Of a stretch of 47,474 nucleotides of DNA, positions 1-47,474 are shown piece after piece. Positions within the stretch are counted from its first letter, which is position 1. Each line of letters starts with the position of its first letter. The notes beneath the pieces were generated by a model, which ran no database searches, was not told where the DNA came from, and saw nothing but the letters and a program-made list of their open reading frames with translations. The stretch spans positions 1 through 47,474 of the forward strand of contig JAFIFY010000171.1 in the NCBI GenBank assembly GCA_020831765.1. Reading direction: 5' to 3'. Source of the stretch: Phycisphaeraceae bacterium. GTDB lineage: Bacteria; Planctomycetota; Phycisphaerae; Phycisphaerales; Phycisphaeraceae. The translations under genes and the position numbers were made by a program.

Positions 1-127
1 CAATATCCGGGCTTTTGGCAAATCATTCAGACATGCTTATGGCATCTGACGAGATACTGCCATGTTACATACCATAGAAAGTTGGGTAAAAAACATTCTG
101 ATTCAGAGAAATTTTTTGAGTACAAAT

Positions 128-156
128 TTGACAATACGGAAAGATCAGGTAGGCTA
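128..156 (+). promoter_or_regulatory. Candidate sigma70-type promoter (perfect TTGACA, 16-17 nt spacer, weak TAGGCT -10) in AT-rich island upstream of the PEP-CTERM protein gene
   Basis: TTGACA at 128-133; TAGGCT at 150-155; window positions 1-330 are far more AT-rich than the rest of the sequence. The -10 element is weak. Confidence 0.25.
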
Positions 157-331
157 GAACGTGGCGGCAAGGCTCGCGGGGTTCATGGTCGAATCCGACG
201 CGATTGAGTTTCGGGCCTGGTGACCAGAAAACGCCGTCAGGTATCTCAGAAGGCCCGTTCAAAAACTGCGTTCGCTCAATGGGCGGCATGGTCCGCACGG
301 TGCTATTTTTTTCTTTTTTTGGAGTGTTGTG

Positions 332-1813
332 ATGAAGACTGGTAGGCTTTTTGCAGGTTTAGCGATGGCGGGCATTCTGTCCGGCGGGACGACCTTCGGG
401 CAGATTCTCGTCGAGGATTTCAACAGCGGGGAGTTCGTCCCCGGCAGTTCCCGGGTGATTTCGGATAACGCCTACTCATGGGACGGCCCTGGAGATTCGT
501 TGGGCGGCTGGACCGTGGTGGAAGGATGGTACAGTGAGGGGCCGGCACCCGCCGGGTATCCCATCCGGCTGGACGGCAGCGCCACGATGTCAATGAACTC
601 CGTCATCATCGGGGCGAACAATGTCGATGGCGGCTCTTGGACATCCACGGACGGTAACATTGGCGGCTACCACCAGCGCTATAACGATGTGCCCAAGGGT
701 GCCTGGACCTACACGACCGAGTTGACACCGGAAATGGGTGGTGCCCGCGATGCCGATGGCAACGCGTTGGCCTTCACCGTCATCTACGATGCCGAGTTGA
801 TCGGCTACAACAGTGGAATCATCGAGCTTGACAGTGGAGGAACGCCCACGGGTGCGACCCAGCCTGGCCGCGGATGGGTGGGGTCGATCTCGGCGAGTCT
901 CGTATTGGATGGCCAGAGCCACAACGCCGACAGCCCGATCTTCGTCTGGAAAGACAACCAGCACCACAGTAACCAGAACCTGCCCCCCGAATACTTCGAT
1001 GTCAGCGAGTTCCAGCCGGCAGCGACCACTCTGGGAGCGGCAGACGCCTGGGGTTGGGCTTGGGAGTATTCCTGGTTCGACACCGATGACTCGGCCCCCT
1101 CGGCCGTGCGCGGCGTCACGCCCGGTGTGATCGAGCAGACCGTGGGTAACGGCGAAACCATCGAATTTCGTGCCCGTGTCGGCCGCACCGACTTTCCAGG
1201 GCGCGCCGGTGGTGAATGGCACTACATGGCACTGGGCATGGACAATCTGAAGATCGTCGCCCTCGAGGCCGGAGACGTGAACGGGGATCTTCAGGTCGAT
1301 ATCGATGATGCATCTGTCTTGCTCACCAACTTCGGGACGACCTCTGGTGCGACCTGGACGGATGGTGATTTCAACGGTGACGGCGCAGTCGATATCGACG
1401 ATGCCAGCCTCCTGCTGGGCAACTTTGGCACATCGTATTCTTCTCCGGCCGCCGGTGAGATCGAAGTGACGATCGATGTTGCCAACAAGCAAGTGATCAT
1501 CGAGGCCAATGAGGTTGCGTTGCTCCGCCTTGAGGATCCATCGGGCAACATCATCAGCTATGACCCGGCGGTTCCGTTCAGCACGGTGAACCCGGTGACC
1601 CCGACTCTGGTCGGTGAATTCATGCTGGGTGACTTCATCACAGGCACGGCGGTGATCGGTTTTGAGAACTTTGAGAACCAGGAAGTGATCATCGGCCACC
1701 AGCTTCTGGGCCAGGACCGAATTGACAACACATTCATCCTGATCCCAGAGCCGGCCAGCTTGGCTCTGCTGGGGCTGGGTGGACTGGCTCTGCTCCGCCG
1801 CCGCGCGGCGTAA
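332..1813 (+). CDS. Secreted surface protein with two dockerin-type Ca-binding repeats and a C-terminal PEP-CTERM sorting signal
   Basis: The ORF-track protein starts MMKTGRLFAGLAMAGILSGG, a signal peptide. Codon 329 is GTG and the first ATG is at 332; GGAG lies 7 nt upstream. Two repeats, DVNGDLQVDIDDASVLLTNFG and DFNGDGAVDIDDASLLLGNFG, match the dockerin type I motif. The C-terminus IPEPASLALLGLGGLALLRRRAA is a PEP motif, a hydrophobic helix and an Arg cluster. GC3 is high in this frame. Confidence 0.75.
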   Translation: MKTGRLFAGLAMAGILSGGTTFGQILVEDFNSGEFVPGSSRVISDNAYSWDGPGDSLGGWTVVEGWYSEGPAPAGYPIRLDGSATMSMNSVIIGANNVDGGSWTSTDGNIGGYHQRYNDVPKGAWTYTTELTPEMGGARDADGNALAFTVIYDAELIGYNSGIIELDSGGTPTGATQPGRGWVGSISASLVLDGQSHNADSPIFVWKDNQHHSNQNLPPEYFDVSEFQPAATTLGAADAWGWAWEYSWFDTDDSAPSAVRGVTPGVIEQTVGNGETIEFRARVGRTDFPGRAGGEWHYMALGMDNLKIVALEAGDVNGDLQVDIDDASVLLTNFGTTSGATWTDGDFNGDGAVDIDDASLLLGNFGTSYSSPAAGEIEVTIDVANKQVIIEANEVALLRLEDPSGNIISYDPAVPFSTVNPVTPTLVGEFMLGDFITGTAVIGFENFENQEVIIGHQLLGQDRIDNTFILIPEPASLALLGLGGLALLRRRAA

Positions 1814-1873
1814 ATCGAACCTGCCCCCAGTGCGGGACGATCAGGCCCGCTGACAACTGAATAGAACCTCAGA

Positions 1874-1910
1874 CAGCCCACCCGGGTAAACCTCGGGTGG
1901 GCTGTATTTT
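1874..1910 (+). terminator. Rho-independent terminator downstream of the PEP-CTERM protein gene
   Basis: There is a perfect 11-bp inverted repeat, CAGCCCACCCG / CGGGTGGGCTG, with a 9-nt loop (GGTAAACCT). It is followed by TATTTT, about 60 nt after the stop codon. Confidence 0.7.
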
Positions 1911-2234
1911 GGCCTCTGAGGGGAGCCGCTACTGGCCCGGGGCCGCGGTCGGGAGTCAATCAGCCTGCGGACCCTGATCTCCCCTGACCGATCTCGTTCC
2001 GCGGGCGGCGTGGTGGGATGCGATGTGGTACCACTGGCACCCGTTCAGAGAGAAAAACAAGGTCACAGGCCCGTACCGCCCAATCTCGAACGCGCCGTAA
2101 TGACCCGCACCCCTCCGCAACGCCCGCCTAAGACGCTTATCCACCGAAAGGCATTGACGAATCCTTCGTGAGGAATATGGCCCAAGGGCCGACACCGAAC
2201 CCGGCACGATCAGGGCGATATCCACCGGTCCCCG

Positions 2235-4166
2235 TCAGCGGCCGGTGAGGATGATGCTTGCTGCCGCGACGCGGTAAGCCCGCCGCGTCGCCTCGAAGCG
2301 AAGCGTGTTCTGTTCGCGGACCTGCGATATCTCAATGGGTATATCCACCACGTGGCTTGCCCCGGGAACCGGCATCGCCTGACCGTTGAGTGACATCCGC
2401 CCGCCCGCGTCGCCCGTCCGCTCGAGCACCAGCCGAAGCACAGCGCGTCGGGCATTCTCCAGGGCAGGGCGATCGACGGCGATGGCCATTACCGTGGCCT
2501 CCTCGGGCGTGATTTCGTTGAGGATGCCGGGGGCAAAAAACTGCCTTCGGTATACCTCCGGCTCCTCGGGCGGTGTGCCCTCGAGCGGGAAAACCAGGCG
2601 AACCGCTGATCGGCCCGGTATCCGGGCATCGATCGTCGCCGAGCGGCCCGATGCCTCGATGTCGCGTTCGGTGATGCGCAGGCGCTGGGCTTCTCCATCC
2701 ACGATCACCTCGGCCAGGGTGCCGTTGGTCAGGTCCGTGCCTTCGGGGCTGTCGATGCGCATCTCAATTCGGCGCTCGCCGCCGTGGTCGTTGAACACGA
2801 TGACCACCAGCTTCGGATTCTCTACCTCGCGCTGATTGATCGCGGCCACGCTCCAGATGCGCCGGTCATCGCCGGTGATATCGATCAGATCGCCGCGCAG
2901 CGGCTTGAAGAATCGGAAGAAGGCCTCATCGCCGCTCATGGGCGTTCCGCCCCTGGGGTTGCCGTGCTTGGCACGTGCCGCGGCCTTGTCCACACTGTGG
3001 TGCAGCAACGACATCACATCGCGGGTGTGGTAGGTGTACATCCGAGCCGCATACCGCAGCGGATGTTCCTGATCGACATCCCGCAGGTTTTCGTTGCCGG
3101 GCAACTGACTGTCGAAGCCGCCATCGGTTTCGGTGTTGTAAACCTTCACCCATTTGTCGTGCTTGCCGACGGTGTAGGCCACCGCCACCTCATACCAGGC
3201 CGTGACACTGTCGGCGTTGACGCGGTAATGATGTTCGGTGATGCCGTCGAGATATTCGATGGCGTTATCGATCGTCGGTTCATAAAGCGATCGCCAGAGA
3301 TGCCAGTCGCCGACGTTGAAGTTGAAATCCCAGCCGGCGATCAGCTTCAGGTCCGGGTTGGTCTCCTTGAGCGCCCGGGCGAAGGGCAGCAGCATCCAAT
3401 CGTAGAAGAGCTGGTTTTGCCTTCCGGAATACCACGAGCGCTGCGTGGGGTCGCGTCCCCACCACATCTCGACGTTGCGATATTGCCGGTTCCGGAACTC
3501 GAACTCATACCCCGCCGGATGACGGTGCCCGATGTAGGAATGAGCCAGGTAAGCCTGAATGTTGGTATTGCCCGCCGCATCCACGGTGCGCACCTGCCGC
3601 GACCAGACCAGTGATTCGAGCGGTTCATCCCAACCGCGGATCCGCATGGGCTTGCCTTCCTCAGCTTCGGAAATCTCATAGAACTTCGGGTCGTAGTTCA
3701 CACCGGGCCGCGTGGACCAGTTCAGGAACGGCTCGTTCCAGAACTCGACCACCAGGTAGTCCTCGTGCCCTCGGGCGCGCTGGGCATACCGCGTGCCCAG
3801 ATCGGTCATGTATTGCCGCCAGTTCGGATTCGTCAGCACCGGGGCCGGATGGTAGCGATCGCCCAGGCAGTCGATGATCATGGAAAGCGGCTGCCGGTCG
3901 GGGCGGTCCTGCTTGAGGGTCGGCCCGCCGCCGGGCGCGGCGTGGATGATCCGGTTCATCTCGATGCCCCACTCCAGCCGCTCGGGCGTGAGTTGAAACG
4001 CATGGACCCCGAACATCGCGGCCGGAACCCGCCGCGTGCCGTTGGCGTCCAGCAACCGTCCGGTGATGTGGAGGTTCGCATCAGCGCCAATCGCCCTGTC
4101 CATGGCGGCGAGGCCCAGAATCAGCATGGCGGCCAGCAGATGGAGTCCGATTCGTTTTCCGAGCAT
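2235..4166 (-). CDS. Secreted putative glycoside hydrolase, clan GH-A-like (NEP acid/base motif and TE.G nucleophile-like motif); family not assigned
   Basis: N-terminal signal peptide MLGKRIGLHLLAAMLILGLAAMDRAIGADA. Motif VVEFWNEPF is typical of the TIM-barrel GH-A clan (GH5/30/39/79-like). A later YNTETDGG is a candidate nucleophile. The overlapping plus-strand ORF 2784..3614 has no such features. Confidence 0.5.
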   Translation of the reverse strand: MLGKRIGLHLLAAMLILGLAAMDRAIGADANLHITGRLLDANGTRRVPAAMFGVHAFQLTPERLEWGIEMNRIIHAAPGGGPTLKQDRPDRQPLSMIIDCLGDRYHPAPVLTNPNWRQYMTDLGTRYAQRARGHEDYLVVEFWNEPFLNWSTRPGVNYDPKFYEISEAEEGKPMRIRGWDEPLESLVWSRQVRTVDAAGNTNIQAYLAHSYIGHRHPAGYEFEFRNRQYRNVEMWWGRDPTQRSWYSGRQNQLFYDWMLLPFARALKETNPDLKLIAGWDFNFNVGDWHLWRSLYEPTIDNAIEYLDGITEHHYRVNADSVTAWYEVAVAYTVGKHDKWVKVYNTETDGGFDSQLPGNENLRDVDQEHPLRYAARMYTYHTRDVMSLLHHSVDKAAARAKHGNPRGGTPMSGDEAFFRFFKPLRGDLIDITGDDRRIWSVAAINQREVENPKLVVIVFNDHGGERRIEMRIDSPEGTDLTNGTLAEVIVDGEAQRLRITERDIEASGRSATIDARIPGRSAVRLVFPLEGTPPEEPEVYRRQFFAPGILNEITPEEATVMAIAVDRPALENARRAVLRLVLERTGDAGGRMSLNGQAMPVPGASHVVDIPIEISQVREQNTLRFEATRRAYRVAAASIILTGR

Positions 4167-4301
4167 CTCAAAATCCTTGTCAACACAAGATCATCATCCC
4201 GGCCCAACGTCGATGCACATGCCTGAATTGCCCCGCGCTCCCATGGCCTGCAACAAACGCTCGCCGCGAAGGGCCGGATGATCCCATGCGATAATGGCCG
4301 C

Positions 4302-5708
4302 ATGCCCCAACCGCTCGCCCTGATCCTGATTGTGGGCCTGAATGAGCAACTGCTCGGCCACGCTCCCTTCCTACGGCAATGGTCGGCGAGGTGGAGAATT
4401 CGGACGCTGGTTCCGGATTTTCCGGCGGTCACCTGCACCGTTCAGACCTCCCTGCTGACCGGCGTTCGGCCACGCGAACACGGGATCGTCGGCAATGGCT
4501 GGTATGACCGCCGACTTGCCGAGATTCACTTCTGGAAGCAGAGCAGCCACCTGGTCGAAGCGCCCAGGCTCTGGGACACGCTCAAGGGCCGCGATCCTTC
4601 GATGACCTGCGCCCAGCTTTTCTGGTGGTACAACATGCACGCATCGGTCGATTACGCGGCGACGCCCAGGCCGCAGTACCGGGCCGATGGCCGCAAGATT
4701 CCGGATATCCATGCGCGGCCGATGATCCTGCGTGATGAATTGCAGGAGAAACTGGGCCCATTTCCCCTCTTCAAGTTCTGGGGGCCGCTGGCGGATATCG
4801 AAGCATCGCGCTGGATCGTTGATGCCTCATTGCATGTGCAGCAGCGCTACGCTCCCAACCTGATGACCGTCTACCTGCCCCATATGGATTACTGCCTTCA
4901 GAAACTGGGGCCGGAACATGAACAGGTCGCATCGCAAATGAGCGCGATCGATCACGAAGCCGCCCGCCTGATCCAGCATCTTGAGCAACGGGGCTTTCAG
5001 GTCGTTGTGCTCAGCGAATACGGCATCGAGCCGGTCCGGCAGCCGGTGTACCCCAATCGACTTTTGAACGAGATGGGCCTGCTTCGATACCGGGTGGAAG
5101 CGGGAAGGTGGTATCTGGACCCCGGTGAATGCGAGGCGTTTGCCGTCTGTGATCACCAGGTGGCCCATATCTACGTGAAAGACACGGATGTGCAACCGAG
5201 AGTGGCGGCCAGGCTCAGGACACTGGCCGGGGTCGAGCGCGTGCTGGATCGCCACGGACAGGCCGAACTGGGTTTGGATCATCACCGCGCCGGCGATCTG
5301 GTGCTCATCGCCGAGAGCGGGTGCTGGTTCAGTTACTACTACTGGCCGGACGATCGCCTGGCGCCGGACTATGCGCGGACGGTGGATATCCACCGCAAGC
5401 CCGGCTACGACCCGGTCGAGCTTTTCATCGATCCGAAGCTGCGCCTCGGCAAGCTGGGCGTCGCGGCCAAGGTGCTCAAGCGGAAACTGGGCTTTCGCGG
5501 CCTGCTGGATGTGATTCCCCTCGATGCCACGCTGGTCCAGGGCTCCCACGGCCGAGTGGATATCGATCCGCGCTACCAGCCGATGGTGATCTGGCCGGAC
5601 AGCTTCGATGGAAAGGCCCAGCCAACAAGCCGCTCCACCGGCTCACCCTACCCGCCCATCAACTGCCGACAGGTTCATCACGCTCTGCTACGGAATCTCA
5701 TGGCTTGA
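4302..5708 (+). CDS. Alkaline-phosphatase superfamily protein (type I phosphodiesterase / nucleotide pyrophosphatase-like)
   Basis: FPAVTCTVQTSLLTGVRPREHGIVGNGWYDRR matches the metal-ligand Thr/Ser nucleophile region of AP-superfamily NPP/phosphodiesterase proteins (FP.T...TG..P..HGI..N..YD). The start could be 4278 or 4302. Confidence 0.7.
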   Translation: MPQPLALILIVGLNEQLLGHAPFLRQWSARWRIRTLVPDFPAVTCTVQTSLLTGVRPREHGIVGNGWYDRRLAEIHFWKQSSHLVEAPRLWDTLKGRDPSMTCAQLFWWYNMHASVDYAATPRPQYRADGRKIPDIHARPMILRDELQEKLGPFPLFKFWGPLADIEASRWIVDASLHVQQRYAPNLMTVYLPHMDYCLQKLGPEHEQVASQMSAIDHEAARLIQHLEQRGFQVVVLSEYGIEPVRQPVYPNRLLNEMGLLRYRVEAGRWYLDPGECEAFAVCDHQVAHIYVKDTDVQPRVAARLRTLAGVERVLDRHGQAELGLDHHRAGDLVLIAESGCWFSYYYWPDDRLAPDYARTVDIHRKPGYDPVELFIDPKLRLGKLGVAAKVLKRKLGFRGLLDVIPLDATLVQGSHGRVDIDPRYQPMVIWPDSFDGKAQPTSRSTGSPYPPINCRQVHHALLRNLMA

Positions 5709-5721
5709 GGATACCGGGCGA

Positions 5722-6687
5722 TCAGTTTGGATCGGCAAACGAAGCGGCGATCCGCTCAGCGACATCGATGAGATTATCGTACAGGTTCTCCGCCAGTGGA
5801 TCGATGACCTCGACGCGGCCGCCCAGTTGTCCGGCGATCGCTTCCGCGGTCACATCGCTGATCTGCGGCTGCACGAAGACCACACGGGTCTGGGCCTCTC
5901 GAGCCAGCCTGAGCAGCCCGGTCAATTGGCCCTCACTGGGCGTCTGGCCGGAAATCTCGATGGCCATCTGATTGAGGCCGTAATCGTGGGCGAGATATCC
6001 CCAGGCCGGGTGATACACCAGAAACATCCGGCCGCGGTACGGCTCGAGAATCCGGGTAAGTTCGGCATCCAACTCATCGAGCCGGGCATGAACGGCTTCC
6101 AGGTTCTGATTGATGTCTTCAGCAAGGTCCGGTGCCGCCTCGATCAACGCCTCGGCCATGTTCGATGCCTGAATCTTCAGAAGCCTCGGGCTGAGCCAGA
6201 CATGCGGGTCCAGGCCACCATGATCATGATGATGATGGTGATGCTCATGGTCATGGTCATGATCGCACTCGTGATCCATCTCGAGGAAACTGATGCCGGT
6301 GGTGGTGTTGACCACCTCCAGGCCGTACCGCGCTGCGGCACGCCCGCCTCGCCAGGGGCCCTGCTCTTCGAACGGCATGCCGATGGTGAAGAACAGACGC
6401 GACCGCATCAGCCGACTGACCTCGGCATCGCTGGGCGAATAGGTATGGGCATCGGCGTTGGGCGGAATCACCACGATCACTCGCCCGTGCTCGCCCAGCA
6501 ATTGCTCAGCAAGCCACTTCTGCGGAGCGATGCTCACCGCGACCTGAAGCTTGCCATCATCCAGCCCCGCCGCGCGATCACAGCCGACCAGCGCGGCGGT
6601 CATCACCAGGCAAGCCATGAGAAAGAGAACCGGGGAACGAAACACTGCAAACGGGAATGTGCATCGAGGCATCGGAATGGACTCCAT
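5722..6687 (-). CDS. znuA: Metal (zinc) ABC transporter substrate-binding lipoprotein, ZnuA/TroA family, with a poly-His loop
   Basis: Lipoprotein signal with LVGC lipobox; cluster-9 SBP fold motifs. A His/Asp-rich flexible loop, HECDHDHDHEHHHHHHDHGGLDPHVWLSP, is typical of ZnuA. No znuB or znuC lies adjacent. Confidence 0.8.
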   Translation of the reverse strand: MESIPMPRCTFPFAVFRSPVLFLMACLVMTAALVGCDRAAGLDDGKLQVAVSIAPQKWLAEQLLGEHGRVIVVIPPNADAHTYSPSDAEVSRLMRSRLFFTIGMPFEEQGPWRGGRAAARYGLEVVNTTTGISFLEMDHECDHDHDHEHHHHHHDHGGLDPHVWLSPRLLKIQASNMAEALIEAAPDLAEDINQNLEAVHARLDELDAELTRILEPYRGRMFLVYHPAWGYLAHDYGLNQMAIEISGQTPSEGQLTGLLRLAREAQTRVVFVQPQISDVTAEAIAGQLGGRVEVIDPLAENLYDNLIDVAERIAASFADPN

Positions 6688-6737
6688 TTTGGTCAGGCAG
6701 AGGCACGCTCCGCCCGTTGAGTTTGAGGTTCGGTACG

Positions 6738-6794
6738 CCCCCCGGAAACGCCGCCCCCGGAATCACCACCCCCGGGAATGGCGGCCCCGGAACG
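6738..6794. repeat. Four copies of CCCCCGGAA(T) at an exact 15-bp period, 50-110 bp upstream of the znuA start
   Basis: CCGG cores at 6742, 6757, 6772 and 6787, a period of 15. Confidence 0.6.
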
Positions 6795-7245
6795 TTGCTC
6801 CCGACCCCGCAGTGAAAACGCCCCATCGATTTGCCGGCCACGCTGCGGTTAACGGACAACGCTCCACCTCTTGGCTTAATGATAACAGCCGATCAATAAT
6901 TGGCAAGCTGGCGATCGCCCATTCCTTCCCGCCGCCGGCATGACCATACACATAAAATCTTCCATATTCAGCTCTTATTTTGTTATTTCGATCCCGGAAC
7001 CGCCGTTTACGCTCAAGCCCCGGCCACCGGCACTGCCATCGCATTGGGTGAGTGGGTGCTGGCCTGGCGAAAGTGCATTTGACTTCGCGCGCCTCATGAT
7101 ATTCAATTCTCAATAATCAACCGCTACCCCAAGGCCTCGACTTCGGCAAAAGGCCACGCGTCGAACCACGATTTACGATCCCCCGCCCTTGACCCAATCA
7201 GCCCGCCAACTCGACCGCAGGTTCCCAGCATCCCCACGGGCCCGG

Positions 7246-7983
7246 ATGGCCGGTGGGTTTACCCTGGTCGAACTTCTGGTGGTGATCTCCATCATCGCCC
7301 TGCTGATCGGCATTCTGCTTCCAGCCCTGGGCGGAGCCCGTGTACGGGCACATCAAACCGTCTCGGCCAGCAACATGCGGCAATTGGGCATCGCCATGCA
7401 TATGTATCAGGATGACAACCGGGGCTGGTTTCCCCTGACCAGTCACGGCAATCCGATCCGATCCAGCGCATGGGTCTATGTCCTGGCGCCGTACGTGGGC
7501 GATGCGCGGGAAGTGGCCCATCCGGATCAGCCCGGCCAGACGATCATGGCCATCGGCCCCACACGCATCTGCCCGCGCGATCCCATTGGCCGCGCAAGAC
7601 TCGAACAAGGCGGAACCAGCTACATCCTCAACGAGTTCGTCGGTGTCCCCGTGGTCGATCCCTTCGGCCGCGTCGATGAATCGGCCAGTTTCAACCATCG
7701 CGACCGCCTGAGTCGTCCGGGTCAGACCAAAACACTGTTTGTCGGAAGTGAAAACTGGCCGGCTAGCTTTTCCGGCGACCACACCCACTCGCGAGGCTGG
7801 AACAACTGGGGACGGGTGACCTCGGACATCGCGCCCGATCGATACACCACCCGGCAGGTTGATGATCGCACACGCGGGGCAAGCAACTATCTCTATGCCT
7901 CGGGCCACGTCGAATCCCACGATGCGCTGAAGATGAAGGAGCGGATCGATGCGGGCGACAATTTCGCCCGCCCGCCGGATTGA
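7246..7983 (+). CDS. DUF1559 family protein with prepilin-type N-terminal cleavage/methylation domain (planctomycete H-X9-DG protein)
   Basis: MAGG|[24 protein letters not shown] is a type IV pilin-like N-terminus. The C-terminal NYLYASGHVESHD matches the H-X9-DG-like tail of the DUF1559 family. The track ORF starts at 7189; ATG at 7246 gives a typical short leader. Confidence 0.75.
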   Translation: MAGGFTLVELLVVISIIALLIGILLPALGGARVRAHQTVSASNMRQLGIAMHMYQDDNRGWFPLTSHGNPIRSSAWVYVLAPYVGDAREVAHPDQPGQTIMAIGPTRICPRDPIGRARLEQGGTSYILNEFVGVPVVDPFGRVDESASFNHRDRLSRPGQTKTLFVGSENWPASFSGDHTHSRGWNNWGRVTSDIAPDRYTTRQVDDRTRGASNYLYASGHVESHDALKMKERIDAGDNFARPPD

Positions 7984-8007
7984 CTTCGAGGCTCATTGAC
8001 TTCGAGG
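7979..8007. repeat. Perfect 13-bp direct repeat ATTGACTTCGAGG x2 (3-bp spacer) spanning the stop codon of the DUF1559 gene
   Basis: ATTGACTTCGAGG at 7979-7991 and 7995-8007. Confidence 0.6.
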
Positions 8008-8230
8008 TTCTATGTCCCATCCGGCATATCCCACATCCGCGAATCACGAGTCCGAGGCTTGTTCAACGCCATTTAGCCCGGGGCAGGAACATACACGGCA
8101 ATAAGTCGCCCGGCTCATCGTCAAAGTTGTAAGTCGCGGACAGCGTGATGGCTGCGCGGCCGTTCCGTTGCGCAACTTACAAACGCCTCTTCGCCGAGGG
8201 CATATTCATTCGACCCGGAGAGTCCTGACC

Positions 8231-10447
8231 ATGAACCGACATCTCGTGTATGCCTTGCTGATCGCCATCCCGCTCTGGGGATGCGGTGATGGGCCTCCCG
8301 CCTCGGAAACGGACACGCCCCGCGACACACCGTCAACCACCGCCCGGCCAACCGACCCCGATGGAGCGGCGACGGTCAACGTCGATGCCGATCGTCGCTT
8401 TGGCGATCCAGGCAAGACCCGGATATCCGGCAACTGGACCGAGCAATATCCACAGATCGATCTATGGGCCAGGGCGGGCGTGAGCGGTGGCATCCCCACA
8501 ATGGAGGATTCGCCCAAGTTGCGCATCGCCCCGGGGGAATCGATCGCCGAGGCCGTGGCGTCGCTTGAGCGCGGCATCATCGAACTGGAAGAGGGCGAGT
8601 ACACCATTGATGGCCGCCTGTTCCTTGGCTCGAATGTCATCCTGCGTGGATTGGGAGATGGCGCAACGATTCGATTCGGCTCGGGAACCGATAAGGTCGC
8701 GATCGATGTCCGCGATGCGCAACGCGTGGGCGTTGAGAATATCCGGCTGAAGTACGCCGATCCCCTTTCACTGGCGACGGGCGAACATCTACGCGATCAC
8801 ATCTGGGCCAATTCGCCGGGCTTCACACCAACACCCGAAGCCGCGATCCAGTTCACTGGCGTGACCGATGGCTGGCTGGACCGCATCACGATCGAGAACG
8901 CGCTGAGTCATCCGCTGGCGATTCGCGACTGTCGCCACATCACGTTGCGCGATCTCGCTCTCCACGGCGCTCTGAACCGCGGCCACGGATCGGGCTCATG
9001 GATCATCGAGAACACGCATCATCTGCTGGCCGCGGGCATCAGTGTGCGGAAGCTTCGCGGAATCCGGCTGGTTGGCCCGGCCCGAGGCAATGTCTTCACC
9101 GCCATGGTCAGCGGTGCCGGCTTTCATCTGCATGAAGCCGACCGGATCACGGAGAACCTGTTCGAGGATTGCCACTGGCTCTTTCGCCCCGGTTATCCGT
9201 TTCGACCCCTGGCCAAGGGTGCCATGCCGATGGGCGATGGGAACATCGTCCACTCCTGCCGAACTTATTTCCAGGGCACCGATGCGATCGCCGGCAACGT
9301 TCTGGAGCCGGGCAAAGCGTTTCAGATCAACCCCTTCGCGGTGCGGCCCAACGCTGGACGCGAAGCCGAGCGCCATGAACGAGGCCTGATATCGCCCTAT
9401 ATGCACGAACAGCCGCTGACCACACGGGAGGTGCGGATTCCCGTGATCCAGCCGCAATGGCCGGAACGACCGGCGAACCTTCCCATCACGCATCTGCGCA
9501 ATCGCGCGGGAATCCAGGACTGGGCATGGACAACCAACATCGGCCCACAAGCGCATGATGTTCCCATCTCCGAGTTGCTCGATGAGCCGCTCCGGGATGG
9601 AACCGAGCGCACTTTGGCCGGCCGTCAGGCGACCGTGGCATGGACCGAACCGCGTGTACGGCCGCAACTGGGTGAGTTCACCGATTCGACCAGCGCCAAT
9701 CGCAACATGGGCCAGTTCGGCTGGGCCGTTCAGCCGCCCGGCGGCGGCGAGGTCGATCTGCTGGAGCGGGTCGATGGCGACTGGGAAGGCGGAATCATAC
9801 TGCAGCGCATCGTTCATATTCCGGGACGGCCGCTTGTCCGACCAAGCCATCGCATCATCGGCGCTGAGGTCCGAATGTTTCTTGGCGACAAGGAAATTCA
9901 GGAGAACGAGATCTACCGCCTCGAGCCCGGCTATCACGCATTGACCGTCATGGTTCGGCTGCACCGCGCCATGGCACTGGTCACCACCGCATCGCTGGCG
10001 CTCAGCTTCCAGCTTGAGGATGAGCCGACGCCGACCATTCGCTCGCGCCTGGCCCGAGTGCCGGACCGGGGCGGGCTGTATCCGTTCAACCCCGGGATCG
10101 ATCCGCTGGCCGACGAGCGTGAAGCGCTGGATGAGTGGCCGACGTTCCACCGTCAGGTTCTACACCGGTGCCCCCTGCCGGATGTCAAGGAACAGGTCGA
10201 GGATTTCGCCCGTCGCCACACGGGAACCCATGCATCATGGGTCGCCCTGGGCGCGCTGGAGGTGCTCAACCGTGCGCCGCACGATGAGGCCGATTTCGAG
10301 CGGCTGACGAGCTGGCAATGGGGCGAGCTGATGGATTACTACGCCCGGGCCATGATGCCTGAGCGAAAGTGGACCGGTACACGCGCCAAGTCCGGCGCAA
10401 GTGAATTTCGCGCCTTCTATCCATGGCACATCGAGGACGATCAATGA
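8231..10447 (+). CDS. Large secreted lipoprotein of unknown function (possible right-handed beta-helix/pectate-lyase-like fold)
   Basis: ATG at 8231 gives MNRHLVYALLIAIPLWGCGDG, a lipoprotein signal with LWGC lipobox. The track ORF starts at a TTG at 8168. Pro/Thr-rich linker, then a repetitive region (ITIENALSHPLAIRDCRHITLRDLALHG) reminiscent of parallel beta-helix repeats. High GC3. Confidence 0.55.
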   Translation: MNRHLVYALLIAIPLWGCGDGPPASETDTPRDTPSTTARPTDPDGAATVNVDADRRFGDPGKTRISGNWTEQYPQIDLWARAGVSGGIPTMEDSPKLRIAPGESIAEAVASLERGIIELEEGEYTIDGRLFLGSNVILRGLGDGATIRFGSGTDKVAIDVRDAQRVGVENIRLKYADPLSLATGEHLRDHIWANSPGFTPTPEAAIQFTGVTDGWLDRITIENALSHPLAIRDCRHITLRDLALHGALNRGHGSGSWIIENTHHLLAAGISVRKLRGIRLVGPARGNVFTAMVSGAGFHLHEADRITENLFEDCHWLFRPGYPFRPLAKGAMPMGDGNIVHSCRTYFQGTDAIAGNVLEPGKAFQINPFAVRPNAGREAERHERGLISPYMHEQPLTTREVRIPVIQPQWPERPANLPITHLRNRAGIQDWAWTTNIGPQAHDVPISELLDEPLRDGTERTLAGRQATVAWTEPRVRPQLGEFTDSTSANRNMGQFGWAVQPPGGGEVDLLERVDGDWEGGIILQRIVHIPGRPLVRPSHRIIGAEVRMFLGDKEIQENEIYRLEPGYHALTVMVRLHRAMALVTTASLALSFQLEDEPTPTIRSRLARVPDRGGLYPFNPGIDPLADEREALDEWPTFHRQVLHRCPLPDVKEQVEDFARRHTGTHASWVALGALEVLNRAPHDEADFERLTSWQWGELMDYYARAMMPERKWTGTRAKSGASEFRAFYPWHIEDDQ

Positions 10448-11916
10448 CCAGACCTGACACCTTGACCGCAAGAATCCTGCCCCTGATCGTGCTGTTGGCC
10501 TGCGTGGCGGCCAGGCCGATGCCGGCATCAGGCAACATGTCGCCCGTCTGGCTGGGCACCCCGTTCATGGAGGGGTGGGTGCCTGAGAATGCCGATGCCG
10601 TACGTGGTGTGCTGATCCTCAACGGGTTCCCGATGGGCGAGCCATGGCTTGAAGCCTGCGCGATGTGGAACTTCGCCGTCCTTCGCATCAATACCGACGC
10701 CTACAGCAGCCGCATGCCCGATTCGCCCGAATATGCGCCGCTCCGGCGACCGCATGCAGCGCTCAAGAGTGTCGTAATGGAAGGGCTGGCGCAACTGGCC
10801 GAGCGGACGGGGCATCCCGAGATCGAGTACGTGCCCCTGGTCGCATCCGGTTACTCCCGTTATTCGCCTTCAGCCCCGCGCATCATGTCGCTCTTTCCGG
10901 ACCGCGCGCTGGCGTTCATGAACGGTGGAGGCGGTTTCGATGATTTCACGCGAAACCAGGTGCCTTCACTTGTCATGCTGTGTGAATGGGAGAACATCTT
11001 TTCGGGCGGTGACAAAACCCAATTGCTCTCCTCCTGGTGGTCACGCGCTTCGAATCAACTGGCCATGGTCAGCATCCACTGGCGCGTCTACCATAATCCC
11101 AACAGTTACCCGGACCTGGGGATCATCTTTCTGAACGAGGTGATCGAGGCGCGGATACCCGGCGATTGGGACCCGCGAACAGGCCCCTGCCAGCTCAAGC
11201 CCCTGGACCACGACTCGGGATGGCTGGGGAGCCACGAGGGTTGGCGGACGCCGGTCGATCAACTGTTCGAGGTGGACAACAACAACGCGCATATCGCCCC
11301 GGTCGCCGATTTTCAGGGCGATCCCCGCCGCGCTTCATGGCTTGTCAGTGAGAAAATGGCCTGGGCATGGCGCGCGTTCAGTTCACGGTTCCCCGTTGCC
11401 CGCTTCATCGAGCCGGGAACACCGAGCACCGGCCGCTATTCATCACCGACACCACCACCGACTGGATATTGCGAGATGGGCATCCGAGCGGGCATTCCCT
11501 TCGAGTTCACGGTCCTCTCCCATGTCCGGGGCGTGAAGAAGATCGAGTTGTTCATCAACACCCATCATGTCGGCACCATCGATCAGTTCGTCGGCGGAGA
11601 AACCGCCTTGGGCTCCACCCGTGATGCCATGGCAACGATGACGGTGACCGTGGATGAGCCGGGCATCCATATTCTTTCCGGTCGCTTCCACACCGAGGAT
11701 GGATCCTCCGGCTGGATGCGGCACATCCCGCTGATGGTCTGGAGCGACCGGGTGCCCGGTTCAGCACCGGCCAGCGAGGCCAACAAGCCGGACCATGCCG
11801 ACGATCCGTCGCCGGGGCATGCGGCTTCAGCGGTCCGGTCGGCAAGCATCGGGCTACTTCTCCTGGGCATGGGCGCGCTTGCCCTTGCCGGCCGGAGCCT
11901 TCGCTTCGGGAGTTGA
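10444..11916 (+). CDS. Secreted hypothetical protein with a C-terminal hydrophobic anchor plus Arg residues (possible degenerate PEP-CTERM); translationally coupled to the upstream gene
   Basis: ATGA overlap with the stop of the upstream gene (ATG 10444-10446 / TGA 10445-10447). Signal peptide MTRPDTLTARILPLIVLLACVAA. C-terminus DPSPGHAASAVRSASIGLLLLGMGALALAGRSLRFGS. Confidence 0.55.
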   Translation: MTRPDTLTARILPLIVLLACVAARPMPASGNMSPVWLGTPFMEGWVPENADAVRGVLILNGFPMGEPWLEACAMWNFAVLRINTDAYSSRMPDSPEYAPLRRPHAALKSVVMEGLAQLAERTGHPEIEYVPLVASGYSRYSPSAPRIMSLFPDRALAFMNGGGGFDDFTRNQVPSLVMLCEWENIFSGGDKTQLLSSWWSRASNQLAMVSIHWRVYHNPNSYPDLGIIFLNEVIEARIPGDWDPRTGPCQLKPLDHDSGWLGSHEGWRTPVDQLFEVDNNNAHIAPVADFQGDPRRASWLVSEKMAWAWRAFSSRFPVARFIEPGTPSTGRYSSPTPPPTGYCEMGIRAGIPFEFTVLSHVRGVKKIELFINTHHVGTIDQFVGGETALGSTRDAMATMTVTVDEPGIHILSGRFHTEDGSSGWMRHIPLMVWSDRVPGSAPASEANKPDHADDPSPGHAASAVRSASIGLLLLGMGALALAGRSLRFGS

Positions 11917-11942
11917 TTGCCGGCTTGGTGATGCGGCAGGGT

Positions 11943-13025
11943 TTACAAGGCCGCAAGACGCCGCGTTCGATCCATGGCGATCAGATCGTTGATCAAGTCA
12001 TCCATTTCGCCGGCCATCAACCTGCCCAAGGGATAATTGCGGCCCAGACGATGCTCGACCGCGATGTCCTCCTTGAAGCGATAAGTGCGGATGCGCTCGC
12101 TGCGTTCGCCGGTTCCGATCATGGCGTTGCGTGCGCCGGCGCGTTGGGCATGCTGTTTCTGCCGTTCCAGGTCGTAAAGCCGCGCACGAAGCAGCGCCCA
12201 TGCCTTGATCCGGTTCTGCTGCTGGCTCTTGGTTTCCTGCATCCGAACTTCGATACCCGTTGGCTTGTGGATCAGGTGAACCGCCGTGGACACCTTGTTG
12301 ACGTTCTGGCCGCCGGGCCCCTGCGCGGTGGTGATATGCATCTCCACATCGCTTTCCGGAATGGAGATTTCCACTTCATCGGGCTCAGGCAGAACGGCCA
12401 CCGTGGCGGTTGACGTATGGATGCGGCCCTGCGTTTCGGTCGCGGGCACGCGTTTGACACAGTGCACGCCACCTTCGTATCCCAGATGACTCCATGCGCC
12501 CATGCCGCCAACCTGCGCGGTGGCGTGCCGAATGCCGCCCTGTTCGCCGGCGGCGAAGTCAAGCACCTCGAAGCTCCAGCCCCGCTTCTGGGCGTAGAGT
12601 CGATGCATTTCCATGATCTCCCCCGCCCAGAGCGCCGCCTCCGCACCGCCGGCCGCGGCGCGCCATTCCATGATCAACGACGCCACCGATTCATCGTCAG
12701 CCGAGACGAAGCCCGAGGCGATGGATTCGATCAGTGTTCCGCGTTCGGCTTCGAGGCGTTGGATTTCCTCCGCCGCCATGGCGCGAAGATCGGCATCCGT
12801 CTCATCCCGGCGCATGGCTTCCAGCCCCTGAATTTCCTCATTGAGCCGGTGCCAGCGACGGTAACGGGTGACCAGGTCTTCGATGGCCGCGCGGCGGACG
12901 GCCAGGGTCTTGACTTTGCCCGGCGTATTGTGAATCTCAGGATCGGCCAGTTGGGCCTCAAGCTGCTGATATTCCTCGGCCATCGCATCCAGGCGCATCA
13001 ACAATTGCGGAGGAATCTGGGACAT
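11943..13025 (-). CDS. prfA: Peptide chain release factor 1
   Basis: GGQ motif in [25 protein letters not shown]1-specific PAT tripeptide in [15 protein letters not shown]. At 360 aa there is no frameshift site, which would indicate RF2. Confidence 0.9.
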
Positions 13026-13238
13026 GGGCTTCCGTTTGGATCATGAAGGCCGCCAGCGAGCAATGAACACGGGCGCGGCCATTGGGAAGATTACCCGGGG
13101 GCGACCCCTTCAATGCACAGCGCATCAACGCCGGCCAAAGCTCACCGACAAACCAGCAATCTTACAGAAATAACCCTGGATGGCCCACGGAAGATCGACG
13201 ATGGGAAGGGTGTCCGATCAATGAAGTCCGCGCTCCAG

Positions 13239-13283
13239 CTTCCGGGGGCTCGCTTCAGGGGGCGGGGGCTGGCTTCCGGGGGC
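13239..13283. repeat. Three copies of CTTC(C/A)GGGGG (reverse complement of CCCCCGGAAG) between rpmE and prfA
   Basis: CTTCCGGGGG at 13239 and 13274; CTTCAGGGGG at 13254. Same motif family as the repeats at 6738-6794 and 23915-24058. Confidence 0.5.
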
Positions 13284-13285
13284 GG

Positions 13286-13501
13286 CTAGTTCTTGCCGAA
13301 GTAGCTGCCCTTGAACTTACGCTGGAATTTCTCAACGCGGCCGGCGGCATCAACGAACTTCTGCTTGCCCGTGAAGAACGGGTGACACTTGTTGCAGATA
13401 TCCACATTGAGCTTGGGGCGGGTGCTGCGGGTGACAAAGGTGTTGCCACAGGCGCAGTGAACGTTGCACTCAACATACTCGGGATGAATCTTGGTCTTCA
13501 T
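13286..13501 (-). CDS. rpmE: 50S ribosomal protein L31 (Zn-ribbon type)
   Basis: [50 protein letters not shown] is near-identical to the canonical L31 N-terminus, with the CxxC...C..C/H zinc ligands. The true start is the ATG at 13499-13501, not the upstream ATG of the track ORF. Confidence 0.9.
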
Positions 13502-13675
13502 GGCCAAACTCCGACATCCAGCGCTCCTGACGGCAGCGCATCGATTCATGGCCGCAACCCGGCCAGGTGAAGCGAGCCCGGAATTGTAACACGAAACCCG
13601 ATGGCGTGCCCGGCGGGCACTTCCCTCAACGATCCGGCCCGGAAAATAGCCCGTAATCTCAATTCGCAGAATAAC

Positions 13676-14839
13676 TTACGACTCAATCATCGCCCGGTAC
13701 ATCGAAGCATAGGCTTCATGCATCCGATCCTGGTCGAAGTGATTGAGCAGGCGTTCACGGCCCGCCTCGCCCATCGCCCGCCGGCGGGGCTCATCGCCCA
13801 GAAGCTCAAGGATGTTTTCGGCCATGCCCTCGCTGTCGCGGCGCGGGCTGAGCAGGCCGGTCACACCGTGCTCGACCACCTCGGGGTTCCCCCCCACTTC
13901 CGTGGCCACGATCGGCACGCCGCAGCCCATCGCTTCCAGCAAGGTGACGGAAATGCCCTCGCTCAGGCTCGAAAGCAGAAAGAGATCGGCGGCATTGATG
14001 AGGTCTGGAACATCCGAACGCACGCCCAGCAGGCGGACGCTCTTCCAGATGCCATGCCGGCGTATCCGCTCGACGATCGCCTCTTTCTGTTCGCCATCAC
14101 CCACGAGTAGCAGCATCGCCTCGGGAATCGACTCGACCACGCGGGCGAACGCATCGATGGCCGTGAGATGATCCTTGACGGGATGGAAACGGGCGACCTG
14201 GAGCAGAATGGGCCGACCGTCGGTTACGCCCAACGAATAACGCAACGCGCTTCGCGCCGCGGCATCCGCCGGCTTGAATCGACCGGGATGAATGCCGTTG
14301 TGGATCACTTCGATTCGCTGGTCGGCAATGCCTTCGTTGTCGACAAGCGCCTTCTGAACCCATCGGCCCACGGCCGTGACCCGATCGGTCGGGCGGAGCA
14401 GCAATCGGTTGCTCCAGATACGTTTTCGGCTGGCTTGGTCCGGGTAATGGCGGCCGTGCTCGGTAAAGAGCAACCGGGGCCGACGGCGGATCAGGGGGCT
14501 GGGAATGATCGGCCAGGCGCGGCTGATGGCGGCATAGAAAAATGGTGTGTACTGATGGGCGTGGAGGATCGCCACGTTCTCCCGCCTGGCCGTGTCGCGG
14601 ATCCGGCGGGCCACGGCCATATCCACGCCCGGCCGGCGTTCCAGGTTCTCGACCGTAAAGCCCTCGTCCCGCAACGCCTCGCCCAGTGGCCCGACCTCAT
14701 CCAGGCAGAGGAACACGAAGCGAAACGGTGCCCGTTCATCGGCCGGATTCCCCAGCCGCCGGGCAAGATCGGCGGCCAGCACCTCGGCGCCGGCCAGGTA
14801 AAGTCGATGGAGGATGTGCGCGATCACCGGACGACTCAT
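13676..14839 (-). CDS. Glycosyltransferase family 4 (GT-B, glycosyl transferases group 1)
   Basis: GT4 N-terminal domain followed by a group-1 C-terminal domain with the EX7E-like region (GISVTLLEAMGCGVPIVATEVGGNPEVV). Probable start at MSRPVIAHIL. Confidence 0.8.
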   Translation of the reverse strand: MSRPVIAHILHRLYLAGAEVLAADLARRLGNPADERAPFRFVFLCLDEVGPLGEALRDEGFTVENLERRPGVDMAVARRIRDTARRENVAILHAHQYTPFFYAAISRAWPIIPSPLIRRRPRLLFTEHGRHYPDQASRKRIWSNRLLLRPTDRVTAVGRWVQKALVDNEGIADQRIEVIHNGIHPGRFKPADAAARSALRYSLGVTDGRPILLQVARFHPVKDHLTAIDAFARVVESIPEAMLLLVGDGEQKEAIVERIRRHGIWKSVRLLGVRSDVPDLINAADLFLLSSLSEGISVTLLEAMGCGVPIVATEVGGNPEVVEHGVTGLLSPRRDSEGMAENILELLGDEPRRRAMGEAGRERLLNHFDQDRMHEAYASMYRAMIES

Positions 14840-14905
14840 GGGCACGCATCGTAAATCACCGGACGCCCGGAGCAAAGCGCGATTCGCCGGGGACTTCCGA
14901 TTCGG

Positions 14906-16249
14906 TCACGCCGCCAGTTGATCATAACGCAGGTCTCGTGGATCGGGAACCTCTTCAAGCTCGGGCAGGATGTGATCCGCCGACGGCTCCACCTCCGCGA
15001 CTCGACGGACATAGGCGACCGTGGCCAGGCCGATCAGGGCCAGGGTGAAGCTGACCTCCACCGACTCCATCCCGATGAAGATGCTGCACGCCATGAAACC
15101 GAAGAGGCTGAGATTGATCATCTGCCCGAAATATCTGGGCCAGAATAGTCGCCTGGCCGTGGGCATGGTGGTCATCCGCTGACAGTGCCAGATCGTGCCC
15201 ACGTAAAAGAGCAAGAGGCCGAACAGGCCGGCGAATCCATAATCCGCACCCGTCTGGAGATACAGGTTATGGATGCTCTTATTCCGCGGCAGGCCGTACT
15301 GCTGGCTGAGCAGGTTGAAATTGCGCGGCCCAAGTCCCAAGGGCTTTTCCTTCATGGCCTGCCACCCGGCGGCCCATGTGTCCAGCCGGGCGGAAGCGGA
15401 GGCATCCCGTTCGGTCTCATCGGCGAAGGTCGTGAAGAACCGCTCGCGCACTTCCTCACCGGCGAGAAAGAGCGTCGCGACCGCCAGCACCACGGTCACC
15501 AACAAGGTCAATATACGATTGGGCAGGTAGACCATGCAGAAGGCAAACAGCGCACCACCTGTAATGATGAGCCCCAACTGACCGCCCCGGCTGTAGGAAA
15601 ACAGGATGACGTGGATCATGCACAGGGCCGCGAACATGCAGAATAACTTGACCCATAATCGCTTCTCGAAAATCGCGGTGAGCGCGGCGATGGGCACGCC
15701 CATGACCATGATCATCGCAAGGCCGTTGTTGTCCACACCCCCAAAGCCTCGATGGAGCAGGATATAGGCGAAGCGTGAGTCCTCCAGATACTGCGTATTG
15801 AGGCTGTAGGCCAACCATCCCACCGAAGCCAGCAATACCCACATCATCCACCGGATATGCCGGGGGTTGGTCAGGAGTGTCAGCAGCACGAGGCCCATCA
15901 GCCCGATCTTGAGCTGGATCTCCAGGAAGTGCCAGGCATAATCCGTCCGATACGCCCAGCCGAAAGTCGCCAGCGTTCCGCTGAGCAGATAGATGCCAAG
16001 CCCGATCATGGGCCATTTGACGTATCGCAGGTTACCCAGATGGCCGAAGCCGATCAGCACCCAACCAACCAGGGTCGAGACTCCGACCAGCATGCTGTGA
16101 TTGTGAAACGGCCAGGGCGCCCAGTGCCAGAGAAAAGTCGGGCGCAGCGTGGAAAAGGCATAGTAGACGAATATCCCGATCACCGGATTCATCCATCCGC
16201 AGGCCACACCGATAAAGGTCAACACGTTGGTAAAGATGAAACCCAGCAT
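14906..16249 (-). CDS. O-antigen ligase / Wzy-type polymerase-like polytopic membrane protein
   Basis: About 10-12 predicted TM helices with a large loop. It lies between glycosyltransferase genes. Composition is typical of the O-antigen ligase (Wzy_C) family. Confidence 0.6.
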   Translation of the reverse strand: MLGFIFTNVLTFIGVACGWMNPVIGIFVYYAFSTLRPTFLWHWAPWPFHNHSMLVGVSTLVGWVLIGFGHLGNLRYVKWPMIGLGIYLLSGTLATFGWAYRTDYAWHFLEIQLKIGLMGLVLLTLLTNPRHIRWMMWVLLASVGWLAYSLNTQYLEDSRFAYILLHRGFGGVDNNGLAMIMVMGVPIAALTAIFEKRLWVKLFCMFAALCMIHVILFSYSRGGQLGLIITGGALFAFCMVYLPNRILTLLVTVVLAVATLFLAGEEVRERFFTTFADETERDASASARLDTWAAGWQAMKEKPLGLGPRNFNLLSQQYGLPRNKSIHNLYLQTGADYGFAGLFGLLLFYVGTIWHCQRMTTMPTARRLFWPRYFGQMINLSLFGFMACSIFIGMESVEVSFTLALIGLATVAYVRRVAEVEPSADHILPELEEVPDPRDLRYDQLAA

Positions 16250-16352
16250 CGTTGTGCGATCAGCAAGCTCCCCTTTAAACCCGACCCCCGGCCACCCGGT
16301 CCCCAGCCCCCACGCCCGGGCCCCGGATGGCCCTACGCCCCGACCGACGGAC

Positions 16353-17543
16353 TCAGTTCATTTCTTCGACCAGTTCCCAAGTTCGCTGAACGACTTGGCG
16401 CCAGTCGCCTTCCAGCGCCCGGGCCCGGGCAGCCTCGCCCATCCGGTCACGCAACGGGGCGTCCGATAAGAGCCGGTCCAGCGCATCGCTGATGGCCTCG
16501 GTGGATCGACCATCCACGACCAGGCCACTCTGGCCATCGCCAACCGCATCGGCCTGCCCGCCGGAATCCCCGGCAATGCTGGGTTTCCCGCACGCCCCCG
16601 CCTCGAGAAACACCAGCCCGAATCCCTCGACATCGGTGCCCACCTGGATCGCCGGCATGGCAAACACATCACAAGCGCCGAACAACGCCCGCCGCTGGAC
16701 ACCATCCACCGGGCCGAGGAATGATACGCGATCGTTCAGCGCCAAATCCTCAGACAGCGACCGGAGCGAGGCCTCCTGCCTGCCCCCGCCAGCCACAAGG
16801 TAGTGAATCCGCGGGTGCCGTTCGGCGATCCGGGCGATGGCTCGAAGCACGCCGGCCTGGTTTTTCCGCTCGTCCAGGCGGCCCAGCGTGAGCACCAGGA
16901 TTCGATCTTCCAGGCCATGTTCAGATCGCCATGCCCGGCCCAGTTCCACCGCATCGCGGAACTCATCCACGTTCACACCCGGATTCATCCGTCGGATTCG
17001 ATCGCCCCCGACAACCTCACGCACCAATTGCTCGGTGAAACGGCTGTTGGCCAGCATCAGGTCCACTCGGCGCGCGGCCATGCGATAAAGCCATCGAAGC
17101 TGTCGGCTGGCCATGCAGGCGGTGATTTCCTCACCATGGGCGTAGCAGATGATCCGCATCCGGCGGCCCAGGCGGGCCTTCAGCGGCAGCAGGCTCACCA
17201 CCTCCGGCACCGCGTGTGTGCAGTGCAGGCGGACCGGACCACGATGCCCGGCCATCGTTCGTTTGACCGCACGCATCATCCGCCAGTATCGCACGATTCG
17301 ACCGGGGCGATCCAGGCCCCAATTGTCCAGCAGAATGTCGTTCCGCGTGATTTGCAGCTCCGGACGATGGGCCAGAAGCTCGCGCTGGGCATCATCCGGC
17401 GGCAGCCCATAATCGTGCGTCACCACGCGCATCGAGCCGGGCCAGAACCGGCACAACTCCACCATCCAGCGAATCGAGCCGCCCTGTTCAGGCACGAATC
17501 GCTGCGAAAGCAGGATGTCGAGAGTGTTGTCGGTGCCCATCAT
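16353..17543 (-). CDS. Glycosyltransferase family 4
   Basis: C-terminal GT1 motif FAMPAIQVGTDVEGFGLVFLEAGACGKPSIAGDSGGQADAV. Confidence 0.8.
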   Translation of the reverse strand: MMGTDNTLDILLSQRFVPEQGGSIRWMVELCRFWPGSMRVVTHDYGLPPDDAQRELLAHRPELQITRNDILLDNWGLDRPGRIVRYWRMMRAVKRTMAGHRGPVRLHCTHAVPEVVSLLPLKARLGRRMRIICYAHGEEITACMASRQLRWLYRMAARRVDLMLANSRFTEQLVREVVGGDRIRRMNPGVNVDEFRDAVELGRAWRSEHGLEDRILVLTLGRLDERKNQAGVLRAIARIAERHPRIHYLVAGGGRQEASLRSLSEDLALNDRVSFLGPVDGVQRRALFGACDVFAMPAIQVGTDVEGFGLVFLEAGACGKPSIAGDSGGQADAVGDGQSGLVVDGRSTEAISDALDRLLSDAPLRDRMGEAARARALEGDWRQVVQRTWELVEEMN

Positions 17544-18799
17544 GCCGTTGGTGGAGGATCACTGGGTTCGGAGCCGGGCGCTCTCTGCCCGGTATCGGCC
17601 GGTTGACCCGTCAGGCTGCGGTAAAGCGTTTCGAGCCGCCGGATGTATCGTGCGGGGTCGCCCAGGCATCTCGCCTTCTCCCACGCCGCCAGGCCGGCCC
17701 GGCGCAGTTGCTCGCGCTGGGGCATCGCGTTCAGGAACGCCGCCCAGGCCCGGGGCGATGGGGGAATCAGCCAGCCCGTTGAATCATGGTCGATCGACTC
17801 GGCCAGGCCGCCGGCTTCACAGGCCACGGCGGGAATCGCGAACCGCGCCGCTTCCATGGGCACAAGTCCAAGCGGCTCCTCGCGCGATGGGCACACCACC
17901 GCATCGATCCGGCCATAAAACGCCTCCATCCGATCCAGAAACCCAAGCCACTGGATCGAATCGGCCACACCCAACGTCTGCGCCAGGGCTTCAAGCTCAC
18001 GTTGATAAGCGCCGCCCGTCTGCGTATCGCGTCCGGCCACCAGCAACAGCGGACGACGTGCCGCCTGGACACCGGCAAGTCCCCGGATCACCAGGTCCAG
18101 CCCCTTGGATGGGATCAACTGACCGGCAAACCCAAGCGTGAGCCGACGATCCCGTTCCGCTTCCCGAATATCGTCGCTCGCGGCCACCTCGGGTTGTCCG
18201 GGGGGATCGGCCACCCAATCGACGCAGTCGCGGATAACCTCGATGCGGCTTCCCGCCATATCCGTCTCCTCCAGCGGCCCCAGCACCGTCTGGACATACC
18301 GGCTGATGCATATCGCCGCGCGAATCGCGCCTCGGGTCCACCAGGCCATCTCCCTGGCCGTGATCGTCCAGCGAACATGCACCACGGTCGGAATCCGCCA
18401 CCGGCGTCCAATCTCGCACATCGCCTGACAACTGGGCACATCATTGGCGTGAAGCAGATGCGGCCGCGATCGATCAACCAGCCGGCGCATCTTCCGCAGG
18501 CTCATCCACCATCCCGCCGCGCTGCCAAGCGATCGCCGGGGAAGGCCGATCACGGTCACGGGGATATCCAGGCTCCGGGCGGTATCGATCAGTTCCGATT
18601 CGCAACCCAGCACCAGCGACGGCTGGATTCGCGAGCGGTCCAGGTGGGTGAGCATGGAACGCAGCGCCCGCTCAGCGCCTGAAACAAACGGCGCGCGGGC
18701 GACATACAGCACACGAATCGGTTCGTGAGGCTCAACCATGACCACCTCGAACGGTCTGGCCGCATGCCGCCGGCCGGCGATGGGACGGGGCCGCGGCAA
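17540..18799 (-). CDS. Glycosyltransferase family 4
   Basis: PSREEPLGLVPMEAARFAIPAVACEAGGLAESIDHDSTGWLIPP is a GT1 catalytic region. There is a 4-nt ATGA stop/start overlap with the downstream GT gene at 17540-17543. Confidence 0.8.
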   Translation of the reverse strand: MPRPRPIAGRRHAARPFEVVMVEPHEPIRVLYVARAPFVSGAERALRSMLTHLDRSRIQPSLVLGCESELIDTARSLDIPVTVIGLPRRSLGSAAGWWMSLRKMRRLVDRSRPHLLHANDVPSCQAMCEIGRRWRIPTVVHVRWTITAREMAWWTRGAIRAAICISRYVQTVLGPLEETDMAGSRIEVIRDCVDWVADPPGQPEVAASDDIREAERDRRLTLGFAGQLIPSKGLDLVIRGLAGVQAARRPLLLVAGRDTQTGGAYQRELEALAQTLGVADSIQWLGFLDRMEAFYGRIDAVVCPSREEPLGLVPMEAARFAIPAVACEAGGLAESIDHDSTGWLIPPSPRAWAAFLNAMPQREQLRRAGLAAWEKARCLGDPARYIRRLETLYRSLTGQPADTGQRAPGSEPSDPPPTA

Positions 18800-18801
18800 C
18801 C

Positions 18802-20301
18802 TTACCGCTCATCGGACTCTTCTTCAGGCTGATCAGGTCCGGGCTCCAGATCAACATCGGACCAGCGCATGGGCTCAACCTGGAAAACCGATTCCCGCTT
18901 GTCCGACTCAGCGGTCAGCGCCTCGATCGCAGCGCGTTCCTCGCCGGCCACATCCCGGCCCTTTTGCCGCTGGCGGAAGATCAGGCGGATGGGCACCTCG
19001 CTGAAAGGCAGCACATCCCTCATGCGGTTGAGCAGAAAGCGCTGGAAGGTTCCATCGAAATAATCGGGATTGTTCACCCAGAATCCGATGGTGGGCGGGT
19101 GGACGGCAAGTTGGGTGGCGTAATAGATTCGGCCGCGCTTCCCGCCTTTGCTCACCGGCGGAGACTGGCCCACGATGGATTCGATCGTGCGGTTCAACTC
19201 CCCGGTCCCCACCCGATGGCCCGCCTGCTGGTGGAGATTCACAGCCATGGCCAGCAGGTCGGTGAGGCCCTCGGCTCGGGCGGCACTGATGAAGGCGATC
19301 GGAGCAAAGCTCAGCCCTTTGAGCTGCTTGTCCAGGTATTCCAGGTAATCATCCTGGGTGCTCTGGTCCCGGGCCAGGTCCCATTTGTTGATGGCGATGA
19401 TGCATGGTTTGAAGTGCTTCTGAATCTCGTTGCCCAGTTGCTTATCCACCTGGCTCACCGGCGCCATGGCATCGACGACCAGCACCACCACATCGGCCCG
19501 GCGGACGGAGCGCAGCGATCGGTGATAACTGAAAAACTCGATGTCATCGGCCAGGCTCTTGCGCTTGCGCACCCCAGCGGTGTCGATCGCGGTGAGAACC
19601 CTGCCGGAAACTTCCATACGGACATCGACACTATCGCGCGTCGTTCCTTCCAGCTCGCTGACGATGACCCGCTCTTCACCCGCCCAGGCATTGATCAGCG
19701 TGCTCTTGCCGCTGTTCCGCTTGCCGACCACGGCCAGTCGAAGGCCCTCATCGGGCCGATCGGACGAGCCGGCATCGCGGCGGTATCGCCTGTCCAGCCG
19801 CTTGAGCGCATCCTCGATCGCCTCGACCAGCAGCGTCCGGCGATATCGCGTCGTGGCCGAGACGGTCCGCGGCTCGCCGAACCCCAGGGCATGAGCCTCG
19901 ACGGCCAACGGCTCCAGCCCTTCGCCATCCACCTTATTGGCCACCAGCAGGATCGGTTTGCCGGTGTTGGCCGAGCGCAGCATGCGGGCAATCCTCTGAT
20001 CCAAGGGTGTGATCCCCGCCTGTGCATCAACCACAAAAAGGATCAGGTCCGCCTCAGCCAGGCCCAAGGCGATCTGGCGTTCCACGTCGGCGGTCAGGTT
20101 CTGGGCATCCTCGATGCCGTAGCCTCCGGTATCGATAAGCTCAATGTGGCGATCCCGCGAAAGCTGGGCAAAGGCCCGCAGACGATCGCGCGTCACGCCC
20201 GGCGTGGGATCGACAATGCTCAGGCTGCGTCCGCAGAGCATATTGAAAATGCTGGACTTGCCCACGTTCGGACGACCCACGATAACCACTCGATCCAGCA
20301 T
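18802..20301 (-). CDS. der: Ribosome-biogenesis GTPase Der (EngA) with tandem GTP-binding domains and an acidic C-terminal extension
   Basis: Two G domains: GRPNVGKSSIFN...DTGG and GKRNSGKSTLIN...DTAG, plus a KH-like C-terminal region. The likely start is MLDRVVIVG at 20301; the track ORF extends to 20376. The acidic tail ends PEEESDER. Confidence 0.9.
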   Translation of the reverse strand: MLDRVVIVGRPNVGKSSIFNMLCGRSLSIVDPTPGVTRDRLRAFAQLSRDRHIELIDTGGYGIEDAQNLTADVERQIALGLAEADLILFVVDAQAGITPLDQRIARMLRSANTGKPILLVANKVDGEGLEPLAVEAHALGFGEPRTVSATTRYRRTLLVEAIEDALKRLDRRYRRDAGSSDRPDEGLRLAVVGKRNSGKSTLINAWAGEERVIVSELEGTTRDSVDVRMEVSGRVLTAIDTAGVRKRKSLADDIEFFSYHRSLRSVRRADVVVLVVDAMAPVSQVDKQLGNEIQKHFKPCIIAINKWDLARDQSTQDDYLEYLDKQLKGLSFAPIAFISAARAEGLTDLLAMAVNLHQQAGHRVGTGELNRTIESIVGQSPPVSKGGKRGRIYYATQLAVHPPTIGFWVNNPDYFDGTFQRFLLNRMRDVLPFSEVPIRLIFRQRQKGRDVAGEERAAIEALTAESDKRESVFQVEPMRWSDVDLEPGPDQPEEESDER

Positions 20302-20465
20302 GATTGCCTCAACAGGTGCTTTCCAAAGTGCCCCGCCGCGCTGCGCGGCGCGGGCCGCCGTTTTCCAGTGAGTCATGGTAACGCGATGCGCTTGAGCCTG
20401 CCGCCGGGGCTGGATCGTTCGCCGCCTGGCATGTCCCGGGGGTGTTCACAGGGCCGGAAGCCCGT

Positions 20466-21899
20466 TCAGTTGGCCGATGCTTGAAGCATTCTGATTCGCT
20501 TCCATCCACCGCCGCGAAAACGCAGGAGCAGGGCGATCCCGGTGACGATGATGTAGAGCGTGGCCGCGCCCCACGGCCCCAGCGGCCCGAACTGGGGAAG
20601 CAGATACATCGCCACGACGGCGCCGCCCAGGAAGATGACCGCGGCGCCCGATAGCATCACCACCGCCGGTACCAGGTTATCCCCACAGCCTCGCAGCGCG
20701 CTGATGAGGCTGATGCCCATGGCATCGAACATCTGGAACACCGCGCACAGAATCAGAATGGCGGCCGCGTGCTGAATGACCTCCGGTTCATCGGTCAGGG
20801 TTCTGACCAGTTGGAATCGAAACAGGAGATAGATCAGCCCGATCAGGCCCATGTACGCAAGGGTGAATCGCAGACACCACGCCACGTTGCGCCGGACCCG
20901 ATCGTGGTCGCCCTGCCCGATCGCCTTGCCCACCGCCGCGGTCAGGGCGATGCCCATGCCGAACGCGGGCATAAATGAAAACTCCAGAAACCGAAAGACC
21001 AGATTGTGGGCCGCGAGCGCCGCGGTTCCAAATGAACCGATGATCCAGAGCGTGAAGACGCTCCAGGCCAGAAGATCGCCGCAGAACTGCCCGCCGGCCG
21101 GTGCCCCAAAGCGAAGCAGCCGGGCCATCTGAGCCCGGCGCGGCATCCACCCCGCCAGCGTGCCATAGACTCGCCGGTACTCGACAAACGCCAGCATCCA
21201 GATCAGCAGAAAGCCCATCTGAAACGCGGCGGCGATCACCGTGGCCCAGGCCGCACCGGCCATCTCCATCCGGGGGAAACCCCAATTGCCGAAGATCAGG
21301 GCATAGTTGGCCACGAGGTTGAGAACGTTGGCCGCCAGAGCCGCCCAGAAACCGATCGCCGGCCGATGAATGCCGTTGAAAAAGTTGGCCAGTGCCACCG
21401 CCGCCAGCGTCGGACCGATGCCCAGCAGCCCGATCCGCGTGTAGGTGATCTCCATGGCCATGACATCCGGCTCATGTCCCACCCATTGGAAGAATCCCGG
21501 ACAGACCCACCACAGCGGCAGCAGCAGGACGCCAAAACCGATCGAAAGCCAGAGCCCCTGCCATGCGTAACTTCCACGATCACCAAGCCGATTGCGCCCC
21601 AGCGACTGAGCCACAAAGGCATTGACCACCGAGAGCGTACCCATGCCCAACGAGATGAAGATGAACAGCACCACTCCCGCGGGCATGATCGCGGCTTGGG
21701 CCTCGGTGCCCAACCGCGAGATCATCACGAAATCGACCAGCGACATGATCGTGCGCGAGATCATCGAGGCGATGACCGGCAAGGCCAGCCATAACAGCGC
21801 GCGGCCAAGCGGCCAGTCATCAAGTCCCAGGATGGATCGCATGGGGGTGAATTCCGCGGACGGTGGGCCACCCCGGCCGGATCGCCGGGCGATGGACAA
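20466..21899 (-). CDS. MATE family multidrug/oligosaccharide efflux transporter
   Basis: 12-TM protein with a NorM-like N-terminus (LALPVIASMISRTIMSLVDFVMISRLG) and duplicated 6-TM halves. An alternative start at MRSILGL (21842) is possible. Confidence 0.85.
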   Translation of the reverse strand: MSIARRSGRGGPPSAEFTPMRSILGLDDWPLGRALLWLALPVIASMISRTIMSLVDFVMISRLGTEAQAAIMPAGVVLFIFISLGMGTLSVVNAFVAQSLGRNRLGDRGSYAWQGLWLSIGFGVLLLPLWWVCPGFFQWVGHEPDVMAMEITYTRIGLLGIGPTLAAVALANFFNGIHRPAIGFWAALAANVLNLVANYALIFGNWGFPRMEMAGAAWATVIAAAFQMGFLLIWMLAFVEYRRVYGTLAGWMPRRAQMARLLRFGAPAGGQFCGDLLAWSVFTLWIIGSFGTAALAAHNLVFRFLEFSFMPAFGMGIALTAAVGKAIGQGDHDRVRRNVAWCLRFTLAYMGLIGLIYLLFRFQLVRTLTDEPEVIQHAAAILILCAVFQMFDAMGISLISALRGCGDNLVPAVVMLSGAAVIFLGGAVVAMYLLPQFGPLGPWGAATLYIIVTGIALLLRFRGGGWKRIRMLQASAN

Positions 21900-21954
21900 A
21901 CTGGGAATCGAGCCGCGCGGCGGCCGGGCATGAAGTCGAATCCATCAACCGCGC

Positions 21955-23595
21955 TCAAGCGGTTGAAATCGGCGATCGCGGCGAGGCGGCACGAACCGGC
22001 ATCCGCGCTTCGGCCTCCAGGAGGTGGTATTCAAACGCATCGATCAACGCCTTCCACGACGCTTCGACGATGTTCTCACTGACACCCACGGTGCTGAAAT
22101 AGCGGTCGGCTCGGTCCGGGTCGGCGATGGCGAAATCAACGATGACCCGCACCGTCGCCGCTGTCTCCGCGCGGGCGTTGACCACGCGAACCTTGTAATC
22201 ACGAAGATGCAGCCGGCCAAGGTCCGCGTAATGCGGCTCGAGACACTTACGCAACGCGCTGTCCAGCGCGTTGACCGGGCCGTCGCCCTCGGCCACGCGA
22301 TGCTCGACCGCACCGGCGACGCGAAGCTTGACGATCGCCTCCGTACACGGCTCCCGATGATCGACTTTGTGGATCACGCAGCGATAGTGGTCCAGGTCCC
22401 AGAAGTCCATCCGCGTGCCCAGTTCCTGGCGTACCAGCAGCTCAAGACTGGCCCCCGCCGCCTCGAACTGATACCCCACGTGCTCGAGATCCTGAATTCG
22501 ATTGATGACCTTGCGCTGCAATTCACGGTTCTCATCCAGGCGATATTTCTCGCCCAGGAGGGCCTGAAGGTTGGAGACGCCGCTCAGCTCGCTGACCAAA
22601 ACCTTGCGGGTGTTGCCCACCGCATCGGGTCGAACGTGTTCATAGCTTTCGGCCAGCCGATTGACCGCATGCACATGCATGCCGCCCTTGTGGGCGAAGG
22701 CCGACGGGCCGACGAACGGCTGACCGGCCACGAGGTTCAGGTTGGCCAACTCGTAGACATAGCGACTCAGTTCGGTCAGGCCGCCCAGCGCCTCGGAGTT
22801 CAGACAGTCCAGCCCCAGCTTGAGCCGGAGGTTGGCGATCACCGTCGTCAGGTCCACATTGCCGCACCGCTCACCGATACCGTTGATCGTGCCCTGGACC
22901 TGCATTGCGCCTTCTTCGACCGCGGCCAGACTGTTGGCCATGGCCAGCCCGCCATCATTGTGGGTATGGATGCCCAGCCGGACCGACCGCCCAAGCTCCT
23001 GGCGAACCAATCGCGTCGCATCGGCCACCCAATGGGGCAGCGAGCCACCGTTGGTGTCACAGAGAATCACGCGGGTTGCTCCGGCGTCATGCGCGGCCTT
23101 GAGCGTGGCCAGGGCATAGTCGCGATTGGCCTTGAGCCCATCGAAGAAGTGCTCGGCATCATAAAAGACCTCCCGCCCGGATTCGCGGCAGAACCTCACC
23201 GAGTCGGCGATCATCGCCAGGTTTTCCTCGCGCTCGACCCGCAGCACCTCATCGACATGCAGATCCCACGTCTTGCCGACGATCGTGATCACCGGCGCGC
23301 CGCTCTGAACCAGCGCCCGCATCCCCGGATCATCCGCCACATCGACGCCCCGCCGCCGGGTCATGCCAAAGGCGCAGACCTTGGCGTGCTTGAGATTCAG
23401 CTTGGCCGCTTGCTCGAAATACGCCACATCCTTGGGATTGGACAGCGGATAGCCGCCCTCAATGTAATCAAAGCCCATCGCATCGAGCCGCTGGGTGATC
23501 TTCAGCTTGTCCACCAGCGAGAGCGAAACCCCCTCCCCCTGGGTGCCGTCGCGAAGCGTGGTGTCATAGATTTCGATTCGTCGGGTCTGGCTCAT
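21955..23595 (-). CDS. cimA: LeuA-family type 2 synthase: probable (R)-citramalate synthase CimA, or 2-isopropylmalate synthase
   Basis: N-terminal IEIYDTTLRDGTQGEGVSLS is the HMGL-like DRE-TIM metallolyase signature. Length of 546 aa with a LeuA dimerisation/regulatory C-terminal domain. The distinction between cimA and leuA cannot be settled by eye. Confidence 0.75.
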   Translation of the reverse strand: MSQTRRIEIYDTTLRDGTQGEGVSLSLVDKLKITQRLDAMGFDYIEGGYPLSNPKDVAYFEQAAKLNLKHAKVCAFGMTRRRGVDVADDPGMRALVQSGAPVITIVGKTWDLHVDEVLRVEREENLAMIADSVRFCRESGREVFYDAEHFFDGLKANRDYALATLKAAHDAGATRVILCDTNGGSLPHWVADATRLVRQELGRSVRLGIHTHNDGGLAMANSLAAVEEGAMQVQGTINGIGERCGNVDLTTVIANLRLKLGLDCLNSEALGGLTELSRYVYELANLNLVAGQPFVGPSAFAHKGGMHVHAVNRLAESYEHVRPDAVGNTRKVLVSELSGVSNLQALLGEKYRLDENRELQRKVINRIQDLEHVGYQFEAAGASLELLVRQELGTRMDFWDLDHYRCVIHKVDHREPCTEAIVKLRVAGAVEHRVAEGDGPVNALDSALRKCLEPHYADLGRLHLRDYKVRVVNARAETAATVRVIVDFAIADPDRADRYFSTVGVSENIVEASWKALIDAFEYHLLEAEARMPVRAASPRSPISTA

Positions 23596-23914
23596 GTCGA
23601 TTCACCTTCCGGTCACCAGGCGGGTTGGCCTGTTCATGCTTTCCATCGGCGGCGTCCGGTCGCTTCGGTCAGATTGCGCGGCCACGACCGGCGGATCGCC
23701 ACACAAAAAAACCCCGCCGTTTCGGGCAGGGCTGACGGTCTGAACCTGGATCAGATCGAACACCATCCCTACCCGAAGGGTCCGCCAATAATCAGAATGT
23801 CGGCAATGGTTCGGGGCATGGTGGTGTTCCTGATGCCTTTCAGTTTACTCCGTCCATCCACCGTGGGCAACGTGGGCCGGAAAAGTTCGCCTCCGCTCCG
23901 AACCAGCGGGCAGC

Positions 23915-24058
23915 CCCCACCCCCGGGAAGCTGGCCCCCCGGAAGTTGGCCCCCGGATGTTCGCCCCTCGGAAGTTCGGAAGTCTGTCAGCCGAAAGCTG
24001 ATCCCCAGGAAATTCGTCCTGCGGAAGTCCGCCCCCCGGGAGGCTCGCTCCCGGGAAC
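23915..24058. repeat. Dense array (about 9 units) of (C)CCCGGAAG-like motifs at a period of about 15 bp, in the 665-bp region between divergent cimA and yidC
   Basis: CCCCGGGAAG, CCCCCCGGAAG, CCCCCGGATG, CCCTCGGAAG, TCGGAAG, GCGGAAG, CCCCCCGGGAGG and CCCGGGAAC at 23921-24058. No protein-coding signal in the region. Confidence 0.55.
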
Positions 24059-24278
24059 CCTGCCGCGCAAAGCAGGCCACGGGATCGCAGGTCCCCGGCA
24101 CGCCCGGCGGCCCATCGCCCGGAATCCATCGCAAGGCGTCTGCAACGGCGAGTATCGCACACTATACTGATCCACTTTCCGGCGACGAGGCTGCCGGTTT
24201 TGCGCATCGGCGGCCTTCCCAGAACGTGCTCCCACCGTAACGGGGCCTTAATCCCTGCAATTGCAAAAGGTTCGATCC

Positions 24279-26612
24279 GTGATACGACTGCTGATGCTTC
24301 TGGCGATTCTGCCCGCGGCGCTCGCTCTGCCGCCGTCAAGCCATGCCGCCGATGCGCCCGGCACCACGCTGGTGGCTGAGGGATTACCGGCCGACGGCGA
24401 CACGCCGGTGAGCTCCCCGGATGATTCGGGGATCAATGGGGGTTCCGGGGGTGTCACGGGTTCTGGGGGTGCGGGGGACAATGATCCTGCGGCGAGCGCC
24501 GATGAATCGCCGCCGTTTGAAGGTGATGCTCCGGGTCCGGCCGCTGAAGAACCAACCGAAGGTGAAGCGGCGGTTCCGGCCCGAACGACGCCACCGGCCG
24601 CGCCCGCGAGCGAAGAGGCACCGGGCAGCCAACTGCTTGAAGGACTCCGTGCCCGCCAGGCGGCTGAGCAGCAGACGGCCACGCTTGGTTCCGTGGACCC
24701 GACTTCGGCATTTCTGATGCAGGCCGATATCAGTATGTGGGGGGCGGGTGTTCAGCGCATCATGCTGACCGAACACCATAAGACGGTGCGTCGAACCGAG
24801 AACTACGTCATCCAGGCGCCGGTGCGCTCCGGCGATGCCTGGGGGCTGCCGATGGCAGCGCGGCAATTGACCATTCTGGATGGCGAACGCGAGATTCATG
24901 TACCGTTGGGCGCGGTGGCGTGGCAACGCGAAGGGGATGTGGTCCGCACCGAATCCGCCGATTCGGTCACCTATTCGGTGATCATTGAAAACCAGCGGGG
25001 CCAACGGCTGTTGAAGATCACGCGCCGCATCGAGCTGCGCGCCGGCGCCTACCATCTGGATTTCCATCAGACCCTGGAGAGCTTCAGCCCCAGGCCCATC
25101 CGCGTGGAATTCATCCTGCACGGCGTCGGCGATGTGCCCGAGGAGCGGTCATACCTGGGCGAGAAGCGCGATTTCGCCGCCGGCTTTTTCGATACCCGGG
25201 ACGATCCGGCGCGAAGGCATGTCTACTCCAAGGGAACGTGGATGCCCAGGGGCCGGGTCATCTCCGATCGACAGGACATGATCGATCAACGCATCCTCGA
25301 GCCCGGCTCTCTGAGCGCCCGCCCCTTCTGGCAGTCCGGCCAGGAAGGCCGGCATCTGATCTGGGCCGCGGCCACCAACCGCTATTTCGCCGCCGTCGCC
25401 GCCCTGCCCATTCGCGAAAATGAGACCGAGCGCGGCCGCGCGGTCACGCCACTGGACGATCGATTCCTGCTGGGCATCCGCGTCGTCGGCTCCGCACGAC
25501 CCCTGCCCGGCGAGCCCGAGCCGGGCGTCCTGACCGTGCTGCGTTCACGGCCCATCGACCTGAACCAGGGCGATACGGTTCCCCTGGATGTAATGTTCTA
25601 TACCGGGCCGCGCAAGCATGGCGTCTTCCGGGAGTCGCCTTACCGTGTGCTGGGCCTGGATGAACTGCTGCATTACGACCTGGGCGGACCGTGCAGCTTC
25701 TGTACCTTCCAGTGGCTGGCCCATGCGCTGATCTGGTTCCTTCGAAGCATCCACTCGGTCCTCTTTGATTGGGGGCTGGCGATCATCGTCCTGGTGCTGG
25801 CCGTGCGATTGATCCTTCATCCGCTGACCAAGAAATCGCAGATCAGCATGACCAAGATGAGCAAGCAGATGCAGGCCCTTCAGCCTGAGATCAAGAAGCT
25901 CAAGGAGAAATACAAGGACGATCCCAAGCAGCTTCAGCAGGAGCAGATGAAGCTCTTCCGGGAAAAAGGCGTCAATCCGCTGAACATGCTCGGTTGTCTG
26001 CCGCTGTTTCTTCAGATGCCGATCTGGCTGGCCCTTTACTCGATGCTGTTCTTCGCCATCGAGCTTCGACACCAGCCCGCCTTTTACGGCGTCTTTCAGA
26101 TGCTGGGCGACTGGCGATTCCTGGCCGATCTGTCCGAGCCTGATCAGTTCATCAACTTCCGGCCCGGCGAGTCGTTCCGGCTTCCGTTCATCGGCGTGCA
26201 GATGGCCTATGCCTTCAACATCCTGCCGATCCTGATGGCCGTGTTCTTCTTCTACCAGCAGAAGCTGATGACGCCTCCGGCCATGACGCCCGAGCAGGCC
26301 CAGCAGCAGAAGATCATGCGCATCATGATGCTCTTCTTCCCGATCTTCCTCTGGCCGGCGCCGGCCGGGCTTAACCTTTACATCCTGGCCTCGAGCATCG
26401 GCGGCACGATCGACAGCCTGATCGTGCGCCGCACGGTCAAGCGCATGGAAGAAGCCGGAACGCTTTTCGCCAAGAAGGAACGCAAGAGCGGAGGGTTCAT
26501 GGACCGCATGACCAAAGCCGTGCAGGCCCAGCAGGAGGAGCTGGCCAAGCGTCAGGCCGGAGCCAAGCCCGACAAGCGATCGCAGCGCCCCGGCGGCAAG
26601 CGCAAGCGATGA
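24279..26612 (+). CDS. yidC: Membrane protein insertase YidC (long form with large N-terminal periplasmic domain and a Gly/Pro/Ala/Glu-rich linker)
   Basis: The C-terminal 60-kDa-inner-membrane-protein core (HPLTKKSQISMTKMSKQMQALQPEIKKLKEKYKDDPKQLQQEQMKLFREKGVNPLNMLGCLPLFLQMPIWLALY) is diagnostic. The start is ambiguous: TTG 24261, GTG 24279 or ATG 24294. Confidence 0.9.
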   Translation: MIRLLMLLAILPAALALPPSSHAADAPGTTLVAEGLPADGDTPVSSPDDSGINGGSGGVTGSGGAGDNDPAASADESPPFEGDAPGPAAEEPTEGEAAVPARTTPPAAPASEEAPGSQLLEGLRARQAAEQQTATLGSVDPTSAFLMQADISMWGAGVQRIMLTEHHKTVRRTENYVIQAPVRSGDAWGLPMAARQLTILDGEREIHVPLGAVAWQREGDVVRTESADSVTYSVIIENQRGQRLLKITRRIELRAGAYHLDFHQTLESFSPRPIRVEFILHGVGDVPEERSYLGEKRDFAAGFFDTRDDPARRHVYSKGTWMPRGRVISDRQDMIDQRILEPGSLSARPFWQSGQEGRHLIWAAATNRYFAAVAALPIRENETERGRAVTPLDDRFLLGIRVVGSARPLPGEPEPGVLTVLRSRPIDLNQGDTVPLDVMFYTGPRKHGVFRESPYRVLGLDELLHYDLGGPCSFCTFQWLAHALIWFLRSIHSVLFDWGLAIIVLVLAVRLILHPLTKKSQISMTKMSKQMQALQPEIKKLKEKYKDDPKQLQQEQMKLFREKGVNPLNMLGCLPLFLQMPIWLALYSMLFFAIELRHQPAFYGVFQMLGDWRFLADLSEPDQFINFRPGESFRLPFIGVQMAYAFNILPILMAVFFFYQQKLMTPPAMTPEQAQQQKIMRIMMLFFPIFLWPAPAGLNLYILASSIGGTIDSLIVRRTVKRMEEAGTLFAKKERKSGGFMDRMTKAVQAQQEELAKRQAGAKPDKRSQRPGGKRKR

Positions 26613-26663
26613 TTCGTTTGGTCGGCTTGCCGCGGCATCGCCAGCGCCCGCCCCCGGTGTCTG

Positions 26664-28076
26664 ATGAGCAACTGGACCGACACCATCGTCGCCCGAAGCT
26701 CGCCTCCCGGTCACACGACCCGGACGCTGATCCGGATCAGCGGCCCGAAGGCCGAGGACATCATTGCCCGGCTACTCGATCACCCCATCACCGAACCGCG
26801 CAGGCTCACCCAACGCCGCCTTATCCTCGATCCCGACTCATCCCCGGCCCTGCCGGTGCTCGCGTGTTTCTTCGAGCCCCCGGCCTGCTACACCGGTGAA
26901 CCGACGGCCGAGATTCAGTTTCCGGGCAATCCGGAACTGGTTCGCCGCGTGCTGGATCGATGCGTGCAACTGGGCGCGCGGCCGGCCGAGGCGGGCGAGT
27001 TCACCTTTCGCGCCATGATTCACGGCAGGCTCGACCTGACCGAGGTCGAAGGCATCGGCGCCACCATCGCGGCCGAGAACGATGCGGAACTCGCGGCGGC
27101 CGCGACGCTTCGCCAGGGCGCGCTGAGCCAGGTTGTCAACGACATCGCCGATCGAGTCACCCACCTGCTGGCCCTGGTCGAAGCGGGCATTGACTTCACC
27201 GACCAGGAGGATGTGACGGCGATCGGGCCCGATGAACTGGCACATTCCGCCGGACAGACCCTCGAGAAGCTCCGGGAACTGATCCAGCGTTCAGTCAACT
27301 GGCAGGCGGTGACCCAGGTGCCCGCGGTCGTGCTGGCCGGACCGCCCAGCAGCGGCAAGAGCACACTCTTCAACGCGCTGCTGGGCCGGGAGCGCTCGGT
27401 GACGCACCATCAGCCGGGCACGACACGCGATGTGCTGGTCGAGGAGATGAACCTTCCCACACGCGGCCCGACCCCGATGCGCATTCAGTTGATCGACATG
27501 GCCGGACTTGATGAGCCGCTCCTGCGGCTGGATCGCCAAGTCCAGGAACAGGCCCGCACGACCATCGAGCAGGCCGACCTGGTGATACTCCTCGAAGAGG
27601 CCCACGACGGGCCCTTGCCCGGCTTCCTGATCCCAAGCCACGAACGCCGCATCATTCGAATCCGGCCCCGCATCGATCAGCAACCACCGGCTCGTTCCCC
27701 TTCGGTCATCAACGTTTGTGCCCTGGATGGTCGCGGTCTGCCGGAATTGCTCGAGGCCATGGCTCAACGCCTTGGCGCGGGCGGACCGACGATGGCCCAG
27801 GGAATGATGGCGCTCCAGCCCCGGCATGCCGCCGCGCTGCAGCAGGCGGCCGATCGCCTGGCCCAGTCAATCGTTCATGCCGGTGGTGCCGATCGATCCT
27901 CACCCCCGGCCCCGCGTGTGGCGAATCGGAGAAAAGACGCCGGCATCGCCCCGGCATGGGAACTGGTTGCTTTCGAGCTGCGCCGGAGCCTTGATGCCCT
28001 GGGCTCGATCACCGGGAGGGTGACGCCGGACGACATCATCGGGGAAATCTTCAGCCGCTTCTGCATCGGTAAATGA
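26664..28076 (+). CDS. mnmE: tRNA modification GTPase MnmE (TrmE)
   Basis: N-terminal DTIVARSSPPG...IRISGP; central G domain (GPPSSGKSTLFNALLG, DMAGL); C-terminal tetrapeptide CIGK. Confidence 0.9.
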   Translation: MSNWTDTIVARSSPPGHTTRTLIRISGPKAEDIIARLLDHPITEPRRLTQRRLILDPDSSPALPVLACFFEPPACYTGEPTAEIQFPGNPELVRRVLDRCVQLGARPAEAGEFTFRAMIHGRLDLTEVEGIGATIAAENDAELAAAATLRQGALSQVVNDIADRVTHLLALVEAGIDFTDQEDVTAIGPDELAHSAGQTLEKLRELIQRSVNWQAVTQVPAVVLAGPPSSGKSTLFNALLGRERSVTHHQPGTTRDVLVEEMNLPTRGPTPMRIQLIDMAGLDEPLLRLDRQVQEQARTTIEQADLVILLEEAHDGPLPGFLIPSHERRIIRIRPRIDQQPPARSPSVINVCALDGRGLPELLEAMAQRLGAGGPTMAQGMMALQPRHAAALQQAADRLAQSIVHAGGADRSSPPAPRVANRRKDAGIAPAWELVAFELRRSLDALGSITGRVTPDDIIGEIFSRFCIGK

Positions 28077-28349
28077 AGCGGCTTTCCGGATATCGGGGCC
28101 GATCGGTCCAGATGTCCGCGTTCCCGGAACGATCCATCGCGAAGCCTGAATGGCCGATGAGCCGATAATCAGGCGATCGTCCCGGCCGGGATGGGATTTG
28201 CATTCGACAGGACGGCGGGATACGATTTATAAATGTGTAGGAAGCAGCCTTGGCTTGCTCGATGATTGATTCGGTTCTTTTGATAATCCGCATTCCAGTG
28301 TCCCCCAGTTCGACCGTTCCATTTTCCAATCCTGGTTTTATCACTGCCC

Positions 28350-28383
28350 GACGCCGGCTGTTGGCGTCACATGGTTCTTTTTG
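28350..28383 (+). promoter_or_regulatory. Hairpin (GACGCC / GGCGTC) followed by TTCTTTTT inside the AT-rich leader about 65 nt upstream of the RRM-protein start. Possible attenuator or late mnmE terminator
   Basis: 6-bp perfect stem, 7-nt loop, 6-nt gap, then an 8-nt T-rich run. Positions 28200-28440 are markedly AT-rich. Confidence 0.3.
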
Positions 28384-28444
28384 AGTCGCGGGAAGAAAAA
28401 GGCCTGTCACGTTTCCCAGTCCCCGCATGTTTCGGAGTTTCGCT

Positions 28445-28846
28445 ATGAAGATTTATGTTGGCAACATCAGTTTCCAGACCGATGAAGAGGCGCTTCGCGG
28501 CCTGTTCACCAATTACGGCGGCGTTGATGAGGTGACGGTGATCACCGACCGCGAGTCGGGCCGTTCCCGGGGGTTCGCATTCGTCACGATGAGCGACGAC
28601 AGCGAAGCTCAGGCGGCGATCGAAGCGCTCAACGACAGCGACTTTGAAGGTCGCCCGCTCAAGGTCAATGAGGCCAAGCCACGCGAGGAGCGATCCGGCG
28701 GTGGCGGTTTCCGTGGTGGCGGCGGCGGCGGTGGATTCAGAGGGGGTCGTGAAGGCGGCGGTGGCCGGGGCGGCTATCGCGGCGGTGGCGGTGGTGGCGG
28801 TGGTGGTGGCGGCGGCGGCTACTCCAATTCGCGCGAGCGTTGGTGA
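28445..28846 (+). CDS. Glycine-rich RNA-binding protein (single RRM + RGG/Gly-rich tail)
   Basis: RRM with RNP2 (KIYVGN) and RNP1 (RGFAFVTM). The C-terminal [17 protein letters not shown]...[13 protein letters not shown] tail resembles cyanobacterial Rbp / cold-inducible GRPs. The true start is the ATG at 28445. Confidence 0.85.
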
Positions 28847-28883
28847 TTCCGCTGATCCGCAAAGCAGAATGCTGATTTGGTCT

Positions 28884-28920
28884 CAGGCGGATGTCCACAG
28901 GGCGTCCGCCTGTTCTTTTT
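28884..28920 (+). terminator. Rho-independent terminator of the RRM-protein gene
   Basis: CAGGCGGA ... TCCGCCTG, an 8-bp stem, is followed directly by TTCTTTTT, 38 nt after the stop codon. Confidence 0.75.
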
Positions 28921-29108
28921 CCGAGCATCCCGCGGCCAGACCCGAAATCAGGCCGCCTCCAAGCCATTCCAGTCATTGAGCCCGACAGCGTCCCATAACG
29001 CATGGCCAGCCGGCACTTGCTCCCGCCTTGCGGTTGCAGCGCATGCCTGCCGCGCCTTGATGGCCCCTTGTTCCAGCGCTCCGGAAACCCGAGCCGATAA
29101 ACCCGGGG

Positions 29109-31985
29109 ATGGTCCATCCACGAAACAGAACGGAGTGGCGGCCTCGCTGGGTCAGGCCGGCCTTGGCCGCCGCGCTGCTGGCCGGGTGGCTGCTTCTGGC
29201 CCCATCGGCCCCACAGGCCCGGTCCGGCGAGCCGATCACGGTGGACATTACCGCCGTCGGCGTCTCCGCGGCACCCGGTCGCACCGAGCCCGAGGCCCCG
29301 ATCGCCTCGGGACTTCCACCGCGCCTCATTCGGCACTTCGATTTCGAGGAGCCGAACAACGCCGAAATGATGCCGCGCGACTGGTACGCCATCGGCCGGC
29401 CGGAGGATACCGCCGACCCGAGCTTCGCCCGCGTACCGGTCCATCGCCAATTCGTGACACGCACCGGCTATCCCGCCTTCAACACGGTGGGATTCAACAA
29501 GTCGCAGCTTGAACCGGGCGATCACAATCTCCATCTGCGAACCGAAGCCGGAAGCGTCGGCGCTTTTCTGGCCATGGGTTCGGTCATCGCCCTGCCCAAT
29601 ACCGACTACCTGATCACCGCCCGTGTCAAGACAAGCGGATTGAGACATGCCCGCGCGCGGCTCTCGGCCGGCCTCGTGGATCAGGAGGGCAACTGGCTGG
29701 AGGATGCGATCATCCACGGGCCCGGTGTTCGCGGCGATGGACGCGACTGGGAAGATGTCCAGCTTCGCATTCATGGTCGATCCGGCGAAGCGGCGTGGAT
29801 GATTCTCTGGGTCGAACTGCTCCAGCCCCGGCAGCGGCACGACGATCAGCGACGGAACGAACACCAGGTGTTGTTGCAGGACATCGGGGCCGAGGCTTGG
29901 TTTGATGACATCAGCGTCTGGCAGATTCCCCGGATCATTCTGCGCACCCAGAACCCGGTCAACATCATCCGAGCGCCCGACCGGCCGGTGATTCACTGCG
30001 ACATCCGCGATCATGCCGATCAGCGCGTCACCGCCCGCATCCGCATCTACGATGAGTACCTTCATCTGATCGATGAAGACCGCCGCACGGTGGGTCGCGA
30101 TGTATCGCGCATCTGGCGATGGAATCCGAATCTGCCCCGATATGGCTGGTATCTGGCCGATCTTGAGCTTCACGCCGAGGGCCGGCCGGAACATCAGATC
30201 GGCCGATCGCTGCTTGCCCTGCTCTGGCTGCCACAAACCGCCGAGCGACCCGATCTCCACACACCCGCCTTTACCCTTGATCTTTCCGACATCGCCGACG
30301 AACACATCGCCCTCATGCCCGCCCTGCTTGGCCAGACGGCGCTGCGGAATGCCGCGATGAGCATCTGGACCCGGCGCACCGAGCCGGCCGACATCGACAG
30401 GCGCCAGAGCGACCTGGGCGGCGCCCACAACGAGCTTGGGCTGCGCGTCGGGGACATGATCATGAGTTTCTGGCCGCTGCCTGAGTATTTCGAGCGCCGA
30501 ACCACGCCGATCGATTCTTCGCTGGATGCCCTGGCCGGCCATGCCGCCATCTCCGATCCAATGATCCGGCCCGTGCTCCGCTACTGGGGTCAGCGCATCC
30601 GACGCTGGCAGTTGGGCGATGTGCCGGGCAATGCCATTCCGTTCGAGCCCAATCTGCGGGAACGCCTGGAACGATCCCACCGCAATCTCCGCATGCTGGC
30701 GCCCGATGCGGGCATGCTGCTGCCCTGGGGCGTGCAACACCCAGCCCCCCGCCTGACCATCCCCAATCTGCGCCTGGCCCTGGAAGTGCCCGTGACGGTT
30801 CCGCCGGCGACCATCCCCGAACTGGTCGATCGGATTCGTCGCGACAGCGCCGACACCCGCCACGCGCCGAAGATCGAATCGCTGCACCTGTTTTCTCCCT
30901 CGGCGCGGGAGATCAGCCAGCATCGCCGCATCACCGACATGATTCTCCGAATCGTTCACGCCTCGAGCGCCGATGTGCCTGAGCTGGTGCTGCGACAGAT
31001 ATGGACCCCCGCATCGGACCGCGATGCGGGCATGATGCCCGATCCCCTGCTGGGCGTCTTCGCCCAGGCGGCCGGAATGCTGGCCGGACAACGCCTGGTC
31101 GGACACATGCCGGTCATGCCGGGCGTCACCTGTCTGATCATGAATGGCGCGCGCGGACCGATGCTCGTGGTCTGGAACGAGCGATCCGACGTGAAGAACC
31201 CCGTCCTCGACCTGGACTTGGGCGGCGATGCCAAGGCATGGGATGTCTGGGGCAATCCGGTGCCGCTGGGCCGCGAACACGGCCGCGATCAACTTGCCCT
31301 GGACGACCGTCCGGTCTTCGTCACCGGCATCGACCTGAACCTCGCCCTGCTTCGCCGCTCGTTCGTGATGGACAAGCCGAAGATCCGCTCCAACCAGTTG
31401 CCCCAGACCCGCTACCTGACGTTGGGCAATCCGTGGCCGCGCACCATCCATGGAACCGTCCGCATCATCGAGCCTGAAGGCTGGAATATCGTCCCGATGC
31501 GACGATCGGTCGCGATCCCGGCCGGACAGACCATCACTTTTCCTTTGGTGATGCAGATGTTCCCCCGCCTCGAGGCCGCCGGCCGTCACAGACTGACCGT
31601 GCGGCTTCAGACGCCCGGCGAGCCCCAGTTGTCGGTCGACCTGCACGTCGATTTTGAAGTGGGGTTGGATGAGGTGGAACTGGATTCGGCCCTGACCATC
31701 GAACCTTCACGCATCCGAGGGCGGCCGGCCGACGCCGTGGTGGTCCAGCGACTGACCAATCGCACCGACCGGCCGATCTCGATCCGTGCCTTTGCCAACC
31801 TGCGCGGCCATCCCACCCGCGAGACACCCGTCCCCCAACTCATGCCGGGCCAGTCCCTGGTGATCCGCCTTCGATTCCCCGGCGGCGGACCCGACGCGGT
31901 CGAACATTCCGTCCGTACCGGCATCGAAGTCACCCCGGGCAACGACATTCTGATTCACCGCCTTCACGTTGACCTTGACGAATGA
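29109..31985 (+). CDS. Large secreted hypothetical protein (958 aa), unknown function
   Basis: Signal peptide MVHPRNRTEWRPRWVRPALAAALLAGWLLLAPSAPQA. This frame has strongly C/G-biased third codon positions and normal amino-acid composition. The overlapping 969-aa minus-strand ORF is Arg/Gly/His-rich with no signal, so I judge it antisense. Confidence 0.6.
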   Translation: MVHPRNRTEWRPRWVRPALAAALLAGWLLLAPSAPQARSGEPITVDITAVGVSAAPGRTEPEAPIASGLPPRLIRHFDFEEPNNAEMMPRDWYAIGRPEDTADPSFARVPVHRQFVTRTGYPAFNTVGFNKSQLEPGDHNLHLRTEAGSVGAFLAMGSVIALPNTDYLITARVKTSGLRHARARLSAGLVDQEGNWLEDAIIHGPGVRGDGRDWEDVQLRIHGRSGEAAWMILWVELLQPRQRHDDQRRNEHQVLLQDIGAEAWFDDISVWQIPRIILRTQNPVNIIRAPDRPVIHCDIRDHADQRVTARIRIYDEYLHLIDEDRRTVGRDVSRIWRWNPNLPRYGWYLADLELHAEGRPEHQIGRSLLALLWLPQTAERPDLHTPAFTLDLSDIADEHIALMPALLGQTALRNAAMSIWTRRTEPADIDRRQSDLGGAHNELGLRVGDMIMSFWPLPEYFERRTTPIDSSLDALAGHAAISDPMIRPVLRYWGQRIRRWQLGDVPGNAIPFEPNLRERLERSHRNLRMLAPDAGMLLPWGVQHPAPRLTIPNLRLALEVPVTVPPATIPELVDRIRRDSADTRHAPKIESLHLFSPSAREISQHRRITDMILRIVHASSADVPELVLRQIWTPASDRDAGMMPDPLLGVFAQAAGMLAGQRLVGHMPVMPGVTCLIMNGARGPMLVVWNERSDVKNPVLDLDLGGDAKAWDVWGNPVPLGREHGRDQLALDDRPVFVTGIDLNLALLRRSFVMDKPKIRSNQLPQTRYLTLGNPWPRTIHGTVRIIEPEGWNIVPMRRSVAIPAGQTITFPLVMQMFPRLEAAGRHRLTVRLQTPGEPQLSVDLHVDFEVGLDEVELDSALTIEPSRIRGRPADAVVVQRLTNRTDRPISIRAFANLRGHPTRETPVPQLMPGQSLVIRLRFPGGGPDAVEHSVRTGIEVTPGNDILIHRLHVDLDE

Positions 31986-32043
31986 TGGGATCGATGGCCG
32001 CGCCCAAGTTCGGCACCTGAATCATTCGTCAATCGGGCGGCCT

Positions 32044-32709
32044 TCACGGACCTTCGGCCAGCGCTGCTTCAATGGCCGTGATGACCTCGGGGCTGGTCGG
32101 GCTCTGCCGGGGCCGGAAACGCTGCACGATTCGACCATCCCGACCGATGAGAAACTTCTCGAAATTCCAGGTGATTTCGCCCGCGTGTTCGGGATTGGTC
32201 TGTTCCGACGTCAAGTGGGCGTAAAGCGGCGCGATGTCCTCGCCCTTCACGGAAATCTTGCTGAACATATCGAACCCGACCCCATAGTTGACCTGACAGA
32301 ACTCGGCGATCTGTTCGTTCGTGCCCGGCTCCTGGTTGCCGAAATTGTTGGCGGGAAATCCAAGGATGGATAGCCCGCGGTCGCGATACCGCTCGTGAAG
32401 CTCCTGAAGCTGGGCATACTGCGGCGTCAGTCCACAGCGGCTGGCCGTGTTGACGATGAGGATGACATCGCCCTGATACCGCGATGCCAGATGCACGGGA
32501 TCACCATCGATCCGCTTCAAGGTGAAATCAAGGGCCGATGGATGCGTCGCGGGGTTGGGTTCGGTCTTCACGGCTTTCGACTCCCTGGCGGGCCTGTCCA
32601 TCTGACACGCGGCCAGCGACATCACCGGCAACAGCATCCCAAGGCACATAAGGCTGAACTTGCTCACGATGGTCTCTCCGAACTGAGGATCAGCGAACGT
32701 TTCCATCAT
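32044..32709 (-). CDS. Glutathione peroxidase family protein (thiol peroxidase), lipoprotein-anchored
   Basis: The GPx signature region VILIVNTASRCGLTPQYAQLQELHERYRDRGLSILGFPANNFGNQEPG has Cys in place of Sec, plus the WNFEKFLI motif. The N-terminal signal has an AAC lipobox. Confidence 0.85.
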   Translation of the reverse strand: MMETFADPQFGETIVSKFSLMCLGMLLPVMSLAACQMDRPARESKAVKTEPNPATHPSALDFTLKRIDGDPVHLASRYQGDVILIVNTASRCGLTPQYAQLQELHERYRDRGLSILGFPANNFGNQEPGTNEQIAEFCQVNYGVGFDMFSKISVKGEDIAPLYAHLTSEQTNPEHAGEITWNFEKFLIGRDGRIVQRFRPRQSPTSPEVITAIEAALAEGP

Positions 32710-32763
32710 AGGCCGGCCGCGGGGCGAAAAATCGACCGGGCCTTGAATCGTGCGCCGGCCCGC

Positions 32764-34632
32764 TCAGGGCGAAAGCGTCCGAAGTTCCATGCGCCAGGTG
32801 TCCCGCGTCTGCTCATCGACATCGGGATCGGGCAGCAGCGATCGCCTCGTGCAGTTAAGCAGCGCTTGCAGTTCCTGATATCGCCTGGCCTGCCCAATGT
32901 CCGCGGGCAACTGGTCGCCGATCACCTCGTGGACATCGCCCGGCTTCAACTCCCGGTCGAGCAGTTCCCGCCGGGCCAGCAGTTGGCTGCGCAAAGCGCT
33001 GAACGCGGCGGCGGAGTAGCCTTCGGTCAGGGAAAGCAGTGCTTCCCACTCATCAGCCTCGGGCTGGCCCTCCAGACCTCGAAGCGCCCACCGCAGAAAC
33101 GCGGCATGATCCTTGCTCCGTGGCTCTGGATCGAGCACGGGGATGATCAGATCGCCGACGCGGCCCGGACGACGAAGGTCTGGCGAAAGCAACTCGATCC
33201 GGGCGGTCATCAGCAACCAGACCACTCGGCCGCGCAGCTTCGGATCGCTCATCATCTGCTGGAGTTTGCCGGTCAGGCGCCGTTCGGTGGGGTGGGCCTC
33301 GGCGCCGACGGACCCGAACTGCGTGTCAGCCTCATCCACAATGATGATGACCTTGCCCAGGCTCTCGAGCAGGCTGCGCAGCTTCTCGAACAGAACATCG
33401 GTCTGCCCGAAGTATTGACTGCGGATGTTCTTGAGAACCAGAACGGGCAGGCCCAGTGAACCGGCGACCGCTTCAAAGATGAACGTCTTGCCTGACCCGA
33501 TGGGACCGGCGATCGCCGCGCCCGGCAGTGCAGCGGGGCCGGTGGCGCGGATTCGTGGGATCATCTCATCGGCCAGGAACTGCTTGAGGCGGGAAAAGCC
33601 CACCACATCCTCCAGCGAATGCGCGGGCTTGGAAAACTCCACGACTCCTTCGCCCAGCGTGCCCTCGATGTACGATTCGACCCGCGAGATGATGTCGGAG
33701 ACCGACACGGGCTGGTTGACATAAGCCGAGCGCAGCAGCAATTGCCGCATGGCATGGAGCGAAAGCCCGGCGGTCAAGGCCGCGAACTCCGGCAGCGGCA
33801 TTTGCAGCGGCGCTTCGGGCGAATGCGTTCGATTGAACCATTGCGTGAAATGAACGCGCTCCTCCTGGTTCGGTGGATCGATGCCGATCATGACCAGTTG
33901 CGGCAAGCTGGTGACGCGCGTGCTGACCGCCGAAGCCGCCTCCGCGATCATCACGACGCTGTCCGGGCCATTGTTGAAAGCCGGATCGCTGAGCCAGTCC
34001 TGCATGATGCTGATGCGATGACGGTCGGCCGGCGTCATGCGTGACAGATCGGCATCGCCGCCCGAGCCCGGCAGCAGAAAATCCGCCGCCTCGACAAGAA
34101 TCAGCAATCGAAAACGGCTCTGCGAGCGTGAACAGATCGTAAGCTGTCGAAAGAACTCCAAGGCGACCGTCGGCTGCGCCGCGGCCTGTTCGATCATCTC
34201 GTTGAATCGGTTCTCGATTTCCTCCCGGCGATTATGCAGGGATGGATCGGCCAGGCCGCGCAGGATCAGTTCATCCCGGCTTCCGCCCAGCTTCCACTGG
34301 ACCCATGCGTCCCGCAGACGCCGGCGGTCGTCATCACTCGTGCAACGGATCGGCCCGTTCAACTCCGCGATCAGGACGATCAGGCCATCGACTCGGACGC
34401 GCTGACAGAGCCACGGCACCAACGGCAGGTATCGATCGGAAACGTTGCTGTGAAACAGCCCGTGTACATCACCGTGAAGGAGAATCGCCCTGCCCTGGCC
34501 GCTGTTGATGGTACGGGCCAGTTCGGTGTAGAAAGGATAGCTCGGCGAGTTGGAATCCTGCGAGGGAAGCGGAACGGAATCCATGGCCATGATCGGATAC
34601 CCGGGCATCGGCGTTCGACCGCGATTCACCAT
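32764..34632 (-). CDS. Classical-clade AAA ATPase (Vps4/katanin/FtsH-like ATPase domain) with a ~330-aa N-terminal domain of unknown function
   Basis: Walker A GPIGSGKT; Walker B IIIVDEAD. Second region of homology WLLMTARIELLSPDLRRPGRVGDLIIPV with arginine fingers. It aligns motif-for-motif with the Vps4 ATPase cassette. It lies 36 nt downstream of the PspA-like gene. Confidence 0.8.
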   Translation of the reverse strand: MVNRGRTPMPGYPIMAMDSVPLPSQDSNSPSYPFYTELARTINSGQGRAILLHGDVHGLFHSNVSDRYLPLVPWLCQRVRVDGLIVLIAELNGPIRCTSDDDRRRLRDAWVQWKLGGSRDELILRGLADPSLHNRREEIENRFNEMIEQAAAQPTVALEFFRQLTICSRSQSRFRLLILVEAADFLLPGSGGDADLSRMTPADRHRISIMQDWLSDPAFNNGPDSVVMIAEAASAVSTRVTSLPQLVMIGIDPPNQEERVHFTQWFNRTHSPEAPLQMPLPEFAALTAGLSLHAMRQLLLRSAYVNQPVSVSDIISRVESYIEGTLGEGVVEFSKPAHSLEDVVGFSRLKQFLADEMIPRIRATGPAALPGAAIAGPIGSGKTFIFEAVAGSLGLPVLVLKNIRSQYFGQTDVLFEKLRSLLESLGKVIIIVDEADTQFGSVGAEAHPTERRLTGKLQQMMSDPKLRGRVVWLLMTARIELLSPDLRRPGRVGDLIIPVLDPEPRSKDHAAFLRWALRGLEGQPEADEWEALLSLTEGYSAAAFSALRSQLLARRELLDRELKPGDVHEVIGDQLPADIGQARRYQELQALLNCTRRSLLPDPDVDEQTRDTWRMELRTLSP

Positions 34633-34668
34633 GCCCGGCCGGGACGCATCGGATGCCTGCCGAGGAAA

Positions 34669-35499
34669 TTACTCGGGAAGTCGCGGTTCGGAGGTCTTGT
34701 CCGTATCGGTGGGCCGCTCGGACTTGTCGGCCGATTCGGCCAGCCCGATGAGCTTGTCGAACTCGTCGCTGGTCTTGTGCTGCCTGGCATACTCCAGGAA
34801 CTGGGCCTCCTGAACCTTGGTGTCGGTACCGGCCAGTTCGCGGCTGATGCGCGCCTTGGCTTTCATTTCATCGCGTAGCTGGCGCATCTCGGCCAGGTCG
34901 CGCGAGGTTCGATCCTGGCTGATGCCCACCAGCATGTCGTTAAGCTCCTGCTCCTCCCGCGCGGTGATGATCTCGGCGACCGCCACGGCCTGTTCTTCCT
35001 TGACGCGGTCGATCTCGCGAAGCATCTGCTGGAGTTGAATCTTGTGCCCCTGGATGGTCTGATCCATGTCCGTCAGTTCCTTCTCCAGCTCGGCGATGCG
35101 CGGCGTCTTCTCCTCGATGCGACTCGTGAAGTCGTTGAAGGCCAGCATGCACTTCTGGTAATCCTCGCCGGCCTTGATCGCCGCAAGGTCCATCCCCTGG
35201 GCTCGCAGCTTCTCAACGGTGGTTCTCGCTTTGGCCGCCGCGCCTTCCTTGAGTTGTTCCATGCGGTTGATCTCGTCGGACAAGGCGCGGATGCGGTTCA
35301 TCTTCTCATCGTGCTGCACGATCAGCCTCGCGATCGCATCCTTGAACTGCTGGATCGATTTTTTCTTTTCCTCGATGATCTGGTCATACGTCGCATTGAC
35401 GACGTAAGGGCTTGTGCTGATCGCTCGCCGCGCCGCATCGATCCGACCGGTGACCAGGTAACCCAGGGCACGAAAGTAGCGTCCAACGGCCTTAAGCAT
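34669..35499 (-). CDS. PspA/Vipp1 (IM30) family coiled-coil protein, ESCRT-III superfamily
   Basis: The N-terminus LGYLVTGRIDAARRAISTSPYVVNATYDQIIEEKKKSIQQFKDAIARLI aligns with Vipp1 LGRVVRANLNDLVSKAEDPEKVLEQAVIDMQEDLVQLRQAVARTI. The rest is heptad-rich coiled coil with a C-terminal acidic/Ser-Thr tail. The likely start is MLKAVGRYF, the ATG at 35497-35499. Confidence 0.6.
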   Translation of the reverse strand: MLKAVGRYFRALGYLVTGRIDAARRAISTSPYVVNATYDQIIEEKKKSIQQFKDAIARLIVQHDEKMNRIRALSDEINRMEQLKEGAAAKARTTVEKLRAQGMDLAAIKAGEDYQKCMLAFNDFTSRIEEKTPRIAELEKELTDMDQTIQGHKIQLQQMLREIDRVKEEQAVAVAEIITAREEQELNDMLVGISQDRTSRDLAEMRQLRDEMKAKARISRELAGTDTKVQEAQFLEYARQHKTSDEFDKLIGLAESADKSERPTDTDKTSEPRLPE

Positions 35500-35738
35500 G
35501 ACAGGCTCCTTCGCTCGGGATGGCGATTCCGGGTTCACATGGCTCGCCGCGCGGCCCTTGGCGGCGCGCATCCAGACGATGCCCAGCGTCGCAAGCATCC
35601 GTGCCGACGAAGGATACCGCCAAAGCGCGGCCGGATCAATGCAAACAATCCGGCCGTACGGCCGCCACGGGATGCCGCATCAGCCCGTCACCGCGCCACC
35701 CGACGGCCGACCCGACGTTCGGACGGCGGCGGCGAAGC

Positions 35739-38700
35739 CTATTCCTCGCTTTCTTCCAGGCGGCGAATGATCCCCTGATACTTGTCCGCCAACGATTCGA
35801 GTGAATCAATCACCTGCTTGATTCGGCCCTCCTGGTCGGCGGTGATGCGGCTCAAGGGCTCCAGCCAGGCCTTCATCAGGTCGAACTGCTGCCGGATGAT
35901 GACCAGGAACGCTTCGGGAACCCGGTTGGTGATTCGAATCTGGTAAGGGCTGGGCTGACCGGTGACCTCTTCAGGCGTGGGTGGATCGGCGGCGGCCGGT
36001 GTGGCGGGCGGCGGCTCGGCGGGTTCGGGACGTTCGGCCCGTTCCTCGATCCAGCGCTGTGCGGCCGCGGCCAGGGCATCGAGCCGACTGGAAAGCTGAC
36101 TGGCCGCCTCGATCGCCTGATCATCGAACTTGGTCACCAAGGGCTTGCCGTTCTCGCCCTTGGCTCGCTCGATGGCGCTGCCGATCTGGCCCAGGCCCTC
36201 GTTGAACCGGCTCAATTGCGCCACCACCGCCGCGGTCTGATCGCCGCCCATCGCGGCCACCTCGTTCTGACGGACGAACGCCCGGCAAATCTCATCCCAC
36301 CGTTCCTTCTCCGTTTCACTCATCCAGCCCATCATCTCCTTGAACTTCAGCAGGTTGGCCTCCGCCCCGGTGGTCAGCATCTGGGCATCCTGCTCATAGG
36401 TCGAGAGCACAAGCGTCTTGAGCTCATCATCATTCATCACCGGCAGGATCCGCTCGGCGATGCGGTTCATGTTGCGGTAAGACCCTTGAAGCAGGAAGAC
36501 CGGCTCGCGACGATACCGATCATCCATGCCGGCCGAGCGGATGTACTGCTGATTGACGCGGAGAATGATGTCACGGACCTGAAGCAGCTTCTTCATCACA
36601 TTGACCATTTCCTCGATCTGGTCCGTGGTGAAGTTGGCCTCGAAATCTATGCCCTCGCGGGTGCCGGTTTCGGCGATGCGGATGATGTTGTAAACATCGC
36701 CCTGTGACCGCGTGGCCAGGTCGCGCAGCGTCGGGTTGCTGGTCAGGGCGTTTTCGATGTAACTGGTCCTGAACGCCTCGCCGTGATCCCCGATGATGTC
36801 GCCGAGGTTATAAGTGTCGGCACGGTTGGCCAGCATGTCGGGCACGCGGAACTTCTCACCGCTTTCGGTGTACGGATTACCCGCCATGACCACGGCGACC
36901 TTCCGGCCCCGCAGGTCGTAGGTTCTGGCCCGGCCCTTGTAGACGCCTTCGATCTTCCGCTGGGCATCGCACAGGGAGATGAACTTCTGCAGGAATTCCG
37001 GATGGGTGTGCTGAATGTCATCGACATAGATCATCACATTGTCGCCCATCTCGAAGGCGAGATTGAGCTTGATGATTTCCTCCCGGGCACCGGCGTTGGG
37101 CGCTTCCTCCGGATCAAGGCTCGTCACATCCCGGCCCAGCGCCGGGCCGTTGATCTTCATGAACACGATCCCCAGCCGACTGGCCAGGTATTCCATCAGG
37201 GTCGTCTTTCCATAGCCCGGCGGACTGATGACCATCAGCAGGCCGTTGCGGTCCGTTCGGGCATCGGCCCCGGCCGTGCCGATCTGCTTGGCCATGTTGG
37301 CCCCGATCAGCGGCAGGAAGACGCGGTCGATCAGGCGATTCCGCACGAACGTGGTCAACACGCGGGGCGTGAACTCATCGACCCGCATCTGGTCGCGTGT
37401 CCGCTCGACGATGCGGCGTTTGGCGGCGGTGAATCGCTCGAAACGCGGAACATCCTCCCGCGCGAACCGGCCGAGCCGATCGACGAACTCGAGGTAATCC
37501 AGCTCCATTCGCCCCTGCTTGATGCGGCCATGCCCGCCGCGCAGCCCTTCGACGGTCCGCCGCGCCTGAACGGGCAGCAATCGTCCATGGTCCCCCGTCC
37601 GGTCATACAACTTGAACGCCGCCTCATCCAGGCACAGACCGGCCCGGGCCTGATCCCGGTCCGAATCACGCACGAACGCCGCCAGCCAGTCACGGGCGAG
37701 CAGGAATCGCGCCATCGGCCCCTGGTCGGCCGCGTCCAGCGACTGATTGAAGCGAAGTTGCAGGTGATTGGCCTTGAGATGATCCTCAAAGGCGTTGATC
37801 AGTTCATCGGCTTCCGGGCTGGTGATGAATCCCGGTTCCTCACCGGTCAGCTCGAGGAAGAGATACTCAGCGGCCTGTTGGGCATGATCGGCGGAGAAGA
37901 CAGAATTCTGCTCGGCGAATTCGCCGATCAGCCGCGCGACCTTGTGGATGTATTGTTCCTGCCTGCGCGACTCGGGAAAAGCCCGGACCACCTCGGCATA
38001 CCCCTCGAGTTGCGAGGCGATAAAGCGTTTGGCCGGTGAGTCCTGGGCCGCGCGCCAGAACATTCCGGCCAGGGCCCGGGCCGCGCTGGAATACCGCAGA
38101 AGACCGATGGACTCGGATAGATCGACCAATTCCCGTACGATCAGGGCGGCATCGGCATCATGCACGCCTTTGGTATAGCCTTCGCCGTAGCGCGGCCCCA
38201 TGAAGCGTCGGACATGTTCCAGCAACCGATCGCCGCCGGGGTCCAGAAGCTCTCGACGTTCCATCTCCGGCATGGCAAGGAGGTCAGGCAGCATGACGAA
38301 CGCCAGGTACTCAGCTCGATAGACCGCCTCGTTCTCGCTGATCAGTTCCTGATTCCAGGCTTGACGTGCTTCATTGAGGTCAACATCATCCACCGGCTCG
38401 AAGAACCGGGTTCCGTTGATGTGAAGCTGCATCTTTCCATCGCGCTGCACCATGGTCAGTTCGATGGGCTGGGTGTTGACCGAAAAGACATGCCGCCCGA
38501 AACGGATGCTGTTGGGCCCTTCGGCCTGCAAGTCCAGCCGATCCTTCAGCCGCCGGACCGCATCCTCCCTCAGGCTGCGGAGGCGGCCCTGAATGTCATC
38601 GGCCCGCACCGTGTCTTCAAGGCCGATCAGTTCCTTGACGATGTCGCGAAGCTTGTCGATCATCAGGTCGCCGGCGAAATAACCATTGATCGCCGCGATC

Positions 38701-41072
38701 GAATCCATCGCCTCGACCCGTACCTTGATGCCGGAGAGAATGCGGTCGGCGGCCTGGCCCAGGGCGATCGCCCGCCGATTGCGCCGCTCGACCAGTTGCA
38801 GCTTGCGCTGCTCAAATGCGCTGACCACATCATCGCGGGTCTGGGCCAGGCGGACCACGAAGTCATCAAACTCCGCGAAGCGTCCCTCCAATTCCTCGAT
38901 TTGGACCAGCATCCGGGTCAGAAACGTATCGACCTTCAGCGGCTCATCGCACAGGTCCAGGTAGTTGGCCGTGCTCTGGGAGAGCAATCGAAGCTGGCTG
39001 TTGAACTCGGCCTCGCCTTCGACGCGCCCCAATTCCCCGGCGCGGTTGCGAAGCGCCTGACGCGAAGCGTTCAGATTGCCGAAGATCGCCGAGATGGCAT
39101 CAATGATCGTCGTCCGCTGCGTGCTGTCTTCGATCTTGAGGTTGCCCACGATCTCGATGAGCATTTCAAGCTCGGAGGCGGCGGCTTCAATCTCAGTGCC
39201 CAGCTCACGGGCATCCACGGCGGTCCGCACCGCTTCAATCCGGGCCGGAAATTCCCCGACACGGTCGCGATAGGGCTGAAGCGAATCCTCCTTGAGCAGA
39301 AAGGCCACGCAACGTTGACTGAGGGTCTCGGTCTGTTCGGTGACATCGGCTTCCATCGCCTCGACCCGCCGCGCATCGGCGTACCGGACTTCCTTGAGCC
39401 CGATGATCCGTCCCCGCGCTTCGCGAAGCTCGGCCAGCGCTGTGACGAACGCATCAATATGGTTGTACATCCGCGCGGCGTTCCGCGCGATCATCGCGCG
39501 CGTCCGGTCCTCTTCCTCGCCGATCGCCTGGTCGGCGGCGCGGCGGAGGCGGACGACCTTCTCATACTCGGCCACGGCCGACTGCCCCGTCTCACGGATG
39601 CGCCCGATCACCTGGTCGAGATTGAAGCATTCATCTTCCCGGAGCCAGTGGTAGCCCTCGAGCAGGTCCGAGGATGTCTTGACGATGTCCAGGTAGAGAT
39701 CGCTGTATAGCGATTCCCGCTCGATGAGCTGAAGCAGTTGAGCGCACTCGGCCATGCCCCGCACGATGTCACGATTGCCGATCTTGTAAAGTCGCGAGCT
39801 GGCGTCACCCTCGACCCGCTGATTGGGGCCGATGAACGGGGTCTGCCATATCTGGAGGGCATGGTGGCGCTGCGGCTCTTCGTGCGACTTGAAGTAAACC
39901 AGCTTGCCATCCTCGAACAGGCTGAATCCCGAGCAGATGATCGGCGTGTCGATGCGCTGTTCGATCAGGTTGTAGGGCAGAAGCGCGTAAGTGCCCTGGT
40001 CACGATGGTAGAAGACGTAGAGGAAATCCTCACCGTTGGGGCTGGAGATGCGGCGCTCGTGGATCATCCCATCGGGCACATTCGAGAACGTCTGATGCCG
40101 CCCCGAGGCCAGGTAGAAGCCCTTGCTGAAGATCAGGCCGTGATCATCCGGAAGCATCAGGCAGGAACCGGCCAGGGCATCTTGGCGGACCACCTCGTGA
40201 AGCTTTTCATTGAAAATGAAATAGCGGAACTGATTTTCCTTGAACGGCTTGATGCGAAGCAGGATCAGGTGGCCGTGAACGGCGTAGCTGATGTCGGCAT
40301 CGTCCGGGCCCTGGTCAGGATCATCGACCGGCTCGGCGTAGATGCCCCGGCCGTGCTCGGTGCTGTCCTCGATCTTGATCGTCAGCTCGCCGGAAATGGT
40401 CTCGACGAAGACCCGATCCTCGATGGAATAGTGGGGAAACTTGCCCGGGCGCAGCATGTCGCGCGTCACACGCTTCCAGTCCAGGTCGTGCGCCGCCGGA
40501 TAGCGGATTTCGTGATCCGACCGGTTGTCGACATAGACCAGTTGGTCACCTTCGATCGCCCATTTGAAGGCCTTGAAGTCTTCGCGATCGCGGCCCACCT
40601 GGAACTTCATGTACAGATAGGGAGCATTGAGGAAGAACTTGCTGAACGTCGCGTTGCGATAGAAGCGATAGAGATCTTTGAATTCCTTGACGAACCGGTC
40701 CGTGGCGATCGGCTTGATCGGTTCTTCGTGAAACTGCTCGCCATCAAAGCGGCTGCATGTGAACACATCGCCGACGTCGATCTCCTGCTTGAGACCGAAA
40801 CGAACGTTGTAGCCGAAGAGAAAGCGCTCACCGAACGCGGCCATATCGCGCGGCACGCAGTTGTGCGGCGTGGTGATGCGATCGGTGCCGATCAGCCGGG
40901 TCTCGACGCCACCGAAAACCTTCTTCCGCGCTTCATTGAGCTTGTCCAGGCGCGCGCGCAGATCGCGGCCGGCCTGAACCAGCCTCTCCCGGAGCACCTG
41001 GTAGGCGCCCTGATCCATTTCCCGCTCTTCGGGTTCCGCCGCGGCCTCGGGCGCTGGAGTCTGCTCGGCCAT
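35739..41072 (-). CDS. Giant (~1780 aa) protein with a single MoxR/dynein-type AAA+ (AAA_5-like) ATPase module, long coiled-coil/helical N-terminal region and Pro/Glu-rich C-terminal tail
   Basis: Walker A LMVISPPGYGKTTL; Walker B MIYVDDIQ. Sensor-1-like VVMAGNPYTE and Arg-finger-like VPDMLANRAD lie about 1250-1450 aa from the N-terminus. I recognise no other domain. The start is probably MAEQTPAPE (ATG at 41070-41072); the track ORF starts at 41105. Confidence 0.65.
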   Translation of the reverse strand: MAEQTPAPEAAAEPEEREMDQGAYQVLRERLVQAGRDLRARLDKLNEARKKVFGGVETRLIGTDRITTPHNCVPRDMAAFGERFLFGYNVRFGLKQEIDVGDVFTCSRFDGEQFHEEPIKPIATDRFVKEFKDLYRFYRNATFSKFFLNAPYLYMKFQVGRDREDFKAFKWAIEGDQLVYVDNRSDHEIRYPAAHDLDWKRVTRDMLRPGKFPHYSIEDRVFVETISGELTIKIEDSTEHGRGIYAEPVDDPDQGPDDADISYAVHGHLILLRIKPFKENQFRYFIFNEKLHEVVRQDALAGSCLMLPDDHGLIFSKGFYLASGRHQTFSNVPDGMIHERRISSPNGEDFLYVFYHRDQGTYALLPYNLIEQRIDTPIICSGFSLFEDGKLVYFKSHEEPQRHHALQIWQTPFIGPNQRVEGDASSRLYKIGNRDIVRGMAECAQLLQLIERESLYSDLYLDIVKTSSDLLEGYHWLREDECFNLDQVIGRIRETGQSAVAEYEKVVRLRRAADQAIGEEEDRTRAMIARNAARMYNHIDAFVTALAELREARGRIIGLKEVRYADARRVEAMEADVTEQTETLSQRCVAFLLKEDSLQPYRDRVGEFPARIEAVRTAVDARELGTEIEAAASELEMLIEIVGNLKIEDSTQRTTIIDAISAIFGNLNASRQALRNRAGELGRVEGEAEFNSQLRLLSQSTANYLDLCDEPLKVDTFLTRMLVQIEELEGRFAEFDDFVVRLAQTRDDVVSAFEQRKLQLVERRNRRAIALGQAADRILSGIKVRVEAMDSIAAINGYFAGDLMIDKLRDIVKELIGLEDTVRADDIQGRLRSLREDAVRRLKDRLDLQAEGPNSIRFGRHVFSVNTQPIELTMVQRDGKMQLHINGTRFFEPVDDVDLNEARQAWNQELISENEAVYRAEYLAFVMLPDLLAMPEMERRELLDPGGDRLLEHVRRFMGPRYGEGYTKGVHDADAALIVRELVDLSESIGLLRYSSAARALAGMFWRAAQDSPAKRFIASQLEGYAEVVRAFPESRRQEQYIHKVARLIGEFAEQNSVFSADHAQQAAEYLFLELTGEEPGFITSPEADELINAFEDHLKANHLQLRFNQSLDAADQGPMARFLLARDWLAAFVRDSDRDQARAGLCLDEAAFKLYDRTGDHGRLLPVQARRTVEGLRGGHGRIKQGRMELDYLEFVDRLGRFAREDVPRFERFTAAKRRIVERTRDQMRVDEFTPRVLTTFVRNRLIDRVFLPLIGANMAKQIGTAGADARTDRNGLLMVISPPGYGKTTLMEYLASRLGIVFMKINGPALGRDVTSLDPEEAPNAGAREEIIKLNLAFEMGDNVMIYVDDIQHTHPEFLQKFISLCDAQRKIEGVYKGRARTYDLRGRKVAVVMAGNPYTESGEKFRVPDMLANRADTYNLGDIIGDHGEAFRTSYIENALTSNPTLRDLATRSQGDVYNIIRIAETGTREGIDFEANFTTDQIEEMVNVMKKLLQVRDIILRVNQQYIRSAGMDDRYRREPVFLLQGSYRNMNRIAERILPVMNDDELKTLVLSTYEQDAQMLTTGAEANLLKFKEMMGWMSETEKERWDEICRAFVRQNEVAAMGGDQTAAVVAQLSRFNEGLGQIGSAIERAKGENGKPLVTKFDDQAIEAASQLSSRLDALAAAAQRWIEERAERPEPAEPPPATPAAADPPTPEEVTGQPSPYQIRITNRVPEAFLVIIRQQFDLMKAWLEPLSRITADQEGRIKQVIDSLESLADKYQGIIRRLEESEE

Positions 41073-41135
41073 TTCGCATCTCATCCGGGAAGTACAGAAA
41101 ACCAAACACCCATGCGGATGCTCACGCGCCGGGCG

Positions 41136-43220
41136 TTACGACTTGCCCTTGCCCTTGGGCGCATCGGCCGGGGGTGTCGATGGCTCGACCGGAACCGCCA
41201 CACTGGCCACGGGCTGGGTGCCCAGGCCGCTGCTTTCGGCGTAACCGGCCATCTTGCGGAGTTGATCCAGCACATGCCCATCCTTGGTCTGGCTGATCAT
41301 GCGCATCAACAACGCCGAGATCGACAGGTTCCTCACATCCTCGGTTGATATGCCGAACTGACTCATGAAATGCCGCAACCGCTGCCCGAAGTCACCGCCA
41401 TCGCCATTGAAGAAGGTGTCCCGGACAAGCTCGAGGTTTCGCGAATTGCTCATCATCCGGTCGACCTGCTTGCCGGATGTGATGGAATTGACGATGCGAT
41501 TGAAGAACTCGCCATCGCCGCCGACGATATCGATCTTGCTGTTTCGCAGGGCCTCGCCCAGGACGCGGGCCTGTTCGGCCGCCACATCGCGATGGACGTT
41601 GATGGCGGCGATATCGACTTCCCGATCCTTGGACAGGCGGAGCTTGAATTCCTCGTGTTCCCGGCCGACGCCGTCGAGCAGCTTCATGGCCTCGGCCTTG
41701 GCCGCGACCCCGTCGGCCTCGGCCGAATACTTCTCGCGCATCGACTTGGCTTCGGCTTCGCCCTTGGCCGCGATCACATCGGCCTGGGACATGCCGTAAT
41801 TCCGCTCGGCGCCGGCCTTGGCGTCGAGCACTTCGGCCTCGGCCAGGCCCTCGGCGGCCGATTCGGCGCGCGTCGCCTCGGCCAGCTTCATTTTGCCCTG
41901 GGCTTGCTTTTCGGCGGCCTGCCGGCTCGCCTCGGCCGCGATGAGCACCTCATCGGCCTTGAACTTGGCCGCTTCCTTGATCGCCTCGGCCCGCTTGACC
42001 TCCTTGACCTTGTCCTGTTCGGCATCGGCCGATGCCGCGGTGACCTTGACCGTCTTGGCCCGTTCGGCAGTCATCACCTCTTCGGTGTCCTTGATGCGCT
42101 GCTGCTCCTCGACGACCGCTCGCTCGACCACGACGCGCTCGCGAATGACATCCTGAATCTTCTTGCGCTCAACTTCCAGCGCCTTTTCCTTCTCGATCCG
42201 GGCCAGTTCCACCACACGCTCACGCTCGGTGGCCTCCAACTGGCTGTCGCGCTCGACGCGCTGCAGCTCCACCCCATCGGTCCGCTCCTTGGAACGCTGG
42301 GCCACCAGGATCTGCCGCTCCTTGTTCTGTTCGGAGATGCCCAGTTCCTCTTCGGTGCGAATGCGGGCGGTCTGGGCCTTGAGCCGCTCCTCTTCGCGGA
42401 CCTTGTCGGCTTCGGCCTGCTCGCGGGCCTGGATCGATTCGATCTCCCGCTTCTGCTTGGCTTCGGCATCGGACTGCTGGCGCTCGAGTTCGAGGATCGT
42501 CTCGCGTGCCTCGACGTCCTGCTTCTTGATGATCTTTTCCTTCTCGCGGTTGATGTCATTCGCCCGGACCGCTTCCCTGGCCGTCAGCTCGCTGATCTTC
42601 TTGATGCCCTCGGCGTCGAGAATGTTGTTCGGGTCCAGCTTATCGACCGAGGTCTGCTCGAGATAGTCGATGGCCGCGTCATCCAGCACATAGCCGTTCA
42701 GGTCTGTGCCGATGTGACTGACGATCTCATCCTTGAAGCGATCGCGTTCGGTGTACAGCTCGGTGAAATCGAACTTCTTGCCCACCGTCTTGAGAGCCTC
42801 GGAGAACTTGGCATCAAAGAGCTCGACCAGTTGCTCCTTGTCGCTTGCGCGGCGAACACCGATGGAGTCGGCCACCTGGAGCAGGTCCCGCTCGGCGTTG
42901 TTCACCCGCACGAAGAACGCCACTTTGATGTCGGCCCGGACGTTATCCTTGCAGATCAGGCCTTCCGAGCCGTGTCGATAGATTTCGATCCGCCGGACCG
43001 AAACGTCCATGACATCGGCGCGATGCAGGATGGGGAAGACCAGCATGCCGTTGAACGACACTTTGGCGCCGCCGTAGCCGCGCCGAATCAGGCCCGTGCC
43101 CGGTTCCACCTTTCGATAGCACTTGACCACCGTCAGCAGCGCTCCGAGGACGATGATCGCCAGGAAAATGACCGCCAGTACGATCAGCGTTTCCGTCACG
43201 GCAAGTAGGGTCGGCATCAT
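41136..43220 (-). CDS. Flotillin family protein (SPFH/band-7 domain, long EA-rich coiled-coil flotillin domain), YqiK/FloT-like
   Basis: N-terminal TM helix; SPFH core (GLICKDNVRADIKVAFFVRV...); about 250 aa of Glu/Ala/Arg/Lys-rich coiled coil (AEAKQKREIESIQAREQAEADKVREEERLKAQ...). It sits immediately downstream of the NfeD/YqiJ-like gene, as in yqiJK and nfeD-floT operons. Confidence 0.85.
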   Translation of the reverse strand: MMPTLLAVTETLIVLAVIFLAIIVLGALLTVVKCYRKVEPGTGLIRRGYGGAKVSFNGMLVFPILHRADVMDVSVRRIEIYRHGSEGLICKDNVRADIKVAFFVRVNNAERDLLQVADSIGVRRASDKEQLVELFDAKFSEALKTVGKKFDFTELYTERDRFKDEIVSHIGTDLNGYVLDDAAIDYLEQTSVDKLDPNNILDAEGIKKISELTAREAVRANDINREKEKIIKKQDVEARETILELERQQSDAEAKQKREIESIQAREQAEADKVREEERLKAQTARIRTEEELGISEQNKERQILVAQRSKERTDGVELQRVERDSQLEATERERVVELARIEKEKALEVERKKIQDVIRERVVVERAVVEEQQRIKDTEEVMTAERAKTVKVTAASADAEQDKVKEVKRAEAIKEAAKFKADEVLIAAEASRQAAEKQAQGKMKLAEATRAESAAEGLAEAEVLDAKAGAERNYGMSQADVIAAKGEAEAKSMREKYSAEADGVAAKAEAMKLLDGVGREHEEFKLRLSKDREVDIAAINVHRDVAAEQARVLGEALRNSKIDIVGGDGEFFNRIVNSITSGKQVDRMMSNSRNLELVRDTFFNGDGGDFGQRLRHFMSQFGISTEDVRNLSISALLMRMISQTKDGHVLDQLRKMAGYAESSGLGTQPVASVAVPVEPSTPPADAPKGKGKS

Positions 43221-43237
43221 TTACGGTACTCCCAGGG

Positions 43238-43948
43238 TTAGAATCGACGAACAAGAAATACATGGGTCCGGGGCTCCTGCTTGACCAGGACGACCTCATC
43301 GCCCCGCTTGAGCGCTTCGCCCGGCTCGGTCAGACGCGCATTGAATCTCAGCGGAGCCCCGGAGGTTTCCACTTCCACCTGCCCGAACCGCTCGTCGAGC
43401 GTTCCGGAGACCACCCGGCCGCGACGGCCCACCAGAACCAGGTTCCGCTCGGCCATCTCCTCTTCCCGCAGTTTGCGGAAAACCTTCACGAGCGGCTGGG
43501 TCATCACCTTGGTGATCAGGGCGGCGCCGATGCCGAAGGGAACCAGCATCAGCGCCTGGAACAGCAGGCTCCATTCGCCCACCCAGGTATGGCTGGCCAC
43601 GCCCACCACCCAGAGCACCAGGACGAAGATCGAGAGCAGGAACATCAGGGGCACTTCGCCGACATTGAAAAACCGAAGGGCGTTGAGCATGATCGCCCCG
43701 CCGGAAAGCCCCGAGTCTCCCGCCGCGCCCCCGTGGTGGCCATCGAGAATGCCATCCCCGCCGATGTGCCCCACATCCCCTCCATCGAAATCCAGGTCCG
43801 CATCCACGTGGCCGTCCAGGTCCACATCCAGCGAATCCATCGTCAGCGCCCCGAAGATCACCAGCAACCAATAGAAAAGCAGCAACCCCAGCAGGGTCGT
43901 CAGCACCAGATTGACAGGCGAAAGAATGGCCTCGATCAATTCTGACAC
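43238..43948 (-). CDS. NfeD/YqiJ-like membrane protein (flotillin partner) with Asp/His/Gly-rich loop and C-terminal OB-fold
   Basis: TM helix, then acidic loop DSLDVDLDGHVDADLDFDGGDVGHIGGDGILDGHHGG, then TM helices. The C-terminal ERFGQVEVETSGAPLRFNARLTEPGEALKRGDEVVLV aligns with E. coli YqiJ [27 protein letters not shown]. Gene order YqiJ-like then flotillin. Confidence 0.7.
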   Translation of the reverse strand: MSELIEAILSPVNLVLTTLLGLLLFYWLLVIFGALTMDSLDVDLDGHVDADLDFDGGDVGHIGGDGILDGHHGGAAGDSGLSGGAIMLNALRFFNVGEVPLMFLLSIFVLVLWVVGVASHTWVGEWSLLFQALMLVPFGIGAALITKVMTQPLVKVFRKLREEEMAERNLVLVGRRGRVVSGTLDERFGQVEVETSGAPLRFNARLTEPGEALKRGDEVVLVKQEPRTHVFLVRRF

Positions 43949-44146
43949 AACGTACTCCCGGGTCCGGGGTCACCGGCTGAGAATCGCCTCGACCCCGATC
44001 CATGCGGACAGGAATAACCCTGGCCCGACGCCATCCAAACCCACGTCAAGGCCATCGATAGCATACCGGATTTCAAGATGGGTAGCGGGACGCCGGGACA
44101 TGGCCGCCGGCGATGAACAGGGGACGGTGGCTGGTCCGCGGAACTT

Positions 44147-45763
44147 TCAGGGCCTCGCCGCGGTCCGGGGCATGAGCGGTGTGGGTTTGTCGGAATATTC
44201 AAGCGGGATGATCAGGCTGAAGGTCGCCCCCTCCCCGAGATTGGAATCCAGCAGAATCTCGCCCTGTAACAGCTTCGCCAGATCGCGACTTATCGTCAGA
44301 CCCAGCCCGGTGCCGCCATGTTCGCGCGTGACCGTGTGGTCCAGTTGCTTGAACTTGTCAAAGATTCGCTGGTGGTTTTCGGGTGCGATGCCCGGCCCGG
44401 TGTCCCGGACGCTGAGGCGGAGCCTGGCCCGTGACGCATCCACACCCACGGGCCAGAGCATCGCCGAGAGCGTGACCGTTCCACCTTCCGGTGTGAACTT
44501 GATCGCGTTGCTCAGGAAGTTGAAGAGTATCTGTTGAAGCCGGCCGGCGTCGGTGACCACCAGCGGCAGGTTGCGCTGGATATCCAGCTCCAATTCCACG
44601 CCGCGCTTCTCCGCCTGGGGTCGCATCAGGTTGATCAGGCCTTCGCAGGTGTCGGCGATCGAAGTCGGCGCGGGTCGGATGTCCATTCGCCCGGCCTCGA
44701 TCTTGGCCAGGTCCAGCAGATCCTTGATCAACTCCAGCAAGTGCCTGCCCGAAGCCACGATGTTGTTCAGGTATCGCCGGCGCTTGGCCGCTTCCGGGTC
44801 ATCCTGATCCGATGAATTCTGCTCGAGCACCTCGGCGAAACCGATGATCGCGTTCAGCGGCGTGCGCAACTCATGCGAGACGTTGGCCAGGAACTCGCCC
44901 TTGACCTTGTTGGCTTCATCCAGCGCCACGTTGATCTCGGCCAGGGCGCCAAGCCTCAAATCCAGCGACTTGTTGGCCGAGCGCAATTCCTCCTGATTCT
45001 TGCGCAGGTTCTCAAGCATGGTGTTGAACACATCGGAGAGTTGCTCGAACTCATCACCGGTGTCAATATCGGATCGGATGTTCAAATCGCCTTCGCCGAC
45101 TTTCTCGGCCGTATCCCGCAGCAGCCGCACCGGTGAGAGGATCAGCCGGGTGGTGATGAACCAGAACGCGGCGATGGCCAGCAGGCCGGCCAGAAGTCCG
45201 CCGGCGATGATGTAGATGCGGTTGATCAGAAGCTGGCGGTCGGCGGTGTCGGTGCGAAGCTGAACCAGCAGGACGAAGCTGAGCGGATCGGCCAGGTGGG
45301 TGACACTCAGGTCAGGGCCGAAACGATCGAACGGCCCGCCGATCAGGCCCGTTTCGCTCTTGCGGACCGCGCGGGCGTAACGGAACACCCGGGCCCCCTG
45401 ATGGCGGGCGTCGGCGAAGGCCTCGGTCGCATCCGGATGGCGTTCAAACCGCTCGATGGCCTGAGCGATGAACGAATCGGTCCTGGTGTAATCAACGAAC
45501 TCGTCCGACCGGATCAGCCGAACCAGCATCTCATCACGCTCGGGACTGTCGAACGGGTCGAACAGGCTCAGCCGCCCCACTTCCAACTGCCCGCTCAGCA
45601 GCGACTGGGCCACGCTTCGGGCACTCTCGGCCAACTGAGCCTCGACCAGTTGACTCATCCGAACCCAGGCCACGGCCAGCGCGGCGAGAATGATCAGCAA
45701 TACCGCCGCGCCAAAGAGAATCTGGCATTTGTTGGCAAGGCTGATGCGAATCGGTCGCCGCAT
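44147..45763 (-). CDS. Sensor histidine kinase (2 TM + periplasmic sensor, HAMP, HisKA, HATPase_c); no cognate response regulator adjacent
   Basis: H-box EFLANVSHELRTPLNAIIGF; N, G1, F and G2 boxes present (FLSNAIKFT, VRDTGPGI, GGTGLGLTIS). A HAMP linker follows the second TM. Confidence 0.85.
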   Translation of the reverse strand: MRRPIRISLANKCQILFGAAVLLIILAALAVAWVRMSQLVEAQLAESARSVAQSLLSGQLEVGRLSLFDPFDSPERDEMLVRLIRSDEFVDYTRTDSFIAQAIERFERHPDATEAFADARHQGARVFRYARAVRKSETGLIGGPFDRFGPDLSVTHLADPLSFVLLVQLRTDTADRQLLINRIYIIAGGLLAGLLAIAAFWFITTRLILSPVRLLRDTAEKVGEGDLNIRSDIDTGDEFEQLSDVFNTMLENLRKNQEELRSANKSLDLRLGALAEINVALDEANKVKGEFLANVSHELRTPLNAIIGFAEVLEQNSSDQDDPEAAKRRRYLNNIVASGRHLLELIKDLLDLAKIEAGRMDIRPAPTSIADTCEGLINLMRPQAEKRGVELELDIQRNLPLVVTDAGRLQQILFNFLSNAIKFTPEGGTVTLSAMLWPVGVDASRARLRLSVRDTGPGIAPENHQRIFDKFKQLDHTVTREHGGTGLGLTISRDLAKLLQGEILLDSNLGEGATFSLIIPLEYSDKPTPLMPRTAARP

Positions 45764-45885
45764 ATCGCCATTGTCAGCTATTCAGACGGAAATGTCGATT
45801 TCGCATCCCGCGAGCCCGGCAACAGACGACAATCGACCCCCGAGAACCCACGCATGGAGAGCGGTCACGACGCCGAGCGCACCGA

Positions 45886-46914
45886 TCACGGCCCGGGCGG
45901 AATCGGCGTACGCACGGCATTGGCCTGCCGGGACTGGACCTGATCGTATCGTCGCGCCCAATGTTCATACACCACCCGAGCCGCCAGCCAGTCGACGCCA
46001 AAATCGCCCGGCTTTTCCCAACCATCGGCGTAATCGCGCACGCTGCCATCGGCAAACCCGATGTTGGCGCGGCCATCGCCGCGCGGCTGAACCGGGCCGC
46101 CAGACACATGCCCGTGCCCCCCCTCGATCACACTTTGACGCTGATTCTCGGGCGGTTGATAGGTACTGAAGTGCCGGAACATCGGGTCACCGGTTCGTGA
46201 GAGGTAACTGCCCGGCTGTCGATAGCCGTGATATCGCATCGCATTCCCGTTACCGTCTCCCATCAGCACGACCGTTTCGGGCGGGATGGATGAATTGCCG
46301 ATGCCGCGATACGGCGTATAGAACTTTTGCGGCGAAGGGCTTGTCCAGAAAGCGCCCCAACCGGAGCCACCCTGTCCATTGGGACGATTCAGATTGCCAT
46401 TGATGGTGTAGCTGACACCCGCCAGCGGATCACCAACTCCCATTCCCGACCCGATCATCCGATCGATCGTCTCGACGGTGTGCGTCGGCGCCGAGGGACA
46501 CCAGAGATACTTTTCATCAAGGACCAGGTCCGATGGCATCAACTGCGGCCGGCCGCGAATCCGCCACTCCGGGCGGCCATTGTGATCGATGCCGGCCATA
46601 TAGTCGGCCAGTCGAGCATGCGCTGTCCCCATCCATCCCGCGAATCCAAAAAGCTTGCCTGAGTCGAAACCTACTGAAAGCGTAGGATCCGGCGCGGCGT
46701 GGTTCGATATCCAGTGGTCGCCCGAATCCGTCGCATAGGTCGCCATCCCCAGCACGTTCTGGCGAAGCTGCGACTTGCAAAGCACATAACGGGCCGCCTC
46801 ACGGGCGTGACCCAGGGCCGGAAGCAGGATCGCGATCAGCATCGCGATGATCGAGATCACCACGAGCAATTCGATCAGGGTGAAGCCTGCTCTGGAGGGA
46901 TGCGACTTGGACAT
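45886..46914 (-). CDS. DUF1559 family protein with prepilin-type N-terminal methylation domain
   Basis: [10 protein letters not shown]|[24 protein letters not shown]. The likely start is the ATG at 46912-46914. Confidence 0.75.
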
Positions 46915-47117
46915 GGTCAACCTTTCCGGGTGACGGAGCACCCATCTGAAAGCATCCGACATTGTTCGGCAGGACCGGTGTCAATCGATCACGAGATATC
47001 TCTGTCGGCAACGCCAGACGGAATCGTCAATGGCGCAATCGGTGCGACCCACAACATAAGGTGACACCCCCTCCGGAATGCGCATCCTGGCGAACGGTCG
47101 CCATGTGAACGCAACGA

Positions 47118-47474
47118 TCACGGTCCGGACGGAATCGGCGTGCGCGTGGCATTGGCCTGTCGGGATTGGACCACGTCGTATCGCTGCCAGTGCTCATACA
47201 CGACCCGAGCCGCCAACCAGTCAACACCCATATCGCCCGGCTCATCCCAACCATCCGAGTAATCGCGGACGCTGCCGTCGGCAAAACCGAGGTTGGCGCG
47301 GCCATCGCCGCGCGGCTGAACCGGGCCACCAGGCACATGCCCGTGCCCGCCCTCGATCGCGCTCTGACGCTGATGCTCGGGAGGCTGGTAGGTGCTAAAG
47401 TGCCGGAACATCGGGTCGCCGGTACTCGATATGTAGTTCGGTGCCGGCTGTCGATAGCCGTGAAACCGCATGGC
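47118..47474 (-). CDS. DUF1559 family protein, C-terminal fragment truncated by the window edge; close paralog of the preceding gene
   Basis: The C-terminal 117 aa are near-identical in pattern to residues of 45886..46914 ([46 protein letters not shown]). The ORF runs off the window end. Confidence 0.7.
   Translation of the reverse strand, partial: AMRFHGYRQPAPNYISSTGDPMFRHFSTYQPPEHQRQSAIEGGHGHVPGGPVQPRGDGRANLGFADGSVRDYSDGWDEPGDMGVDWLAARVVYEHWQRYDVVQSRQANATRTPIPSGP

Follow-up and report, generated by a model that had tools for sequence, protein, structure and literature searches.

A lineage-restricted five-gene locus joining a YqiJ-flotillin-giant ATPase trio to a PspA-like/tandem AAA+ pair in Phycisphaeraceae

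Operons in which an NfeD/YqiJ/YuaF gene is paired with a flotillin gene have been described in bacteria (PMC2636767). Ravi et al. (mSystems 2024, PMC11237479) described an operon of YqiJ/YuaF, a Band-7-flotillin and a beta-propeller-coiled-coil-AAA+ protein that occurs with or without PspA, a second arrangement in which PspA accompanies an “inactive classical AAA + classical AAA” dyad, and, from comparative genomics, a link between flotillin and PspA. In B. subtilis, the SPFH protein YdjI is required for the localisation of PspA (PMC8581546). Among archaea, some Vps4 loci also contain SPFH and ABC-substrate-binding genes (PMC10936438); for bacteria, a 2025 review states that a Vps4-like ATPase is absent (PMC7619361).

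Here we analyze a 47,474-nt stretch of DNA from a Phycisphaeraceae bacterium (“the window”). An interpretation made from its letters alone (hereafter, the sequence-only reading) had placed seven co-directional minus-strand ORFs in it and had not recognised their architecture as a described system. The ORFs are indeed present at those positions, and most of the domain calls were borne out, some of them by sensitive methods only. The architecture, on the other hand, is less novel than supposed, as both of its modules and the flotillin-PspA link are already in Ravi et al. We put a probability of roughly 55% on the reading that five of the genes represent two membrane-maintenance modules, both widespread in bacteria, that were fused in one lineage and work by the mechanism proposed below. 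The first module consists of yqiJ (NfeD-like), yqiK (flotillin) and a giant ATPase gene, and the second of a divergent PspA and a tandem classical AAA+ ATPase.

Genes of the window and their domains

The intergenic gaps are 198 nt between the histidine kinase and YqiJ genes, 17 nt between YqiJ and flotillin, 30-63 nt between flotillin and the giant gene, 239 nt between the giant and PspA-like genes, 36-78 nt between PspA-like and tandem AAA, and ~54 nt between tandem AAA and a glutathione peroxidase gene. We corrected three start positions (giant, 41072; PspA-like, 35499; tandem AAA, 34590). For the PspA-like protein, whose start and ribosome-binding site are conserved among relatives, this shortens the product from the 309 aa first assigned to 276 aa. 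An Rfam search of positions 31500-46500 returned no RNA family match.

The YqiJ/YuaF-family (NfeD-like) membrane protein (43238..43948, minus strand, 236 aa) was assigned from BLASTP, Pfam and its gene neighbourhood. It aligns with E. coli YqiJ collinearly across the full length (2e-8), and its Pfam YqiJ_N score is 20.3 bits against a cut-off of 23 (6.7e-4). The flotillin of the YqiK type (41136..43220, minus strand, 694 aa) combines a hydrophobic N-terminus, an SPFH domain and a long Glu/Ala-rich coiled coil. It has zero Pfam matches even at E 10, Band_7 included; two of 20 homologues do match Band_7, the better at 8.3e-9, and NCBIfam FloT matches the window protein at 3.4e-4. phmmer and a profile search of the PDB gave nothing beyond coiled-coil noise and a short match to QmcA, and only a profile comparison with E. 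coli YqiK was decisive (hhalign with homologue profile A5: probability 100%, E 2.7e-39, 390 columns). Judged from this alignment, the protein is homologous to YqiK (SPFH2) across both the SPFH and the coiled-coil regions, and the YqiJ homologue 17 nt upstream is the partner expected of a YqiK-type flotillin.

The giant ATPase (35739..41072, minus strand, 1777 aa) had been read as a protein whose sole recognisable part is a MoxR/dynein-type AAA+ module. This does not hold, because Pfam also recognises DUF3686 (1.6e-177; residues 48-486 in the numbering of the 1788-aa ORF) and DUF7902 (1e-25; 607-689), in addition to the ATPase. A helical middle follows, then the MoxR-type AAA+ at ~1280-1480, a Pro/Ala-rich linker and a conserved C-terminal segment. 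According to Ravi et al. (PMC11237479), the N-terminal DUF3686 region is a beta-propeller. When the ATPase module was searched as a sequence profile, matches were confined to the Walker A stretch of p97 and RuvB. Its clade therefore had to be called from a structure comparison rather than from sequence; the best matches there are NorQ and CbbQ, which identifies a MoxR-type fold. MoxR ATPases usually operate with a VWA partner. A domain search found no VWA domain in the seven window proteins, and a VWA_3 gene follows the cluster in one comparison locus only (L165).

The PspA-like protein (34669..35499, minus strand, 276 aa) was assigned to the PspA/IM30 (ESCRT-III superfamily) family as a divergent member, using profiles, AF2 and Foldseek. 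PspA_IM30 (PF04012) is its top-ranked Pfam family but scores 15.8 bits against a cut-off of 33.9 (E 0.011); the same family ranks first in 13 of 27 homologues (E<0.1), with a best value of 8.2e-6, and a profile search of the PDB reaches Vipp1/PspA at 5e-3. When the AF2 model (pLDDT 78) was compared with the PDB by Foldseek, ranks 1-9 were all Vipp1/PspA (E 1.6e-3 to 1.9e-2, probability 0.99-1.0), with alignments of ~250 columns that must be read with caution, as long helices readily match coiled coils. Given a mostly helical model and weak sequence scores, the protein appears to adopt the ESCRT-III/PspA helical hairpin fold. Two segments stand out in the family: a conserved N-terminal amphipathic stretch, MFxAIGRYFRAxGYL, predicted to be a helix, and an invariant C-terminal tail, EFDxLIGL...(L/I)PE.

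The tandem AAA+ ATPase (32764..34590, minus strand, 608 aa) was characterised by Pfam, PDB matches and hhalign. Its N-terminal copy is degenerate and lacks Walker A, and its C-terminal classical AAA copy is of the active type by motifs, with GPIGxGKT (GPIGSGKT in the window), VDEAD and the pore-loop motif [YW][FY]G invariant in alignment A2. Pfam AAA (PF00004) scores 8.8e-17, and the best PDB matches are VAT/p97 D2 (5.9e-23). The N-half has no sequence match to a solved structure in the PDB; aligned with the C-half, it gives a probability of 92.8% (hhalign, E 4e-7), with IEAAD falling on Walker B, and its family numbers 285 cluster representatives at 50% identity. By these motifs and matches the protein classifies as classical-clade and Cdc48/VAT-like. 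The profile and structure checks thus upheld the YqiJ, flotillin, PspA and MoxR-type AAA+ assignments of the sequence-only reading, with YqiJ and PspA below their Pfam cut-offs, but not its “Vps4-like” label: the domain search found no MIT domain, the protein is a tandem rather than a single AAA, VAT/p97 D2 is nearest, and the NCBIfam CdvC score, 23.9 bits, falls short of the cut-off, which is 650. “Vps4-like” is to be taken here as a functional analogy and not as family membership.

Conservation of the trio, the pair and the five-gene order

We collected 80 species-representative loci centred on the giant gene; the trio was counted in 71 homologous loci with enough flank. A flotillin gene lies upstream of the giant in 68/71, and both a flotillin and a YqiJ homologue in 63/71, with YqiJ directly upstream of flotillin. 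These loci come from about ten phyla (Planctomycetota, Verrucomicrobiota, Kiritimatiellota, Lentisphaerota, Bacteroidota, Desulfobacterota, Omnitrophota, Clostridia, Fibrobacterota and Sumerlaeota), and the YqiJ-flotillin-giant trio is near-universal among the giant-gene loci examined.

In other phyla, gaps of 0.5-2.4 kb between flotillin and giant are occupied by genes for an esterase, the AbiEii toxin and a DUF559 endonuclease, by IS200 remnants and by genes of no known family; no hidden PspA gene was found in them. The AbiEii, DUF559 and IS200 elements would suit an anti-phage or conflict system. The giant itself carries the database name “DNA repair ATPase”, and NCBI and Pfam call DUF3686 “ATPase involved in DNA repair”. 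We consider either role highly improbable. PADLOC returned weak, generic P-loop or coiled-coil matches and recognised no defence system, the domain search found no DNA-binding or nuclease domain in the giant, and the partners fixed beside it in 68 of the 71 loci are membrane proteins. A full-text literature search found zero papers naming DUF3686, so the “DNA repair” name is apparently without published support; it is probably wrong.

The second module has a separate distribution. Taking the tandem AAA as the centre of 80 loci, we found a PspA-like gene with it in ~35 and the trio in none (0/80); the pair lies downstream of the giant in only 1 of the 80 giant-centred loci. The pair is therefore a module separate from the trio, as the sequence-only reading had proposed in describing NfeD/flotillin and PspA/classical AAA as membrane modules that are usually apart and are joined here. 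Their junction is not a coincidence of one genome. At least five other genomes of a Phycisphaerae-related clade (L170/171, L074, L165, L172 and L173) have all five genes in this order, with giants 55-81% identical and unrelated flanks; in L172, 44 nt separate the giant from the PspA-like gene and 3 nt the PspA-like gene from the AAA gene. The fusion of both modules is restricted to this lineage.

The same comparison bears on the two outermost genes. The peroxidase (Pfam GSHPx 6.8e-38) and the histidine kinase (HAMP, HisKA and HATPase_c) had been included in a more elaborate model, a kinase-regulated, seven-gene machine for envelope stress and lipid-peroxide repair with a lipoprotein glutathione peroxidase. 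The seven genes are co-directional, the kinase and the peroxidase lie within 198 nt and ~54 nt of their neighbours, and a terminator scan found no terminator-like site between tandem AAA and peroxidase. However, across ~90 comparison loci, including L074, L165, L172, L173 and the closest relative, L170 (81% identity), neither a peroxidase homologue beside the cluster nor an adjacent kinase homologue was found; the only two kinase matches, both weak, lie elsewhere, one over 3 kb upstream (L014) and the other beyond the giant gene (L066). Each genome has different flanks, and no response regulator lies near the window kinase. The peroxidase and kinase are chance neighbours, and there is very little chance that the seven genes form one machine.

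Whether the two modules work together is a harder question. Within the window, the 239-nt gap that divides them carries a hairpin and promoter-like block (35611..35664, minus strand), delineated by the terminator scan, the sequence and comparison with L170. A GC hairpin with a weak T tail spans 35664-35651, and a promoter-like TTGATC-17 nt-TATCCT lies at 35639-35611; this promoter-like part is conserved with L170. From these elements, the PspA-like/tandem AAA module probably has its own promoter in this genome, which counts against coupling, as does the missing adjacency of the modules in two close relatives, L166 (66% identity) and L169. Presence on the same contig proved a poor proxy for adjacency: in L169 the pair shares one 58-kb contig with the giant, yet lies more than 10 kb from it. 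The modules could thus be functionally independent, placed side by side once in an ancestor of the clade and kept so by descent, with the pair normally serving an ABC-transporter/OmpA envelope operon. The absence of the trio from all 80 AAA-centred loci fits such independence, as do the usual context of the pair, VWA-OmpA-x-PspA-x-permease-ABC-AAA (L168; PMC11237479 Table S3), and the trio-linked PspA-like proteins, which form the tightest identity group (62-87%), as expected of a single acquisition.

Several observations argue against it. In a Sumerlaeota genome the PspA-like and AAA genes adjoin the trio in a divergent arrangement, with a PspA identity of only 44%. In L164 a PspA-like copy sits beside the giant without the AAA, the tandem AAA lying elsewhere with a second PspA-like copy. 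Sixteen Bacteroidota trio loci carry a canonical PspA_IM30 (2.5e-40), 14 of them also with CesT_Tir_1; this PspA gene immediately precedes YqiJ on the same strand in 15 loci and is downstream on the opposite strand in L017. A different PspA clade has therefore been recruited to the same trio. Together with the experimental link between SPFH and PspA in B. subtilis (PMC8581546), these cases make functional independence the less likely reading, and we favor the fusion of two cooperating modules.

Proposed mechanism and implications

Beyond the homologies, folds, conservation of the first module, separate existence of the second and their repeated juxtaposition, we infer every step of how the five products would act. 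At the cytoplasmic membrane, flotillin and YqiJ would assemble into an SPFH scaffold. The giant, using its N-terminal propeller and helical parts, could dock onto this scaffold or onto the scaffold's clients, and its MoxR-type ring would remodel them, as NorQ and CbbQ do with their targets. At or near the flotillin platform, the N-terminal amphipathic helix of the PspA-like protein may attach it to stressed membrane, where the protein would polymerise. The tandem AAA+ would then grip the conserved C-terminal tail of PspA and thread it through its aromatic pore loop, disassembling and recycling the polymer, which is Vps4's job for ESCRT-III.

Planctomycetota are known for elaborate endomembranes. 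A more ambitious interpretation, which strikes us as rather doubtful, is that divergent PspA and tandem AAA+ are a bacterial counterpart of ESCRT-III/Vps4, with ATP-driven polymer recycling, and that in this lineage they are physically coupled to a flotillin cage serviced by the giant. If true, the locus would encode a two-motor membrane-remodelling supercomplex and would go against the current view, in which bacteria have no Vps4-like remodeller of ESCRT-III. More generally, the locus bears on how bacterial PspA/Vipp1 polymers are disassembled, on the role of bacterial flotillins and on the widespread DUF3686 “DNA repair ATPase”; it also shows two PspA clades recruited to one flotillin trio in different phyla. 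It offers two concrete pairings for testing, one between the PspA tail and the tandem AAA and one between flotillin and the giant ATPase. Comparative genomics had already put the idea forward, so what the locus adds is a cleaner test case and not a new principle.

Comparison with known systems

The NfeD-like and flotillin genes of the window have homologues, likewise paired and in that order, in E. coli yqiJK and B. subtilis yuaFG (NfeD2-FloT), but these operons lack the giant ATPase, PspA and tandem AAA. The embedding of a MoxR-type module in a 1777-aa protein, at a locus without a VWA gene, differs from NorQ/NorD and CbbQ/CbbO, whose ATPases are stand-alone proteins of ~260 aa with a VWA partner. 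With archaeal and eukaryotic ESCRT-III/Vps4, the window shares an ESCRT-III-superfamily gene adjoining a classical-clade AAA+ with an aromatic pore loop; however, its ATPase is tandem, Cdc48/VAT-like and without MIT, and the partner is PspA-like rather than Snf7. In B. subtilis pspA-ydjGHI, SPFH and PspA are likewise encoded together and the SPFH protein places PspA on the membrane, although the SPFH protein there, YdjI, is short and not of the YqiK flotillin type, and the operon has no ATPases.

The closest parallels are those of Ravi et al. The window matches their three-gene YqiJ-flotillin-DUF3686 ATPase operon in both strand and order. Their CesT/Tir-PspA + YqiJ/YuaF + Band-7/flotillin + AAA+ operon (e.g., Dokdonia ANH61663.1) has the same core order and also includes a PspA-family gene; it is the operon found in the 16 Bacteroidota loci above. 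In the window, by contrast, PspA is downstream rather than upstream and of a divergent clade, the CesT/Tir chaperone (and with it the extended-form, YjfJ-type CesT/Tir-PspA dyad) and the divergent HTH regulator are absent, and a tandem AAA+ is added. Their PspA-AAA dyad (e.g., Clostridium AEY64321.1, Handelsmanbacteria OGG56892.1) shows the same pairing as the window, down to the dead N-terminal AAA copy. That dyad usually stands alone or within an ABC-transporter/PBPb-OmpA operon (cf. L168), whereas in the window it is appended to the flotillin operon.

Seven co-directional genes and their flanks

Seven ORFs, all co-directional on the minus strand, fill positions 32044-45763 of the window, which is one contig (47,474 bp) from a metagenome-assembled Phycisphaeraceae genome. 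In order, they encode a histidine kinase (HAMP-HisKA-HATPase_c; 44147-45763), a YqiJ-like membrane protein of 236 aa (43238-43948), a flotillin-like protein of 694 aa (41136-43220), a giant DUF3686/MoxR-type AAA+ ATPase (ORF 35739-41105; start corrected to 41072, 1777 aa), a PspA-like coiled-coil protein (ORF 34669-35598; start corrected to 35499, 276 aa), a tandem AAA protein (ORF 32764-34632, 622 aa; start corrected to 34590, 608 aa) and a glutathione peroxidase (32044-32709; Pfam GSHPx, 6.8e-38). The three start corrections rest on alignments with homologues, on the lengths of the deposited proteins and on the conservation of an AGGAG ribosome-binding site. The resulting gaps from kinase to peroxidase (198, 17, 63, 239, 78 and about 54 nt) fit those of the sequence-only reading.

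That reading also placed a lipoprotein peroxidase in the locus and a sensor kinase immediately upstream of it, and neither gene proved to belong. The peroxidase does carry a lipobox-like LAAC in its N-terminus, but no homologue occurs in any compared locus, including the relative whose giant protein is 81% identical, in which the AAA gene is followed by an unrelated one instead. No adjacent kinase homologue occurs in any compared locus either (two weak matches lie > 3 kb upstream of YqiJ in L014 and downstream of the giant gene in L066), no response regulator lies near the kinase in the window, and no two genomes have the same genes flanking the cluster. Peroxidase and kinase are bystanders, unrelated to the five-gene cluster. 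Just past the peroxidase gene, two overlapping candidate ORFs of ~960 aa on opposite strands (28737-31985) have no Pfam match; upstream of the kinase, 45886-46962 encodes a DUF1559 protein whose N-terminus has a prepilin-type methylation motif, typical of Planctomycetota. No Rfam RNA families were found in the cluster region.

Conservation of the trio, the pair and their fusion

We searched 80 species-representative genome loci centred on the giant gene, and nine others, with the window proteins, limiting upstream counts to the 71 loci with > 3 kb of upstream sequence. A flotillin gene lies upstream of the giant gene, in the same strand and order, in 68 of these 71, and both flotillin and YqiJ do so in 63. 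These loci come from Planctomycetota, Verrucomicrobiota, Kiritimatiellota, Lentisphaerota, Bacteroidota, Desulfobacterota, Omnitrophota, Clostridia, Fibrobacterota, Sumerlaeota and one Gammaproteobacterium; the conserved unit is the YqiJ-flotillin-giant trio. Separately, many genomes of Bacteroidota and Verrucomicrobiota carry 0.5-2.4 kb of unrelated cargo between the flotillin and giant genes, such as an esterase, an AbiEii toxin, a DUF559 endonuclease or what remains of an IS200-type transposase (L022:8715-9383, L029:5662-6186, L034:9389-9946 and L047:2478-3347, among others). The gene order is otherwise fixed, and this junction has the look of a hot spot for insertions.

The PspA-like and tandem AAA genes form a second module, and the suggestion that the cluster joins two normally separate membrane modules was borne out. 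Among the 80 species representatives, the pair lies downstream of the giant gene in L074 only, and the trio is absent within 10 kb of the tandem AAA gene in all 80 AAA-centred metagenomic loci. A PspA-like gene accompanies the AAA gene in about 35 of those 80, next to it or some 3 kb upstream, the latter in a VWA-OmpA-x-PspA-x-permease-ABC ATPase-AAA operon (L168). Among loci whose giant proteins are 54-81% identical to that of the window, the full five-gene order recurs in L170/171, L074, L165, L172 and L173, with unrelated flanks and gaps down to 3 nt, which counters coincidental adjacency in one genome only. L164 keeps the PspA-like gene alone beside the giant gene, and L166 and L169 have the trio without an adjacent pair. 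Because the two modules are usually apart and their adjacency is lost in close relatives, the main rival explanation, in which trio and pair are simply inherited neighbours, keeps a fairly low though not negligible probability. The five-gene cluster itself is genuine: it unites two known modules and is conserved within a clade.

The giant and PspA-like genes are 239 nt apart, and this spacer holds a GC hairpin (35664-35651) and a TTGATC-17 nt-TATCCT block (35639-35611) conserved with the 81% relative, so the pair probably has a promoter of its own here. L165 and L172, by contrast, have spacers of just 44-57 nt, making co-transcription likely in those loci.

Other arrangements occur elsewhere. 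In a Sumerlaeota genome, PspA-like (only 44% identity) and AAA genes adjoin the trio divergently, an arrangement different from that of the window. A canonical PspA_IM30 (2.5e-40) goes with the trio in 16 Bacteroidota loci: in 15 its gene immediately precedes YqiJ in the same orientation, and in L017 it lies downstream in the opposite one. Of the 16, 14 also encode a chaperone of the CesT_Tir_1 family together with a divergent HTH regulator. Flotillin trio and PspA thus became linked on at least two occasions, involving different PspA clades.

Protein assignments

The YqiJ-like protein falls narrowly under the Pfam YqiJ_N cut-off and matches E. coli YqiJ over its full length (BLASTP, 2e-8); YqiJ and YuaF are NfeD-type partners of flotillins (PMC2636767). 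The flotillin-like protein has no Pfam match, even at E 10; a profile of 20 homologues, two of which contain Band_7, aligns to E. coli YqiK over 390 columns (hhalign probability 100%, E 2.7e-39). At the C-terminus of the giant protein (35739-35900), a Pro/Ala/Glu-rich low-complexity linker precedes a conserved segment with invariant Q1740, F1741, L1743, M1744, W1747 and P1750, which may be a docking element. In the five-gene locus L165, a gene for a 1002-aa FHA + VWA_3 protein (L165:18674-21682) lies directly 3' of the tandem AAA gene; it could be relevant to the giant ATPase, as VWA proteins are the usual partners of MoxR-type ATPases.

The PspA call stood on family and structural comparisons, although the window protein itself scores weakly against Pfam PspA_IM30 (E 0.011). 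That family is the top match in 13 of 27 homologues (best 8.2e-6), a profile search of the PDB returns collinear Vipp1/PspA matches at about 5e-3, and the nine best PDB matches of the AlphaFold model (pLDDT 78) are Vipp1/PspA structures. We accept it as a divergent PspA/ESCRT-III superfamily member, with the caveat that helical models readily fit coiled coils. The family conserves an amphipathic N-terminus and, strikingly, a C-terminal tail (34669-34750) comprising EFDxLIGL, a variable acidic linker and a terminal (L/I)PE-COOH, which resembles a docking motif for the AAA partner. Two PspA-like paralogues share one Planctomycetota genome of 5.5 Mb (L164:15624-16445 and L168:4240-9929): the first adjoins a giant ATPase gene and ends in ...KLRE in place of the otherwise invariant ...LPE, and the second sits with a tandem AAA gene in a VWA-OmpA-PspA-permease-ABC operon.

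In its C-terminal half, the AAA protein carries a classical-clade AAA domain that most resembles VAT and p97 D2 (5.9e-23); both Walker motifs (A and B) and an aromatic pore loop are invariant among homologues. The two halves of the protein align with each other (hhalign 92.8%, E 4e-7); IEAAD of the N-terminal half falls on the Walker B motif and a Walker A is missing, so the protein is a tandem AAA whose first copy is dead. The N-half family is modest (285 cluster representatives at 50% identity). The earlier Vps4-like label is rejected: the N-half is a degenerate AAA copy, the MIT domain is absent, and the protein scores 23.9 bits against a CdvC cut-off of 650.

Proposed mechanism and relation to known systems

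In the most likely mechanism, flotillin and YqiJ would build a membrane scaffold on which the giant protein might dock via its non-ATPase domains, its MoxR ring remodelling the scaffold or clients. The PspA-like protein would polymerise on damaged membrane at these scaffold sites, and the pore loop of the tandem AAA could pull its conserved tail to recycle the polymer, by analogy with Vps4 on ESCRT-III. Defence or DNA-repair readings of the cluster are without support.

B. subtilis PspA needs an SPFH protein to reach the membrane (Scholz et al. 2021; PMC8581546), and bacteria appear to be without a Vps4-like ATPase according to a 2025 review (PMC7619361). In archaea, some Vps4 loci include genes for SPFH and ABC-substrate-binding proteins (PMC10936438). 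The sequence-only reading, sound in its observation and partly so in its interpretation, did not recognise a described system; both modules are in fact known from computational work. Ravi et al. 2024 (PMC11237479) describe a YqiJ/YuaF, Band-7/flotillin and beta-propeller-coiled-coil-AAA+ operon with PspA, widespread abbreviated operons lacking PspA, and a PspA gene next to one for a double AAA+ protein, the N-terminal copy inactive, sometimes within ABC/PBPb-OmpA operons. Their main text makes no mention of Planctomycetes, and the passages of main text and supplement covered by our search contain no merger of both systems as in the window. The five-gene cluster brings together modules of a kind so far known from computation alone, and it offers a compact test case for a putative ESCRT-III/AAA recycling system in bacteria, coupled to flotillin.

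Follow-up and report, generated by a model that had tools for sequence, protein, structure and literature searches.

On the minus strand of a Phycisphaeraceae contig, a gene for a coiled-coil protein is followed by a gene for a classical AAA ATPase. We propose, with a probability of about one half, that this locus is a membrane-remodelling or repair module in which a dedicated hexameric AAA unfoldase recycles a divergent PspA/IM30 polymer former. The proposal draws on the homology of the coiled-coil protein to Vipp1/PspA and its amphipathic N-terminal helix, on the recurrence of the pair across genomes, on the domain structure of the ATPase and on a conserved C-terminal tail of its partner. 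The window analysed here is the whole 47,474-nt stretch of that contig.

The gene pair and its recurrence across genomes

The two genes lie as follows.

34669..35499, minus strand: PspA-like gene, putative divergent PspA/IM30 (ESCRT-III superfamily) protein, 276 aa plus stop
32764..34632, minus strand: AAA ATPase gene, putative tandem classical AAA, longest ORF 622 aa

The PspA-like ORF runs from an ATG at 35499, with an AAGGAG Shine-Dalgarno sequence 7 nt 5' of it, to a stop at 34669-34671. An alternative start at 35598 is possible and would give a 309-aa ORF, and 276 aa is preferred because the homologues and the database record agree on it. Since the public record starts the AAA gene at 34590 (608 aa) rather than at 34632, the intergenic gap is either 78 or 36 nt. 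An earlier note on this DNA was right about the place of both ORFs; its 277 aa for the PspA-like protein counted the stop codon, and its 36-nt gap holds only for the longest AAA ORF. Rfam and tRNA scans of the window gave no matches, and a promoter scan found no minus-strand sigma70-like site near the pair.

The pairing described in that note is conserved in Planctomycetota and beyond. In a survey of 80 species loci anchored on the AAA gene, a PspA-like gene was sought within 10 kb and was present in 58, on the same strand every time and directly upstream of the AAA gene in 32 of these 58. Of the loci with flanks of 8 kb or more on each side, only six had no PspA-like gene, and in the reverse survey, anchored on the PspA-like gene, the AAA gene lay downstream in 3/3 loci. 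The pairing is far beyond chance. The system was found in several hundred species, mainly planctomycetes; many relatives carry the pair as part of an operon that also encodes a substrate-binding protein, VWA and OmpA proteins and an ABC transporter, and in many loci the minimal conserved unit is the PspA-like gene, with or without a gene for a 2-TM coiled-coil protein, plus the AAA gene.

Another reading is that the pair is an anti-phage defence system or another mobile accessory module. There are weak PADLOC matches to the LmuB coiled coil (E=1.6e-4) and the IetA AAA protein (6.9e-5), but these amount to generic coiled-coil or P-loop similarity, and vertical conservation across Planctomycetota, a stable chromosomal context and the uniform composition of the window all speak against this reading. 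We regard a defence role as very improbable.

Relationship of the coiled-coil protein to Vipp1 and PspA

The comparisons indicate that the coiled-coil protein is related to Vipp1/PspA, remotely but along its full length. The Pfam profile PF04012 matches the window protein at 16.4 bits (E=0.007), below the gathering score of 33.9 bits. It is nevertheless the commonest Pfam match among the homologues (18/47 at E<=0.01, best 4.4e-6) and the top family for consensus sequences of the PspA-like family (23.1-23.8 bits, E=4-6e-5); ten divergent members of the family have no PF04012 match. The earlier note had assigned the protein to the PspA/Vipp1 family and had offered failure of PF04012 detection as grounds for dropping the assignment. 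By the gathering score that detection does fail, but homology is recovered by more sensitive comparisons. Aligned with Nostoc Vipp1 by HHalign, the broad family profile reaches a probability of 95-96.5% (P=3e-8 to 1e-9), collinear over Vipp1 residues 1-215. Scores of family profiles were 58.6-67.4, against 15-17 for the reversed-sequence control, and the narrower profile A2 scored 41.9, whereas composition and block shuffles of Vipp1 gave 14-17 and at most 22.7. In a Foldseek search of the PDB (350,542 chains), Vipp1 entries were the top matches, and NCBI and JGI label some homologues PspA/IM30.

Other searches set the distance of this relationship. Among PDB sequences, the best match of the window protein is Vipp1 at a non-significant E=0.29, while the family profile gave prefoldin at 0.026 and Vipp1 at about 0.09, neither significant, and HHalign against E. 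coli PspA was not significant. A profile search of 1.84 billion representatives returned 580 clusters that form a discrete family without merging into canonical PspA, and therefore provide no transitive link. The 2-TM coiled-coil protein (c2, ~249 aa) encoded beside the PspA-like gene in other planctomycetes has no significant similarity to the PspA-like family.

It could be argued that the protein is a generic long helical hairpin with no homology to ESCRT-III or PspA, in which case it and the ATPase would make up a coiled-coil/AAA system unrelated to these. The collinear alignment to Vipp1, far above the reversed and shuffled controls, the consistent ranking of PF04012 as best Pfam family, the Foldseek result and the database names make this improbable.

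Domain architecture of the ATPase

The ATPase is best read as a tandem classical AAA protein with a degenerate first copy and an active second one.

33631..34548, minus strand: D1, degenerate AAA domain, residues ~29-334 of the 622-aa ORF, predicted catalytically inactive
32767..33630, minus strand: D2, predicted active AAA cassette (PF00004 and motifs) with a conserved C-terminal extension YQxLQALxNCTRRSLLPDP
33484-33507, minus strand: Walker A of D2, GPIGSGKT, residue 376
Minus strand, within D2: Walker B, IIIVDE (IIIVDEAD), residue 429
33145-33204, minus strand: second region of homology of D2, ARIELLSPDLRRPGRVGDLI, residues 477-496, with RRPGR arginine fingers

PF00004 matches the protein at E=8.8e-17 (Pfam). 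D2 has the Walker A and B motifs, pore loop 1 and arginine fingers of the classical clade. Its pore loop 1 reads SQYFGQTD, in which the aromatic-hydrophobic-glycine triplet [YW][FY]G is invariant, and the D2 motifs are invariant across 48 homologues. By its motifs, D2 has every catalytic and pore-loop element of a substrate-threading motor. The classical-clade second region of homology that the earlier note had seen in the cassette is thus present at residues 477-496, and the note was also correct that the protein is not the sigma54 activator PspF: it has neither a sigma54-activator domain (Pfam, NCBIfam) nor a GAFTGA motif.

Two further claims did not survive. The N-terminal ~330 aa had been suggested to be a MIT-like adaptor, but the region is a degenerate AAA copy lacking Walker A and arginine fingers. 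D1 aligns with D2 by HHalign (E=2.8e-6, probability 88%), the alignment of Pex1 to the tandem AAA spans 474 residues, and in the AAA model ~18 disordered residues precede a D1 with an alpha/beta fold and a helical lid. The P-loop position of D1 reads G-x-V-H-D-L-F instead of GxxGxGK[ST], yet many D1 residues are invariant despite the lost motifs. The second claim, that the cassette aligns motif by motif with Vps4, describes a likeness generic to the classical clade. VAT/p97/CDC48 match better (E=6e-23, with Katanin at 2.6e-10), and Vps4 is absent among the best 60 PDB sequence matches. The NCBIfam CDC48 model scores 53.7 bits (cut-off 802) and the CdvC equivalog 23.9 bits (cut-off 650).

A true Vps4 orthologue that uses a MIT domain to bind a MIM motif of its partner was considered as a candidate and ruled out by the domain analysis. 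In place of a three-helix MIT domain, the ATPase has a degenerate AAA domain at its N-terminus, the all-helical lid of the model has no beta-domain insertion, and the CdvC model ranks below CDC48-type models. Together with the partner's lack of a MIM consensus, described below, this leaves orthology with Vps4 scarcely credible.

A conserved tail on the PspA-like protein

Both ends of the PspA-like protein carry conserved features.

35452..35499, minus strand: N-terminal amphipathic helix, MLKAVGRYFRALGYLV, residues 1-16, candidate membrane-binding helix alpha0
34738..34764, minus strand: C-terminal motif EFDKLIGLA, residues 246-254, conserved among homologues
34672..34683, minus strand: extreme C-terminus RLPE, conserved as [KRQ][LIV]PE, sometimes with one further residue

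Residues 1-16 have the highest hydrophobic moment of the protein (0.66; mean 0.32, sd 0.13) and are helical in the AlphaFold model at low confidence; the N-terminus is conserved and aligns with that of Vipp1. At the other end, E246, F247, L250, I251, G252, L253 and A254 are invariant across 47 homologues, as is L274, and P275 and E276 are kept in at least 90% of them. A variable acidic linker of ~20 aa separates the EFDKLIGLA motif from the RLPE terminus, which is disordered in the model (pLDDT ~40). All 58 PspA-like partners in the species loci share EF[DE]xLIG followed by a linker that varies and a C-terminal [KRQ][LIV]PE; these loci span phyla and include one from Hydrogenedentota and one from 'Deltaproteobacteria'. 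This tail is a candidate tag for recognition by the ATPase. The MIM-like motif that the earlier note had suggested looking for there was not found: a regular-expression search for MIM1/MIM2 consensus matched none of the 47 aligned homologues and not the PspA-like protein itself.

Genes upstream of the pair

The pair lies downstream of a row of three genes that the earlier note had missed.

35500..35738, minus strand: intergenic spacer, 239 nt, 5' of the PspA-like gene; contains a weak hairpin resembling a terminator (35664-35651)
35739..41105, minus strand: giant DUF3686/DUF7902/AAA+ protein, 1788 aa, immediately upstream of the spacer and pair
41136..43220, minus strand: flotillin-like protein, 694 aa, with a membrane anchor, an SPFH-like domain and a long coiled coil
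43238..43948, minus strand: YqiJ/NfeD-like membrane protein, 236 aa (Pfam YqiJ_N E=6.7e-4, below threshold)

The 1788-aa protein matches DUF3686 (E=1.6e-177) and DUF7902 (1e-25) in Pfam and has an AAA-type P-loop region at ~1286-1414. The flotillin-like protein has an N-terminal hydrophobic segment and an E/K/A-rich coiled coil; its residues 57-310 align weakly but collinearly with FloT (NCBIfam E=3.4e-4), and it has no match in Pfam or among PDB sequences. Hydrophobic segments and a beta-rich C-terminal tail characterize the YqiJ/NfeD-like protein. Linkage of the DUF3686 gene to the pair is confined to the nearest Phycisphaerae loci, within the set L001-L013; the flotillin-like gene is co-conserved with the DUF3686 gene, and the YqiJ/NfeD-like gene is co-conserved in L001, L003, L004, L010 and L013. 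The spacer divides the pair from the flotillin/DUF3686 genes, whose linkage to it is clade-restricted, and may keep two transcription units apart or dampen read-through.

A possible mechanism and its alternatives

How might the two proteins work together? In the membrane-remodelling module that we favour, the PspA-like protein would assemble on the cytoplasmic face of the inner membrane, and its exposed C-terminal tail would be captured by the D1 ring or the D2 pore. ATP-driven D2 would then pull PspA-like subunits from the polymer, leading to its disassembly, remodelling or reset. The ATPase would in this way do for the PspA-like polymer what Vps4 does for ESCRT-III, by means of a CDC48/VAT-type two-ring enzyme that dispenses with MIT-MIM recognition. 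In this Phycisphaeraceae clade, the YqiJ/NfeD-like protein, the flotillin-like scaffold and the DUF3686 AAA+ protein probably set the membrane site at which the polymer acts. The 239-nt spacer with its hairpin, and the restriction of that linkage to one clade, weigh against the model.

An alternative is that the PspA-like protein is not the substrate and instead serves as a membrane-stress-sensitive partner that binds the ATPase and restrains or targets it, after the PspA-PspF paradigm. The clients of the ATPase would then come from the membrane or envelope, namely flotillin assemblies in this locus and, elsewhere among planctomycetes, ABC transporter, OmpA or VWA components. In E. coli, PspA is known to regulate the AAA+ protein PspF negatively, and a conserved yet inactive D1 would fit a ring for adaptor docking. 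Moreover, many relatives have the pair within transporter and envelope operons, so the ATPase could have other clients. The ATPase is, however, a classical threading motor and not an enhancer-binding protein, the minimal unit in many loci is only the PspA-like gene (with or without that for the 2-TM coiled-coil protein) and the AAA gene, and the disordered, conserved extreme C-terminus resembles a substrate-engagement tag more than a regulator surface. We judge this regulatory arrangement unlikely, at perhaps half the weight of the recycling module.

A bolder version of the recycling module, which we put forward tentatively, is that the tandem AAA protein does in bacteria the work of Vps4, as a motor dedicated to the ATP-driven disassembly of an ESCRT-III-type polymer. 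Its ancestor may have been a CDC48/VAT-like enzyme with two rings; its origin would be independent of archaeal Vps4, or else it would be a pre-Vps4 relic, and the new C-terminal tag EFDxLIGLA...[KR][LI]PE-COOH would replace the MIT-MIM pairing.

Possible significance for bacterial membrane remodelling

Planctomycetes have unusual membrane invaginations, and many of their lineages are not known to have FtsZ. Because the pair is present in several hundred mainly planctomycete species, membrane dynamics in this group could rest on it. According to a 2025 review (PMC7619361), a Vps4-like ATPase regulating ESCRT-III dynamics "appears absent in bacteria", and reviews have argued that turnover of PspA polymers must therefore use other mechanisms (PMC7619361). 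Among candidates for an ATP-driven recycling machine acting on a bacterial ESCRT-III relative, this pair is the most concrete. If it does act in this way, the combination of a polymer and a hexameric extractor would also occur outside archaea and eukaryotes, made from a CDC48-type enzyme, and would bear on the origin of Vps4 from Cdc48-like ancestors (PMC10936438).

The earlier note had held that PspA-with-AAA pairings were noted computationally and otherwise essentially uncharacterised. This agrees with Ravi et al. (mSystems 2024, PMC11237479), who describe them, and with our literature searches, which found no experimental work on the dyad or on DUF3686. Since the association has already been described computationally, the locus is a good experimental entry point and not a discovery. 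The specifics added here are that the N-terminal region is a dead AAA D1 rather than a MIT domain, that D2 has the features of a threading motor, and that the partner bears a conserved C-terminal candidate tag, of whose motifs we found no mention in the available part of Ravi et al. (PMC11237479).

Comparison with known systems

The closest published system is the 'inactive classical AAA + classical AAA' dyad beside PspA, reported by Ravi et al. (PMC11237479, Text S2.2, Table S3) with examples such as Clostridium AEY64320/AEY64321 and the Handelsmanbacteria OGG56892 operon, and for which ATP-dependent membrane remodelling was independently proposed there. Like that dyad, the window pair joins a dead N-terminal AAA and an active classical AAA to a PspA-type gene, a likeness of architecture and operon composition. 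The extended operon of its relatives is also of the same type (substrate-binding protein, OmpA, ABC permease and ATPase, TM coiled-coil protein). The window itself lacks transporter genes; the genes ahead of its pair are those for the YqiJ-like, flotillin-like and DUF3686 proteins. The window pair is probably one more member of this known kind.

The same source describes an operon of YqiJ/YuaF, Band-7/flotillin and a beta-propeller + coiled-coil + AAA protein that is linked to CesT/Tir-PspA (e.g., Dokdonia ANH61663). The three upstream genes of the window are of these types in identical order, whereas no CesT/Tir gene was found beside the window PspA-like gene, whose partner is the tandem AAA. 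The two published contexts were seen joined in one gene row only in a Phycisphaerae clade. An SPFH scaffold together with PspA is known elsewhere as well: in B. subtilis, PspA is reportedly brought to the membrane by YdjI, a member of the band-7/flotillin family, and in Acidobacteriota PspA is associated with band-7/FloT and NfeD proteins (PMC10936438, PMC9239133).

The E. coli psp system likewise couples a PspA-family protein functionally to an AAA+ protein, but the GAFTGA and HTH elements of PspF, a sigma54 enhancer-binding protein, are absent from the window ATPase. In the haloarchaeal 'Halo_adaptin' system (Makarova et al., mBio 2024, PMC10936438), a Vps4-like ATPase without MIT adjoins a gene weakly similar to PspA. 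That system is archaeal, however; its ATPase has a VAT-type N domain in place of a degenerate AAA D1, and it includes winged-helix and adaptin-like partners. Compared with the type II classical AAA unfoldases CDC48/p97/VAT and Pex1/Pex6, the window ATPase lacks the double-psi-barrel N domain, and it falls far below the NCBIfam cut-off for CDC48. From ESCRT-III and Vps4 of eukaryotes and CdvB/CdvC of archaea, the window system differs in having no MIT, MIM or beta-domain, in having two rings with a dead D1, and in being nearer to CDC48/VAT in sequence. It shares with them the adjoining genes for an ESCRT-III-superfamily polymer and a classical-clade AAA motor and, if our prediction is right, the logic of ATP-driven subunit extraction by way of a C-terminal tail.

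Organization of the gene row

ORF analysis of the window revealed five closely packed ORFs that run in the same direction on the minus strand.

43948..43238 (-): YqiJ/NfeD-like membrane protein, 236 aa; 17 nt to the flotillin-like gene
43220..41136 (-): flotillin-like protein, 694 aa; 30 nt to the DUF3686 gene
41105..35739 (-): DUF3686 AAA+ protein, 1788 aa, also with DUF7902; 239 nt to the PspA-like gene
35651-35664 (-): hairpin CGGCCGTACGGCCG within the 239-nt spacer (35500-35738), GC-rich and with a T-poor tail downstream
35499..34669 (-): PspA-like protein, 276 aa; 36 nt to the AAA ORF (78 nt to the annotated AAA start)
34632..32764 (-): AAA ATPase, 622 aa; 54 nt, then a glutathione peroxidase gene

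The pair formed by the last two genes exists as the earlier note described it, and the coordinates, intergenic gap and second-region-of-homology string quoted there are all correct; the 277 aa assigned to the PspA-like protein are 276 aa plus the stop codon. An AAGGAG Shine-Dalgarno sequence precedes the start of the 276-aa ORF, and in the database records the two products are a "hypothetical protein" of 276 aa and an "ATP-binding protein" of 608 aa. By acting as a weak terminator or an attenuator, the hairpin in the spacer may divide the row into two transcription units. The flotillin-like protein had no Pfam match and only a weak match to FloT.

The glutathione peroxidase (32044-32709, minus strand) has at its N-terminus a hydrophobic signal segment, perhaps of lipoprotein type; since its gene is missing from all of the best 80 related loci, it probably does not belong to the pair's system. 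At the other end of the row, the minus strand at 44147-46962 encodes a HAMP/HisKA/HATPase sensor kinase, which a gap of 198 nt separates from the YqiJ-like gene downstream, and beyond the kinase an N-terminal-methylation/DUF1559 protein, a family that is a planctomycete hallmark. The plus strand carries yidC (60KD_IMP) adjoining mnmE (TrmE) at 24261-28076, a gene pair often found close to the chromosomal origin; GC skew over the window showed no clear switch. Following these on the plus strand are a small protein (28427-28846), which by eye resembles an RRM at its N-terminus and ends in a long tail rich in Gly and Arg, and a 958-aa ORF without a Pfam match (29109-31985). The opposite strand has an ORF of 969 aa that overlaps the latter and is probably a high-GC shadow.

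Homology and C-terminus of the PspA-like protein

One possibility is that the coiled-coil protein is not homologous to PspA/ESCRT-III at all. It scored 16.4 bits (E=0.007) with PF04012, below the gathering score of 33.9; at Pfam's threshold this is formally the failure that the earlier note had named as refuting its reading. PF04012 had no match in ten divergent family members, the family profile returned nothing significant from PDB sequences, and an exhaustive profile search recovered a discrete family of 580 clusters without running into canonical PspA. More sensitive comparisons nevertheless support homology. Of all Pfam families, PF04012 matched the most homologues (18 of 47, with a best E of 4.4e-6, against 5 of 47 for the next family), and it ranked first for the family consensus sequences, spanning profile positions 3-210 of 220 at E=4-6e-5. 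A Foldseek search of 350,542 chains placed Vipp1 structures first (E=5.5e-4, about 250 columns, 20% identity). HHalign matched Nostoc Vipp1 to the broad family profile with a probability of 95.1% (P=3e-8) and to the divergent half of the family with a probability of 96.5% (P=1e-9), both alignments being collinear over Vipp1 residues 1-215. Controls stayed at background, with scores of 15-17 for the reversed sequence against the broad profiles and 14-17 for composition or 14-residue-block shuffles against the narrower 47-sequence profile. The hydrophobic moment peaks in the first 16 residues, as expected for a candidate membrane-binding helix alpha0. Because the Pfam, Foldseek, HHalign and hydrophobic-moment tests agree, the protein very probably belongs, as a divergent member, to the PspA/IM30 (ESCRT-III) superfamily, and an unrelated coiled coil is unlikely.

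A single C-terminal layout is common to all 47 aligned homologues and to all 58 partners in species genomes: EF[DE]xLIG[LFI], a variable acidic linker of ~20 residues that is predicted to be disordered in the model, and a terminal [KRQ][LIV]PE, sometimes with one more residue. A MIM-like motif had been envisaged in this tail, but a consensus search matched neither MIM1 nor MIM2. The disordered, invariant extreme C-terminus fits the expectation for a tag engaged by the AAA pore or a docking ring, and may serve as one.

Architecture of the ATPase

Pfam recognized a single AAA domain in the 622-aa ORF (residues 374-493, E=8.8e-17) and had no match in the first ~330 residues, where the earlier note had placed a possible MIT-like domain. 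The N-terminal region is better described as a degenerate AAA fold (D1) that aligns with the C-terminal cassette (D2). A confident AlphaFold model based on 48 homologues (pLDDT 88, pTM 0.82) folds residues ~19-312 into an alpha/beta domain that carries a helical lid. HHalign of the D1 and D2 profiles gave E=2.8e-6 and a probability of 88% over 167 columns, with the D2 Walker B "IIIVDEAD" matched by "LLILVEAAD" in D1 and both lids aligned as well. In the homologue alignment, D1 has G-x-V-H-D-L-F at the P-loop position and has lost its arginine fingers, and dozens of its residues are invariant despite the lost motifs; the D2 GPIGxGKT, DEAD, [YW][FY]G pore loop and RRPGR are kept without exception. 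The duplication and the state of the motifs in the two domains make the ATPase a classical AAA enzyme of the two-ring type, in which D1 is dead yet still constrained and D2 is predicted to be competent for threading. Neither a MIT domain nor a beta-domain nor sigma54 elements turned up in the model and motif search; the lack of sigma54 elements agrees with the earlier view that the ATPase is not of the PspF type.

Alignment with Vps4 had also been claimed for this protein, and one alternative is that it is a true Vps4 orthologue. The closest solved structures by sequence are VAT, p97/CDC48, NVL and AFG2 (E=6e-23 to 1e-15), katanin follows in the same PDB search at E=2.6e-10, and the best 60 matches do not include Vps4; in NCBIfam, CDC48 scores highest at 53.7 bits, followed by PAN at 29 bits and CdvC at 23.9 bits. 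Orthology to Vps4 is thus extremely improbable. What stands of the bacterial ESCRT-III/Vps4-like reading is a probable PspA/IM30 relative paired with a classical AAA protein, whereas a specific Vps4 likeness and the MIT domain do not hold.

Conservation is also strong in a C-terminal extension of the ATPase, its last ~45 residues (32764-32905), which reads YQxLQALxNCTRRSLLPDP...R..W and includes an invariant Cys as well as an RR pair; no counterpart of it was identified in Vps4 or CDC48.

Linkage across genomes

A scan of one genome per species identified at least 554 loci with relatives of the ATPase, the best 80 of which were analysed. Nearly all of these 80 are from Planctomycetota, the others being one Hydrogenedentota MAG and single MAGs labelled Deltaproteobacteria and Nealsonbacteria. 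A PspA-like gene lies within 10 kb of the AAA gene in 58 of the 80, always on the same strand: directly upstream (<400 nt) in 32, 0.5-3.4 kb upstream in 12 and downstream in 14. It is absent from 6 loci with flanks of at least 8 kb on both sides and from 16 whose flanks are too short for judgement. Reverse retrieval via the PspA-like protein found the ATPase downstream in 3/3 loci.

The trio of YqiJ-like, flotillin-like and DUF3686 genes (35739-43948 in the window, minus strand) precedes the pair in no loci other than the nearest Phycisphaerae ones, among L001-L013, and conservation of the full five-gene row is confined to these closest loci. Some Phycisphaerae relatives (L002, L008 and L011) have an extra ORF of ~313-335 aa, protein cluster c25, between the DUF3686 and PspA-like genes, where the window has only the 239-nt spacer. 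In the metagenomic locus L082 (10841-13315) the ATPase is encoded as two ORFs, D1 of 319 aa and D2 of 311 aa (PF00004). The split is either natural, falling at the domain boundary, or the result of a frameshift in the assembly of this low-coverage contig. In the same locus a ParE-like toxin gene lies between the PspA-like gene and the ATPase.

Many Planctomycetia loci outside the window's clade (e.g., L014, L021, L056 and L071) have a longer operon encoding a substrate-binding protein, VWA, OmpA, a 2-TM coiled-coil protein, the PspA-like protein, a second binding protein, an ABC permease, an ABC ATPase and the AAA protein. The 2-TM coiled-coil protein (~249 aa, two N-terminal TM segments and a long coiled coil), usually encoded directly upstream of the PspA-like gene in Planctomycetia, occurs in 26 loci (e.g., L014:5377-6123, L021:5368-6114 and L081:9206-9952) and has no copy in the window. 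It could correspond to the 'TM+Snf7' protein that Ravi et al. described, although its HHalign comparison with the PspA-like family was not significant.

Discussion

By domain architecture and gene neighbourhood, the pair belongs to a dyad type that is already published, though uncharacterised, since Ravi et al. (mSystems 2024, preprint 2020; PMC11237479) described such dyads. Among the contexts presented in that paper are an extended operon, which also encodes PBPB+OmpA and TM+Snf7 proteins together with an ABC ATPase and permease, and a separate operon of YqiJ/YuaF, Band-7/flotillin and a beta-propeller + coiled-coil + AAA protein; the authors proposed ATP-dependent membrane remodelling. PspA has also been linked to SPFH and NfeD proteins (Popp et al. 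2022, PMC9239133; Makarova et al. 2024, PMC10936438). Our literature search found no experimental work on the dyad. The present analysis adds the explicit demonstration that D1 is dead, rejects recognition through a MIT domain and MIM motif, and contributes the conserved candidate tag in the tail, a measured frequency of linkage and a Phycisphaerae clade in which both published PspA contexts are combined in one gene row.

The association is already in the literature, and what the pair does is a proposal built on sequence and models. We propose, with a probability of about one half, that the PspA-like protein would polymerise on the inner membrane and that the two-ring AAA would then extract subunits through the C-terminal tag. 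The main alternative, which we regard as possible but distinctly less probable, casts the PspA-like protein as a factor that would regulate or target the ATPase, whose clients would be other envelope proteins; PspA-PspF offers a precedent, and the frequent embedding of the pair in transporter operons fits such a role. That the pair is a defence system is very unlikely.

A Vps4-like ATPase "appears absent in bacteria" according to a 2025 review (PMC7619361), and the locus provides a well-defined way to test for an ATP-driven ESCRT-III recycling enzyme in bacteria. The function proposed for the ATPase is analogous to that of Vps4 on ESCRT-III, but it would be carried out on a CDC48/Pex1-like chassis instead.

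Follow-up and report, generated by a model that had tools for sequence, protein, structure and literature searches.

The closest described counterpart of the locus analyzed here is an operon delineated computationally by Ravi et al. (mSystems 2024, PMC11237479), in which a YqiJ/YuaF gene and a Band-7/flotillin gene are joined by a gene encoding a "beta-propeller + coiled-coil + AAA-ATPase" protein. A role in membrane dynamics was proposed for this operon, an association with PspA genes was noted, and an abbreviated flotillin-YqiJ(-ATPase) version was found to be widely distributed; operons with DUF2491 and polyamine-metabolism genes alongside a CesT/Tir-PspA dyad were also reported (PMC11237479). 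As cited in PMC7619361, an SPFH protein is needed for the link between PspA and the membrane in B. subtilis (Scholz 2021), and the same 2025 review states that a Vps4-like partner of bacterial ESCRT-III-type proteins appears to be absent. The giant ATPase goes unmentioned in a 2026 survey of SPFH proteins in P. aeruginosa.

We analyzed a stretch of 47,474 nucleotides from a Phycisphaeraceae bacterium (GCA_020831765.1 JAFIFY010000171.1:1-47474), hereafter the window, which encodes a giant protein with the same domain order and the same two upstream partners as the protein of Ravi et al. (Table 1). Their Dokdonia prototype includes a CesT/Tir-PspA dyad, whereas the cassette in the window has a PspA-like gene and no CesT/Tir-like gene among its five contiguous genes; the dyad is optional in PMC11237479. 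In addition, the PspA-like gene lies here downstream of the giant gene and has a two-domain classical AAA gene as its partner, an association that Ravi et al. treat separately.

Table 1. Features of the cassette and of the giant protein, in window coordinates.
Feature	Coordinates	Strand	Description
YqiJ/YuaF-like small multi-TM protein	43238..43948	-	First gene of the three-gene core; Pfam YqiJ_N, hydrophobic segments
694-aa flotillin-like protein	41136..43220	-	N-terminal TM, SPFH/Band_7, long charged coiled coil, C-terminal region
Giant protein gene	35739..41072	-	Single ORF, 1777 aa + stop; no TM segment
DUF3686 region (aa 37-475)	39648..40964	-	Pfam PF12458; AlphaFold2 (AF2) secondary structure
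Helical arm (aa 427-849)	38526..39794	-	Modelled spectrin-like three-helix repeats; contains DUF7902
DUF7902/PF25472 (aa 596-678)	39039..39287	-	Pfam E=1e-25, 90 bits
Middle domain (aa 855-1229)	37386..38510	-	AF2 model, pLDDT mostly >85
Single AAA+ module (aa ~1245-1640)	36153..37340	-	Alpha/beta core, beta-hairpin before sensor-1 strand, enlarged helical lid
Walker A SPPGYGKTT (aa 1283-1291; K1289, T1290)	37200..37226	-	Invariant in 79/79 sequences
Walker B IYVDDIQ (aa 1348-1354; D1351-D1352)	37011..37031	-	D-D invariant in 79/79
Putative sensor-1 Asn to candidate arginine finger (AGNPY aa 1397-1401, N1399; ANRAD aa 1415-1419, R1417)	36816..36884	-	Both residues invariant in 79/79
Candidate sensor-2 motif QGSYRNMNR (aa 1529-1537, R1533) in lid	36462..36488	-	R1533 in 78/79, one gap
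Variable C-terminal tail (aa 1641-1777)	35742..36152	-	Helix, disordered linker, terminal helix
Divergent PspA/IM30-like protein, 276 aa from MLKAVGRYF	34669..35499	-	Mechanical ORF starts at 35598
608-aa two-domain AAA protein	32764..34590	-	Degenerate N-terminal AAA + active classical AAA domain

The giant gene forms one continuous minus-strand frame of 1777 aa, from an ATG at 41072 to a stop codon at 35739-35741; the mechanical ORF reaches farther, to a TTG at 41105. The product is a soluble protein of roughly 200 kDa without a TM segment, whereas the flotillin-like and YqiJ-like proteins do carry such segments. It is 100% identical to a database protein, P0001, named "DNA repair ATPase [Phycisphaeraceae bacterium]". 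Since collinear full-length homologs (about 1600-1950 aa) are present in complete genomes and isolates, the ORF is real and not a fusion created by assembly, the artefact against which the original prediction had cautioned. A promoter and terminator scan gave counts near the shuffle expectation and was uninformative.

The family had first been taken as unrecognised. It is in fact represented by a Pfam domain of unknown function, DUF3686, bears the NCBI name "DNA repair ATPase", and was placed in its operon by comparative genomics; the giant protein is one more member of a family and operon already catalogued (Pfam, NCBI, PMC11237479). We found at least 4623 homologs in at least ten phyla, which bears on the question of phylogenetic distribution raised by the original prediction, and the 120 matches listed were full-length, with 92-100% query coverage and the same Pfam set. 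The DUF3686 domain is always N-terminal in proteins of ~1600-2000 aa, which fall into 667 clusters at 50% identity. Sequences are uniformly well conserved from phylum to phylum, Planctomycetota and Bacteroidota members sharing about 50% identity. Members occur in Proteus mirabilis, Vibrio campbellii, Streptomyces, Hymenobacter, Gimesia and the Pseudomonas plasmid pQBR103; a DNA-level search with the Proteus gene returned none from E. coli genomes. Literature searches found neither experimental work on the family nor papers on DUF3686, PF12458 or "DNA repair ATPase" with flotillin.

The giant gene comes third in a cassette that is very widely conserved, in the order YqiJ-like, flotillin (SPFH), giant. 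The predicted flotillin neighbor was borne out, as the upstream product combines a TM segment (aa ~13, Kyte-Doolittle 3.2) with an SPFH/Band_7 domain, which was detected using the N-terminal 230 aa (PF01145, E=1e-9, 39.1 bits); the whole protein gave no Pfam match. YqiJ_N on the product of the first gene scored just under its cut-off of 23 (20.3 bits, E=6.7e-4), and the equivalent gene carries PF21001 in L081 and L082. Upstream sequence was sufficient for a comparison at 62 related loci, drawn from Planctomycetota, Bacteroidota, Verrucomicrobiota, Desulfobacterota, Clostridia and others. In 59 of them the gene directly before the giant gene encodes a flotillin (the exceptions being L017, L042 and L050), most have a tblastn-detectable YqiJ-like homolog before the flotillin gene, and the flotillin-then-giant order was also found in Streptomyces, Proteus and pQBR103. 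Where the gap between flotillin and giant is wide, the inserted genes are heterogeneous. Many bacteria, including E. coli, have yqiJK without the giant gene (see also PMC11237479).

Beyond the cassette, the flanks differ completely between loci, and no conserved partner was found downstream of the giant gene across the 62 loci. In the window, genes for a glutathione peroxidase (32044..32709) and a histidine kinase (44147..45763) lie nearby and are not conserved neighbors. In L086, an FHA/VWA_3 gene follows the cassette; it has no counterpart in the window, where the 958/969-aa ORFs at 28737..31985 were considered and rejected as showing no correspondence. On pQBR103 the cassette adjoins DUF2491, DUF350, DUF1190 and glutathionylspermidine-synthase-like genes, which we take to be yjfKLMC-type genes of E. 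coli. This neighborhood recalls the DUF2491 and polyamine-metabolism operons with a PspA dyad of Ravi et al. and speaks for the link to PspA.

The whole cassette has moved between unrelated contexts (in L087 it sits between rplL and rpoB), is patchy among related genomes and is carried by megaplasmids, including pQBR103 and those of Streptomyces, Hymenobacter and Deinococcus. Such mobility, together with the frequency of very large ATPases bearing repeat sensors among defence systems, would suit an effector or sensor of a mobile anti-phage or anti-plasmid system that uses flotillin and YqiJ as a platform and senses the invader with its propeller. We nevertheless judge this very unlikely. PADLOC (PADLOC-DB v2) returned only a marginal mad8 match over the P-loop region (E=4.7e-4, 17.8 bits), nothing for flotillin or YqiJ and, for the PspA-like protein, nothing beyond coiled-coil noise. 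A search of 50,697 phage records retrieved no homolog, and the neighbors include no recurrent defence genes. Effector domains such as nuclease, protease, TIR or Sir2 are absent, and the uniform conservation of the giant protein is unlike that of fast-evolving defence sensors.

As originally predicted, the 1777 aa contain one P-loop module, with SPPGYGKTT, IYVDDIQ, AGNPY and ANRAD all at the claimed places. The Walker B motif is D-D, not the usual D-E, in every member (79/79), which could point to slow hydrolysis or a switch rather than to a motor working processively. By comparison with the MoxR-type pattern "NP....G....P..L..R", N1399 and R1417 probably act as sensor 1 and arginine finger, and R1533 is a candidate sensor-2 residue, its motif QGSYRNMNR having been invariant in two further comparisons; the invariance of the putative finger argues for an active site shared between subunits. 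Sequence searches placed the module only loosely. AAA_5 reached 21.3 bits on the whole protein, against a cut-off of 22, and 23.4 bits on the isolated module (profile positions 3-126 of 139), where PF00004, AAA_22 and RuvB_N scored similarly. The giant protein gave no match running through the whole of PF00004 with its second region of homology, the mark of classical AAA proteins (Cdc48/Vps4/katanin clade). Searching the whole protein against PDB chain sequences gave only Walker-A-level similarity to RuvB, p97 and Rix7 (E of 0.016 or higher), a profile of the module did no better, and an NCBIfam scan yielded only sub-threshold RuvB matches. With whole-protein and profile searches this weak, the module is not classifiable by sequence alone.

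Structure models (AF2, pLDDT 82-85) were more telling. The closest solved folds to the module are CbbQ and NorQ, and the model shows a pre-sensor-1 beta-hairpin (strands aa 1373-1378 and 1381-1386) between the Walker B and sensor-1 strands. At the helix-2 insert position, a conserved loop of ~18 residues (aa 1309-1326) precedes helix 2, with no hairpin in DSSP. Judged by its modelled fold, the module appears to be of the MoxR/dynein class, and this part of the original prediction stands, in keeping with the AAA_5 match. The resemblance to CbbQ and NorQ could also indicate a MoxR-type maturation chaperone for metal or cofactor insertion, adjacent to flotillin only through stress co-regulation, and the glutathione peroxidase and histidine kinase might then be read as part of a redox and stress neighborhood. 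This seems to us quite unlikely, as only flotillin and YqiJ are conserved neighbors and these two genes are not; no VWA/MIDAS adaptor or candidate client enzyme is conserved nearby, the downstream genes being unrelated across the 62 loci.

Outside the ATPase, the architecture departs from what had been proposed, namely a protein without any other recognizable domain whose first ~1250 aa are helical or coiled-coil. Pfam DUF3686 (PF12458) matches aa 37-475 over profile positions 1-448 of 448, with E=1.6e-177 and 591 bits against a cut-off of 25, and DUF7902 also matches (Table 1). In the AF2 model, the DUF3686 region begins with a helix (aa 21-53) followed by an all-beta domain (aa 59-410, pLDDT 85), whose best Foldseek matches in the PDB are WD40 and other propellers, with E down to 1.8e-6 and TM-scores of only 0.3-0.39; this segment is predicted to be a divergent beta-propeller-like domain. 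Smaller beta elements were modelled at aa ~855-893 and ~1171-1192, and helical stretches before the ATPase are limited to aa 427-849 and ~919-1156, the former being an arm of ~420 aa that appears spectrin-like. The middle domain consists, in order, of a small beta unit, a helical domain, a second small beta unit and a long helix running into the ATPase. It gave no specific structural match, and among the folded regions its conservation is the lowest (mean column consensus 0.47). The low-complexity C-terminal tail is present as described: a Pro/Ala/Glu-rich linker, ERPEPAEPPPATPAAADPPTPEEV (aa 1680-1703, window 35964-36035; pLDDT <50), leads to a terminal helix (aa ~1720-1776) that keeps a few near-invariant residues where it is present. 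Homologs from Bacteroidota and Clostridia lack the tail (consensus 0.14).

The arm invites another reading, in which the giant protein is mainly a sub-membrane skeleton or coat element, comparable to spectrin or proto-coatomer, anchored by flotillin, its ATPase only regulating polymerisation. A propeller-then-helical order was indeed aligned by Foldseek to the IFT-A subunit 8fgw_A (866 columns, E=3e-6), and a D-D Walker B would suit a slow switch. However, the coat-protein matches have very low TM-scores (0.11-0.13), and we saw no indication of polymer-forming interfaces. The AAA+ core is also the most conserved region, ahead of the arm (0.84 versus 0.61 over 79 sequences), and all its catalytic residues are invariant, which argues that ATP turnover is central; a mainly structural role is therefore unlikely.

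The same architecture bears on the database name. NCBI and UniRef use "DNA repair ATPase", Pfam describes DUF3686 as "ATPase involved in DNA repair", and there is weak RuvB_N/RuvB similarity around the Walker A motif, all of which would suggest a DNA-repair ATPase of the SMC/Rad50 kind with an SMC-like coiled coil. We regard this as extremely improbable. An ABC-type head split by a coiled coil is absent, the N-terminus being the predicted propeller and the sole P-loop belonging to the AAA+ module at aa 1283, and the helical region looks spectrin-like rather than like an antiparallel SMC coiled coil. No SMC, Rad50 or ABC-type family was among the Pfam or NCBIfam matches, the RuvB matches extend over only ~50 residues and score 17-19 bits, where the cut-offs are near 290, and no DNA-binding or nuclease domain was detected. 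The conserved neighbors are membrane proteins, and we found no literature behind the name, which is thus without support and probably misleading.

Downstream of the giant gene, the predicted PspA neighbor is a divergent PspA/IM30 protein. Alone, it matched PspA_IM30 at E=0.007-0.011, and with a family profile the best match among PDB sequences, to Vipp1/PspA, had an E of only 0.06. The assignment was made because about half of its homologs (16/34) match PF04012, with a best E of 4.4e-6; homologs of the 276-aa form (P0121) are named "PspA/IM30 family protein" or "phage shock protein A". A position between flotillin and PspA is nevertheless no general property of the giant gene. The PspA-like gene directly follows it in L083-L087, which all belong to a Phycisphaerae clade, and does so neither in a 66%-identical relative (L081) nor in 80 loci from other phyla. 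It is a lineage-specific addition to the three-gene core.

The fifth gene encodes the 608-aa AAA protein, and the five-gene arrangement recurs in L083, L084, L086 and L087. Its C-terminal AAA domain matches PF00004 (aa 374-493, E=8.8e-17) and the D2 domain of VAT/p97 (E=6e-23). The N-terminal half aligns with the C-terminal half at an hhalign probability of 91.6% (E=8e-7), its Walker B having changed from DEAD to EAAD. The 608-aa AAA and PspA-like families share many contigs. No annotated PspA gene was found beside the AAA homologs in L091 and L092, the latter being uninformative as the AAA gene starts 341 nt from the contig end; the PspA-AAA dyad is thus frequent and may not be universal.

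We tentatively favor, at slightly below an even chance, a reading in which the giant protein forms a soluble ATPase ring that binds to the flotillin/YqiJ assembly at the membrane and remodels it, the five genes forming one membrane unit. Because its gene almost always directly follows a flotillin gene, flotillin assemblies would most likely be what it remodels. The AAA+ modules would assemble into a ring, as do those of other MoxR-class AAA+ proteins, with propeller-tipped helical arms projecting from it and the whole docking on the cytoplasmic face of the flotillin/YqiJ oligomer. ATP could then be used to assemble, open, disassemble or relocate the SPFH scaffold or the clients held there, in a relation akin to that of Vps4 with ESCRT-III or of FtsH with the HflK/C cage. 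In the Phycisphaerae lineage, the cassette, the PspA-like protein (of the bacterial ESCRT-III type) and its own classical AAA protein might act as one unit for membrane stress or membrane repair.

A bolder version, which we find rather doubtful, would make the giant protein the missing energy-consuming partner of bacterial flotillins: a hexameric motor of the MoxR/dynein class that holds the flotillin/YqiJ dome with its propeller-tipped, spectrin-like arms and powers the opening, turnover or movement of the dome. Within the Phycisphaerae, this motor would share the work, in sequence, with a polymer of PspA and a two-domain AAA protein akin to Vps4, the three making up a complete ATP-driven machine for membrane repair or remodelling. 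Against the favored remodelling role itself count the D-D Walker B of all members, the lack of a VWA/MIDAS partner, the restriction of the PspA link to one clade, the three loci without an adjacent flotillin gene and the bacteria that have yqiJK and no giant gene. Moreover, synteny indicates a functional link without giving its direction, and the giant protein could be a client, a regulator or an effector of flotillin.

Flotillin-type SPFH proteins are, to our knowledge, not known to have an ATPase of their own. The giant protein, large, strongly conserved and genetically tied to flotillin and YqiJ across at least ten phyla, is the obvious candidate for one, and its presence in tractable organisms makes the hypothesis directly testable. 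The pair formed by the PspA-like and two-domain classical AAA proteins bears in turn on whether bacteria have a Vps4-like partner for their ESCRT-III-type proteins.

Among known AAA+ systems, MoxR proteins are ~250-500 aa long and usually act with a VWA/MIDAS partner. Compared with CbbQ, NorQ and RavA of this family, the giant protein adds ~1250 aa of propeller, arm and middle domain, a D-D Walker B and an enlarged lid, and a VWA/MIDAS partner was found neither in the protein itself (Pfam) nor in the cassette. Dynein and midasin (Mdn1/Rea1) carry six AAA+ modules per chain; dynein has its coiled-coil stalk inserted in the ring, and midasin ends in a MIDAS domain. The idea of a midasin or dynein in miniature was consequently not supported, since the giant protein has a single module and would have to homo-oligomerise, bears an N-terminal, spectrin-like arm and lacks VWA/MIDAS. 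HflK/C-FtsH likewise couples an SPFH-family membrane scaffold to an AAA+ ATPase; FtsH, however, is a membrane-anchored classical AAA protease inside its cage, whereas the giant protein is a soluble member of another AAA+ clade and carries no protease domain. Finally, the likeness to Vps4 and ESCRT-III lies in an AAA protein dedicated to a membrane-bound polymer. The giant protein, with neither an MIT domain nor a classical-AAA signature, does not fit this analogy; the 608-aa protein does, being an AAA protein of the Cdc48/Vps4/katanin clade whose gene follows that of the PspA-like protein in the window.

The giant AAA+ protein is encoded by one ORF on the minus strand, running from an ATG at 41072 to a stop codon at 35739-35741 (1777 aa); the mechanical ORF extends upstream to a TTG at 41105. 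A protein database search returned an entry 100% identical to it (P0001). More than 4600 homologs were found and, among the 120 listed, query coverage was 92-100% and identity 49-81%. Because near full-length homologs exist, some of them in complete isolate genomes (e.g., Gimesia and Symmachiella), the ORF is not an assembly fusion, a possibility raised with the original prediction. That prediction recognized no domain outside the ATPase, but Pfam places DUF3686 (PF12458) on aa 37-475 (E=1.6e-177) and DUF7902 on aa 596-678 (E=1e-25). The N-terminal domain is confined to the N-terminus of proteins of 1600-2000 aa, forming about 230-670 clusters at 50% identity. Pfam describes PF12458 as 'ATPase involved in DNA repair', and the NCBI family name is 'DNA repair ATPase'. 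A role in DNA repair, as annotated, is nevertheless highly unlikely, given that the giant has no ABC/SMC head, that no DNA-binding domain was detected in it, and that its neighbors are membrane proteins.

Features of the giant (aa numbering) and of the neighboring cassette genes (window coordinates)
Feature	Position	Strand	Basis
YqiJ-like multi-TM protein	43238..43948	minus	YqiJ_N, E=6.7e-4
Flotillin-like protein, 694 aa (TM, SPFH, coiled coil)	41136..43220	minus	Band_7, E=1e-9, scanning only the N-terminal 230 aa
N-terminal helix	aa 21-53		AlphaFold2 model
All-beta domain	aa 59-410		AlphaFold2 model
All-helical arm	aa 427-849		AlphaFold2 model
Mixed middle domain (two beta units, the first small, with a helical domain between them, then a long connecting helix)	aa ~855-1229		AlphaFold2 model
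AAA+ alpha/beta core and enlarged helical lid	aa ~1245-1640		AlphaFold2 model
SPPGYGKTT	aa 1283-1291
IYVDDIQ (Walker B)	aa 1348-1354; 37011..37031
AGNPY	aa 1397-1401
ANRAD	aa 1415-1419
C-terminal tail (two helices, the second terminal, joined by a disordered Pro/Ala/Glu linker)	aa 1641-1777; 35742..36152	minus
Pro/Ala/Glu-rich stretch	aa 1680-1703
Divergent PspA/IM30 protein, 276 aa	34669..35499	minus
AAA608, 608 aa (degenerate N-terminal and active C-terminal classical AAA domains)	32764..34590	minus	activity predicted

The minus strand carries five genes arranged head to tail: YqiJ-like, flotillin-like, giant, PspA-like, and AAA608. Scanning GTDB at one genome per species yielded at least 596 giant loci, spanning Planctomycetota, Bacteroidota, Verrucomicrobiota, Desulfobacterota, Kiritimatiellota, Omnitrophota, and Clostridia. 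A plasmid-database search added Proteus, Vibrio, Photobacterium, Halomonas, the Pseudomonas plasmid pQBR103, Streptomyces, Nonomuraea, Deinococcus, and Hymenobacter. We retrieved 80 loci, 62 of them with more than 3 kb of upstream sequence. In 59 of these 62, a flotillin homolog lies directly upstream of the giant, at a gap of 2-2379 bp (mostly <300 bp), and a YqiJ homolog usually comes before the flotillin gene. The same three-gene order recurs in Streptomyces, Proteus, and pQBR103. The gene linkage to two membrane proteins is near-obligate, bearing out the predicted association with flotillin. Since no downstream gene is conserved across the related loci and the flanking genes are wholly different, the conserved unit is the three-gene core. 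A mobile defense system would suit a cassette that is mobile and plasmid-borne, but it is quite improbable in view of the lack of PADLOC matches, effector domains, and phage homologs and of the uniform conservation.

The cassette is flanked at 44147..46962 by a HAMP/HisKA/HATPase_c sensor kinase and a type IV pilin-like N_methyl/DUF1559 protein, of a kind typical of Planctomycetota, and on the other side by a glutathione peroxidase (32044..32709); none of the three is a conserved neighbor in related loci. At 28737..31985, a minus-strand ORF of 969 aa and a plus-strand ORF of 958 aa overlap almost entirely, and neither has a Pfam match. They were considered as a counterpart of the FHA/VWA protein found 3′ of the cassette in the related locus L086 and rejected, neither being related.

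Two AlphaFold2 models, each built from a 66-sequence alignment, covered aa 1-860 (pLDDT 85.2) and 840-1777 (pLDDT 82.3, pTM 0.69). While the first ~1250 aa had been predicted to be helical or coiled-coil, the models place an all-beta domain ahead of the helical arm. The protein is soluble; a hydrophobicity scan detected no membrane-spanning segment. The C-terminal tail is found in Planctomycetota and some other lineages; homologs in Bacteroidota and Clostridia lack it and stop near aa 1640. The tail's terminal helix contains a few near-invariant residues (e.g., W1736 and P1739). That the giant acts mainly as a structural, spectrin- or coat-like skeleton is unlikely.

All motifs of the predicted ATPase were found in their expected order, and the AAA+ site is intact and strongly constrained. 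An alignment of 79 family sequences, drawn from at least seven phyla, shows no variation at K1289, T1290, D1351, D1352, N1399, or R1417; R1533, which may be sensor 2, is kept in 78. Conservation peaks in the AAA core, with a mean column consensus of 0.84 versus 0.47-0.66 elsewhere in the protein. Walker B reads D-D (D1351-D1352) rather than the usual D-E in all 79, a peculiarity that may mean slow hydrolysis or a switch. Sequence methods (Pfam, NCBIfam, PDB-chain, and profile searches) did not decide between AAA+ families: on the isolated module, AAA_5 (dynein-related subfamily) scored 23.4 bits, just over the cut-off, with nearly the whole profile aligned, and PF00004 aligned over only the first half of its profile. 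Comparison of the modeled fold was clearer, the top value being CbbQ of the MoxR family (14.9), followed by the dynein motor domain (14.8), NorQ (14.6), midasin (14.3), ClpA (13.2), ClpB (12.9), and classical AAA proteins (10-12). The model also has a beta-hairpin at aa 1373-1386, directly before the sensor-1 strand, as expected for a member of the pre-sensor-1-hairpin superclade, which includes MoxR and dynein. The MoxR/dynein-type assignment of the original prediction is thus upheld. A MoxR-type maturation chaperone serving an unlinked client is improbable.

The predicted link to PspA held only in part. A PspA-like gene lies 3′ of the giant in close relatives, namely L083 and L084 (81% identity), L085, L086, and L087, and is followed by the AAA gene in all but L085; many other homologs in the clade of at least 52% identity are on contigs of the same length as a PspA-like or AAA608 homolog. 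Both genes are missing beside a 66%-identical relative and from all 80 loci of other phyla, so that the link is lineage-specific. Independently of this, the PspA-like family and the two-domain AAA family have at least 25 contigs of matching length in common, some of them just 1.9-8 kb long, and thus form a frequent dyad of their own; one locus (L091) has no annotated PspA gene beside its AAA gene, and in another (L092) the AAA gene lies 341 nt from the contig end, where a PspA neighbor cannot be judged. In L087 (JGI Ga0502771_0002524, 4130..15501), all five genes are inserted between rplL and rpoB, in an otherwise conserved ribosomal-protein/RNA-polymerase cluster, which suggests that the cassette moves as a unit. 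The N-terminal domain of AAA608 has its Walker B DEAD changed to EAAD, the two halves match each other (hhalign, 91.6%, E=8e-7), and the C-terminal domain is a classical AAA (VAT/p97 match, E=6e-23). The PspA-like protein and AAA608 are a candidate bacterial ESCRT-III and Vps4-like pair. PspA has been reported to co-occur with a two-AAA+-domain protein whose N-terminal domain is inactive (PMC11237479), and according to a 2025 review bacteria appear to lack a Vps4-like ATPase (PMC7619361).

On plasmid pQBR103 of Pseudomonas fluorescens SBW25 (86507..97641), genes for DUF2491, DUF350, DUF1190, and glutathionylspermidine-synthase-like proteins lead straight into the cassette, here a small hypothetical protein, an SPFH protein, and a 'DNA repair ATPase'. 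We take the first four to be of the E. coli yjfK/L/M/C type, from a locus in which the PspA homologue YjfJ is encoded as well. This plasmid could serve as a tractable system for genetics. Downstream of the giant in a Bacteroidota locus (L064, ~5290..9388), a multi-TM spermidine-synthase-like protein and small TM proteins resemble the polyamine-linked PspA operons of Ravi et al. (mSystems 2024, PMC11237479). In that study, DUF2491 and polyamine-metabolism genes occur in operons with a CesT/Tir-PspA dyad, which also combines with a YqiJ/YuaF-type TM protein; a shortened flotillin-YqiJ(-ATPase) version has a wider distribution, and a 'Betapropeller+Coiled-coil+AAA-ATPase' follows flotillin in Dokdonia (supplement). 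Since both operon and ATPase architecture were reported there, the gene family and its neighborhood were known from computational work, and the protein is not a new discovery. No paper naming DUF3686 or PF12458, or experiment on the protein, was found among open-access papers and bioRxiv. The giant adds a member to a catalogued, experimentally uncharacterized family and offers a testable candidate for the ATPase so far missing from bacterial flotillin scaffolds.

Flotillin- and YqiJ-type partners form large SPFH assemblies in other systems. We propose, tentatively and at somewhat less than an even chance, that the giant is a ring ATPase remodeling the flotillin/YqiJ scaffold. It would assemble through its AAA+ modules, with an active site that we infer to be inter-subunit because the arginine finger is invariant; propeller-tipped, spectrin-like arms would reach out from the ring, and the protein would bind the cytoplasmic flotillin/YqiJ assembly. 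ATP turnover could then drive assembly, opening, disassembly, or movement of the scaffold or its clients. Within this lineage of Phycisphaerae, a membrane-stress unit would be completed by the neighboring PspA-like polymer together with its own Vps4-like AAA ATPase, in agreement with the reported recruitment of PspA to the membrane by an SPFH protein in B. subtilis, as cited in PMC7619361. That the giant works together with flotillin is far more probable than this proposal as a whole, in which how, and in which direction, it acts on flotillin is a guess.

The giant had also been tentatively likened to a dynein or midasin in miniature, a comparison that is overstated. Whereas dynein and midasin have six AAA+ modules, the giant has one and lacks a MIDAS/VWA domain, and its helical arm, unlike that of dynein, precedes the AAA+ module instead of being inserted in it.
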